A DNA stretch of 64,000 bases from Schmidtea nova (GCA_044892505.1 CM097883.1:446214001-446278000); one strand, 5' to 3'; shown: positions 1 through 64,000, numbered from the stretch's first letter. Translations and numbers: made by a program. Notes: a model not told the origin generated them from the letters alone.

Positions 1-523
1 TGAATAATTAAATTTGAAAGTTAGTTGAGTAATCTTTATCTTTCATTTTTATCGTTTCATTTTACCGAAATTTGTTTGTTCAAACCGAATAAAGCGACTC
101 TTAAATTCAGAATTGTGCGATCGCATAAATTCTGTGTAATTTATTCAAAGAAATTTTCTGGACATTCTAATGGAATATTTGCCAAAGGGAAACTATTTTA
201 ATACAAACTTTATGAATGAGATTGGAAAACAAATTGTTCAGGATTCCATACGTAGCACAATTCTATAAATGCGGATTTAGATGTTTGCTTACTCGTATTT
301 CATTTTCTATTGGAAATGCCAATATTTTCTTGACAATCAATATTCGTAGACAAGTTTCAAAAATTTAATAATTAATGGAATTTTGTAATTTTAAATTAAA
401 TATCTTTTAATTTTCGGAAATAATTTTTTGCAGTAATTCTTTTGAATTTCTGGGTAAAATGATTGATCGAATATTTTTTATATTGTTGGATTGTTGGGTT
501 GTTGGTGAAATGTAAAATTTACC

Positions 524-1185
524 TGTAGCGATGTTGAAGGACTACAATAATAATGTGAAAAATATATTTATATAAATACAGTTTCTCCTTCATTCTTCAT
601 TTTAAAAACTTGCTTCTCCCTTTATTCTAATTATTAAAACAAAATTGAAATCTCAATTTTGTTAATATTTCGAATTAAAATTGCAATAAAATCGGAAGCA
701 CTACAATAGCCCCTGTCGAAGTACGCGGAGCGCATGGGGTACTATTGGTGCTGTAAATTCTGCTGGTGACGTATGTGGTTTGAGGATCGGTCGAGCCTGA
801 GTGACTAGCGGAAGATGTCGATATAATTGTCGGAGATGTTTGTGTGGAATGTGAAATGACTGTATTGACTTTAACAGGAGTTGTTCTGCTGCTGTACTGC
901 TAACTCAGAAGATGTCTCCAGTACGAATCGACGATGTGGTTAGTTTTTTTGGAATATTGTTGCTGTTGTATTTGCAGCCTTATCAGCCAGGCACATTTCT
1001 GACACCAATTGTAGCGATGTTGAAAAACTACAATAATAATGTGAAAAATATATTTATATAAATAAAGTTTCTCCTTCATTCTTAATTTTAAAACTTGCTT
1101 CTCCCTTTATTCTAATTATTAAAACAAAATTGAAATCTCAATTTTGTTAATATTTCGAATTAAAATTGCAATAAAATCGGAAACA
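524..1185 (-). mobile_element. TRIM-like non-autonomous mini LTR element
   Basis: Two ~180-bp direct repeats (524-705 with TGTAG...CTACA ends; 1010-1185 with a damaged end). PBS TGGTGTCAGA at 998-1007, PPT-like AGGGGCTAT at 706-714, ~300-bp internal region. No TSD found. Confidence 0.7.
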
Positions 1186-3938
1186 ATATATTACCAATCA
1201 AATCTGTGACTCCAAAGAGTGTTTCATTTGATCCACAAAATTACAATTGTCTTACAATATAAACCTTTATTGATTATCACAGTTAGTTACACGAATTATA
1301 ACAAATCGATCGATTCAACACTCAAGTAGGCAATTATATGGAGCTTATTGTAACAGTTCGTGAGGAATAGCTCCACGCGTATAACAATCAAAAACTCTAA
1401 CAATCACTAGCCACTGATTAACTCAACAATTGCTTTCGATTGCCCTTGTTCTTTGACTTGACTTTATCAACTATTCTCTGACTCTTATCAATCCAAATTT
1501 CTTTGTTTCGTTCAATTAAGTTATCTACGTCTCGATTCTCCACAATATCACGTAATTATACAATTTCAATTCAATTTCAAACAACACTTTTCTTCAATTT
1601 TAGTACCACTTTTCTTCTCCAACTTTGCTTTTGATTTAGTTAAGATGACTTTCATTTTTTATAGTTTGCCATCTTCCGGAACTCATGGCACATCGCCTTT
1701 CCCACTACTGTATCTAATATTTTTCATTTTCTTTTTTAACTCCCATGTTGCCCCTGACAGTTTGGCTCTCGGGGTAATTGGTTTTTCTCCATTTCTGCTT
1801 ATGACATTTCCCATACACTTTCATAGATTCCACATTAATGTTGACAGTTAGACACTCAGGTTAATTTGTTTTTCTCCTTTAATACTTCTGGCATTTCCCA
1901 TACTTTTTTAAAGCTTTTATGTTATCTTGGACAACTGTCAATATACTGGTTTTGTTTTCGTGTTTTGTTTTCGTGATTTATTTTCGTGTTTTGGTTTTGT
2001 TTTCCAATTTCTGAATTCCATTCAGTTTTCTTGCACTTATCAGTTATAAGTGACTTTTCTCCGCTTTGTTGTTGAGTTTCTTTTCTTTTTTTATTCCTTC
2101 CTCATTTGCTACTTTTTTATTTTTCTTTTTTCTTCTCCAACTCCTGGTTGCAATCTCAATATCTCAATTACGATATCGGTTTTCCTCCAAGATATTCAAA
2201 TTGTCTATTAAATCATTTGTTATTTAGGTATCCTCAACAATATTAAAATAAATTCTAAAAGATAGATGAAATTTACTTATACGTATTTAAATATTCTTAT
2301 ACAATTTTTTATATAATGAAAATATTAAAAAAATTGCAATATTTTATCTTATGATTTACATCTTATTTTTTTCACCTTTGATCTCGATTTTTTTATTTCA
2401 GAAAATTTCAAAAAGTTTTTTATATAAAGACTATCAAAATTGCTTCTTTTAAGATTTTGTTTATATCCTTATTCTTTCAAACTATAGATCAATCTATTTA
2501 CAATTAACACAAATTTTCATCACTGTCTTCTTTGGAAAAAAAATATTTTAAAAAGACAGTGCAGGAATTTTGTGTGAATGGAAATAAAATTAAAACTAAC
2601 AGTTACAAAATTAAAGTACGTTTTGTTATATTACTCCATTACCTACTTTAATGAATACATATAATATCCCGAATATAACAACCTGGAAAAGGCGACATGT
2701 CGGTAGTGCTCATCTGCACCACACAAGAACAAATGCTTTAAGTGTTCAAGGTAAATAATTTAAAAAATAAGATATTTTAATGTATAATACCAATCCAGTT
2801 AAATAATAAGTACTCAGTCACCAAATTTCAGTAATTCCATTTCACTAGTTGTAAAAAAAAGATTGGCAAAAAAATCCTTCTATCTGCAGCAAGAACCCGA
2901 AAGAGAGAATTTAGTGAAGAGTAGTTTCGGCAACTGAACTCACCTGCTCACTAGATTCTCGCCACCGTGTACAGTGCCGACATAGTTACCTGGGGAATAA
3001 CTATGGGTACATGCGTGTGATGGATTGATATTTATGTTGCCGTGCGGGTTGCATTGACCCATAGAAATCGTTATTAATTTTTACAACAACACCCATACCA
3101 CCCAACACTAGTAGTAAAAAAAGATTGGCAAAAAATCCTTTCGACCTTGTAAAATATATAACATTATTAAAACAATTTGAAATCAGTGATAGCTAGTATT
3201 ATAACTTTTATATTTAAAATCTTGAAAATATTCAAAGAATAAAAATATCTTTAAATTTATTTTAAATCTTTATACTAATAATAAATTGTCAGATATTCAT
3301 TTACTTTGTAATAAATAAATTCAGATAGATTTACAATAATATATTCAGCACAAAATAATTATGATTAACAGCGATTTCTGGAAACTTAATTTAATTTAAG
3401 ATGGCTTTCGCTTTTTATAGTTTGCCATCGTCCGGCACTCATGGCACTTCGCCTTTCCCACTACTAAAAAATTATATTAAATTATAAAAAAATCAAACAA
3501 ATTATTTAACAAAAAGAAAAATTCAACTTTTTCGTTGCAAACTAATAACAATTTCTTCATTTATAAAAATCTGAAGAGAATTGTAAAATGTATTTGAAAA
3601 ATGTGAAACTTTAGCACCGAAATGTCTAGTTAAACTGGGAATAGTGTAAACATTTTCTGTTATTTTATTTTACATTGACGTTAGCTAAACTTTAATTATA
3701 TAGATAATTACATAATTTGATAATCATTATTAAAGAGACTTTTGGAAATGTTTTTTTCGGTGGTTTAAGGTAAAGGCATTTTTTATATATGCATCAGAAA
3801 AACATGCCATTTCTAAATTGAATCTGCTCACGTTACGCTCACAAGACATTTGGTATGGTAATCTTGACATAGTCGAACACACAACATTGTGATTTCATGT
3901 AGAAGTTTGAATTGATTCGGATGTATTTAATATGTTTA

Positions 3939-4669
3939 CAGTAAAACCTTGGATTGCGAGTATTTTGCAAGACGAGAGAATTTTTAAAATAAATTTTAAC
4001 TTGATAAGCCAGCTAAGTCTTGTAATACAAGTAACGTGTATACGCATGTCTACCAACCGTCACGTTCGGTTTCAGTCGGTCGGTGTCGATGTGCTTTACA
4101 TATTTACTCAACATACATATGAAGTATTGTTTATTTTCTTTCGAAACGTGGGTAATGAGTACATTTTGATAACAGTACTGTAACCATGGCTCCCAAAAAG
4201 AAAACTGTTGAAAAAGAAACAAGGTAAGAAAATGATTACGGGGGAAGTTAAGAAGGAAATCATCGAGAAGCACGCACGAGGTATGCGAGTGATCGACATC
4301 CGAAGATTGTATTAAAAGTCTACATCGACTATTTGCACAATATTAAAGAAAAAAATTAAGCAGACTAGATGTAGCAAATGTTCCTTCCCGTGTGGATACT
4401 GTGAAGGAAAACTGTATCCACGAGAAGGGAGAAATTTTGAACGCCAACCTCATAAACTGTATTATTTAATGTATGTGTATTACTTTTATGTACCTATAAG
4501 TATTCTTTTTATTTCGTATTAAACATTTTATTTGAATAAATCTTTTGTTGTGGAAGGATTCATTGGTGTTCCCATTATTTGTTATGAGTTATTCGTTTGG
4601 ATAAACGAGTGCTCCGGATTGCAAGTACGTTTCCGGAATGAATTAAGCTCGGTAACCGAGGTACAATTG
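3939..4669 (+). mobile_element. Tigger/pogo-like DNA transposon deletion derivative
   Basis: TA-CAGTAAAACCTTGG left end and CCGAGGTACAATTG-TA right end. A disrupted CENP-B-type HTH start (MAPKK...KKEIIEKHARGMRVIDIRRLY*KSTSTICTILKK) begins at 4186. Confidence 0.7.
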
Positions 4670-4895
4670 TACTTAGTTCTTCCGTTTTAACTGCATGCTA
4701 CAAATGTGTAGGTGTAAATAACTCGAGTATTCTGTACATTTTTCTGATTATAGTATATTATTTTTAGAAATGCTGTATAAATGCAGCCTGTCTTTAAAAA
4801 TAGAACAAAAATAACTGTTTTCACTTTTGATGTTTTATTCGCCTATTTCGTTTATTTTCATTCTTTCAGAATGAAAATGGTCAAAAATCCAACAA

Positions 4896-5306
4896 TTAAT
4901 ATTTTAGTGGACCTGTTTCAATATTAGCTGTTGATACTTTACCAAGTACGGTAAAACCAGCGAAATGAAAATTATAGTCATCTGGACGAGAATCTTGGCT
5001 ATTAATGTTTATAACGTAGCCATCAGTTGGTTCAATATTCCAACCGTCAGGACTCATAATTTTGGTAACATAGAAACCGAAATCATATATAGGAATAGAA
5101 TGCGCTCCATTTGGAGGGACATCAGTCACATAATTTAGAGTTCCGTCCGAAAACATTAATTGTGCTGATAATTTATGATAAGCAAATCCAATGATATCTG
5201 TTTTAACGAAACCACCACATCCAACAATATTACTGTGACACATTTGCAAAATATGAAGTGTTAAAATTTGTAGGACAATTAAAATTTTAACAATAGAATA
5301 ACGCAT
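4896..5306 (-). pseudogene. NOMO: NOMO (nodal modulator) N-terminal fragment inside the 3' LTR; terminates in flanking DNA (GPLKY*)
   Basis: Signal peptide followed by IVGCGGFVK...GTLNYVTDVPPNG..SIPIYD.G...KI..P.GW.IEP...YNFHFAGFTVLGKV.....GP, collinear with the NOMO N-terminus as recalled (VVGCGGFVK...GTLKYQTDCAPNNG...IPLYDKG...PPLGWSFEP...INFVFTGFSVNGKV...GP). Confidence 0.85.
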
Positions 5307-5858
5307 TTTAAATTATCAAAAACTAGTAGTCCACTTTTTAAAAAATATTTATTTTAAACAATATTCACAAGTTTCTTACAATTTTTAAACTTTAGCAGCC
5401 AAATATAAATTCCACGAGAAATATTAAAACAAACCTCAAACAATACCAAACCCTCAGTCAAAATAAAAAAATCAATGTTATTCAATGCAAAATAAATGCA
5501 AATGTAAAAAATTAAAATATATCATTTTTACCAATCATTTTGCAAGTCCAACCACAATGACCGATGTTTTATCACCTGAAAAATATGAAATTTTGAAAGA
5601 AATTAATTCAATTTCTAAATGTAATGATATCAACAATTTCCAAATAATGCAAATTGTTCGAAATTTAAACTCAACATATTCTCACGTTAGAATGAAATGT
5701 TTAAAAGTAATGGGCCAATTTATGGATCCCTTGAGTCATTTTCCATGTGGTTCATCTAATACTTTTGATATTGTTCAGTGGTTTACGCAGGATCAATTTC
5801 ATGGTTTGTGAAATATCATTTGAGAGAATTTTGGGTATCGGCTTTCTAGACCACTACA
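4903..5858 (-). repeat. 3' LTR (956 bp)
   Basis: Same length and, by eye, same sequence as 11775-12730; both contained ORFs translate identically. Confidence 0.95.
5485..5811 (+). pseudogene. Antisense ORF in the 3' LTR, possible tepsin-like ENTH/VHS N-terminal fragment
   Basis: TDVLSPEKYEILKEINSIS...QIVRNLNSTYSHVRMKCLKVM...GSS resembles the tepsin ENTH pattern (DDVPCPGYLFEEIAKIS...LSRLHSSSGHGKLKVLKIL...GSS). By-eye alignment only. Confidence 0.4.
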
Positions 5859-5870
5859 TCAGCCCCCATC
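5859..5870 (-). promoter_or_regulatory. Polypurine tract
   Basis: GATGGGGGCTGA immediately precedes TGTAG of the 3' LTR on the minus strand. Confidence 0.8.
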
Positions 5871-6071
5871 GGAAGATGCGGAGCACATTTTGAAATACTA
5901 TAATGTAGATACGTAATATAGTAGTTTAGTATATAATAATATGGTATTTTGTAGTGTCCGGAAAGTATTTGGAAAGAGTCGTGAAAGAAATGGAATAACC
6001 TGAGAAAGAATTGCGAAAGAAATTTAGGAAACCGAAAAAAAACTAATAGAACTTGGTGGAAAGTGGTGCAA

Positions 6072-9000
6072 TTAATTTGAATAGATTCTTATTAGTCTAG
6101 TTGGTGAATCCGGTTTTTGATTAATAGAACGGACACGAACCCATTTGTTGTAAGTGACGGACTTTGGTTTATTTTGTGTTTGCTTTGTTTTCCTCAAAAT
6201 GGGTGGTAAACGAAGTACGTCATTCGGTTCTTGGATAAACGGTATGTATTCAGATTTTTCCGTCATTTTGTTTTCTGCGTCTGATGTTTGAACAATCGGG
6301 TATGAAGGTGAGTTGTTGGAAAGATCGTCCTCAGTGGAATTGATAGGGTCATTATCGTTTATGTGAGAGTTCGGGATTATATCGGTTTGGATCGAGAAAT
6401 TGTCAGGTGGAGGTTCATCATCGAGCAAAACTAAAGCTGGTTTAAGACGGCAGAGGTTAAATGTTTGTGTAGAGTCGTTAACGATCACTTTCGCGTTGTT
6501 TTCTTTAATATCGACGAGCTTGTAAGGTCCGGAATATCTTGGCTTTAAACTTGCATCAGTTATATTTCTAATATAGACGTGTGATGCATTTTCGAATGTT
6601 TTTGGAATGTAAGGTTTATAGGTTGTCGCGGAAGAGAATTCAGGATTAGTGTCGATTGATAAAAAATGGTCTCTAGCAATCGCGAGATCTTCCAAAGTAG
6701 GAGAGTTATCAAAGTCGACAAGTTGACCTGGTAACGATGTGTTTGTACCGAAAAGTAATTGAGCGGGTGATGATCCTGTAGTCCTAGAAGGTGTATTTCG
6801 CCAACCTAATAATACGAAAGGTAAAACCTTTGTCCAACCTTGTTGTTCAGAAAGAATGCCAAGAGAAGCTTTTAAAGTACGATGGAAACGTTCGACTAAC
6901 CCGTTTGTTTGTGGATGATATGTGGTCGTACGAAGATGTTGTATCCCAAGTTTAGCGGTCAAAGCTTGAAATAAGTTAGATTCAAACTGTGTTCCGCGAT
7001 CACTGATGATCGACTTGGGAACTCCATATCGTGAAATCCAATTTTGAATTAGCGAAGTTGCGATAGTGTTAGAAGAAATGGTGCGTAAAGGAATGACTTC
7101 GAACCAACGAGTCTTGCGGTCGATCATGGTTAATAAGTAAGAGAAACCGCAGTCACTTGGGACTGGGCCGACGATGTCAATGTGTAAGTTTTCGAAACGG
7201 TTGCCAGTGGGGTAATGAATTATTGGAGGTTTAGTGTGCTTAGTTATCTTAAAACGTTGGCATCCTATGCATTGTGCAACCCAGAGTTTAACATCATGTC
7301 TCATGTTTGGCCAAACTACACACGTGTGTAATAGATTAAAAGTGGCTGAGGAACCTGGGTGGTGCGTGTTGTGGACAGAGAGAAAAGCCAGTTTTCTCAT
7401 GGAGTCATTCAAGATTGGGCGAAGAGTGCCAGGAAGAGATGAGTCGTAGTGAATTTTGTCTTTGATTATGTGTTTGTCGCCAAATTTCGAAATATCAATG
7501 GCATCTGGAGGATTATTTTGGAGTTCGTCGATAGAAAATAAAGGACAGTGGATAATTGCGTTTACATTTCGTGAAAGGCAATCAGCTATAATGTTATCAC
7601 TGCCGGCGATGTGGTATATTTGGCAAGAAAATTCGCTAATATAGCTAATCTGGCGTTGTTGTCTCGGAGAAGGGTCTTTCATTGAGAACAAGTAAACAAG
7701 TGGCTTGTGGTCTGTATGGATGCTAAAAATACGGCCCTCGAGTAAATGCTTAAAATGTTTAACCGATTGGTAAATAGCGAGAAGTTCGCGGTCGAAAGCT
7801 GAATATTTTTGTTGTGGTGAGGTAAGTTTCTTTGAGTAAAATTCTAGTGGCTCTGGGATGTAACCGTTTATCTGGTGTAAAACGGCACCGATTGCTATGT
7901 TTGATGCGTCTGTGGTTAAACGTAATGGTAAATCTCCTCGTGGATAATGCAGAGTCTGTATGTTTGAAAGGGCTGTTTTGGCATGCTCAAAAGCGAGCAA
8001 CGAAGTATCGTTCCAAGGAATTATAGATTTCTTTGGTTTAGAACAGTAACCAGAAAGAGGTGAAAGAATTTCTGAAATTTTAGGAATAAAACGGTGGCAA
8101 TAGTTTACTGTTCCCAGAAAACTCCGAAGTTGAGTAACAGTTTGTGGGAGAGGAAACTTAGATATAGTATCTAGTCTGTCGGATGGTGGACTGACGCCTT
8201 GACCCGAGATGATGTGACCTAAAAAACGGACTTCTTCTTTAAAAAATAAGCACTTATCTAAATTAATTTGTAGGTTATTGGAAGAAAGTGCGCAAAGAAC
8301 TGCATCTAAATGTTTTTTGTGTGTTTCCGCATCCTTAGAACCAATAAGGATATCGTCAATATAAGGAATTGCGAATGGTAAATCCATTAAAATATGGTCG
8401 ATGTGTCTTTGAAAGGTTTGAGCGGAATTTCTAAGGCCAAACGGCATGAAAACGTACTCAAAGAGTCCGATAGGTGTTAAAACTGCGGTTTTTTCCACGT
8501 CAGATTCTTTAACTGGGATTTGGTGATAGGCCTTAACTAAGTCTATAGTTGAAAATATTTTGGCCTCGGTAAGTCTGTACAAAATGTCGTTTACTAAAGG
8601 CATAGAATATGAGTCGTGAACCGTAATCATATTTAAACGACGATAATCTCCACAAGGTCTGAAAGTTCCGTCTTTCTTTGGTACGAGATGAAGTGGTGAA
8701 GACCATGGAGATTTAGATCTTTTTATAATGCCTTCGTTCAACAAAGTAGCGAATTCGGAGCGAACAAAATCTAGTTTTTCGTTCGAAAGAGGGCGTACTT
8801 TACAACGTACCGGAAGAGAGTTTGTGGTGTTGATAGTATGGCAGTAAGATGTTACAGAGACTTGCTTTCGTAAAGGCATTGTTTGTGAAAATGTGTATTT
8901 ATTTAAAATGTCTGTAGCAATCTTTGGATGAATGGGTTGAATGGCAGTGGATACAGAAACGTCAGATGAGTTGGAAATGTTGAGTTTTTGTGTGTCCATG

Positions 9001-9482
9001 ACTAAAGACGAATTTGTGTGCGAATGTGTTCTCAAAAGGCGTGAACGACAATCGACCAACAAATTGTGTGAACTCAAAAAGTCTGAGCCAAGAATGGGAT
9101 GGATAACGTCAGCGACACAGAACTTCCATATAAAAGATTGATTTAAAGAAGGAAGAACGAAATTTGCTGAAAAAGAACCGTGTGTATTTACCATGGTTCC
9201 GTTGGCGGCTTTCAAGGTATAAACGGAATCATCGCAAAGAGATTCATATTGTAAAGGAAGAATGGAGAGGCTGGATCCTGTGTCAACAAGAAAATCGAGA
9301 GTACTGCAAAAGTTCGGAGAAACGCTGAAAGAAGGGGATTCAGCTCTCACTAGAAATAAATCGAGTGCAGGAGGTAATTTGCCATCAACTTCAGCCGCAA
9401 CGAGTGATGGCATTACAAGTTTTTTTGAATGTTGTTTGGAGAAGATGGTGGGGAATTGTAGGATTTGCAACCTACAATGCAT
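6072..9482 (-). CDS. pol: Pol polyprotein (protease, RT, RNase H, integrase), probably entered by -1 frameshift near 9419-9425
   Basis: FLVDTGSS (protease); YIDD and MPFGLRNS (RT); TTDAS, DRELL, TDHKPL (RNase H); H..HH...CIGC, LHIDIVGP, SDRGTQF, NGLVERFH and GPY (integrase). Order is Ty3/gypsy; no stops. Confidence 0.97.
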   Translation of the reverse strand: MHCRLQILQFPTIFSKQHSKKLVMPSLVAAEVDGKLPPALDLFLVRAESPSFSVSPNFCSTLDFLVDTGSSLSILPLQYESLCDDSVYTLKAANGTMVNTHGSFSANFVLPSLNQSFIWKFCVADVIHPILGSDFLSSHNLLVDCRSRLLRTHSHTNSSLVMDTQKLNISNSSDVSVSTAIQPIHPKIATDILNKYTFSQTMPLRKQVSVTSYCHTINTTNSLPVRCKVRPLSNEKLDFVRSEFATLLNEGIIKRSKSPWSSPLHLVPKKDGTFRPCGDYRRLNMITVHDSYSMPLVNDILYRLTEAKIFSTIDLVKAYHQIPVKESDVEKTAVLTPIGLFEYVFMPFGLRNSAQTFQRHIDHILMDLPFAIPYIDDILIGSKDAETHKKHLDAVLCALSSNNLQINLDKCLFFKEEVRFLGHIISGQGVSPPSDRLDTISKFPLPQTVTQLRSFLGTVNYCHRFIPKISEILSPLSGYCSKPKKSIIPWNDTSLLAFEHAKTALSNIQTLHYPRGDLPLRLTTDASNIAIGAVLHQINGYIPEPLEFYSKKLTSPQQKYSAFDRELLAIYQSVKHFKHLLEGRIFSIHTDHKPLVYLFSMKDPSPRQQRQISYISEFSCQIYHIAGSDNIIADCLSRNVNAIIHCPLFSIDELQNNPPDAIDISKFGDKHIIKDKIHYDSSLPGTLRPILNDSMRKLAFLSVHNTHHPGSSATFNLLHTCVVWPNMRHDVKLWVAQCIGCQRFKITKHTKPPIIHYPTGNRFENLHIDIVGPVPSDCGFSYLLTMIDRKTRWFEVIPLRTISSNTIATSLIQNWISRYGVPKSIISDRGTQFESNLFQALTAKLGIQHLRTTTYHPQTNGLVERFHRTLKASLGILSEQQGWTKVLPFVLLGWRNTPSRTTGSSPAQLLFGTNTSLPGQLVDFDNSPTLEDLAIARDHFLSIDTNPEFSSATTYKPYIPKTFENASHVYIRNITDASLKPRYSGPYKLVDIKENNAKVIVNDSTQTFNLCRLKPALVLLDDEPPPDNFSIQTDIIPNSHINDNDPINSTEDDLSNNSPSYPIVQTSDAENKMTEKSEYIPFIQEPNDVLRLPPILRKTKQTQNKPKSVTYNKWVRVRSINQKPDSPTRLIRIYSN
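9380..9425 (-). promoter_or_regulatory. -1 programmed ribosomal frameshift signal
   Basis: A_AAA_AAC heptamer in the gag frame (9425-9419), a 6-nt spacer, then an 8-bp stem TGCCATCA/TGATGGCA (9412-9405 with 9387-9380). Pol is in the -1 frame (HSKKLV versus QKNL*). Confidence 0.85.
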
Positions 9483-12178
9483 TTGTTTGCTTTATCCCCA
9501 AATCGTGCGTGATAGATGCACTTATCAATGATTTTGAGGGTAGCTGCTTTGTTTCGCCAGCCACATCCTATGTTGCAACAATTTGCTTTCGTCCCGTATT
9601 TGGTATGATAAAAGCAAATGTTTGAATAAGCCGGGGATTTGGAACGTCGTCGGTCAAACGCATTGGAAGGTGGTGGATTTCGAGACGGAGATTTATAACG
9701 TTCCAAATGCGAAATACGATCAGTAAGGTCGCGAATGGCGCAAAGAAGAGCATTTTCTGTTGATGATGGGAGCGGCGGGCTTGCGATAGGAAGGCTATTG
9801 ACAGATGAGCCTGGTGTACCACCTAACGGAACAATTTCATGAATTTTGTCCGCCATTTTTGCTAATTCGTGTATATCTACCGGAGACGATAAAGCAAGTA
9901 TCTGTTGTGTGTGTGTCGGAAGTACACTTAAAAAGAACTGGCGTAGCATGTTTTGGTCGGGTGCTGTCCCATTTTGCATTTGTTCGAGGTCTGTAAAAGC
10001 CTTCTGCAAAAATTCTGTCGGCTTACAACTTCCTAAAGATTGGGCCTTGAAATATTTTGAGAATATTTCCTGTTTGGGGACTTTAAATAAATCCAGCAGT
10101 CCTGTGCTGAGTTCCTCAAAAGGAGTTAGAAAGGTTTTTTGCGTTGTGCGGCGAATAACGGCAGAAAGGCGGCCTAAATGTTCCTGTGGAATGAGAGATA
10201 ATATTCTATAGAATTTATCTCTTGAAGAAGTAACGCCGCAACTTTCTAAAAGGGCTTCGAGTGTGAGTAACCAAGTTGATGGTGATTGGTTCTCATCTAA
10301 AAAGAACGGACAATTAATATTTTGTCTAGAGTTACTGTCGGAAGAAGCAGCGCCTCGAACATTTCTTTGCTTTTTAGGCAAAGGTTTGGGCTTTTTATCG
10401 TCGTATTCGTTGTCATCATCTATACTTGATGGTGCGCCGCCATACAATGGTACATGACAGAACAACAAGGAATCCGAACATATGTCAGAACTTAAAAGTG
10501 AGTCCTGATTCCTTAATATTGCGCCATTATAAGATATGTATGTTGGTCCCTCGTACGACAAGCGCTTGCAAATTAATGTAGATAGTTTTGATATAGTCGT
10601 CTCCTGGGCTAGTTTGAAATTGAACGTGAAGGAGGAAACCCTTACGAATATTGACAAAGACCTATAGGATATGCGACGTAGCTTAAAATTCGGAAGATTG
10701 GGCGGCTCCGTTAATTTTAATAATAATGATTTTAATAATAATGATATAAATAATAATAATATATAATAATAGAAATTTAATATAATGATAAAATATGCTA
10801 ACGTAACTCCGCAGCGATAATGGGGGCTGATCTTCTGTTCCGAAAAGGGAAGAAAATCTGTTAATATTGGAGTTCCTGTGACTTTTGAATTTGATGGAGC
10901 TTTTAATAGCGAATCATTGATATCGTTGTTGGTGTTTAAGTTCATATTCGATGGAGCTGGTGAAAAATTTACGATAGATTTGATGTTATTGCAATTTTTC
11001 ATGTTGATTTGTGTTGCTTCCGATGTTTGACCAATTGAATTGTATCCCTGTGGCTTAGCACCTAGCGGTATGCAAAGAAACTGCTTTTGAAAGTCATTAT
11101 TCAATTGTTGAGCGACTTTGGGATCCGTTTGAATAAGAGAAAAATTGGGATTTACTGGCATTGAATTTACTGGTTTTGGATTCTGCTGAGAAATCGATCG
11201 ATTTATCGCTTCTAATATTCGAACGTCGACGTTAATCATTGAAAGAACTGTAGAATTTTGATTCTGTGGAGCGACTGGAGATGAACTTATTGTTATTGCT
11301 GACAGACTACTATTCGTTGAATTGTTGACGATTAAAGACTGATTAGGGGCTGTAGAGTTGCTAGAATCTGATATATGATTGTTAGCTTGCTTGGATTTAT
11401 CACTTTGTAAGATTAAATTCTGTTGTAATAAATGTGAAGCCTGTCGAATGTTAGTAGCTGAGTCTTGTGAACTGGTTGGAATCCTTATCAATTGCGCACA
11501 GTCTAATGGAATTTGAGAGTTTTGATTTACTTGAAATGGGGTTGGAATTGACGGTTGATTTTGTCGATTGCTTAAATGCATCGGAGGTGGTGGTGGTTGC
11601 ATTGCAGCTGCAATTCGCTTAACGACTTCAATTTGACTAAGCGTACTTGCATTATTAGAATTAGATGAGTTTAATTGAAATGAATTATTCATTGTTGCTG
11701 GATGTTGTGAGACTTGGGGACGAAATGTTTGATTTCCATCTTGAATTGGAGATTGGTTTTCCTCTGACACCATTTTTAGTGGACCTGTTTCAATATTAGC
11801 TGTTGATACTTTACCAAGTACGGTAAAACCAGCGAAATGAAAATTATAGTCATCTGGACGAGAATCTTGGCTATTAATGTTTATAACGTAGCCATCAGTT
11901 GGTTCAATATTCCAACCGTCAGGACTCATAATTTTGGTAACATAGAAACCGAAATCATATATAGGAATAGAATGCGCTCCATTTGGAGGGACATCAGTCA
12001 CATAATTTAGAGTTCCGTCCGAAAACATTAATTGTGCTGATAATTTATGATAAGCAAATCCAATGATATCTGTTTTAACGAAACCACCACATCCAACAAT
12101 ATTACTGTGACACATTTGCAAAATATGAAGTGTTAAAATTTGTAGGACAATTAAAATTTTAACAATAGAATAACGCAT
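9413..12178 (-). CDS. Chimeric ORF1: signal peptide-NOMO N-domain / low-complexity stalk / TM helix / ubiquitin-like domain / Gag with two CHCC motifs
   Basis: 921-aa uninterrupted ORF. Residues 1-135 NOMO-like, 136-456 N/S/Q-rich, ~458-482 hydrophobic, 508-581 Ubl ending LYGG, then Gag (PFF...PSTWL..LEA...KF) with two C-X2-H-X9-C-X3-C motifs. Confidence 0.9.
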   Translation of the reverse strand: MRYSIVKILIVLQILTLHILQMCHSNIVGCGGFVKTDIIGFAYHKLSAQLMFSDGTLNYVTDVPPNGAHSIPIYDFGFYVTKIMSPDGWNIEPTDGYVININSQDSRPDDYNFHFAGFTVLGKVSTANIETGPLKMVSEENQSPIQDGNQTFRPQVSQHPATMNNSFQLNSSNSNNASTLSQIEVVKRIAAAMQPPPPPMHLSNRQNQPSIPTPFQVNQNSQIPLDCAQLIRIPTSSQDSATNIRQASHLLQQNLILQSDKSKQANNHISDSSNSTAPNQSLIVNNSTNSSLSAITISSSPVAPQNQNSTVLSMINVDVRILEAINRSISQQNPKPVNSMPVNPNFSLIQTDPKVAQQLNNDFQKQFLCIPLGAKPQGYNSIGQTSEATQINMKNCNNIKSIVNFSPAPSNMNLNTNNDINDSLLKAPSNSKVTGTPILTDFLPFSEQKISPHYRCGVTLAYFIIILNFYYYILLLFISLLLKSLLLKLTEPPNLPNFKLRRISYRSLSIFVRVSSFTFNFKLAQETTISKLSTLICKRLSYEGPTYISYNGAILRNQDSLLSSDICSDSLLFCHVPLYGGAPSSIDDDNEYDDKKPKPLPKKQRNVRGAASSDSNSRQNINCPFFLDENQSPSTWLLTLEALLESCGVTSSRDKFYRILSLIPQEHLGRLSAVIRRTTQKTFLTPFEELSTGLLDLFKVPKQEIFSKYFKAQSLGSCKPTEFLQKAFTDLEQMQNGTAPDQNMLRQFFLSVLPTHTQQILALSSPVDIHELAKMADKIHEIVPLGGTPGSSVNSLPIASPPLPSSTENALLCAIRDLTDRISHLERYKSPSRNPPPSNAFDRRRSKSPAYSNICFYHTKYGTKANCCNIGCGWRNKAATLKIIDKCIYHARFGDKANKCIVGCKSYNSPPSSPNNIQKNL
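11763..11772 (-). promoter_or_regulatory. Primer binding site, tRNA-Leu-like
   Basis: TGGTGTCAGA 2 nt downstream of the LTR; matches the complement of the tRNA-Leu 3' end (...UCUGACACCA). Overlaps an in-frame ATG (11773-11771, MVSEE). Confidence 0.8.
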
Positions 12179-12730
12179 TTTAAATTATCAAAAACTAGTA
12201 GTCCACTTTTTAAAAAATATTTATTTTAAACAATATTCACAAGTTTCTTACAATTTTTAAACTTTAGCAGCCAAATATAAATTCCACGAGAAATATTAAA
12301 ACAAACCTCAAACAATACCAAACCCTCAGTCAAAATAAAAAAATCAATGTTATTCAATGCAAAATAAATGCAAATGTAAAAAATTAAAATATATCATTTT
12401 TACCAATCATTTTGCAAGTCCAACCACAATGACCGATGTTTTATCACCTGAAAAATATGAAATTTTGAAAGAAATTAATTCAATTTCTAAATGTAATGAT
12501 ATCAACAATTTCCAAATAATGCAAATTGTTCGAAATTTAAACTCAACATATTCTCACGTTAGAATGAAATGTTTAAAAGTAATGGGCCAATTTATGGATC
12601 CCTTGAGTCATTTTCCATGTGGTTCATCTAATACTTTTGATATTGTTCAGTGGTTTACGCAGGATCAATTTCATGGTTTGTGAAATATCATTTGAGAGAA
12701 TTTTGGGTATCGGCTTTCTAGACCACTACA
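11775..12730 (-). repeat. 5' LTR (956 bp)
   Basis: On the minus strand it begins TGTAGTGGTC and ends GTCCACTAAA, then AA and the PBS. Confidence 0.95.
12357..12683 (+). pseudogene. Antisense ORF in the 5' LTR, possible tepsin-like ENTH/VHS fragment, head-to-head with NOMO
   Basis: Identical translation to 5485-5811; alternative ATG at 12429. Confidence 0.4.
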
Positions 12731-14599
12731 AATATATTTGTATATTTCAGAAAAATGAAATTGAAAAAATTAATTTAAAAAAAAAATGAAATAAAATATC
12801 ATTATTCTACAAACATTTAAATCAAAAATAAAAATCTTGATATAAATATAAAATTTTCGCCTCATTAAATTTTCTGAAAAAGAAAAAACTGCAAGAAAAT
12901 AAATATTTTAAAATGGACGATATTTTTATGGCAATATAAATCAAATTGTAAATCATAAATATCATCAAATTTGACCGACTTAAACAACATAACTATTTAT
13001 CAATAAATAATTTTACAAAAAAAGAAATATCCACTTTTTCAATCAAAAAATTTAATATAAAAATTTTAATTCTTGTAATTTCAATTATAATTTCCTCGTT
13101 TCTGGCTTGATTTGAGAGAATATAAATATTTCAAGTTAAACTATAACTGGGAGATCATTTTCAATTAATTGCCAATTTAATAACCTTTTATTAATTTACT
13201 CTATTTATACTGAACTTCTAGCAACCACGTCAAAATAACCATAAATTTGTTATAAAATTCTAGCAGTTGTTTCAGACAAATGAGCTGTAATGCTAGTCTA
13301 AAGTAATTAATATTTAGTGGCATATTTTTTAGTGACCGGCCTGATTATTTAAAAAAACTATAAATATTATTATTGATCTCGTGATATTATGGTGTACGTT
13401 AATAATAGCAATCACAAAACAGTATTTATTATTACTAGTGATATTCCGTCAAAAATGATGAACGTTTTCAAATTTTATATAAACCAAAAATATAATTCAA
13501 AAGTTCTTTATAATCTTGGGCCAGCCAAGTAGGGTTCGAATCCATAAATCAAATTAATTAAACAATAAATTAATTAAATGAATAAATCACAAATTACTAA
13601 ATCGACAAATTACCAACATTATTAGGAAAATCTAAAATGAAAATAAGATTAAAACAATAACTGATTAACAAAGAGAAAAGTATTTACCAGAATGACAACT
13701 GTGACAAAGCCTCAGGGAACGCAGCTGAAATAACTAAATCAATAAAATTTAATATTAAAATATAATCCACCCATAATTCTAAGAAAAAAACAACAGAAAC
13801 ACTTATCTAAAAACAAATAAATGGGATTAAAATAAATAAACCTAACAACCCGTTATTTATTAAACCAAATTACTGCACCACGAGAGAATCTAGAAGGAGA
13901 ATTAAAAAACAATAAAAAACAATAAATTACGTAAGTAATCCGAACCTAGAAAAATGAAACTAAAATTAATTTAAGAGACGGATTAAAAATAAATACCTGC
14001 CAATTATGGCAGCAGCAGCCGAATTTTTATTGGTTGAGAGCCGACACAAAATAGTATATATGCGGCAGTTAAATTCAGTTTTGTTAATGTCATTTTACCT
14101 TGAGACAATTTGGTATTTTGAGTTTACATTGGATAATTGTAATCTTGGAAATAATAAAGGTATTATTTGATATTATGTGTTGTTAATTATTTTTTTTGGT
14201 TAAACCCTCATGTTTTATTTTGACTAAAATCGATAAGGGCACGTGCCGACGGGCGATAACTGGTCTCCCGACCCAAAACTCTTCGCAGTGTTAGGTGGTG
14301 CGGCGTACGAGCGCTAAATACTGGGGACTGGTTGCACATAGGGGGCAAATGATCACGAACATTTAATTTCATATGCACATTAGTATAAAATGGAGGACTA
14401 CAACGATTGATTTATTAATTCACATGCATAGTACGACAAAAAGATTAGTCCAAGACATTCAGACAGTTATTTTCAGAAAATTTGCAATACACCTACATGC
14501 ATAGAAAAGTTGACGATGACGAATAGAAAAAACCCGAGTTGTTAGACGGACACTAACCACCCGAGAATAGTAGAATTACAAATGAATGAGACCAACGAT

Positions 14600-15384
14600 A
14601 GGGTAAAGGATTTCGAATTCTGAGTAGATACATGCTCCGAACCACCCACATGTGAAAGCGGGAGAGGAATAAGACCAGCTTTAGCCGACATAATTTTTCA
14701 TGAGTTAGAAAATGGGGATCTGTAATTAGATGTCAGGGTGAACTTTATCATGGATAATTTCTCAATCACGAGTAACTAGAATTTTTGACCATCTATTATC
14801 AGGGAAAGGTTGGATGCATGATCAGGAAAATGATTGTTTGGATGTTTGATGAGGAAATGATGAAGTAATGTCGAGGAATTGCTGTGCTTATAATTTTATA
14901 CTTCAGAGGTTTTCGATCGATGATTGAGATGGAGTTGACGGTTTACAGGAGGAAATGATTTATCCCAGAAACCACCGCATAGCTCGAGAGAATATGAATT
15001 GTAATTATTAATTCCAAAATTGAACCGGTAACAGCAGGGGAGATTAACGATTTTTGGTCAACTCAAGATCCGATTTTCATGGGAGAAACTATTGAATGGC
15101 AGTGTAGACTAATGATTTGGGGAAATTAGGAAACTAAGTAACAGATGGCAGACAGCTGAAAATAATTCATAGACAGGGGAATGGTTTTTGGTTTGATTAA
15201 AAATAAAGATTGCGTGAATTCTCAAATTTAGGGTATAAGCGTGCGGAATGATGATTGAGGGGAGTATGATGCTATCGTTCCGGAGTATGGATGAGAAAAA
15301 ATGAAGTAAATCTAACTCGCGTGGTAACCCTGACATAAAACTATTATTTTTCCAGTCAATTTTGTTTGTTTCGTTATAGACCAC
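14600..15384 (-). pseudogene. Possible decayed GIY-YIG/Penelope-like endonuclease region (duplicated at ~24260-25041)
   Basis: Broken frames give RQLHL..., SSTLLHHFLIKHP...LLVIEKLSMIK, reminiscent of GIY-YIG C-terminal motifs. Heavily degraded. Confidence 0.25.
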
Positions 15385-15599
15385 ATGAAGATTAAATCAA
15401 GTATGGAAAATAAAAGTTCCCCGAAAACGAGAGACGTCTATTATCGAAATGGGAAAATTAATAAAATTAATAAAAATTAATACATTAGAAGTCGACTACA
15501 TTTTAATGTATGTGTTTACCATAGCAATAAGTTTCTCTGGGACTATATATTTGTGTGTGTGTGTGTGTTTACCCTGGCATCATCTTTCCGGAGACTATA

Positions 15600-16645
15600 C
15601 ACCAACAGTCTGCAATTAAGGGCCATAAAGACACTTAATACAGACAGTTGGTATTTATTATCTTCTTATTTAATTTTTAATTTAATTTTTTAGCTATGTA
15701 TTTAAGCTATTTTAACATATTTTAAATTTATTAATATTTTAAGTTAAATACCAATTTATTTTATCTAGATATTTTTAGATATTTATGAAATACAGAAAAA
15801 AGTAAGTCTTTATAATTTTATCAGCTTACCTTTTAAACATTTGGATATTGTTTTTGTGTATACATTGTAGCTAATTGTATCCAACAAGTTTTTCATTTTT
15901 TCCAAAGTAGTCCAATAATTTTGGTCCACAATCAATTCATTGTATTCCATTTTCTTCAATTATTAGGCTAACATTTTATTTGCCTCTTTTCCCTGCTGTA
16001 AGAATGCCAGTTTTTTCTACCTCGACACTATGTCTTTAATAAACTTAGGTTCAAAACCTATTTACGTGCCGAATTCTTCATAATTTTCACGCCGTTTCAT
16101 TACTTCTTTTAATAATTTTTTGTCATGTTCAGATTATCTATAAAATTTTAAGTTAAAAATTAAAAATTGTTTTACGTTTTTCGATGTTTTCTTTCTACAG
16201 TTTCGGCCGTTTTAGGCATTATAGCTTCATTTTCTGCATTTCTAAAAATATTTTTTTAAAATTTTTTAAAATAATTGTAAGTTTACATTTCTTCTTGATC
16301 CTCTCCAATAAATAGTACAGTTGATTCCAAAAACGTTTCTGAAATATCATCATAAATTATGATTTTTTAAAATTTGAAAATCCCTTAATTAAAGACTGTC
16401 CCTTAAATTATGTCCATGTGTTTGTATCTTTCATTATAGGTTTTTTGTGTATTGTGTAAGTGTGTTTTTTTGACCTCATTAATTTTTCTTATTTTCTATA
16501 GTGTAGGCCCGTAATTTATGACCGTGCTTTTTTACTTTGTCCTAATCTGCAGTACGTATGTATATTTTTTCTATATATAAAATAATTTGTTATTATAGAA
16601 ACTTTAAATTTTGCCTGTCTGGCCCTTAATTTATGCGCTTTGGTG
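15600..16645 (-). mobile_element. Tc1/mariner-pogo-type DNA transposon relic
   Basis: Imperfect 25-bp TIRs (CACCAAcagtctgcAATTAAGGGCC and GGCCCTTAATTtatgcgctTTGGTG) flanked by TA. The uninterrupted host sequence is visible at ~30270-30300 on the opposite strand. Confidence 0.75.
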
Positions 16646-17585
16646 TATATTAATGTGTGTGTTTACCTTAGCAACCGTTGCTACGTGGGAAAAGTGGGGC
16701 TAAGTTATCAACTCATTTAAACTTTTTTACTGATCACTTAAATCCATGCCATTAAAAATCTAGATTATTTTGTCTTCATTATAAAATCTAACCTGGTAGA
16801 CTTATTATACTGAGTACCAAATTTGAGTATTTGGATAGGATATGTTCTAGATCCGACTAGGAACCCAGAATAAATTATAATTAAGTAATTTAAGACGCTA
16901 AAGTTCATTTTTAAAAATGAAATAAACTTCCTTGGTCCCGCATGAGAAGAAATTAAGTTAGACCCCTGGTAAAACGACAAAAACTAATTTAATTTATAAA
17001 ATAGAATTCAATGGACTGCTTGTGTAGGTAGGTTAGACATTTATTGAATTCTACAAGTGTTATTTATAGCTATGTGCATTCATATTATTTACCAAGGGGA
17101 ATACCTCCGAATAATTCCAAAGAACGACACACTCGGTCCAGATTAATGCATTATGCAATATCCGGTTAAGTTCGGTTAAAAGTAGAAATAGTAAGAAGCA
17201 TTTATATAAGGACTTCATCGTTGAAGGGTAACGTAAAGAAAATATTTTTGCAAGGGACAACTGGTAAATAAATACTGTATAACGCTGATTTAGTTGGTAA
17301 GAGAGAAATAAAGAGAATCGGATGGGTGTCATTCATTAGCTTCAACAATTTAATTTTTATCGCTACTTTGGAATAATAAAAACTACCGGAATATTTTATT
17401 CGTTTGTTCACTTTGAACGAAGCAATGTGGGATCCGAACGATTGAAAATTGTCCAAAAAACAGAAAATAAAATGAAAAGTGACCTAAATAAATTAAGAAT
17501 TAATTGAATAATTAAATTTGAAAGTTAGTTGAGTAATCTTTATCTTTCATTTTTATCGTTTCATTTTACCGAAATTTGTTTGTTC
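16646..17585. repeat. Dispersed repeat with an inverted copy at ~27440-27895 plus ~29780-30300
   Basis: ORF 17202-17456(-) equals 27571-27825(+); 16650-17130 is the reverse complement of ~29780-30290. Confidence 0.85.
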
Positions 17586-18027
17586 AAACCGAATAAAGCG
17601 ACTCTTAAATTCAGAATTGTGCGATCGCATAAATTCTGTGTAATTTATTCAAAGAAATTTTCTGGACATTCTAATGGAATATTTGCCAAAGGGAAACTAT
17701 TTTAATACAAACTTTATGAATGAGATTGGAAAACAAATTGTTCAGGATTCCATACGTAGCACAATTCTATAAATGCGGATTTAGATGTTTGCTTACTCGT
17801 ATTTCATTTTCTATTGGAAATGCCAATATTTTCTTGACAATCAATATTCGTAGACAAGTTTCAAAAATTTAATAATTAATGGAATTTTGTAATTTTAAAT
17901 TAAATATCTTTTAATTTTCGGAAATAATTTTTTGCAGTAATTCTTTTGAATTTCTGGGTAAAATGATTGATCGAATATTTTTTATATTGTTGGATTGTTG
18001 GGTTGTTGGTGAAATGTAAAATTTACC

Positions 18028-18689
18028 TGTAGCGATGTTGAAGGACTACAATAATAATGTGAAAAATATATTTATATAAATACAGTTTCTCCTTCATTCT
18101 TCATTTTAAAAACTTGCTTCTCCCTTTATTCTAATTATTAAAACAAAATTGAAATCTCAATTTTGTTAATATTTCGAATTAAAATTGCAATAAAATCGGA
18201 AGCACTACAATAGCCCCTGTCGAAGTACGCGGAGCGCATGGGGTACTATTGGTGCTGTAAATTCTGCTGGTGACGTATGTGGTTTGAGGATCGGTCGAGC
18301 CTGAGTGACTAGCGGAAGATGTCGATATAATTGTCGGAGATGTTTGTGTGGAATGTGAAATGACTGTATTGACTTTAACAGGAGTTGTTCTGCTGCTGTA
18401 CTGCTAACTCAGAAGATGTCTCCAGTACGAATCGACGATGTGGTTAGTTTTTTTGGAATATTGTTGCTGTTGTATTTGCAGCCTTATCAGCCAGGCACAT
18501 TTCTGACACCAATTGTAGCGATGTTGAAAAACTACAATAATAATGTGAAAAATATATTTATATAAATAAAGTTTCTCCTTCATTCTTAATTTTAAAACTT
18601 GCTTCTCCCTTTATTCTAATTATTAAAACAAAATTGAAATCTCAATTTTGTTAATATTTCGAATTAAAATTGCAATAAAATCGGAAACA
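18028..18689 (-). mobile_element. TRIM-like mini LTR element, duplicate copy
   Basis: Same sequence as 524-1185, inside the segmental duplication. Confidence 0.7.
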
Positions 18690-21442
18690 ATATATTACCA
18701 ATCAAATCTGTGACTCCAAAGAGTGTTTCATTTGATCCACAAAATTACAATTGTCTTACAATATAAACCTTTATTGATTATCACAGTTAGTTACACGAAT
18801 TATAACAAATCGATCGATTCAACACTCAAGTAGGCAATTATATGGAGCTTATTGTAACAGTTCGTGAGGAATAGCTCCACGCGTATAACAATCAAAAACT
18901 CTAACAATCACTAGCCACTGATTAACTCAACAATTGCTTTCGATTGCCCTTGTTCTTTGACTTGACTTTATCAACTATTCTCTGACTCTTATCAATCCAA
19001 ATTTCTTTGTTTCGTTCAATTAAGTTATCTACGTCTCGATTCTCCACAATATCACGTAATTATACAATTTCAATTCAATTTCAAACAACACTTTTCTTCA
19101 ATTTTAGTACCACTTTTCTTCTCCAACTTTGCTTTTGATTTAGTTAAGATGACTTTCATTTTTTATAGTTTGCCATCTTCCGGAACTCATGGCACATCGC
19201 CTTTCCCACTACTGTATCTAATATTTTTCATTTTCTTTTTTAACTCCCATGTTGCCCCTGACAGTTTGGCTCTCGGGGTAATTGGTTTTTCTCCATTTCT
19301 GCTTATGACATTTCCCATACACTTTCATAGATTCCACATTAATGTTGACAGTTAGACACTCAGGTTAATTTGTTTTTCTCCTTTAATACTTCTGGCATTT
19401 CCCATACTTTTTTAAAGCTTTTATGTTATCTTGGACAACTGTCAATATACTGGTTTTGTTTTCGTGTTTTGTTTTCGTGATTTATTTTCGTGTTTTGGTT
19501 TTGTTTTCCAATTTCTGAATTCCATTCAGTTTTCTTGCACTTATCAGTTATAAGTGACTTTTCTCCGCTTTGTTGTTGAGTTTCTTTTCTTTTTTTATTC
19601 CTTCCTCATTTGCTACTTTTTTATTTTTCTTTTTTCTTCTCCAACTCCTGGTTGCAATCTCAATATCTCAATTACGATATCGGTTTTCCTCCAAGATATT
19701 CAAATTGTCTATTAAATCATTTGTTATTTAGGTATCCTCAACAATATTAAAATAAATTCTAAAAGATAGATGAAATTTACTTATACGTATTTAAATATTC
19801 TTATACAATTTTTTATATAATGAAAATATTAAAAAAATTGCAATATTTTATCTTATGATTTACATCTTATTTTTTTCACCTTTGATCTCGATTTTTTTAT
19901 TTCAGAAAATTTCAAAAAGTTTTTTATATAAAGACTATCAAAATTGCTTCTTTTAAGATTTTGTTTATATCCTTATTCTTTCAAACTATAGATCAATCTA
20001 TTTACAATTAACACAAATTTTCATCACTGTCTTCTTTGGAAAAAAAATATTTTAAAAAGACAGTGCAGGAATTTTGTGTGAATGGAAATAAAATTAAAAC
20101 TAACAGTTACAAAATTAAAGTACGTTTTGTTATATTACTCCATTACCTACTTTAATGAATACATATAATATCCCGAATATAACAACCTGGAAAAGGCGAC
20201 ATGTCGGTAGTGCTCATCTGCACCACACAAGAACAAATGCTTTAAGTGTTCAAGGTAAATAATTTAAAAAATAAGATATTTTAATGTATAATACCAATCC
20301 AGTTAAATAATAAGTACTCAGTCACCAAATTTCAGTAATTCCATTTCACTAGTTGTAAAAAAAAGATTGGCAAAAAAATCCTTCTATCTGCAGCAAGAAC
20401 CCGAAAGAGAGAATTTAGTGAAGAGTAGTTTCGGCAACTGAACTCACCTGCTCACTAGATTCTCGCCACCGTGTACAGTGCCGACATAGTTACCTGGGGA
20501 ATAACTATGGGTACATGCGTGTGATGGATTGATATTTATGTTGCCGTGCGGGTTGCATTGACCCATAGAAATCGTTATTAATTTTTACAACAACACCCAT
20601 ACCACCCAACACTAGTAGTAAAAAAAGATTGGCAAAAAATCCTTTCGACCTTGTAAAATATATAACATTATTAAAACAATTTGAAATCAGTGATAGCTAG
20701 TATTATAACTTTTATATTTAAAATCTTGAAAATATTCAAAGAATAAAAATATCTTTAAATTTATTTTAAATCTTTATACTAATAATAAATTGTCAGATAT
20801 TCATTTACTTTGTAATAAATAAATTCAGATAGATTTACAATAATATATTCAGCACAAAATAATTATGATTAACAGCGATTTCTGGAAACTTAATTTAATT
20901 TAAGATGGCTTTCGCTTTTTATAGTTTGCCATCGTCCGGCACTCATGGCACTTCGCCTTTCCCACTACTAAAAAATTATATTAAATTATAAAAAAATCAA
21001 ACAAATTATTTAACAAAAAGAAAAATTCAACTTTTTCGTTGCAAACTAATAACAATTTCTTCATTTATAAAAATCTGAAGAGAATTGTAAAATGTATTTG
21101 AAAAATGTGAAACTTTAGCACCGAAATGTCTAGTTAAACTGGGAATAGTGTAAACATTTTCTGTTATTTTATTTTACATTGACGTTAGCTAAACTTTAAT
21201 TATATAGATAATTACATAATTTGATAATCATTATTAAAGAGACTTTTGGAAATGTTTTTTTCGGTGGTTTAAGGTAAAGGCATTTTTTATATATGCATCA
21301 GAAAAACATGCCATTTCTAAATTGAATCTGCTCACGTTACGCTCACAAGACATTTGGTATGGTAATCTTGACATAGTCGAACACACAACATTGTGATTTC
21401 ATGTAGAAGTTTGAATTGATTCGGATGTATTTAATATGTTTA

Positions 21443-22166
21443 CAGTAAAACCTTGGATTGCGAGTATTTTGCAAGACGAGAGAATTTTTAAAATAAATTT
21501 TAACTTGATAAGCCAGCTAAGTCTTGTAATACAAGTAACGTGTATACGCATGTCTACCAACCGTCACGTTCGGTTTCAGTCGGTCGGTGTCGATGTGCTT
21601 TACATATTTACTCAACATACATATGAAGTATTGTTTATTTTCTTTCGAAACGTGGGTAATGAGTACATTTTGATAACAGTACTGTAACCATGGCTCCCAA
21701 AAAGAAAACTGTTGAAAAAGAAACAAGGTAAGAAAATGATTACGGGGGAAGTTAAGAAGGAAATCATCGAGAAGCACGCACGAGGTATGCGAGTGATCGA
21801 CATCCGAAGATTGTATTAAAAGTCTACATCGACTATTTGCACAATATTAAAGAAAAAAATTAAGCAGACTAGATGTAGCAAATGTTCCTTCCCGTGTGGA
21901 TACTGTGAAGGAAAACTGTATCCACGAGAAGGGAGAAATTTTGAACGCCAACCTCATAAACTGTATTATTTAATGTATGTGTATTACTTTTATGTACCTA
22001 TAAGTATTCTTTTTATTTCGTATTAAACATTTTATTTGAATAAATCTTTTGTTGTGGAAGGATTCATTGGTGTTCCCATTATTTGTTATTCGTTTGGATA
22101 AACGAGTGCTCCGGATTGCAAGTACGTTTCCGGAATGAATTAAGCTCGGTAACCGAGGTACAATTG
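21443..22166 (+). mobile_element. Tigger/pogo-like relic, duplicate copy
   Basis: Duplicate of 3939-4669. Confidence 0.7.
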
Positions 22167-23179
22167 TACTTAGTTCTTCCGTTTTAACTGCATGCTACAA
22201 ATGTGTAGGTGTAAATAACTCGAGTATTCTGTACATTTTTCTGATTATAGTATATTATTTTTAGAAATGCTGTATAAATGCAGCCTGTCTTTAAAAATAG
22301 AACAAAAATAACTGTTTTCACTTTTGATGTTTTATTCGCCTATTTCGTTTATTTTCATTCTTTCAGAATGAAAATGGTCAAAAATCCAACAATTAATATA
22401 TTTGTATATTTCAGAAAAATGAAATTGAAAAATTAATTTAAAAAAAAAATGAAATAAAATATCATTATTCTACAAACATTTAAATCAAAAATAAAAATCT
22501 TGATATAAATATAAATTTTTCGCCTCATTAAATTTTCTGAAAAAGAAAAAACTGCAAGAAAATAAATATTTTAAAATGGACGATATTTTTATGGCAATAT
22601 AAATCAAATTGTAAATCATAAATATCATCAAATTTGACCGACTAAAACAACATAACTATTTATCAATAAATAATTTTACAAAAAAAGAAATATCCACTTT
22701 TTCAATCAAAAAATTTAATATAAAAATTTTAATTCTTGTAATTTCAATTATAATTTCCTCGTTTCTGGCTTGATTTGAGAGAATATAAATATTTCAAGTT
22801 AAACTATAACTGGGAGATCATTTTCAATTAATTGCCAATTTAATAACCTTTTATTAATTTACTCTATTTATACTGAACTTCTAGCAACCACGTCAAAATA
22901 ACCATAAATTTGTTATAAAATTCTAGCAGTTGTTTCAGACAAATGAGCTGTAATGCTAGTCTAAAGTAATTAATATTTAGTGGCATATTTTTTAGTGACC
23001 GGCCTGATTATTTAAAAAAACTATAAATATTATTATTGATCTCGTGATATTATGGTGTACGTTAATAATAGCAATCACAAAACAGTATTTATTATTACTA
23101 GTGATATTCCGTCAAAAATGATGAACGTTTTCAAATTTTATATAAACCAAAAATATAATTCAAAAGTTCTTTATAATCT

Positions 23180-26100
23180 TGGGCCAGCCAAGTAGGGTTC
23201 GAATCCATAAATCAAATTAATTAAACAATAAATTAATTAAATGAATAAATCACAAATTACTAAATCGACAAATTACCAACATTATTAGGAAAATCTAAAA
23301 TGAAAATAAGATTAAAACAATAACTGATTAACAAAGAGAAAAGTATTTACCAGAATGACAACTGTGACAAAGCCTCAGGGAACGCAGCTGAAATAACTAA
23401 GTCAATAAAATTTAATATTAAAATATAATCCACCCATAATTCTAAGAAAAAAACAACAGAAACACTTATCTAAAAACAAATAAATGGGATTAAAATAAAT
23501 AAACCTAACAACCCGTTATTTATTAAACCAAATTACTGCACCACGAGAGAATCTAGAAGGAGAATTAAAAAACAATAAAAAACAATAAATTACGTAAGTA
23601 ATCCGAACCTAGAAAAATGAAACTAAAATTAATTTAAGAGACGGATTAAAAATAAATACCTGCCAATTATGGCAGCAGCAGCCGAATTTTTATTGGTTGA
23701 GAGCCGACACAAAATAGTATATATGCGGCAGTTAAATTCAGTTTTGTTAATGTCATTTTACCTTGAGACAATTTGGTATTTTGAGTTTACATTGGATAAT
23801 TGTAATCTTGGAAATAATAAAGGTATCATTTGATATTATGTGTTGTTAATTATTTTTTTTGGTTAAACCCTCATGTTTTATTTTGACTAAAATCGATAAG
23901 GGCACGTGCCGACGGGCGATAACTGGTCTCCCGACCCAAAACTCTTCGCAGTGTTAGGTGGTGCGGCGTACGAGCGCTAAATACTGGGGACTGGTTGCAC
24001 ATAGGGGGCAAATGATCACGAACATTTAATTTCATATGCACATTAGTATAAAATGGAGGACTACAACGATTGATTTATTAATTCACATGCATAGTACGAC
24101 AAAAAGATTAGTCCAAGACATTCAGACAGTTATTTTCAGAAAATTTGCAATACACCTACATGCATAGAAAAGTTGACGATGACGAATAGAAAAAACCCGA
24201 GTTGTTAGACGGACACTAACCACCCGAGAATAGTAGAATTACAAATGAATGAGACCAACGATAGGGTAAAGGATTTCGAATTCTGAGTAGATACATGCTC
24301 CGAACCACCCACATGTGAAAGCGGGAGAGGAATAAGACCAGCTTTAGCCGACATAATTTTTCATGAGTTAGAAAATGGGGATCCGTAATTAGATGTCAGG
24401 GTGAACTTTATCATGGATAATTTCTCAATCACGAGTAACTAGAATTTTTGACCATCTATTATCAGGGAAAGGTTGGATGCATGATCAGGAAAATGATTGT
24501 TTGGATGTTTGATGAGGAAATGATGAAGTAATGTCGAGGAATTGCTGTGCTTATAATTTTATACTTCAGAGGTTTTCGATCGATGATTGAGATGGAGTTG
24601 ACGGTTTACAGGAGGAAATGATTTATCCCAGAAACCACCGCATAGCTCGAGAGAATATGAATTGTAATTATTAATTCCAAAATTGAACCGGTAACAGCAG
24701 GGGAGATTAACGATTTTTGGTCAACTCAAGATCCGATTTTCATGGGAGAAACTATTGAATGGCAGTGTAGACTAATGATTTGGGGAAATTAGGAAACTAA
24801 GTAACAGATGGCAGACAGCTGAAAATAATTCATAGACAGGGGAATGGTTTTTGGTTTGATTAAAAATAAAGATTGCGTGAATTCTCAAATTTGGGGTATA
24901 AGCGTGCGGAATGATGATTGAGGGGAGTATGATGCTATCGTTCCGGAGTATGGATGAGAAAAAATGAAGTAACTCGCGTGGTAACCCTGACATAAAACTA
25001 TTATTTTTCCAGTCAATTTTGTTTGTTTCGTTATAGACCACATGAAGATTAAATCAAGTATGGAAAATAAAAGTTCCCCGAAAACGAGAGACGTCTATTA
25101 TTGAAATGGGAAAATTAATAAACCGGCGTTCTAGCCGTTGATAGACGTTCCGAATTCCGTTCAGGCCGAAGTAAACCAGCTCATGAGGCGATGGAGACGA
25201 GAATTTCGTTAACCCACTCCTTTTGAGTTATGGAAACTCCCCGACTCCGAGATAAGATGGGAAAGGGAATCCCACTGGCAGAGATCAGAGGGTTCTCTGA
25301 ATTTTATTCGCAAAAAATGGTCCGTAGAGATGAGGGACGAAACGGGGATGCCACAATGGCTTCTGCATTTCCAACCGATTGATATCCAAAAGCTGTACCA
25401 CTTGGGATACATCATCCTAGAGCAACCCCTCAACATTCGAACGGGAGAACTAATCAGTTATCCGAATCTACCATTGAGATTTCAAGAGTCATGTAAATCA
25501 CGATCATTATGGGCAGCTGACATCAAGTGGCAAGAAATCTTTTTGTATAAAGATAGTTTGTGCTGGAAGCCAAAATTTAGACTTTTACCTAACTGACAGC
25601 ATCAGCAGGGAAGACAGTGAGTATACGCAAGACTAGATCTGTGATTTTCAATGACTAAGTCTTACCATGAACTCAGTGGTCGATTCTCTTTATGTGAATC
25701 TTTAGGGTTTTATGAATAATTATTTCAAGTTGAATTTCATTTTTACGGTTTAAATTTGGTCGAGTGTTATTGGGATTTGCGTGATTGTCGAACGATGGAA
25801 TGCATGAAAGGGTGTATACCTGACTTTGTTATGGATTTCGAATATCGCGAGATTTAGACATTAGGTTAAAGAGATAAGTATAGTGTGATTAATAATTAAA
25901 CCTAAGATTGTTACTAGAGTTAAGTAGTATATACTTGTAGATGGAAAACCTTAGTAAATTCATCGACACCAACAGAAAACGACAGTTAAAGCGACGTATT
26001 CAGCTACTTGAAGGGAAGATAAACCGACAGGCACTTGAACTCGACGAGATAAGGCGAACGTGATTTAGCCCGACCACAATGAAGGAAGTATTAAAGAGTA

Positions 26101-26990
26101 AAAACAGAGTACAGCAAGCGTTCGACGAACAGTCTACGAAGCTGTCAGCTACTAAGTTAGAGTTAAATCGATGCCTGAAGACGGTCTAAGACGACGACAT
26201 TTTGAAAACCTGTAAGAACAAATTCGCACAATTTCGGTCGAGCGTTGGATTCAGCCTCATAGTAAAGCCATGGAAACGCAAAAAGAAGACGTATCACCCG
26301 TAGAAGTGACCAAAAGTGTTAACGAAATGCAAACAACGAACTCGATAAAACTCATTAAAACAAAGAGACGCAACAGACTGGGAGCAAAGAGACTTCACGA
26401 ACGAAGAGCCTTCGCAGAATTCATGGTGATCGAGATTGACCTTTAAAGTGGTCAAACGGAAAGGCAGTTGATTGATGTCATTAACACTAATGTATTTTTA
26501 GGTTAAATAAATGAATCATTTTTTGGAAATTTTGTTATCTTTGAATGAATTGGGAGCATGTATGTGAAACCCATGTGTAAATGAACCTAATTAAATCAAA
26601 TAAAAGGGACATAATTGAAACCAATAAAACCTTCTATCGGTTGAAATGGACCCGTAGTTGATAGGGGAATAGTAACCGCAGGGTAGCTCACCTGCCCTAT
26701 TAGTCTACATCGCTCAGTACATTACCAAAGGGAGGCGCGATTAGGAACAAATCGCGGGCACTGACTCCAGGGTAAATTTTTATGTTGGCAAGGTTACCCT
26801 AATCTGAACACCTCATACAACCAGTGGTTAACATCCACCAACACACTAACAATAATATTTTTGGTGAATGCTATTGAGTCATCAAATAATCATAGTTAAA
26901 CGCACGTGTAATAATTCGCAAGTTTTCTGATTGAAAAATCGGCCAATCAGCGCCCTTTAAAAGCTTTACATCCGGCATACAGACATTGTT
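23180..26990 (+). mobile_element. Unclassified two-ORF repeat element, copy 1 (ORF A ~25135-25596, ORF B 25941-26446, both with stops)
   Basis: LIDVPNSVQAEVNQLMRRWRRE..PFELW and IRRT*FSPTTMKE...ATKLELNRCL align with the ORFs at 38468-39434 and 48017-49145. Confidence 0.6.
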
Positions 26991-26994
26991 ACAT

Positions 26995-27135
26995 NNNNNN
27001 NNNNNNNNNNNNNNNNNNNNNNNNNNNNNNNNNNNNNNNNNNNNNNNNNNNNNNNNNNNNNNNNNNNNNNNNNNNNNNNNNNNNNNNNNNNNNNNNNNNN
27101 NNNNNNNNNNNNNNNNNNNNNNNNNNNNNNNNNNN
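26995..27135. other. Assembly gap (N run)
   Basis: Run of N. Confidence 1.
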
Positions 27136-27282
27136 ATAAGCCTTTGCTGCAATAACAATGTTCTCACTTAAAAAATTATTATAGCAATAAAGGCTTATTT
27201 TTTGCTTATTTATTAATTAATTTAATACTTAATGCTGCTACCAAGGAATTAGCATATTATACTATTATTACTTTGTTGTTAC

Positions 27283-27372
27283 TATTATTATTATTATTAT
27301 TATGAAGATTTTAATTATTATTATTTTTGGTTATTATAATTTTCATTTTCATTATTATTAATATTTATTATG

Positions 27373-27432
<60 letters not shown>
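27283..27432. repeat. (ATT)n microsatellite
   Basis: Near-perfect ATT array, purest at ~27372-27432. Confidence 0.95.
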
Positions 27433-27435
<3 letters not shown>

Positions 27436-27895
27436 GCAAATTAACAAACAAATTTCGGTAAAATGAAACGATAAAAATGAAATATAAAGATTACTCAACT
27501 AACTTTCAAATTTAATTATTCAATTAATTCTTAATTTATTTAGGTCACTTTTCATTTTATTTTCTGTTTTTTGGACAATTTTCAATCGTTCGGATCCCAC
27601 ATTGCTTCGTTCAAAGTGAACAAACGAATAAAATATTCCGGTAGTTTTTATTATTCCAAAGTAGCGATAAAAATTAAATTGTTGAAGCTAATGAATGACA
27701 CCCATCCGATTCTCTTTATTTCTCTCTTACCAACTAAATCAGCGTTATACAGTATTTATTTACCAGTTGTCCCTTGCAAAAATATTTTCTTTACGTTACC
27801 CTTCAACGATGAAGTCATTTTTTAAATGCTTCTTATTCTTTCTACTTTTAACCGGACTTAACCGGATATTACATAATACATTAATCTGGACCGAG

Positions 27896-29779
27896 TGTTA
27901 GGATCAACGGGGAAAAGGTTAAAACTTACGCAGAAATAAAATGGTAAGAGATTAAGTTATTAATTAACTATTTATTTATCTGATTTTTTTATCTGATTAT
28001 TTATCTGATTATTTACCTGACTCCAAATTATGTATTATTGTAATAGGTTGCGCTCACTATCGAATCATAGAATAACAAGAAACTCTTTCTCCCTTTAAAT
28101 ACTTTTATTGAATAATAATAATGTGTACAGATTTTATACAGAATAACAAAGATCAAGATCAACTGAGCAATGCCTCAATGATCCGCAAGCTATACGATGC
28201 CTTCTAATGAATAAATAAATATAACAGAGGGTAAGAAGCTAGAGATTTTGGGGCTACCCAGATATACAAAGACTGCCTAATATCTTGTATACGAATAAAA
28301 TTATTTACCTTGTTTTGTTAAACAGTAAAACTAGTAACGATGTACTGAAAATTTCTAAATTGCACTCTGCTTAAATACTAATTTGACTCGGGTTGTAATT
28401 GATATTTTCTTACCACGCTCTTTCACTGTTTCTGCTAGTCAGTTGATAAATTACTGCTAGCTCAAATTTTCTCTCTCTACTTCAATGTCAATTTAATTTT
28501 CACACTAGTCAGATGATTTAACTATCTGCTAGTTTTATCACTAGTAATTTACTTCTATCGATTTACTGGCCTGGATCGCTTATCACAATAATAAATTATA
28601 AACTAAATTGATTTTTTCGCAATACTTCTCCAAATAATAATTTTCACTTTTAATATTGATTTCTAAATTTTCTACTTCTCTTCTTTAAAATAAATATTGG
28701 TTTTGGTAAACCTAAAATGTTTCTCATCCTTTTCTTTAAGGTAAATATTGGTTTTGGTAAACCTAAATTTTATGCTCCCTTCAACTAAAAAATCATGGGT
28801 TTATATACTAAAATAATACTAGTAAAATTACTATAAATATACAATCATTAATTAAAGATTACTATTTATATTTAAATATATTTATATATTTATTTATGTT
28901 GTTGCAATCAATAAAGTGTTGACGAAAATCAACAAGAAATTATCTTGCAATGAAACAATATTCATCAACAACAGAAACACCGAATTTCATGATGCATTTC
29001 AATCAGCTGAATTTAAGGATAATGAAAATTGGTTTATTGATATATCCATCCAAGGATATAAAATCGATCAAAAAGAATCAATGTCTCCAATTTGGAAAAT
29101 AAAAAGCGCTGGAATTGCATAGATGGAATAGCATTGATGTCGTATATATGTGTATTTATTAATAAATGATGATAAATTCTGACTTGTTGTATTTTAAAAA
29201 TTTATGTTTTTTGAAAAGTTTCAAGTTTTTTAAACAATTATTGTTTGCCTTTCAATTCTCAGTAGATTAGTATAAAAATAATTAATTTCTGATTAATTTT
29301 TGAATTTTTGGAATTTCCCCGACTTGACCCTTTTTACGTGTAAAATTTGGTCGGGTGAGACAAATTTTTTTTGTTTTCATTTTTTGTGCATTTTTTTTGT
29401 TTGCCATTGAATTCTTAGTAGATTGGTATAAAAATTATTGAAATCTGAACATTTTTGAAAGTTTTGGAAAAAATGTTGAAAAAATTAATTTATTTTATAT
29501 TTTTTGTAAAAATTATGAAAAAATAAATAAAAATTAATAAATTTCAGTATTACGTCATCAATTACATAATAAAAATAGTCTATATGATAATTTTTAAATT
29601 ATTATAAAATTACGCAATATATAAAGTATTGCGTAATTTATAAAAAATGCGTAATAGAATCCCCCGGGGGAGGGGATGAGGGGGTAAACTTTATAATTAT
29701 TACATAATATTATACAGTTTACGGATAAATGGCTTGAAACCAAATTGTTCGCGGCTCCACACATCTACTGTACCTAACA
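27896..29779. mobile_element. Solo-LTR-like insertion (1884 bp)
   Basis: TGTTAGG...CCTAACA termini and 4-bp TSD CGAG (27892-27895, 29780-29783). The empty site GGACCGAGTGTGTCG is seen in the inverted copy near 17125-17140. Confidence 0.75.
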
Positions 29780-31059
29780 CGAGTATGTCGTTCTTTGGAA
29801 TTATTCGGAGGTATTCCCCTTGGTAAATTATATGAATACACATAGCTATAAATAACACTTGTAGAATTCAATAAATGTCTAACCTACCTACACAAGCTGT
29901 TCATTGAATTCTGTTTAATAAATTAAATTCGTGTTTGTCGTTTTACCAGGGGGTATAACTTAATTTCTTCTCATGCGTGACCAAGGAAGTTTATTTCATT
30001 TATAAAAATGAACTTTAGAGCCTTAAATTACTTATTATAATTTATTCTCGGTTCCTAGTCGGAACAAGAAAATATCCTATCCAAATACTCAAATTTGGTA
30101 CTCAGTATAATAAGTCTACCAGGTTAGATTTATAATGAAGACCAAAAAAATCCAGATTTTTAATGGCATGGATTTAAGTGATCAGTAAAAAAGTTTTAAT
30201 GAGGTGAGAACTCTGCCCCACTTTTTTCAGAATAGCAACAATTGCTAAGGTAAACACACACATTAATATATAGTCTCCGAGAAAGATGATGCCACGGTAA
30301 GCACACACATCAATATAGTCCCAGAGAAACGTATTGATATGGTAAACAGACACATTAAAGTGTAGCCGACTTATAAGCTATTGTTAAGGTTACCACACGT
30401 GTCTATATATAATTCCTGAAGTAGCTATGAATAAGGTAAACACAAACACACATTGTGTAACTTCCGTGACTACTGTTGGTAACGTCAAAACACGAAAAAC
30501 ATCAATTACTACCCATAACACAAACGATAATGTTTTTTCCTAATTAAATTTTATTATTACTTTAATTGACAGACCAACATTTCGAGTAGTTTGTATTTTA
30601 ACTGATGACTTTCGATATATTATATAATTTTGGTAAAATAAACTTTAGAAATTCGAATATGAGAACTATGAAAACGGATGAAACGAATGCGAGAATTGTG
30701 AGAGTAGTCGACATTTTATTAACTATTCAACAGAGGGGAACTATTAGAGCAGATGAAATTTATAAATGTTTGTAAGCAGAATAAAAATTTTTTTTACATT
30801 AAATAAAAAGATTGAAACAAATCATAAAAATATTACAGTAATCAGATGAAAACACCGAACAGTAAAACCGATTTTAAATCGATTTTTTAAAAATAATTAA
30901 AAATGATAAACTAAAGAAATATAAACCTAAATATAATGAAACCTATTATATTTAACAAAGTTTTATTCATTACAAATCTGAATCTGATATACAATTTGAA
31001 TTGAGTGATGGATCTGGATTTGGAACGCTAACATGATCTTTCGATTGATCAATAAACGA

Positions 31060-32543
31060 GTGACATCCCTTATAATGTTCATATGCAAGTCTTTCATTTT
31101 TTCCACCCAAAACCTTTTTACATCCAAGTTCGTTAAGGCTACTTTATCGTTTTTATTAGTAAATAATTGATGATCTTTGCCAACTATTCATGATTGAGCA
31201 ACAGAAATCATCGAACTATCATTTTAACACTCCAGGTACGGCTGATGGTTTAGGTCAGTACCCTTCAATGTTGTATCCTTAGCATTAATGCTCTCTTTTC
31301 ACTTAAAAGACTATAGCACTTGGCCTAAGAAAAACCCAATCCTTGTACTTGAGTCCTTTGAATTTTCCAATGACTGAATCAAGGTTTTTCGAGTACAAGG
31401 GATGCTTTGGGTCATAATTTAGTGTATTTAATAGCTTATCTCTAATCATAGCCGATAGAAGAACATCCAAATTACAATTCTGAACCTCCAAGAAGAAAGA
31501 GTTTGTATCACCTGCAACTATATTAACCTCGCAGTTAAATTCATTACGATATTGTTGTAATTATTCATACTGAAGTTGATATATTCTAAGTAAAAATAGA
31601 TCCAATATAGTTTGACCAATGTAGCTGTGTCTATCTAAACACATAGAGTCCTTATTAAGTAAGACAGAAATAAAGTTTTTCGAAAGGTAGATTTTGATGT
31701 ATATGTAATCAGTTTTGACGCTGAATTACTTTGTCGTAAATTATGTCGTTTCTTAAGAATATCTACAGTTTTAAACTAAAGATAATTATTTAAAAGTTTC
31801 TAATATGTCTTATCTTAAGCCTTATTTGAGAATTTGTGTCAATGTTATTTTTTAAAATGAGTTCCTGTTTGTGGCTACCAGCCCGATGAATCTTTATAAT
31901 TTTAAAACCCAATGAAAGAAAATGATTGGAAAGCCTCCAATGAAAAACATAGTTGAACTTGGACTAATGCGTAAGCATCAGTTTCTCAACATTTGAACCC
32001 GGCGCACACATCTTTTCTGCTGCAACGGGTAAATCATTTAATTCATCGTAAATTTCTGAAGGGATTCCAAGATCCACTTCAAAAGTCACACCATAAGTTA
32101 AAATAGCCAAATCGATATCCATTAAATTAATTAAATTATTTAATTCACATTTATCGATAATCCAAGAAAATTCTAAATATGGCAATTTTTGGCTTAAAGA
32201 CCACCCGTATAAATTATTAATATCAATGTAAAGCCTTTCAGTGCTTGTTGACAAATGCCAAACCACCACAGATTCCGCCTTCGAAAAAATTATAAATCTC
32301 CACATCCCGGAGCAACTCAATAGGTTCATCCAAGGTAATAAGTGCAGAAGCCCACGACATACCTAGAATTACCAAGAAATTCAAAGGATCATTGTCTGTT
32401 TTGAAGTTCTTTGTGACGTGGTTATATTTTTCGTGTTCTTGATGATTTCTTGTTTTTTGAAATACATATACATTAGGTTTACATATACTTGTTTTATTTC
32501 TGGCGTGTATTCGAATACTAATACCACATTGATGCGCGTACAT
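31060..32543 (-). pseudogene. Decayed protein-primed DNA polymerase B of Polinton/Maverick-adintovirus type
   Basis: Fragments in order: LGMSWASAL, IELLRDVEIYNFFEGGICGG, YIDINNLYGWSLSQKLPYLEFSW, FEVDLGIPSEIYDELNDLPVAAEK, YDPKHPLYSKNLDSVIGKFK..FLRP, NKNDKVAL..LDVKRF..LAYEHY. Multiple frameshifts and stops. Confidence 0.85.
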
Positions 32544-32878
32544 TGAATTGATTTTGCTATTTACAATTTCTAAAAGCGAATTTAATTCTTATGAAAAATA
32601 TACAAAATGTTTAAAACTTTGAATGAAGTATTAACTAAAGTCGAGTAAATCACACCTTATTAAAAATTATATAATAATTTATAAAAAAAATGCTAAGGAT
32701 AAAATTACAAATTTTTTTGTTTTTTTTAAAAGGATTTTATTTTTTATTTCGAAATTTTAACTATTTTCATAGATTTTATAACAAATGTATCCCCAATAAA
32801 TTAGTTCTAACCATAAAAATCATTTCGCCAGAAATTTATGTTTCAAAACTTCAATTGAAAAATAAATATTTATTTCAT

Positions 32879-34126
32879 TCAAAGTGAAAATTGTTTTAAA
32901 TCTCCAAGAGCCGAATAAAATCTTGATATTAGATTTTTAATAATCAAAACTTTCGGAGTTCTCCCTATGTTTTCACAAATACTTTTTAACGATTCTAGCT
33001 CTGAATGGCACGCATCTATAAACCATTCACCTACATCCCTTGGTATTGGCCTCTCAAAAAAATTCAATTGAAAGAGAATATTTCTTTTTATATCATGCAA
33101 ATTATCCATCATTTTTTGCACGTTTCTACTACAATATTTCAAAAAGATTTTTCTTGAATTAAATGTACATACAAATAATTGAGCCTCGATTATATCTGTT
33201 ATTAGCCTTGGATGTTTGTATAAGATATAATATTCCGACATATATTCCATTGTGTCCAAAAAGACTTCTAGATAATCAATGACTGTATCTAGTCCATGGT
33301 TACTAATATACTGCACCAGATCTACGTCCTCCTCATCAGATATCATGACTTCAAGGGTATTCAGATAAATTGTTCTTTCTATATTATATTCCATCGTATT
33401 CCGCACAGTTGGGCAATCCTGAAATAGAGCGACCGGTTCCTTGGACTTATAGGAGGAATCATAAACCTTTTTCATTAGCCATCGCATTACATTGACAGTA
33501 AATTCGTATCGTGCGTTCACTTTATTTATTATGCGTGACGAGGCTAGGAAATAATAATTAAGTTCTTCACGGTCTATTTCTTGTTTTATGAACTGTTCTA
33601 TGCACTGCTGTTGAAAGAACATTATTCTAAATTCAGTGTTGCCAATAGATAGCAGATCATCATAATGTGTAAGATATTCAAATTCCATCAAATGAAACTT
33701 ATTTCCCCTAAAACTCTGGTCATCCTGAAATATTTCCGTGACTAATCGATACGAATATCTGTCAAATTCTGATATCCGCATAGAAAAACTTTCAAATATT
33801 TCATTCAATTCCTCGTGTGTTGTTTCCTTATTTACAGAACAGAAAAGATTCCTTTGAGAACAACTTGAAAATGAATTTAAAAGTGAAATTTGTGTTAGTA
33901 AATCAACAAAATGCAAAATATCACCAATCTGAATGTCATATTCACACGATTCGGTAGTAACTTTTATTGATGCGATTGGTCGCCTATCTAATGGGCAATT
34001 TGTATCAGTGATAATCATTTGCAGCACGCAATCCATACAAAAGGAATGTCCACAATATACATAAGTTACAGCAGTGTAAATGTTCATTGGTGAATAGCAA
34101 ATCAAACATTCTTGATCGGTTTCCAT
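32879..34126 (-). CDS. Intronless RING-finger protein (putative E3 ligase), 415 aa, with unrecognised C-terminal region
   Basis: CLIC...CGHSFCMDC...CPLD at the N-terminus (C3HC4 type with Asp as last ligand); long open frame in very AT-rich DNA. Confidence 0.8.
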   Translation of the reverse strand: METDQECLICYSPMNIYTAVTYVYCGHSFCMDCVLQMIITDTNCPLDRRPIASIKVTTESCEYDIQIGDILHFVDLLTQISLLNSFSSCSQRNLFCSVNKETTHEELNEIFESFSMRISEFDRYSYRLVTEIFQDDQSFRGNKFHLMEFEYLTHYDDLLSIGNTEFRIMFFQQQCIEQFIKQEIDREELNYYFLASSRIINKVNARYEFTVNVMRWLMKKVYDSSYKSKEPVALFQDCPTVRNTMEYNIERTIYLNTLEVMISDEEDVDLVQYISNHGLDTVIDYLEVFLDTMEYMSEYYILYKHPRLITDIIEAQLFVCTFNSRKIFLKYCSRNVQKMMDNLHDIKRNILFQLNFFERPIPRDVGEWFIDACHSELESLKSICENIGRTPKVLIIKNLISRFYSALGDLKQFSL

Positions 34127-35159
34127 TTATATATAATAATTTATAAAATTATTTAAACAAATTAAAAAATGTTATTTTATATAATTAAATAATATGATAA
34201 AAAAAATTAATAATATTTGAAAAAATTAAAGTGATTTTTGCATTTAAACTAAAAATTAATTTTAATTAAACAATAATTTAAATTTTTAAATTTAATATTT
34301 TGTTTTATCAAACAATATGATGTTTATTTCCGGAGCATTGTTGTGATATAACTATTTTAAAAATAAATCAAATTAAAACCGTAAATTGAAATTCAGTCCA
34401 AATTAATAAATAAAATGCCTTTCATTTGAAATTTTCATATAATAAGGGTTCATTTGAATATAAATATTTATTCAACCAACAACAAAATTGTCATAAATCT
34501 CCAGCAATCTCTTGGTAAATTATAAAAATAACTTTAAAAATTTAAATAAAATTTTATCATGTTACTTGTCAGGGCCAATCTGTTGTCCGTAGTACTCAAA
34601 TGTCCTGATTACGCGGGCGCCCCAATAAGCAGGTTTCCTGTATTTACAAGCGTCCATGCACAAATTGAAATATGACTGCTTTACAATGTTGTCAACAGTT
34701 TAGCTTTCAATTGCCGTTTAATGTAATTGCAAAATAAGTCTAATATAAAATGATTTAAGTCAAAGGCAGTCAATCATGTTGGAAGGCATCATTTGATACC
34801 GCAAATGCCATTTATAACTAAATGTATAGGGAAATGCAATGAAATGAAATTCATTCTAATTTGTATAAAAAATGTTGTTTATCGTGTTTATATAACCGCT
34901 ATTTAATATTGTTTACATATTTATTTGTTACAATGTTTATTTGAATTTAAATATATTTAAATATAATTTATCATATTTGCCATTATTCTACTTAGCTTTC
35001 GGTGTAAATATATAAAATTAATTTTTATTGTAAAATTTTATTTTTTTAAATAATTTTACCTTTTAATAAAATAATTATTTAAATGAAAAATTATTTAAAT
35101 TTCATTCGGTTTATCACGACGATGCTCCTGAATAAAAAAATATCATATTGCTTGATAAA

Positions 35160-35590
35160 ACAAAATACTAAAACCCTTGAAGTCATGATATCTGATGAGA
35201 ATGATGTAGATCTGGGACAGTTTATCAGTAACCATGAACTAGACACGATTGGATATATATCGCAAAATTTTTTATTATACACCCATTCAAGGCTAATGAA
35301 AATTTATTACGATTCAATCATATTTATATGAATTTTTTACAAGCGAAATAATCCAGAAACATTGTAGTAGAAACGTAGAAGAAATAATGAATCATGTGGA
35401 TAATAAAGACAATGAAATCCGCTTACACTTGACAATTTATAAGAGGCCAAATACCAAACTGCCATTCAGAGCTAGAATCCTTAAAATGTATGGGTAAAAA
35501 GATGGAGAGAACTCCTAAAGATTTGATTATAAATAATCTAATGGCAAGATTTATTCGGCTCTTGGAGATTTAAAACCATTTTCCCTTTGA
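35160..35590 (+). pseudogene. Inverted, deleted paralog of the 3' half of the RING gene
   Basis: TLEVMISDENDVDLGQFISNHELDT matches TLEVMISDEEDVDLVQYISNHGLDT; the C-terminal and 3' flank similarity extends to ~35820. Confidence 0.8.
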
Positions 35591-37949
35591 ATGAAATAAA
35601 TATTTATTTTTAATTGGAGTTTTGAAACATAAATTTATGGTGAAATGATTTTTAGGGATAGGACTAATTTATTAGGGAGTCATTTGTTATTTAATCGGAA
35701 AAAATTTATGAAAATAGTTAACATGAAAAATAGAATACTTTTGACTAAAATTGAAAAATTTGTAATTTTATGCTTAGCATTTTTGTTATGAATTATTATA
35801 TAATTTTACTTGACTCTAGTTAATTTTTCGTTCAAAGATTTATGACAATCCGCATATCTTTTATCGGAATTAAATTCGGTTTTGTAACATTTCTAGAAAG
35901 TCCTTATGGCAGAACTCCCCAACCAATGAGCCGTTGCGCATAAGCGCGCGGGAAATATTATTAAGTTACATGAAGATACATCTGAATTTTAATAATATGT
36001 AATAATATGCTAATTTATTTTTGTCTATGAGCTCTGCCCACCAGGTAGGCAAATTGGATTTCTGGTAAGTTTAGGTCTATCCATTTACGCCGACGTATGA
36101 GGGCAAGATTTATTTAAATTAATAATGTCTGCAATCTTACTGTATTTTATTTTATATTCAGTATTGAATTCAAAGACAAAAATAAACTTTTTATTATAAT
36201 ATTGTAGTTCATTTGAATTTATAATCACATATTTAAAAACTATCTACGCTCACAACTACAAGATATTGATTGAAAATATAAATTCAAAATGAATAAATAA
36301 TCCACAAACTCTTATTGATAATGCGAAAATTTTTATTAAATTCGAAATTTAGCTCAAATGGTTTCTCGCATTTCGGTATTTACAGTATATATTGTGTTTT
36401 CGTGTGTTGAGGATACCTAAATAATAAAATTAAATAACATCATAAATAAATAAAATATTTGTGGTAAACCAATAGGATAAATTAGACGATCTTCTGAAAC
36501 TTGGAGAAGAAGAAGGTAGAACAAAAAATTGCGAAATGAAAAACTTTAACAACACAAAACAAATATTACAATCAAAAAAAAGAAGAAAATACTTCCGCAC
36601 TCGACTGGCTGGCGAAATATAAAATTGTACTCATTGCAAATTAATGCCAAGTAAGTTTAGATTATTATTTTTCAGCGTTTATTTATACTAAACCTACCGA
36701 CGCTCACATAAATAATTATTCAGAATATTTTGGTTTCTGAATCTGGCGACAGCCTTGATAATCGTGTCGAAATAAACAAGTCTTCGCTAAATATGACGAA
36801 TTATTATTGCTGATTATTGAAATTACAGCTGTTTTCGTACATTTTGAACAACATTTTGTTAGATATTAACCGACAACCAAAAAAAGAAATGAAGTTTGAG
36901 TATATTTTATAAATGTTAAACAAATTGAATATTTCGGAATAAATTTTATCTAAAATGAATTAATCAAATCGGGATTACAGAATAAAAGCATTTAAAAAGT
37001 CAAAAGTTCAATAAATAATATCAAATGATTGAAAAATAATCATTCAACATCACCGGAATCTTCATTAAATAATCCCAAATCTTCCAATTTCTGTAAATAT
37101 TCCCTTTGTTCGTCTTGGCTCACATCTCTCAACTCATAATATTTCCAAAAATCATCCCATTTCTTTAAACTATTTATTCTTTATAATCAGGATTTAATAC
37201 GTATTCTAAATAGTATATTCGATAATCACTAGTAGAGGAAGAAAAAAAGTAAAACAGTGAAGCCCCGGGAAAGATCAAAGAAAATGGCGATTGAATAAAA
37301 ATAATTGAATTGGAATATATATTGGGATAAAATAACTTTAAAATTTACTTTGAAAATTACAAACCGTCTTTCAAAATTTAACCTATACACATGTTTTCAT
37401 AGTTTAAAAGTAACTATAATACAAGTAGGTGTGTTGTTCATAATTATTTTGTTTAATATTTTTTAGCTATTTTAAGAAAATGGCTATCAGAGTAAGTTTA
37501 TTTATCCAAATATATATTTTGAGGCTTTTAATCAGATTTCATGATATGAAATCACTATAGAAGCTTTGAAAGATTAACTTTGTTCTGTAATTTTATTTAA
37601 TTTTTAAATAAGTTCTAGGAAATTATTATCTTTTAACATGTATTGGGAATTATTTACAATAAAAGTAAGTTAAAAAATCATTTTTCTAAGATTTATTATT
37701 ATATAAAAATTTTATATTTATTTCGGAAATATTTCTTTTTGGATATTTCAAAGGAATCCTTCAAATCGGAAGTAGTTTTGCTATTTTACGTGATTTTGGT
37801 TATTCTAATTGGGTAGATTTCGGAAATATCATTATAGTATTTTATTTTCAACATTAAAATTTCAAGTTTTATTTTTAATTTCAAGTATTACCAAATGTTG
37901 TTGTCCTGCATTATCTCAGATTTCTAGAATATATACATTGCTGTGTATA

Positions 37950-40900
37950 CATTGCTGGGTTCATGGAGGGGTTAGATTGAACAATTCTGATAGTGGCTAG
38001 GGATTCCCCATCCATGACCATACATAAATGTTTGTTATTCACACTCGAGCGCCCTTGATTATTTCCCTTAATAATCAAGTTGGTGATGCGCAAGGTGGTG
38101 TAACAATGATGGGCAGGTGAGCTCTATTGCTAGAACTAGTCCCCATTTATGTTTACGGGTTCATGCTGCCGTAGAAGGACTTACGCTATTTGATTTGTTA
38201 CGAGAACGTCTGATTCTTTTCGATTTATGTTACTATGTGGCTTGTAAATCTGCTTTAAGTTGATTTATTATTAATTACGAAAACAAAAACTATGGAAGAC
38301 AAAAAAAAACAATTTTGGTAACACCCAACTCTTATTTTTCACAAAACTCAGAAAAGATTCCATCAGGAGGAAATATCTCCGCTAACCATTCTGCTTCCGT
38401 CATCTCCAACAGGTTATCCACTTGAGCTTGCAGCTGCTGAGCAAACAGCTTTCTTTGTCGTCGGCGCTTAGAACCGACCCTTTTTCTTTTCTTTATTTTT
38501 TTCGACGGAGCCTTTTATGACCGTGGGCTCCATCGGGCTTGAAGTGATTATTGCACTCAGACCGTCGGTATCGGTACTGACCGAACAGGCCACTTTTTGT
38601 TCCCCTACCCATTTCTGGTAGGTAATCGGTTGAATCTGCGATCGCAATTCCGATTCCAAGAAGGATGTCGTCACGGAATAGAGGCATCGGCGTAATTCTA
38701 TCTTTGTCGCTTCCCATTCCGTGCGGAAATCATCGGCCGTTTTCTGTGCTCGCTCCGTCCGATTCATCTGCTCCTTCATATGAGCAGGGGCGAACCAGCT
38801 TTTTCGCAAGTGTTGGATTTGGGCTTCGGCTTTAGTCAGTTGTGCTTTCACCTGTGTCAACTCCTTTTCCAGAGCTCGGCGAATCCTCCAGGCTTTATCT
38901 AACTCCCGCTGCTGACTTGTTTCTGAATTCATACTAAATGGTAAATGCATTTTTATTCGGGAGATGACAAAACTTCAGGTCCATTATGTGGACGATGGAA
39001 AAGAAAACAAGAAAAGAAAACCAACACAATTTAAAGAACATTTTATTGATTTATCATTACACCATAGTTAAAATAAACATTAGATCTTGGAACCACGCAC
39101 GGGAAAAATATTCAGTCCTCGATTGATTGGCGCTTGTCGAACATGAGCTAACGAAAAATTGAGCCTGGGGCGTCCTTGAACAGGCCACGGCAAGTTGCAT
39201 AGATTCAATCCCAATTTTCGCAACTCGAGTGGCGAGATATATCCCCAGTATATCGCTGTTATGGGATTTTTGATCGGAGTCCGTTAAGACTATGACGAGC
39301 GATGCTGCAGTTGCAGAATGTCCTTTGTTGGAAATCGGCCATCCTGGGCCTCCTCGATATAATATTCGGTCCTGGCCATTATTCCAGATGGAGAATGGGT
39401 ACTTCCTTCCGAGTTCTCGTCTCCATTTGTACATTCAGATGTTGAGGGTTCTCATGACTTCGTGAGGCAGATCTTTCAACTCTCGCTATTTGTTTAACAT
39501 TGTAGTGTTGGCTGTCGTTGCCGAATTTCGTTGAGTTGCTAGAAATTGATCCACTGCTTGTTGTTCCACCTGGATGATTCGACTAAGTATTTATCATTTA
39601 ATTTTAACAGATATGAGGGTCTTTTCAAATTGTAGGAAAGCAGATGAGATTATACGCCCGAAATTAATTGAAGTGAAAATCGATGAGATTATTGGCCTTG
39701 CCCAGGTCGAGGGTTTAATAAAAAACAAAAAAAATATGGTATTCCTTTAATATTCATTCAACACTGTCGCTTTATACATCGATCAGAATAATCTAATATT
39801 AGAAGTTAATATTTATCTGCGCTATTTACAGCGATCAGGTTTAAAAATATGTCTACGTTTAATTATCGGTTAATCGCTTCAGCTTAGTTTACACAATCGA
39901 TTTTTAATTGCATTCATTCACCGGGATATAATTGTTAAGAATCACAACGACAATTTATCTGATGATAATTTATCTGACAACAATTTATTAGTCTCCCTCA
40001 TGCAGTGTCCGGATATATGTATTTGCATGGTTGATCCGAATCATTGTGATGATGAAAATTCTCGACCGACATACTGTGTATAAAAATTTCGACTGATTTA
40101 TTTACTCTCGAATATAACGAGGGTAGTTCTATCTTCGGATGTGTAAAAATTCGATCGATTTACAAAAAGTTGTCATAAAATCGGATTTATCGATCCTATC
40201 GTGCCTGCTATTTAAAACATATTTTTAAACTTCAATAACTGGTACGATCTCATCCCATGTGCAGCTCTAGCTCACCATCTAATTACGAATTCATACAGGG
40301 TTTTCAATCAAATTTGACCTTTCTAATTAAAAAAAATAAAAACTTCACTCACCATTCTGTGGAATGGTAAAGTCCCACAATAACGGCTTGCTCCCTCGCA
40401 GCGTGAGCTACGGAGGAAGCATATCTATTCATATTAATAATAAAGTAATAATGAACCAATGTTATATAAATTATATTAATCAAATCATAAGGATAAATCA
40501 TGGAAACAATACTACATAAATAACAAAAATTTACTTTCAAACGCAGAATCGAGTATCTTCTAAAATTTTGAATTTAATGCTCAAAGAACAATGAATAGAC
40601 TAGCCAAACAAAATGCTCCAGACAAATTCTAAAAAAAATTTAATTGCTAACTTTGTGATTTTCGGATCGGTATTTATACTGATCCAGTTGGTCAGATTGA
40701 CCAATCAGGATGAGGCCGTCAATCAAAGTCTGTCTATTATTTTATTCTATTGTAAATAATATTTTATTTTCGATTCAGGTTTCTCGCTGGGTGGTCCTGA
40801 TTTTCGAAGTAATTGATCAATTAATTGTACTTTTATTTTATTCTTAATTTTTCTGTTTCAGGCCCCCTGCTGTTTGTTCCAGTATAAATTTCAAATCTTT

Positions 40901-41050
40901 CTTCTTGTTGGTAATTTATTTATTATTATTTATTTATTTAATTCTGGTTTTTAATTTAGATTTTCTATATTTTAGGAAACTATTTATTTCGTTTTTTGTT
41001 TTAATCGTCTTATTATTTTTGTTTCTTTAGACCACTTGGCTGGCCCAACA
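37950..41050 (-). mobile_element. Unclassified two-ORF repeat element, copy 2 (ORF A ~39057-39500, ORF B 38468-38950)
   Basis: TGGGCCAGCCAAGT head at 41050-41033, CCAAT and TATAAATA at ~40670-40710, ORF A, ORF B (coiled-coil-like), and a conserved 3' block at 37950-38200 shared with 47540-47740. Confidence 0.65.
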
Positions 41051-44000
41051 ATATGTTAAATTGTCTAGATATTGAAAATAATTATACGGTATTATCTTTT
41101 TGGCTTCAGAGAACAAAACAAAAGTTCGGAAATATATGAAATTTTATATTAAAGTTCATTAAAATAAAACTTACTACCCAATTTATTTATTTTCTCAACA
41201 ATTCCCATAGGAAATATTCTGAATATTTACACACAAACCCTATTTTATAAATAAATAAATTTATAGAACTATTAATCGCGTAAAATATGTTGACTTTTAA
41301 AGTTAGCATGAATTTTTCATTGTGCTTGTCTGTATCATTTATTTTTTCTTCCACATTGTCTGTGACGTATTAAATCTCTTACAACTGTTTTCGTAAATTA
41401 AAAGTTTCTATAATATAAATTAAAAATAACCAATAGCAAATGAAAACTTACGTTGATGTTAAATTTTGATTTTACGTAGTTTAAAAGATGAAGTATGTGA
41501 AAGTAAGTAAAAATAAATTATACGCACAAAAAAACACATAATGAAAATCGTATTCAAACTTTTAAGGGTAATGTAGTTTAAAAGATGAAGTATGTGATAG
41601 TAATTAAAAATAAATTATACGCACAAAAAAAACACATAATGAAAATCGTATTCAAACTTTTAAGGGAAATTCTTGTTACGCGATTAAATGGCCTATAATA
41701 AATTTATTTATTTTTAAAATATGATTTTGGGGTAAATAATTGGAATATTTCCTAGGGGAGTTGTGGAGAAAATGGATAAATTACATCGTTAGTTTTATTT
41801 TAATGAATTTTAATATAAAATTTTATATATTTCCGAAAATTAATTTGCATATTTTTCCGTTTTCATTAAGTAAAAAAATAATCCTGTCTAATTATTTTCA
41901 AATTATCGACACCTAAAAATATTTAGATCATTTTGAAGTCTGAGATAATGAAGGACAATAAAATTTAGCAATTCTTGAAATAAAAATATTAAGCTAAATT
42001 AAATTATTACTTGGAATATCAAAAGAAATTTTTTAAAAATAGGAAATTTTTATTTAATAATAATAATAATTATAATTATAATAAATCTTAATTAAAAAAC
42101 AATTTTTAACATACGTTCAAAAGTAAATAATTCAAAAACATGGAAAAAAAGTACTTAAAAATTAAATAAAAAATTTTGGAACAAAGATAATAGAAATATT
42201 CGGAAACTGTATTATTTCATTAATAAACTATCGTTAAAGAATATTTTTACTTTGTTTAATGTAAAATATGTCCAAAAAACTTCATGAAAAAATCAAATTT
42301 TCTAAAAAGCAAATAAATATAAAATCAAAATAATATTATAGAATTGGTGGGTTGTTGATCGTCAATGTGACCTTGACGTTTCTATGGCTCTCATCAACAA
42401 CTCAACACATAAAACATTGAAATTACCATCTTGTTACCCGTCACTATGTAACGTTGGTACTGTGACAAGTGGGTGGGTATTCGCAATCAGTGAGCGTCGT
42501 CAATACGAAACTATGATTGACCGAATATCTCCTGGGTCCAAGGGCTACCGATAGAAGGTTTCTTGCCCATTTTGTCCCTTCTTCGACGATTTATCTATAA
42601 GCTTTCAATAAAAATTTTCATCGGAAATTCAACATAAAAATTCTACATAACTATAAATTTATTATTGTATACCAATACATCATTCTGAGCATCAAAACAC
42701 TAACCAAACATTAAATTTACTAATATTGCAATTCATAACAAATAATAGATAGAACATTTCTAAGAAAAAAAAAATTTTTAATCCTGGATTTAAAATTTTA
42801 AACTTTAATTTTTATCTTCCAAATAATAATATTATAATTTTTATTTCCCAAATAATAATATTAGGAAGACTAAATACGTTGTTTAAATCTCCCAATGTAT
42901 ACAAAATACAACAAACCAAATTCAAATAATCTACCAAAAGTAAGTTAATTACTTGGAATTAATACATTTCACAATTATTTCACAGCACAGCCAGCAAACC
43001 CAGGACCAGATGCGGATCATCAACCATATCAAAGGATTAGAACTCGAATCCCATCAACTAACTGCGACGGTCAATGCTGTTAAAAGGTTGATTTTAATAA
43101 TTTTGAATGATTTAATTAATTTTGATTGTAGAAAACTTCAAATAGACAGTGGCGCTGAACTCCAGTGTCCGAAAGGCTTGCAGATGCAGTTACCGTTCAA
43201 ACCGAATAACAAAGAATCAACTAAATGACTTTTATTTCTAACAATGAACTAAATGAAATCCCGTGTATATTCTGTCATTATTTTATTGATTAGCTAATTC
43301 CATTGAATAAAAAGTTATTGATTATTATGTTTTTATGTTTTGTTTTAATGTTTCATGCTTAAAAAAAATAATTTTGCGGTTCAGTAGATTCCTTAAATGC
43401 ATCCAGCGGATTATTTGTACATATCAGAATAAAGAAATTGTATTAGTCTGTTTGGAGTATTCGTTTTCTTTTTTTTTTTGTTTCGTAATATCTCCCGAAT
43501 AAATATTTTTAGCCATATAATAAATAGATCTTTTCTCGTGCAATTAAAGGGTTAAATACATCTTTTCCTTTTGAGCATGTATTGGGGTGAAATAGGTACA
43601 ACTTTTTTAGGTCGTTACGTATTAAATGACTTATTTTCCAATAAATTAGTACTCTACCCCATATGGAAATTTCTTAGTGTAGTGCTTGGTACATGAATGA
43701 GACGAATTGAAGTAAACGATATGGTTATGGGAGCTTTCACGAATGATGTAAGGAGTATTAGTAGTAAATCTGTTCATGGGTTATTATGAATTCCATTGTC
43801 CCAAAGGTATGCATGCGGATGATTGTATGTGATTACATGTAATTGTTTGTGTCTGTATGTTGACTTGAATGTTGGATGAAAATGAGTGAGATTTCTTTGG
43901 ATGTATGATGTCAACTAACATGTCTGTGTGGAATTTTCGGTATGGCTTGCTTGTGTGTATATAATTGTTGAATGCTATTGAATGATACTGTGCATGTGTG

Positions 44001-47000
44001 TACATTGTGTTTTAATTAGAGGTTGCTTGTGTATTAGTATGGATGATGCTATTGAATGAAAAGGGTGTATTTTTTTGCAATTAGGGATGCATTATGATTT
44101 TTATAATATACTATATATAAATTATATAAAATATTTTTAGAATTAAAATAATAATGATACCTTTTAAATTAAAATAATAATAATAATTTTTATAATACTT
44201 TTTACAAATTTTAAATTTATAATTTTATGAAAACGATACCATAATAAAAATTCTAAATTTTATAATATTCATTTTTAAATTCAAATTTTTATATTTTAAG
44301 AATACATACATAGTAAAATTTTTTCCTATGGAATTTCGAAATTCTTGAATTTTATAAAATGATAAAATCTTCAATACAATAATAATATTTTCAATTTAAA
44401 ATTTTGATGGGTTTCGATACAATTTTTAATTTACAAATTCTCTGGAATTTTATAAAATGATCAAATCTTTTATATAATATTTTCGGTTTCCAATGTTTCG
44501 ATATAGTCTTTGATGTGCAGATTTTGTTGAGCATGAATTTCCCAATTAAAGTGCGCGCGAATTTTTCGGGACGCTTCACTAAGGAACTTCAGGCTCTCGA
44601 AAACAAGGTTCACAGGAGAAACTTATTTAGACAATAATGAGTTTAATTCAGATCAAATCAATACTTGTTTCACAATTCGTTTCATTTCGTGAGCATTATT
44701 CTAGCTTTGATCATTATTTCGAACAATTTTCTTTTCATCATTGGCTTCCATTTTTCTTTCGTTTTCTCGTAAGATGACGGTTGTTGAGAGTAAAGGTGAA
44801 GGTGAGTGCGAGTCGATTTTTAATCAGTACTATTTCCTATTTTAGATTTCAAGACATGAATTAGAAGATGTTGTGTTGTATTACGAAATTTCTTATGTAA
44901 AATAATAAGAATATGCTACTCTATTATAATAAAGATCATTAGTATAACAAATCCTTGCTCTTGGCCATACCACGATTCCCCAGTTGGGATTATGGATTAC
45001 GTGATTATGGATGTATGAGCCTCACCTTAAAGTGGAAATATGGGCTGGCCGATTACCAGTCAGACAACGATCCACCCAGGCTACTAACAGATCCGCACAA
45101 CGCAAGGCTGGACGGATCGTCAGAAGATATGGGAGAAAAAAAATTATTTATTTTTCATAATTTTATTTAGTTTACTAATTTCAACGAGATTTTTTCTGAA
45201 TTATTTTAGGAGTTTGTGACTCGTGATAATGATAATAACAAGAAAATTGATAAAAAACTAAGCTGCTAATCATTAAATATTTTAATAATATAAAATTACA
45301 TAATTAATAAAATAACAAATAACATATTAAATAAAAGCGAGGAATGGGATGATCGTTAGGCATGATAAACGACCATTCCAATCCCCAATAAAAATAATAA
45401 TAAAAATCAAATTACTCCTTACGTTTGTCCACAAATTTTCTGGAAAATTTACAGATTCTTTTAAGTTTCTCACGAAAAAATTATACAAATTATTCTGAAA
45501 TCAAAGAAAAAAATTTTTTACGACAAAATTCTCACAAATTCTTTCTGAAAATTGTACAAAGTCTTAAATTCTTTAACGAAACAAAAAATTTTTTTTCACA
45601 AATTCTGATAAGTTCCATTTTGATGGCGGTATATATACCATCAATTTTTCGCTATCTTCACTAGTGCAAAAAACAAATTGTTCTAGAATTTTCTCTTAAT
45701 TTTTTCTAAATTAATTCTAATGATTTTCCGAAAATTAAATCCATATTTTTGTATAATGATTTTTTATAAACCATAAATAATTTATTTTAATTCAAAATTT
45801 TTTATTTTTGAATCGAAATTTGTTCGATTTGATTTAATTTATGATATTTCGATCAATATTAATTCTTTCGATTGTTAAATGTGAAATTTTGTGATAAATT
45901 CACAATTTTCTTTTAAAATTTTGTTAATTTCTCTGCACTGAAGGTTTATGACAAAATTCTGTTCTTTATGGGCATTTTCAATGGGTTTTCCGCCTATTCT
46001 AACTTCCAAACTTTCTGCTTTTAATTTTTCTCGAGATTTCAGTGAAAAAACTTACAAATTCGCAGCTAGCGCGCACTCTACTGGTTACTGGGCTTGAGTC
46101 TACCTCACCTTTTTGACGTTTTCCTCTTAATCACTTTGGTTTTCAATGAATGCTTGGGTTGAAATTGAGTCTTGCGCGTTCTCTACCTATGGGGTTATCG
46201 CTTTATTAAAACAAATTGCAGTTTTGGCCCAACAGAATATAGACAAATTTTCAAAGCATCTATAGTGATCATAGTAAGATCAAAAGAAAAGCATTAAAAT
46301 ATATCTTGATAAATAAACTTATCTGATAACCATTTCTAAAAATGGCAAACAAAATAAAACAAAATAATTGTAAACACCTACTTGTATAAATTTTACTTTT
46401 AAACTAAGAAAACTTGTGTAATGATTTATGCAAATCTAAATTATAAGCAAATTTTTTTGATAAATTTTTGATACTAATATAATTGGTTATAAGAAATAAA
46501 CTGACTGATTTTTGTAAAAAGGTCTCAGGCAACTAACTCTGTCATGTCAAAATATGTCCATCATAAACTACATCCAATACCATCTTTTATCTAACTTATG
46601 CTTCTCTCTCTATCCTCGAAAATTATATTCACCCTTTCGAACTTCCCACTCATCTTGGTAACCTCCTGACACTTACGTAGTTGCAAATATCATCTGAATT
46701 TTATTTAGTATGTGAAATTTGTGTAATTTTCGAGATCCTTTCCTATCGGTAGCAGTAGTAAGGTTAAGGGATTTTGTATATATTTTGGTTTTATCTATAT
46801 TTAAGTGTTTATTTTTAGAACGAGAAAGAATTTTTACACATCAGTCGTATCTGGATTGTTATATAAATAATAAGATCTATACGGTCCCCCAGTTTAGAAT
46901 AACATCTAAAAACCACCAACTTTTTAGTGTTAAAATCATATGAGGGCATTAAGCTGTAGGGATGATTGCGGAATTAGGTAGGCAAAAATAAAAAGCCTGG

Positions 47001-47039
47001 CATATGGCCATTAGAGGGGTAACAGTATTTTAGATACAG

Positions 47040-47044
47040 AGCAG

Positions 47045-47076
<32 letters not shown>

Positions 47077-47095
47077 GCAACAGCAATAGCAACAG
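47040..47095 (+). repeat. (CAG/CAA)n polyglutamine-type repeat
   Basis: CAG/CAA array with one TAG. Confidence 0.85.
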
Positions 47096-47313
47096 GATCC
47101 ATATGATTTTTATCAGGTGTGGGAGTATAATTATTTGCGATGATGGCGGAAATAACCGAAAAAGAAAATAAAGTAATTATGAAAACAAGAAAATCAAAAT
47201 CAAAAAAAGATATATATTATAAAAAGAAAATCAAAAAATGATATCGAAAATCAAAAGAAAATCCGAAAAAAATGAGAATGAACAATTGGCCCTCTTCAGG
47301 GCCAATATTTTAA

Positions 47314-47317
<4 letters not shown>

Positions 47318-47362
<45 letters not shown>
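47318..47362. repeat. (TA)n microsatellite
   Basis: Perfect TA run. Confidence 0.95.
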
Positions 47363-47364
<2 letters not shown>

Positions 47365-47539
47365 CGAAAAGAATTAAAACTATCATTTTGATGTTGAAGC
47401 TTTATTTTTAGTTATTTTTATTTTAAGTTTATTATTTTTTAAGTGTTTTATTTTTAATTTAAACTTTATTATTTTTATAAATATATTATTAGTATTATTT
47501 TTAAAAGTTTATTTTATTATTGTTATTTGCGTTTTTTAT

Positions 47540-49320
47540 TAATGCTGGGTTCATGGAGGGGTTCGATGAAAAATTCTAACGAGGCTAGGGATTCCCCATT
47601 CATGATCATGCATAAATACGCGTAAATTCACACAGGGTGGTTAAACAATGATGGGCAGGTGAGCACTATTGCTAGGACTACTCCCCATTTATGTTTACTG
47701 GTTCATTGCTGCCGTTGGAAGGACTTACGCTCTATTCGTGAATGATTTTTTTTGATTTGTTTCATCTCGTAACATGTATTACTTACTTTCATTGGAATAT
47801 TTTATACTCGGGTTATTTAGTTGCGTCTATTAACACTCTTGTGAATGAATTATATGACTTTTAAAGAATCTATTACAATTATTATATTATCTTTGCTTTA
47901 TTAATTAACGAAATTACGAAAATGTCAACACGAGTGCTAGGATGTTTTATTGTTACAATATATGGTTGAAAATCCCTTCTGGATGAAAAATCTCAGTCAA
48001 CAGTTCTTCACATAGTTTATTCAACGCGTCGACCTGGTCTTGTAGTTTCTGCGCGAAGAGTTTCCTGTATCCGTCGCTTCTGACCAATTCGTTTGCGTTT
48101 TTGATGCGCACTGATTGAGGGAGTGTTCGCAATCGTTTCGGTCAGGCCTTCGACATCAGTACCGATTGAGGTTGTCGAGGTTTTCTCGGTGATCCACCCT
48201 TGATAGGTCACCGGCATGATTTGTGCTTTCAGCTCTCGTTCGATATAAGAGGCCATCACTGAGAGGAGTCATTTATGCAACTCGACCTTGGTTGCCTCCA
48301 CTCCATTTTGTAGTCCTCTGTGGTCCTCTGAGCTCGCTCGGTTTTACCGATTTGATCCTTCATCCGCGCAGGAGCAAACCAACTCTTGCGCAGATAAGTT
48401 ATTTGGGCCTCCGCTTTGACCAGTTGTTCCTTGCCAATTCTTTGTCCTGGACTCTTCGGATTCTCCACAGTTTTTCTATTTCTTTCTGCTGTGGTGATTC
48501 GGGATTCATTCTACAAATTGGGTTAAGTTTAAACTTTTACACGAATTGCATGGTAATTGGTTATTTATATCTACGAAAATTTTTCCAAATCAATTACAAA
48601 CAAGCAAACAAAATTAACAACTCGACTCTAGCTAAATTTCTATTGGTTAATATCAATCATAAAAAACGTTATTTCTAAAAAGAATGTGAAGTTCCTGGTT
48701 TACAGCTACTCTGCGCAGTCTTGCTAGCGAAAACTTGGGTTGCTTGGCTTTACATTCCTTCCCCAACGATCGTGATGGGACAAAAGCAGAGTCCTAGCTG
48801 CTTTAGTTCTCCTTGGGGAATACGTCCCCAATATATTAATTGGCTGTGCTTTCCCTTTGAGTCGTTCACGACTATTATCAACCGGCCGAATTTGTTCGAA
48901 TAACGTTGATTTGGAATCGTCCACTTCGGGCCTCCTCGATACATTATGTGGTCATTACTATCTGCCCAAATAGAGAACGGGCATCTCTTGTTTAAACTCC
49001 GGCGCCATTTATACATTTGCGCATTTACTGTTCGCAGAATTTGTGGCGGTAGATCCTTCAACTCCCTGTCATTGTGTTTGGCATCAACAGTCTCTATAGA
49101 TCTCCTGCAATCCGTTAGTAGTTGATTTATTCCCGCTAGTGACACCTGTGTTATTTCACGGAATAAAGGAAATTAATTTATTATTAATAACAATTTCGTT
49201 TTAATGCGCTTAAAGAAAGGTTGGGTTACCTCTATCGTGATGTACCACGATCAGAATAGTCTTATATAGTTCCTTTATTTAAATGTCCCTGCGCTATGTA
49301 CAGCGATCAGGATAATTATT
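47540..49320 (-). mobile_element. Unclassified two-ORF repeat element, copy 3 (ORF A 48750-49145, ORF B 48017-48468, frameshifted)
   Basis: MYKWRR..PFSIW...YRGGP.W and LRKSWFAPA.MK.Q..TERAQ.T are shared with copy 2. Confidence 0.65.
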
Positions 49321-49399
49321 AAAGTAAAATTTAAATAAATTCTATTTTTAACCTTTTGTTTTCAGTAGCTATTTTGTCTAGTTGACTTATTAACTTACT

Positions 49400-50459
49400 A
49401 AAAATTTTGTTTGTTTCGTTAATTTCTGTTCTTTTGTTTTCTTCCTCCTCTTGTTCATGGTTAAGTATTTTGTTTTTGTAGTCATGAGTACTATTAATGC
49501 TGGGGTAAGTTCCTGCATTTATTTTATCGACAATGTCTGTCCGCCTTTTATTTTCGGTTTCATTATTTTTAGTTGCTAATGTTTGACATGATCTCTGTTC
49601 ATTTACGTCAATGTTTGCTAATTTTGTTTGGACGTACTCAAAATTCTGTTTTAGTGGACTTGAAAAATTATTTTGGATATTATCCTTTTGCCTGTTGTTT
49701 GTGAAAGGTTCTTGTATTTCTTTTTTGTTTGTTTCGTCCCTATTTTCTTATATGCTGCACAGTTTTTCAAATGGGTTATTGCAATTGAAAATTTTGTCTA
49801 TTTGATCCGCAATTGTTTTGTGTATATTGCTTGGGAGTGCCGTGAATATTTGTGAGCATATTAGTCTTTATGAGGTTATCCCGCTCAAGGTTAATGTCAA
49901 TTTGGCTAGTTTCAACCATGTTTGCACCGAACCTTCTTCGTTGATAAAAAAATTTGGGATTGGATTAATCATGGGATTAATTGTGTGAGTGTTTTCTGGG
50001 TTAAAATAATAGTGGCTATTTTCCCTTTGTGTTTGGGTGTTTTCGTCGTTGTAATAATAATTGTTGTTTGGGTGTTGGGGTTGTGTATTTTCGTTGTCAA
50101 TGGGTGTTTGTATAGTATTTGAGTTTGTTTGACTTGATGCCATTTGATTTGTATTGTTGTTGTTTGTTATGTGAAAAAAAATGAGCTTGACTGAAGGATA
50201 TAGCCTACTGTGTTCGGCTAAAAGTGACGTTAATCCTTATACCTCTATAATAGGTATGCTAAAAGCGTTAACGTTTGAAAAAACGACGAGTGTGTGTGTT
50301 GACTTCTGACACCAGTTGTAATGTTGTTATTTACTTGTTTCGAATGGTTTTATAGTCAGATTTTATAAATATGTACAGGGAGAAGTGTAAGCGCCCGAGA
50401 GAGTCTTACTGTAATTGTGTGCAGTCACTCGGGGTGTATGCTATGTAATGTAGCCACAG
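49400..50459 (-). mobile_element. Truncated CsRn1-like LTR element: short 5' LTR, Leu PBS and gag relic
   Basis: Candidate LTR 50317-50459, PBS TGGTGTCAGAAGT at 50302-50314, ORF 49868-50143 with PNFF...SVQTWL..LTLSGITS resembling the Gag core of the main element; in-frame stops follow. Confidence 0.65.
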
Positions 50460-51484
50460 TAAGTCGAAACAACAGTAAGTTTAAATGAAGAGTGATAACA
50501 AAATTGCAATTATAAAAAGAACTTTTATTGGAACCAACAAAATTAATAAATTTACTCACAGATGGGATAAAATGTTATATTGGGTAAGATGTTAGAACGG
50601 ATAAATTGCTAAGCGATAAGTCTGGGCTATTCTTTTCTAGATGGTATGTTCAACTTTTTTAATACGAATCTTTGTTTGGTAATGTTGTATAAATTCTTTC
50701 TGACCTTTAGATATACTATTTTATCCTTTCCTCTTTCCCGTATCCTATTTAATCTACTGCTTGATTGCTGGATTTTTTATTGTTTCTGATTTGAGAAATT
50801 TTCGATAAACGAAGATCTTGAAATTCAATTCTTTCCTTTTCCCAATATCCTATTCAATCTACTGCTTGATTGCTGGATTTTTTAATTGTTTCCGATTTGA
50901 GAAATTTGCAATAAACGATAATTTTGAAATTCAATTCTTCCAACACTTGTAATCTTCTAAAAACTGGGAAATTGAGAAATTTTAATCCAAATTGAGAAAT
51001 TTAATTCTATTATCGATTTTGTGATTATTTTCCTTAGCTTACTATAGTTTATTACTATAGTAAGCTATTTGAATTCAATATTTGAATTATTATAATAGTA
51101 ATAATTATAATAATAATAAAAATTATTATACACAAAAAATTGGGGGTCCCCGGTGACCGCGAAGGCACCGTCCATAACAATGACGGCGCTTACATCATCA
51201 CACGAAAATAGCAATCATCATAATCATAAAAATAACAACTACCAGCAAACTTTTCATACACTACAATAATATAAATTTAATTAAGCTTCTAGTATTAATC
51301 GATTTATTATTTTTATTGTGTGATTAGATATCACTAAATTTCTTTTTTAATACATTTAAACTTTTTTAACAAAAACATAATAAAAAATACAGTACCTAGA
51401 AGAGTAACTTACAGGGCACAACTTAAATACTCAACCATAGAAAAAGAATGCCATGCAATAGTTTTCGCGTTAAAACAATTTAAA

Positions 51485-51486
<2 letters not shown>

Positions 51487-51541
<55 letters not shown>
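51487..51541. repeat. (TA)n(TG)n microsatellite
   Basis: Directly visible. Confidence 0.95.
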
Positions 51542-51542
<1 letters not shown>

Positions 51543-52743
51543 AACAGAGATAATAATAAGAACAGATGCAGCAATATTTCATAGGGGCCCTCAAGCACTT
51601 GACAACGATTTCCATGAAGCAACAAACAGCCAACTGGAAGAAGATGACCAAGTAAAATAAATTTGATTGCGAATTCAAATATTTCAGGAAATAGAGCGGT
51701 AAACAACGCAATGCTAAACGAATTTGAATGGAACATCACAAATATCAATGCAAAAATGCAAGACACAGCACAAGATATACATCGCAAATATATTGAAAGC
51801 GATGCATTTACCATCCTTGATTATAAAATGCGTTTACGCATTTATCCTAATGATTGTGGCCTGTGTTACAGTAATAAATTACAGTATTACATCATCAATT
51901 GCATAAGAATTATTGTATTATGAAAGAATTTTAAATTTTATATGAAATTATGCAATGTTTGCATAATTATTATATAACATCCATGTAACACTTCCATGAT
52001 AATTGCGTAATAATCATACAATGATGCCATAATAATTATGTAATAACTATATATTGATTACGTAACAATATACAGTATTGCGTGATTTTGGTGGGTAATT
52101 GTAGAACTATTACGTATTATATACAGTTTAGGGATAAATGGCTTGGCCCCGTGACTTCACTATCCCCTACTAACGTAATAATCTATTTGCATATTATGTT
52201 TCAATGAAGAGCCCCGCGTAATGGGGCATTATTATCTTTAAAAAAACAAGTTAAAATTTCGTTGGTCAACCAACAAAATGGGGATGTTTTTTCCGTTAGG
52301 AAAAAGAGAAAATATATCATTCCACCATCAAATGATATTGATAAAAACATGTGTGGATTCGATAAATTTATTCAGCTAGAACATTTATATTCAATTGAGA
52401 ATGTTTGTATTATATTTTCATTAAATTAGCTTTGATTTGTTAAATAAAAGTTTATTTTTCTCTTTCTTTTTAATCTTTCATTTTCACTTTTAGCAGTTTT
52501 TTTAAATGTGTAATTTATTGTGCCATTTTATTAAGGTCATTTATTCGATTCTCATAGATTCCCTTATAAATTGCTTCAATGGATAAATCATTTGAGCTGA
52601 AAAGGATCTTCACTTATTATCTTTCATTGATATAAAATGATTTTTAAAATTCGGAAAAAGTAAATGAATTAACACCCAAAGTTCATTTCAAGAGATTCTT
52701 TTTTTATTTGTTTTGTCGTTCTGCGTTCAATTCCTTCCATTGA

Positions 52744-53603
52744 TTGGTTACAAATGCCGCATATAAGAGGTACATGCCAATTCAAATGGAAGAGAGAGAT
52801 TCGGAAAAAACAGTATTTGTCATCGAAGACGGTTTATACGAATATACGAGACTACCCTTCGGGTTAACTAATGCGCCAGCTATATTTCAACGCCTAATGA
52901 ACACAATATTAGAAGATGTACAACATTGCGCAGTCTACATGGATGATATATTGATATCATCAAAGACATTCGAGGAACATCTAAATGATAAAACAAATGT
53001 GCTCGAAAGACTGAGAAAAGCTAGGATAAAAATAAAACCTGTGAAATGTAAATGGGCAGAGCCTTCAGCGTTATTATTAGGACATATAGTCACAGTAGAG
53101 AGGAATAAAACCAAACCTGGACAAAATAGAAGTTGTTAAGAAATTTCCAATTCCAAAATCAAAACAACAAGTAGAGGGTTTTTTAGGATTAACATTATAT
53201 TACCGTAAATTTATACAAGATTATGCAAAAATAGCAGCACCAATAATAAAACTAACAAAAGGAGTTAAAACAAAAGGGGAATGTAAGAATGTATTAATAG
53301 TGCAGGAAATGCCACAAAAGAAATGGACAAGTGAACATCAAAATGCATTCGATAAACTAAAAAATAAATTAATAACAGCACCAGTATTAAGATACTCCGA
53401 TTTTAAAAAACAATTCATTGTTATGACAGACGCCAGTGGGAAAGCCGTAGGAGCAGTCTTAGGACAAGAGGAAGAAAAAGGCAAAGATTGTGTAATAGCT
53501 TATGCAAGTAAAACATTAAAAGGAGCACAACTTAAATACTCAACCATAGAAAAAGAATGCTATGCAATAGTTTTCGCATTAAAACAATTTAAACCATATA
53601 TAC
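52744..53603 (+). pseudogene. pol: Second Ty3/gypsy RT-RNase H fragment (frameshifted)
   Basis: YEYTRLPFGLTNAPAIFQR, YMDDILI, frameshift near 53100, FLGL..YYRKFI, TDASGKAVGAVL, YSTIEKECYAI. Confidence 0.9.
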
Positions 53604-53660
53604 GATGTTTTTTCCGTTGGGAAAAAGAGAAAATATATCATTCCACCAACAAATAATATA

Positions 53661-53860
53661 NNNNNNNNNNNNNNNNNNNNNNNNNNNNNNNNNNNNNNNN
53701 NNNNNNNNNNNNNNNNNNNNNNNNNNNNNNNNNNNNNNNNNNNNNNNNNNNNNNNNNNNNNNNNNNNNNNNNNNNNNNNNNNNNNNNNNNNNNNNNNNNN
53801 NNNNNNNNNNNNNNNNNNNNNNNNNNNNNNNNNNNNNNNNNNNNNNNNNNNNNNNNNNNN
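53661..53860. other. Assembly gap (N run)
   Basis: Run of N. Confidence 1.
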
Positions 53861-55639
53861 GGGAAACACGGGAGCATATTTTAGATAATTGTAAAGTTTT
53901 GAATTAAAAAAAAAATTTTTGATATAAAATCATGATTGTGTTGAATCGGATTCGGTTTCACATACGTAACTCTGGATTGATGCCGGGTCTCCAATTATTA
54001 GATAATCTTAATACCCATCATTAGTAAATCATATCAAGACTGCTGGCAATATTTTAAGAAGTGCAAGAGCAACACCGATTTGGCAGTATGTAATATTTGC
54101 GCGAAAACTCTTTCCTGCAAAGCCTCGGCAACAACTGGACTTTGAAGACATCTTGAGGGAGTTCGCGGATTTCAAAGAACAGAAAATCCATCGACAAGTG
54201 TGATCAAAGACGATGGAGATTATCAAGTTGATAAACGTGCTCGATGCTCTACAGATGAGACAATTGTAAAGTTTCTAAGACGATCCACGTTATCTGAAGA
54301 AGTTACTACACTTGCAGTAATTGATAGATTCACATTTAAGCAAATCAGCCAGTCTCGATTAATTAGACAAGCATTATCTGACAAAGGCTATAAATTGTCC
54401 AAAAATCCCACAGATATTATGAATCTGATGATGGACTTTTACAATGATAAAAAACAAAAATTGATAAACAAAATTAGTGACCTAAAATTAAAAAATGTGA
54501 AGTTCAGTGTTTCTATTGACGAATGGACAGGTACAAACAATAGAAGATATATGGATGTTCAAATTTATTATTTAAATAAAAAGGATAACCTTGGAATGAT
54601 ACCGATACAAGGTAGTTGCAGTGCTGAAAATATGTTAAAAGTGGTTAGCGAAAAATTGTCGGTAAACTATCTCAGGTATATCAGCAGCTGTGCTACAATC
54701 ATGGACTTCATTTAGCAGTTATAAAAGTGCTTTACGAAAGTAAAAAAATAGTAATGATGTCGATGAAAGTGATGCATCACTCGAAGACATTGTTTTTGAT
54801 TCCGACGAGGAAGATTATTATGAAGAAATATGAAATTTAAAACTGATACCGACTATAGAGGATACAATAAACGGAATCAGAAAAATCGTAAAGATTTTCA
54901 GACGTTCTCCCGTGAGGAATAGTATTTTACAAAAATATGTAGTTGAGGTTGAAAAAAAAATTTTTGATCCTCATTTTAGACGTGAAAACCAGATGGAACA
55001 CAATGGAGGCAATGCTAGACAGCTTTTTAAAAATTAAATACCCGGTTAAAAAAGCGTTAAGAGACATAAATTTTAGTAATCTGTGGAGCGAAGAAAACAT
55101 AATTATTGCTGAAGAGATCCTAAAAACTTTGCAACCAATAAAGGTCACTGTGGAATTTCTTAGCAGAGAAGAGACTACATTGTTGATAGCTGAAGGGGCT
55201 CTAATATTTTTATTTAAACCATTGGAGTATACTGATTCTGGTTTAGGCTTACAATTTCAACGGACTATTAAAGATGAGTTAAATAATAGAAGAAAAAATC
55301 CATTGATTTCATTAATAAAACATTTACAAAATCCAGAATCAATCTCTAATTCAAAAAATAATGACTTCTGTGGTTATTCTTCAAAATCAGAATTTTGCAA
55401 AATGGGGAAACAAATTTATGGAAGATTATTAAATGTACCAATAAATTGCAATGACTCTCATCAATCTGTTGAATAGTTGAAATCTACAGAATCAATCAAG
55501 GAAATCGGTAACTTATTATTGGCTCAACAATTGGAGCAAGAAGTTGCATTTAGCAGTAAAAAAACCTGTCTTACGGAGTAATAGAAAAAAGATTTCAAGA
55601 TATATGAATCGACTGGAAAGAGAACGGATAATTTACAAT

Positions 55640-58600
55640 TAGAGTTTATTCTCGAGAATTCCTTTTCTCGATTTCTCGAGAATTCCTACTAAATTATTTT
55701 TTCCCATTTCTCGAGAAATTTTATTTGAATTCTCGAGAATTCCGAGAATTTGAAAAAAATTACGGTACTTCTATACTTTCCCCCCCTTTGATTTTTGGCA
55801 TGCGTGTAAATCTTTTGGCAACATTTTCTTAATAATGTTTGTTTCGTACGACGAAAGTATAATATTGGTAGACAAATAAACGAGCAATGAGTGTTTGGCG
55901 GGATTTGCCGTGAGACAAAGGAATGTTTCTTGTATGCCATACCAGACAGATCGGAATCAACACTACTTCCCGTTATTAAGGAGTCAATTTTGCTGCATAG
56001 AACAATCGTAAGTGATCGATGGGCAGCATACAATGGCATTACTGAAATACCAAATATGCATTATACACATTTAACTGTCAATCACTCAGAAAACTTTGTT
56101 GACCCAAACAATGGTGCATGTACAAATACTGTGGAAGGAATGTGGAATCTTGCTAAACAGAAACACAAAAGAAGATGGGGAACTCACCGAAGTCTCCTCG
56201 ACTCCTACCCATGTGAATTCATATAGAGACAGAGAAATAAATGAAAGGATTTGTTTGAATGTATTTTGCGTAATTTAGTATTGTACAATCCTTTACAATA
56301 AATTATAATGATTTGTTATATAATAATCAAAGGTGGGGGAGTATAGAAGTACCAAAATTACATTTACTATAAATTCTTGTAATGTTTTAATTTTAAATCA
56401 CCAAACTTGTAGCTGTTTCAATCATAAGAAAAGTTTACATTGGCAAAACTATGGATTTTTGATAGCGACAGCATTGTTTTTGTTTATTATTTTTCACATG
56501 CAGCTGCTGTCAATAATTTATCGATAAAATTAAATTAACTATTTTTTAAATAAATAATAAATAACGTATGTATTATTTACTTTGAAATTAAAGCATTTTA
56601 TATTACTTTCAAAATAGTATTAGATTTTTTTTATTTTAGATTAAGTAATCCTGCAAAGATGGACAATTCAATGAAAAGCGAATATGTTGATTGTTGAAAA
56701 ATAATAAATATTTTGAAAAAAATAATAAAGAAACAGCTAATTGTAAAGTTTGTTCAAAATGAATATCATGCAAAGGATCATCCACAACTGGTCTGCATCG
56801 GCATTTAGAGCATATACATTCAATGAGACGAATACAAAAAAATAGTAATATTTCATCAAATTTAAAACGCATTAAAATAGCAAAAGAAACATCAAGTTAA
56901 TCGACCAAGTTTTAATGAAATCGTTTCTAAATTAGCCGCTAAAGATGGTATGACCATCAGACAAATATGTACGAGTGATTTCATACGAACTAGTTTAAAA
57001 ACATTAGGATTTACTTTATCAAAACAGCCTAGAGATGTAATGAAAATGATATTCGACTTTTACGATGAAATCAAAGGAAATATAATTAAAAATATAAAAA
57101 AAAGGCAGTTAGAAGACCAAAAAGTTTAAGGAATCGAGTTTAAGGAATCGCAGATTTTTAAATATACACGTGTATTACAGTGATACTGATTCTTATAATC
57201 TGGGTTTGGTGAGAATGTATGGAAGCAGTCCGTCAGAAGCTTTAATCAAACTAGTTGAAGAGAAACTTAAAAGTTTTGAATTAAGTGTTGAAAAGGATAT
57301 TGTGGCAACTACGAGTGACGGTGCCAGTGTAATGTTAAAATTTGGACGATTATCACCAGCTGAACATCAACTTTGTTACAAACATGCCATAGATTTGGAA
57401 ATTATAATAGTTATTTATTACAAAAACTCGTAGATCATCAAAAACTAAGCGAATGCAATACGGAATTTGATGAATTGGATTTTGAAAATGAACAATGTGC
57501 AGCTTCAGAAAATTTAGACGATGGTGAGGATGATGAGTTCATTGCAGATAGATGTTTATCGCTTACTAGTGATATGAATATATCCGAAACGATTACAAGA
57601 ATGCAAAATATTGTTAAGTTATTAAAAAATTCACCAGTAAAAAAATTTATATTGCAAAAATATATGAGGCTGAAAAAAATGAATTATCATTATTTTTGGA
57701 TTGCCCAACACGATGGAACAGCTTGTTTACTATGTTAGAAAGATTCTTGAGAGTAATTATTTCGATAGAGAAGGCGTTGGACGAATTGAATTTAAGTAGT
57801 CTATGGAAAATCGAAGACACAAACACAGCCAAATCTATACTCGATACATTACAACCTGTCAAAGTTGCAATCGAAGCATTAGGCCACGCAGGCGCAAATC
57901 TTCTTACAAGCAAAGGAATACTCAAATTCTTGTTCAGCACATTAAAAACTGAATCTTCAAATTTGAGCCAAAAATTACTAGTTGAACTAAAAATGCAATT
58001 GTCAAAAAGAAGAAATAAATCATTAATTTCACTAGTTAAATTCCTTCAAGATCCAAATTTTTCATGGGAAGGTGATGATTTTTTCAGCTTCACCTCTAAA
58101 GCTGACATTATAAAAGTTGCAAAAGCTTTTATGAAAATACTTTTCAGTATAAATGAAAAGAATGATGAGTTCTAAAATTGTTATTCCAGATACCAGCAAT
58201 AAAGAAGACAATGATGATTTCTTAAAATAGTAAAAAATGTAAGATTAAACCAACTATTATAAAAGCCAATCGAGAAAAGAACCAGTGGCTGATGATAACT
58301 TTTCAACATTTGCTAGAGAAGTTAATCTTTATGAATTAACAGGAAAAATCACCAGCAACTTAGAACTCTTAAGAACAGCTCTATTAACTATAAGACCGAA
58401 AAATGAGCGTAATTTTTCTGTATGTGGACTGTTTATATTTTTTAAAACATTATTTTATAAAAAATTAAATGTTTTTAAATAAAGTTTCTATTTTCAATAA
58501 TATTTTATTATACATACATTAGCCTTTATTTAATATTTAATATTCATTTTTAAACAATGAATTATTGAACAGATATTTTTTTAGATAATATTTATTGAAT

Positions 58601-58763
58601 TTTTGTTTATTTTTATTATCATTTGTTAATTTTATATGATTTATTTTTATTTTTTATGATTTAATAAAAGTATCGTTATGTATCGTCAAGAATTCTCGAG
58701 AAACAATAATTCGATTCTCAAATTTCTCGAGAATGAAAAAACGTCGAGAATTGCACAACTTTA
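55640..58763 (+). mobile_element. hAT transposon 2 nested in hAT 1
   Basis: Ends TAGAGTT and AACTTTA with CTCGAGAA subterminal arrays; perfect 8-bp TSD TTTACAAT (55632-55639, 58764-58771); fragmented transposase (BED finger, TTSDGASVM, PTRWNS, NERNFS). Confidence 0.88.
55764..56353 (+). mobile_element. Merlin (IS1016/ISXO2-like) deletion derivative nested in hAT 2
   Basis: ~29-bp TIRs GGTACTTCTATACT...CCTTTGATT; 8-bp TSD AAAATTAC (55756-55763, 56354-56361); ORF with VFGGICR, TIVSDRWAAY, VNHSENFVDP, TNTVEGMW. Confidence 0.92.
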
Positions 58764-59249
58764 TTTACAATGCTTTTTTGACGCATTGTTGTCAATTAAA
58801 CCGACGTCCACTCAAAATGAAAGAAATTTTTCAACGGCAGAAAATTTCTTGACAAAAAAAGAGCAAGAATGTGATAAAACTTTGGACACAATGTGTTTCT
58901 TAAAAGGTATTTTCAAAAACAATAAATAATGATGTATTTTAATTCACACAATTCTTAACAATAAAATTTTAAATGTTTATTATTCTTCTAGATGTTATAT
59001 TTCATTTACATACTAAGATAATAAGTTTATTAATATTGATATATACATTTTATATGTCATATTTTCTTATTTCAAATACACTTATTCACTTCTCAAATTT
59101 CTCGAGGATTCTCGAGAAATTTGAAAAAGCGATTTCGAGAATTCTCATTTCTTGAGAAATGAAAATCATCGAGAAATCAGAAACACGGGATAATGAATTA
59201 AACAACGACAAGGGAACGCGAAAACATTTGAAGATTAGTTAATGGACAG

Positions 59250-59830
59250 CGAGGACGATCACATATTCATAAGCGAGAAAAAACCGCAGATAGAACAAAT
59301 ATAAGAAATCAAGGAGGAGCCTAGAATACAACGAACTCAATATGAAAAAATAGACGGATGCGATCTGGATCCATATGAAGAATATTTTTCATTGGATGAA
59401 GAAGGAACGAGTGAGATAACAAAGGGGATAAAAGAGAACGACCCCATGGAAGAAGATATCTGACCCGAACCAAATGTAGAGATACTATCAGATTGGAACG
59501 ATGCAGAAGCAAATCAAGAAGAATTAAATTTCGAATTGGATGGAAACAAAAAAGTAATCACAGAAAAGGATTTGTGTACTCATTTTGGTAAACGAATTGA
59601 GTATGACGAAACCCTGAATTTGGCAAGGATAGCGAAATAGAATTGTCTTAAGCGATAAAGGTAATGAGGACATTACCTTGAAGGCACAGGGAGGAATGTT
59701 AGATGATGAGGGTCGACACATCAATACATTCATTCTCTCTAAATACTATAGAACAGGGCCCAATAAATATAGAATAAACATTTATCCAGAAAAGGAATAA
59801 AGAAATTTCACCTCATTCTGTGCAACAACA
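59250..59830 (+). mobile_element. Possible 3' end relic of another LTR retrotransposon
   Basis: AGGGAGGAA purine tract followed by TGTTAG at ~59690-59702 and an AATAAA downstream; upstream frames are degraded. Confidence 0.3.
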
Positions 59831-60029
59831 AGTCAATCAATCTCAATCATCTAATCAACCCAATCTTCGTCAATCAGCCCAACCCTCTATCAACATTTCA
59901 TATGATTAGTTGTTTTAAGAAAATCAGTCATCAATCGATCCAAATCAACGAACATCATCCTATCAATCGTTCTCCGACCAAAACAATTCAGTTCTCAATT
60001 CAAAACCCAATCAATTATTCATCTGTGAC

Positions 60030-63017
60030 CAGAGGCGGATTTACGCACGGGCGCAGGGGGCGCGCACCATGGGCCCCGCAAATACCTAATTTTACACTTT
60101 TTTATTGACAAGTTGGGTTTCATATGTGCAATTTCAATTACATACAATGCTACTTTTTTAAATTATTTTTTAAATACTGATCTGTAAAACTGATGAGAAA
60201 TGTTTTAATGAAACAAGAAGTTATAAGTTTTAACTAAATACGGCATTTAATAGTTCGTTTATTTAAAATGCATATGATAAATGATAAACAATGCTTAAGA
60301 TAAATATGTTGCACTCTTTATAATAAGAAAATATAAACATATACGAGAAAGCAATAAAAATTTCAATGTTTGAATTTACAGATTTTTTAGCTCTAAAAAT
60401 ATTAATTAGTTTTTTTTTCATCTGATAATTTTATAATGGTTCAATTGGTTTTTTAAGAATGAATAAAATATAAATTGAATTTTTTCGTAGTTTATGAATA
60501 AATTTTTAATTTGTACTACCTTGAAGAAGAGGAAACAACGTGATACACAAGTGCAGCGAAGGCAGAAATTGAGGCAGAGATTTGCGGCCGAATCGAGCAA
60601 AGGGTAAATCAATCCAAGCCAAATGGGGAAGAGTTGAAGGAAATTGTTCGTACAAATCCATGTTTATGATGTACTCCTATCCAATATATGTATATGAAGT
60701 TTTTTCTAGTTATTGTTTTTTTTGTAGTGTCAAGAAATTGTAAGAATGAGTAAAGTCATAGCGTGTCACGAATCCCTAAGGGAAGGAGACAAGTTTGTAG
60801 TAATAAGGTCACCCTGCGATATCCAGAATTTGTTTGCGGAGATGGATAAAAAGAATATGGATACTGTTTTCGCGAATCTTGAATTTGTTGGATTTGATCC
60901 ACTGAAGCTTAGAGCTACAATGTTTGCAAAAGGAAGAGGGAAGACCAGGAAAACTTTACTAGACATCATGAAGCTTCTGAGTATATTCATCAAGAGAGGT
61001 ACCAGGCTGATTGCTATTAAAGCAAAAACTAATCAGAGTAAGTGGAGAGAGTTCGCAGATCTGATCACGAAATATGATGTCAGACAGAATTTAACAACTG
61101 GTTCTGCAGAAGACACTGTAACTCTGGAAAGACTCGTTTCAGCTTTTCCAGAAATTACTGCTAAATTGCTGCAAAAATCTGGTTCTAGGTTTGCTCAATT
61201 GCATGAATATGTTCCAGAATGTCTTCATTTAACGGCAGCAGCCAGCCTTTTGTCTAGGGAGAAAGACGTTGGACATGATGAGCATCTGGAGTTTTGTCTA
61301 ACTTTGGATAAATTGGTGAACTCAAATCCTGATGCAGAGAAAGTGGGATTGTATTGGGACATTGCTCATAGATCCAATTTGTTCACCGAGGAGCGCAAGA
61401 AAGAAATTTTGAAGAGTCTACTCAAAGAGAAAAACTTATCATATTATTTCGCAGAAGATGAAGAATCTAGCGAAGACACAGCTGCTCCTTTCAGTTCTAG
61501 GAAAAGGTCTGGAAAGAAGATAAGAACTCCTCGAAAGAAAGCTAGGAAGACTTAGATCTTATATCGCAAATGTTAGATGTTTGGATTAAATGTTTATTAT
61601 ATTTATAATAGAGCTATAAAACATCTAAAAAAACCTTTTTGGTACTTGGATTATAAAAACTTTTACTATATGATTTACTGCGTTGGGGGGGATTTCGTGC
61701 TGCGACTGTGTAATTTTTAATTTATATTAATCATTAATTTATTGATATTTAACGCAAAATCCCTTCAAGTATTCTAATCATTTAAACTATTAAATTTTAT
61801 ATTTCCATTGCATTGGTAGCAGGAAAATGAAGCGACATCTATCAGGAGCTAAAAAAGACAAATTAAAAAAAGACGCGAGCAAGATGGCAACCAACAGAAA
61901 GGAGCATTGGACAAATTTATAACAGGTCCTGATCATTCAGGCCATCATAATTCGAGCAACAATGAAAATGAAGAACAAGGAGCTTCCATCAGTCAACGAA
62001 AAGAGTTAGTTGAAGTTGAAAATCAAGGTATAGAAAGCAGCAATGATAACAAAAATGAAGAACCATTCAATAGTCAACCAGGTGAAAAACCAATAGAAAA
62101 AAAAATAGATCCATTAGAAAATGTTGAAATGCAAAAGGAATATATACCATTCGAAGTTTCATTACAAGATATTGCTGTCTGGCCTAACGTTTTATGTAAT
62201 AAAATGATTGAATTTTTAATTGCAAATAAACCAAAAAATGTAGGCGATATAACTAAATTTAAATCGGTCTTTAAACACGGTGATCGCATTTACTACAGAG
62301 GCTTGTGTAAAGATAATTTTTACAGAAAAATTTCTAATGGTAAAAAACAAGAAAGGACATGGTTAAGCCTTTCCGAAACATCAAAAGTAATTTATTGTTA
62401 TCCGTGCAAAGTTTTTTCGGTCTTAAAGTCTAAGTTGATTACAGGATTCCAAAATTGGAAACATATTGGAAGAACTTTGTTCGAGCATGAACTGTCAAAA
62501 GAGCACGTAGCTTCAATGTGTACATTATACAAGCGCTATTCTTCATTAAATCGCTTCGATGTTGAAAATCTTAAAATTATTTTACAAAAAGAAAGAGGTT
62601 CTGCGAAAAATTATATCATCAATAAAATTCCTCGCAAAGTTGGGCATCGCTTTTAGAGGTCATAATGAGAATTCAACATCTTCGAGAAAAGGCAATTATT
62701 TGACTACTTTAGAGTATTTGAGCGAATACGATGAATTTTTAAAATTGCATTTACAAAAGTATAGTAATCAAGGCAGCGGACATGTAAATTACTTGTCTCA
62801 TCAGACGTGTGATGAACTTTTGAAAATAATTGCCGATTCTTTTATGGCACACATTTTGGAGGAAATAAAATACACAAAATATTATAGTATCATTTTAGAT
62901 TCTACACTCAGTGTTGTACATGTGGATCAACTTACCTTCGTAGTGCGTAATTTATCAGAAAATGTGGATATTAAGGAAAGATTTTTAACGTTCCTCCCTA
63001 TAGAATTGATGAAATGA
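60030..63017 (+). mobile_element. hAT transposon 3 (TTF-zinc finger/DUF4371 type), left end and truncated transposase
   Basis: CAGAGGCGGATTTA...GGGCCCC left terminus. Transposase from ATG ~61826 (MKRHLSGAKK), WL..S...YCYPCKVF...GFQNWK...HE.SKEH.SM, AFRGH, YSIILDST..HVDQL..ERFL. Frameshifts present; right end not seen. Confidence 0.8.
60746..61555 (+). CDS. Endogenous viral element: phenuivirus-like (phlebo/tenuivirus family) nucleoprotein, intact 269-aa ORF
   Basis: LEFVGFDP (cf. FxYQGFD), IKRGT (cf. RGN), LITKY, DTVTLERLVSAFP (cf. TLSRVAAAF), P..L..AAASLL in the expected order and spacing; length close to phenuiviral N; visibly higher GC than flanks. Confidence 0.8.
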   Translation: MSKVIACHESLREGDKFVVIRSPCDIQNLFAEMDKKNMDTVFANLEFVGFDPLKLRATMFAKGRGKTRKTLLDIMKLLSIFIKRGTRLIAIKAKTNQSKWREFADLITKYDVRQNLTTGSAEDTVTLERLVSAFPEITAKLLQKSGSRFAQLHEYVPECLHLTAAASLLSREKDVGHDEHLEFCLTLDKLVNSNPDAEKVGLYWDIAHRSNLFTEERKKEILKSLLKEKNLSYYFAEDEESSEDTAAPFSSRKRSGKKIRTPRKKARKT

Positions 63018-63407
63018 ACAAATAACAATTTTCAAGTCAAATGATAATATTATCATCGAACCATTAATAGCATATCATTTTTAGACGGTAAAATAATGTT
63101 ATTAATTCTATTACCCCTATATTTCTCATATTTGATAGAAACAGTCTCCGAAAGTTCAGTAGAGAGATTAAATAAAAACTTTCTTATAGACATTGGAGCT
63201 GGAATATATTCAGAAAGAACTGGATACGATTTGATTATGTTGTGATCAATTAATGTTATGTTATTTTTTAAAAAAATGGGAGAAGATCTGGGAATTTACT
63301 AATAATTTGCTGGCGTTCACGTTTCGTTAGAATACGGAGCAGACTTTCAAAATTAAGACATTTACTTTTACGGTTGACAGATTCAGTTGAGGGGTTATTA
63401 AATTTTA

Positions 63408-63752
63408 CTATTTTTTATTTTTACTAACAGAAATTTCCAAATTTTGAAAAGGGGTAGAATTAGAGTTAGAATTAAATGATTGATCATTAATTAAATTAAT
63501 TTCATCAGATTTTAGAAAGTGTTTATTATTAAAAAATTTATTTACATTTAAAGATTTATCTGACAATTCATTAGAAAATTTCGAAATAAAACAATCTACC
63601 TTTTCAGCTATATTGCGAAATGTTTCCTCCAACGAGTCTAGTCGCTTGCTAAACGAAGAAGGGGGAAAATCCACAGGTTGTTGAATAGAAATTACATTTT
63701 CTCCAGTTGATTTAGAATTGTTTTTAGAAAAACATCCAATATTTTCAGCCAT
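63408..63752 (-). CDS. Hypothetical ORF with a coiled-coil-like stretch, function unknown
   Basis: 114-aa ORF containing KRLDSLEETFRNIAEKVD; no recognised family. Confidence 0.25.
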   Translation of the reverse strand: MAENIGCFSKNNSKSTGENVISIQQPVDFPPSSFSKRLDSLEETFRNIAEKVDCFISKFSNELSDKSLNVNKFFNNKHFLKSDEINLINDQSFNSNSNSTPFQNLEISVSKNKK

Positions 63753-63892
63753 ATTGAGAGATCAAGTTTCAATCGAAGCCAAATGCTTATTGACAGAAGG
63801 GTAATCCACATTTTGCTAAACACAATTTTCTTCTTTATCTGCACAAGATTTAGAAAAATATTCCAAGAGATTTAGATATCGTAATTTGATTA

Positions 63893-64000
63893 CAGTAAAG
63901 GCTCCTACAACGCGATACTTCTACAACGCGTTTTCGTTACGGCAATTTTTCTCATAACGCTAGTTTTTTCCTACAACGCGATTTAAAAAAATGTACGTTT
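63893..64000 (+). mobile_element. Left end of a Tigger/pogo-like element
   Basis: TA-CAGTAAAG start with three CTACAACGCG subterminal repeats. Confidence 0.55.

What the first reader, a model, noticed from the sequence alone, without database searches (positions are those of the whole stretch)
9413..12178. Retrotransposon Gag expressed as a predicted type I membrane protein: host signal peptide/NOMO domain, glycosylatable stalk, TM helix, Ubl, Gag
Seen: one 921-codon frame stays open across the LTR, the PBS and ~1 kb of AT-rich leader. It has a signal peptide (predicted cleavage CHS|NIVGCGG, matching the mature NOMO start), about 15 N-X-S/T sequons in the stalk, a 25-residue hydrophobic helix (10807-10733) followed by basic residues (K..K...KLRR, positive-inside rule), then a Ubl and the Gag core. 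Known: MLV glyco-Gag arises from upstream in-frame initiation, and ubiquitin fused to retroviral Gag can replace late domains in recruiting ESCRT. Inference: an env-less element could tether capsid protein, and Gag-Pol via frameshift, to ER or secretory membranes, or bud with a host-like ectodomain. I know of no described LTR element with this architecture, but I cannot search.
Basis: partly seen in the sequence, partly recalled or inferred. Interest (0 to 1): 0.93.

Follow-up and report, generated by a model that had tools for sequence, protein, structure and literature searches.

The report
Retrotransposon Gag fused to captured host exons
A very young, intact jumping gene has copied the start of a host membrane-protein mRNA (NOMO) into its terminal repeats, in frame with its capsid gene, and its relatives have done the same with other host genes ahead of a ubiquitin-like "release" domain.

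Summary
The 921-codon ORF (9413-12178, minus strand) is real. It belongs to an intact 7.8-kb CsRn1-type Ty3/gypsy element (4903-12730). The element has 100% identical 956-bp LTRs, a 5-bp target duplication, and an empty site in a 99.5-99.8% identical duplicate of the flanks. The start codon and all NOMO homology (aa 1-133) lie inside the LTR, just downstream of the family's conserved poly(A) signal, so in U5. The NOMO AUG should therefore be the first AUG of the genomic RNA. The "stalk" resembles a host-like exon found on another contig (61-66% aa identity, dN/dS 0.09-0.18). The "TM helix" is encoded by a degenerate (TTA)n microsatellite. The Ubl is confirmed (AlphaFold pLDDT above 90; Foldseek hits to ubiquitin, SUMO and ISG15) and ends in GG. 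This Ubl-GG-Gag layout is shared by 26 of 26 sufficiently long relatives. Several relatives carry other host fragments as continuous ORFs ahead of Gag: histone H2A, 5'-nucleotidase, and CNOT1 with a DIS3-like piece. My best reading is recurrent capture of host mRNA 5' ends, tolerated because host deubiquitinases probably cut after GG and free Gag. The predicted type I topology follows logically from the sequence but is probably incidental. I found no expression data and no sister copies.

The parts
4898..4902 (.). Target-site duplication ATATT, 3' side of the element
   Evidence: Junction sequences compared with the empty site
4903..5858 (-). 3' LTR (956 bp). It carries the same NOMO-derived ORF start (ORF 4896-5306, 136 aa), which stops just inside the flank.
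   Evidence: 100% identical to 11775-12730; ORF list
5859..5870 (-). Polypurine-tract-like motif directly before the 3' LTR. It is conserved in relatives L003 and L006.
6072..9482 (-). pol ORF (1136 aa from its first ATG), intact, with RT, RNase H and integrase domains. It overlaps gag by 70 nt in the -1 frame. No breaks counted.
9413..12178 (-). The 921-codon ORF: NOMO fragment, host-like exon, hydrophobic repeat, Ubl, Gag. No breaks counted.
9467..9616 (-). Two CHCC zinc knuckles (CX2HX9CX3C), aa 855-904
   Evidence: Nearly invariant columns in alignment A3; pLDDT about 95; clade motif as given in PMC2582038
9833..10279 (-). Helical capsid-like Gag core, aa 634-782, with a weak DUF7041 match
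10436..10666 (-). Ubiquitin-like beta-grasp domain, aa 505-581, ending in LYGG
10709..10807 (-). Hydrophobic segment, aa 458-490. It is encoded by a degenerate (TAA)n / 15-mer tandem repeat (TRF 10714-10789).
10844..11758 (-). S/N/Q/P-rich 'stalk', aa 141-445, homologous to the exon-like ORF P0006 on contig L002
11761..11772 (-). Primer-binding site TGGTGTCAGAGG. The ancestral Gag start codon (M136, 11771-11773) overlaps it.
   Evidence: the same PBS appears in L003-L008; the K-MVSE peptide is conserved in P0007 and P0032
11775..12730 (-). 5' LTR (starts TGTAGTGG, ends CCACTAAA)
11780..12178 (-). NOMO-derived coding fragment inside U5, aa 1-133. The predicted signal peptide is aa 1-25 (12104-12178) and the first beta-sandwich is aa 32-105.
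12220..12225 (-). The only AATAAA in the LTR (LTR position 506). It lies inside a motif shared with the LTRs of L003 and L006. An A-run and a 28-nt leader separate it from the NOMO ATG.
12731..12735 (.). Target-site duplication ATATT, 5' side of the element
22395..22403 (.). Empty insertion site in the duplicate copy of the flanks (17505-25122)

Best explanation
This is a recently inserted, intact CsRn1-type Ty3/gypsy retrotransposon that carries two captured passengers. The 5' end of a host NOMO mRNA (short leader, start codon, signal peptide, first beta-sandwich; 133 codons) has replaced most of the LTR's U5. A second host-like exon of about 300 codons sits in the leader between the primer-binding site and Gag. 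Both are in frame with Gag, whose ancestral start codon overlaps the primer-binding site.

Shown: the element boundaries, the position of the NOMO fragment downstream of the family's poly(A) signal, the homologies, the Ubl fold, the family-wide GG, and analogous host fragments in relatives.

Inferred, step 1: U5 can only be copied into new LTRs from the 5' end of the RNA, so the genomic RNA contains the NOMO AUG as its first AUG. The 921-aa fusion is then the main translation product.

Inferred, step 2: the signal peptide sends the fusion to the ER. The repeat-encoded hydrophobic stretch stops transfer, leaving Ubl-Gag (and Gag-Pol) on the cytosolic side.

Inferred, step 3: host deubiquitinating enzymes cut after the Ubl's terminal GG and free the Gag core. 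This would be why the family tolerates arbitrary N-terminal additions.

Inferred, step 4: capture happened when minus-strand strong-stop DNA, having switched onto a host mRNA and reached its 5' end, transferred to the polyadenylated 3' end of the element RNA.

On this reading the membrane topology is a by-product of which host mRNA was captured.
For: Element anatomy: the LTRs are 100% identical, there is a TSD, and an empty site exists. gag and pol are intact.

NOMO fragment: homology starts at NOMO's own M1 and stops 6-8 nt before the LTR end.

Poly(A) region: the single AATAAA at LTR position 506 lies in a motif shared with L003 (68 nt from the PBS, no capture) and L006 (737 nt from the PBS, H2A capture). 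In both this window and L006 the host leader and ATG follow an A-run shortly after that signal. The 216 nt before the NOMO ATG contain no ATG (P=0.004 by shuffling).

Ubl: the fold is confirmed. GG closes the Ubl in 26 of 26 relatives long enough to include it, mostly within an RLRGG-like motif. P0025 carries a near-canonical ubiquitin at E=4e-23.

Host fragments in continuous ORFs of relatives: histone H2A from its own M1, lying inside the LTR of L006, where it supplies the only in-frame Met upstream of the Ubl; 5'-nucleotidase in L001; a DIS3-like piece upstream and CNOT1 downstream of the PBS in L007; an SCC3-like piece in L009.

Stalk and helix: the stalk against L002 gives dN/dS 0.09-0.18, and homology is confined to an exon-like ORF. 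The hydrophobic stretch is a tandem repeat.
Against: I have no transcript, ribosome or peptide data. I found no sister copies, so I could not test frame conservation or selection on the NOMO part within the family. The host's own NOMO and stalk-donor genes were not seen, so the captures cannot be dated, and the direction of transfer for the stalk is itself inferred. Cleavage after GG is untested, and this copy's PLYGG departs from the RLRGG common in relatives. The A-run junction signature rests on two cases in AT-rich DNA. This copy could have been mobilised by proteins supplied by sister elements.
Confidence: 0.55

Rival explanations
1. The signal peptide, NOMO ectodomain, glycosylated stalk and TM helix are a selected device that tethers Gag and Gag-Pol to ER or secretory membranes. 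Alternatively, they let an env-less element bud while displaying a host-like ectodomain, with the Ubl recruiting ESCRT.
For: All the modules are present and in frame. A signal peptide without a later stop-transfer segment would place Gag in the ER lumen, so having both together is what a working copy would need. Sequons are enriched over composition. The copy completed at least one transposition cycle with this LTR.
Against: The helix is a microsatellite at a junction. The sequon enrichment is inherited from the stalk homologue, which has 12 sequons in 355 aa and no evident signal peptide. Relatives carry unrelated, non-secretory fragments in the same place. The conserved GG immediately before Gag predicts detachment from any tether. 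No second copy or relative with a NOMO fragment was found.
Confidence: 0.12
2. A dead-end chimera. The capture is a recent accident that misdirects Gag to the ER. This copy was inserted using proteins supplied by sister elements and will not persist, and the long ORF has simply not yet had time to decay.
For: The LTRs are identical and the insertion is polymorphic, so the copy is too young for decay to show. An in-frame junction has a 1 in 3 chance. Freshly captured exons are open by origin. Twelve AUGs lie before the ancestral Gag start, so normal Gag could hardly be made from this RNA.
Against: In relative L006 the only in-frame Met upstream of the Ubl is the captured histone's own start codon, yet its gag and the visible part of pol are open. 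Several independent captures persist as continuous ORFs. The stalk shows strong purifying selection against its homologue.
Confidence: 0.25
3. An artefact: an assembly chimera, or a host NOMO exon that merely lies next to a retrotransposon.
For: The window contains a near-identical 7.6-kb duplicate that may be a haplotype assembled in tandem.
Against: The NOMO fragment is present identically in both LTRs. Those LTRs are bounded by TG-type termini, a 5-bp TSD, a PBS and a PPT, and the empty site matches exactly. No further NOMO exons occur in the window.
Confidence: 0.03

Closest known systems
CsRn1-clade Ty3/gypsy retrotransposons (CsRn1, PwRn1, AgCR, Boudicca)
   Same: Gag carries the CHCC signature CX2HX9CX3C, here twice. 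pol runs PR-RT-RH-INT and overlaps gag in the -1 frame. Copies are young with near-identical LTRs (PMC2582038 read).
   Different: The papers I could read do not mention an N-terminal ubiquitin-like domain or host gene fragments in U5. The LTR here is 956 bp, against about 172 bp in relative L003. I could not test whether the PBS matches tRNA-Trp.
Maize Bs1 and other gene-capturing LTR retrotransposons
   Same: Host gene fragments lie inside an LTR element and are fused into a hybrid ORF with gag (PMC13317346, PMC2774510).
   Different: Here the element is autonomous and intact. The capture sits in U5 of the LTR and starts at the host mRNA's own start codon. It lies upstream of Gag, and it recurs across an animal element family.
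Gammaretroviral glyco-Gag (established knowledge, not tested here)
   Same: An in-frame N-terminal extension of Gag made from the same genomic RNA, directing part of Gag synthesis to the ER.
   Different: Glyco-Gag starts at a CUG in the leader, has a signal-anchor (type II), and places Gag itself on the lumenal side. Here there is an AUG in U5, a cleavable host signal peptide, a predicted type I topology and cytosolic Gag.
Ubiquitin insertions in cytopathic pestivirus polyproteins, and natural ubiquitin-fusion precursors (established knowledge)
   Same: A captured ubiquitin-type module ending in GG sits directly upstream of a protein that must be released. Host ubiquitin C-terminal hydrolases provide the cut.
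   Different: Here the module is a diverged Ubl fixed across a retrotransposon family in front of Gag. Cleavage has not been shown.
Retroviral oncogene transduction (Gag-onc fusions) and SVA 5' transduction
   Same: Host mRNA sequence is acquired through aberrant template use and carried on in later copies (for 5' transduction and abnormal template switching).
   Different: In acutely transforming retroviruses the host part usually replaces viral genes and follows Gag. Here nothing is lost and the host part precedes Gag.

Membership tests
Ty3/gypsy LTR retrotransposon | Paired LTRs with inverted termini, a short TSD, a PBS after the 5' LTR and a PPT before the 3' LTR | tested here: met
   956-bp LTRs at 100% identity, termini TGTAGTGG...CCACTAAA, TSD ATATT, PBS and PPT present, matching empty site
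Ty3/gypsy LTR retrotransposon | pol with RT, RNase H and then integrase (integrase last) | tested here: met
   RVT_1 aa 267-425, RT_RNaseH 518-618, Integrase_H2C2 692-746, rve 766-857
CsRn1 clade | Gag CHCC motif CX2HX9CX3C in place of CCHC | tested here: met
   Two copies at aa 855-872 and 887-904, nearly invariant in 29 relatives; definition taken from PMC2582038
CsRn1 clade | tRNA-Trp primer-binding site | not testable with these tools
   The PBS TGGTGTCAGAGG is conserved in relatives. No tRNA gene lies in the window, and no tRNA was fetched for comparison.
CsRn1 clade | Placement by RT phylogeny | not tested
   No named reference elements were available to the tools.
NOMO (BOS complex subunit) | Signal peptide followed by the first beta-sandwich domain | tested here: met
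   PF22898 at E=1.2e-12; 79% identity to P0001 starting at M1
NOMO (BOS complex subunit) | Full array of later beta-sandwich domains and a C-terminal anchor | tested here: not met
   Homology ends at aa 133 of about 1150. No other NOMO exons occur in the window. This is a fragment, not a NOMO gene.
Ubiquitin-like modifiers / ubiquitin-fusion precursors | Beta-grasp fold | tested here: met
   pLDDT 91-97; Foldseek TM 0.72-0.88 to ubiquitin, SUMO, ISG15 and ubiquilin Ubl
Ubiquitin-like modifiers / ubiquitin-fusion precursors | C-terminal di-glycine at the junction with the downstream protein | tested here: met
   LYGG here; GG in 26 of 26 relatives that reach this point
Ubiquitin-like modifiers / ubiquitin-fusion precursors | Cleavage after GG by host hydrolases | not testable with these tools
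   Inferred from conservation only.
Glyco-Gag-type extended Gag | Upstream in-frame start on the genomic RNA | tested here: inconclusive
   An in-frame AUG lies in U5 downstream of the poly(A) signal, and the 216 nt before it hold no ATG. No transcript data.
Glyco-Gag-type extended Gag | Non-AUG start, type II signal-anchor, lumenal glycosylated Gag | tested here: not met
   AUG start, an N-terminal cleavable-type signal, and a hydrophobic segment upstream of Gag. This is an analogue, not a member.
Host-gene transduction by LTR elements | Host-derived sequence inside the element boundaries and copied on transposition | tested here: met
   The NOMO fragment is identical in both LTRs. Analogous cases appear in L006, L007 and L001.

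The most novel reading that the evidence does not exclude
A lineage of CsRn1-type retrotransposons uses an N-terminal ubiquitin-like, GG-terminated adaptor that lets it repeatedly take up 5' ends of host mRNAs into U5 and express them as removable N-terminal modules of Gag. In this copy the captured module (ER signal peptide, NOMO domain, glycosylatable stalk, stop-transfer helix) is functional. It would give an env-less element a membrane-anchored Gag precursor with a host-like ectodomain.
Probability: 0.15. Interest if true: 0.9.

Novelty: new variant of a known kind. Interest (0 to 1): 0.72.

Why it matters
Capture of host genes by LTR elements is documented mainly in plants and in acutely transforming retroviruses. 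Here an autonomous animal element carries host coding sequence in its LTR, starting at the host's own start codon. Relatives show the same thing with other genes. This points to a repeatable route for exon shuffling and for placing host N-termini on capsid proteins. The family-wide Ubl-GG in front of Gag suggests that these elements borrow host deubiquitinases for polyprotein processing. That would be a new processing strategy for retroelements, and it explains why they tolerate such cargo. The signal-peptide case gives a concrete, checkable prediction about where the Gag precursor is made.

Tried and rejected
Rejected ideas:
- An intron starting at the GTAAAGT near 11815 was rejected, because P0001 stays coding through that point.
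- The 300-nt repeat reported by the repeat finder was an underestimate. Self-BLAST gives 957 nt.
- An assembly chimera was rejected on the TSD and the empty site.

Searches for sister copies, all blank:
- Exact look-ups.
- Scans of metagenome and viral contigs.

Other dead ends:
- The search for NOMO orthologues returned only P0001. Its DNA is not on record, so I computed no dN/dS for the NOMO part and identified neither the host nor the donor species.
- No tRNA genes lie in the window.
- The bacterial promoter scan is uninformative for this genome.
- The antisense 108-aa ORF in the LTR has no Pfam, NCBIfam or PDB match.
- Five literature searches found no description of a Ubl in front of retrotransposon Gag.

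Full report
**Observation.** The ORF 9413..12178 on the minus strand is 921 codons long, exactly as described. Over the 321 'stalk' codons the reading frame has no stop, while the other two frames have 24 and 21. None of 5000 nucleotide shuffles stayed open. Pfam finds the first beta-sandwich domain of NOMO at aa 32-105 (E=1.2e-12). The only long database hit for the whole protein is a 1152-aa NOMO, P0001. It is 79% identical over aa 1-133, with the alignment starting at both proteins' first Met. Hydrophobic peaks lie at aa 2-24 and 456-491. Fifteen sequons lie between aa 141 and 421.

**Element anatomy.** Self-BLAST shows that 4902-5858 and 11774-12730 are 100% identical. It also shows that the flanks (1-4905 and 12731-15465) recur contiguously at 17505-25122 with 99.5-99.8% identity and without the insert. 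The junctions give LTR termini TGTAGTGG...CCACTAAA, a TSD of ATATT, a PBS (TGGTGTCAGAGG) two bases after the 5' LTR, and a purine tract before the 3' LTR. The element therefore spans 4903-12730. It is very young, and both gag and pol are intact with no breaks (RT, RNase H and integrase).

The entire NOMO homology lies inside the LTR and ends 6-8 nt before the LTR end. The 3' LTR carries the same ORF start. No other NOMO exon lies in the window.

**Where in the LTR.** The LTR has a single AATAAA, at position 506. It sits inside a 14-15-nt motif that is also present in the LTRs of two relatives.
- In L003 the motif lies 68 nt from the PBS and there is no host fragment.
- In L006 it lies 737 nt from the PBS, and a histone H2A coding fragment follows it.
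- In this window it lies 461 nt from the PBS, and NOMO follows it.

In both captured cases an A-run and a short leader (15 nt in L006, 28 nt here) separate the signal from the host gene's own start codon. The NOMO piece is therefore in U5. U5 reaches new LTRs only from the 5' end of the RNA, so the RNA that produced this copy must have contained the NOMO AUG. The 216 nt before that AUG hold no ATG (P=0.004). Twelve AUGs lie between it and the ancestral Gag start. I infer that the 921-aa fusion is the main product of the genomic RNA.

**The other modules.**
- *Stalk.* A profile-free HMMER scan of 1.8 billion proteins found P0006 (355 aa), 66% identical to the stalk. Its contig L002 shares no LTR or PBS with this element. 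Its ORF ends at a donor-like GGTAAGA, and homology stops at the end of that ORF. Between the two, dN/dS is 0.09-0.18 with saturated dS. The stalk is most simply a second captured host exon. Its sequon richness is shared with P0006.
- *Hydrophobic segment.* The stretch at aa 458-490 is encoded by a degenerate tandem repeat of period 3 and 15. This repeat reads as Ile, Leu or Tyr in every forward frame and cannot produce a stop. It lies exactly at the junction between the stalk homology and the Ubl.
- *Ubl.* The domain is real. Pfam ubiquitin matches at E=0.002 over 69 of 72 profile positions. AlphaFold gives pLDDT 91-97. Foldseek matches ubiquitin, SUMO, ISG15 and ubiquilin Ubls with TM 0.72-0.88.
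- *Gag core.* Downstream come a disordered linker, a helical capsid-like domain and two CX2HX9CX3C knuckles. That motif is the CsRn1-clade signature.

**Family context.** Gag relatives at 25-41% identity are numerous: 488 proteins at E<=1e-10. In an alignment of 29 sequences, the Ubl ends in GG in all 26 relatives that reach that far, mostly within an RLRGG-like motif directly before the linker to Gag. One relative, P0025, carries a near-canonical ubiquitin (E=4e-23). The PBS is conserved across relatives, and its overlap with the Gag start gives the shared peptide K-MVSE.

The region upstream of the Ubl varies widely, and in several relatives it contains fragments of unrelated host genes as continuous ORFs on metagenome contigs:
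- Histone H2A from its own Met, inside the LTR of L006. It supplies the only in-frame Met upstream of the Ubl.
- 5'-nucleotidase in L001.
- A DIS3-like piece upstream of the PBS and CNOT1 downstream of it in L007.
- An SCC3-like piece in L009.

**Mechanism.** I propose that these elements occasionally replace U5 with the 5' end of a host mRNA. This would happen when strong-stop DNA, after switching templates, runs to the host mRNA's cap and then transfers to the polyadenylated end of the element RNA. That accounts for the junction just after the poly(A) signal and for captures beginning at the host start codon. The conserved Ubl-GG would let host deubiquitinases detach Gag from whatever lies upstream, so such captures are tolerated.

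In this copy the passenger happens to begin with an ER signal peptide. The predicted consequence is a type I precursor: NOMO domain and stalk in the lumen, the repeat-encoded helix as anchor, and Ubl-Gag in the cytosol, from which Gag is then released. Each step after the anatomy is inference.

**Comparison and novelty.** Gene capture by LTR elements is known, for example maize Bs1 and 189 independent captures in maize. So are extended Gag proteins (glyco-Gag) and ubiquitin modules that supply host-mediated cleavage in pestiviruses; these last two rest on established knowledge. I found nothing in five literature searches on three points: a Ubl-GG fixed in front of retrotransposon Gag, recurrent U5 capture of host mRNA 5' ends in an animal element family, or a captured signal peptide. 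I rate this a new variant of a known kind.

**Limits.** There are no expression data, no sister copies and no host donor loci, and the organism is unidentified. None of the fetched contigs looks human. N runs were left untouched. I also declare a slip.

Noticed in passing
window 60746-61555 (+): An intact 269-aa ORF with a Tenuivirus/Phlebovirus nucleocapsid domain (Pfam Tenui_N, E=6e-12, aa 33-143). It is a candidate endogenous phlebovirus-like element.
   Followed up: no
window 1-4905 plus 12731-15465, against 17505-25122: A 7.6-kb duplicate of the insertion site at 99.5-99.8% identity that lacks the element. It is either a recent segmental duplication or two haplotypes assembled in tandem.
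   Followed up: partly
window 12357-12683 (+), and the same ORF in the 3' LTR at 5485-5811 (+): A 108-codon ORF antisense to NOMO inside the U3 part of each LTR. It is unusually long for DNA of 21-35% GC. It has no Pfam, NCBIfam or PDB match, and could be a third captured piece.
   Followed up: partly
window 52744-53593 (+): A fragment of a second, diverged reverse transcriptase (RVT_1 E=2e-23; 30-39% identical to this element's pol). It runs up to an N run at 53661-53860.
   Followed up: no
window 61907-63017 (+) and 54200-58175 (+): Several ORFs of transposase-associated type. One has DUF4371 (E=5e-8). Two are paralogous ORFs of 159-177 aa without a Pfam match.
   Followed up: no
window 32879-34126 (-): A single-exon 415-aa ORF with an N-terminal RING finger (zf-RING_2, E=5e-8).
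   Followed up: no
window 17129-17584 vs 27443-27898, and 16646-17135 vs 29780-30270: Inverted repeats of about 460 and 490 bp (98% and 93% identical) flanking roughly 10 kb that includes an N run. The pattern resembles the ends of a large DNA transposon or an inverted duplication.
   Followed up: no
L003 1-10324: In this relative, two element units 99.2% identical share LTRs of about 172 bp in a head-to-tail arrangement with a period of 5052 bp. This is either a tandem element array or an assembly of several copies.
   Followed up: partly
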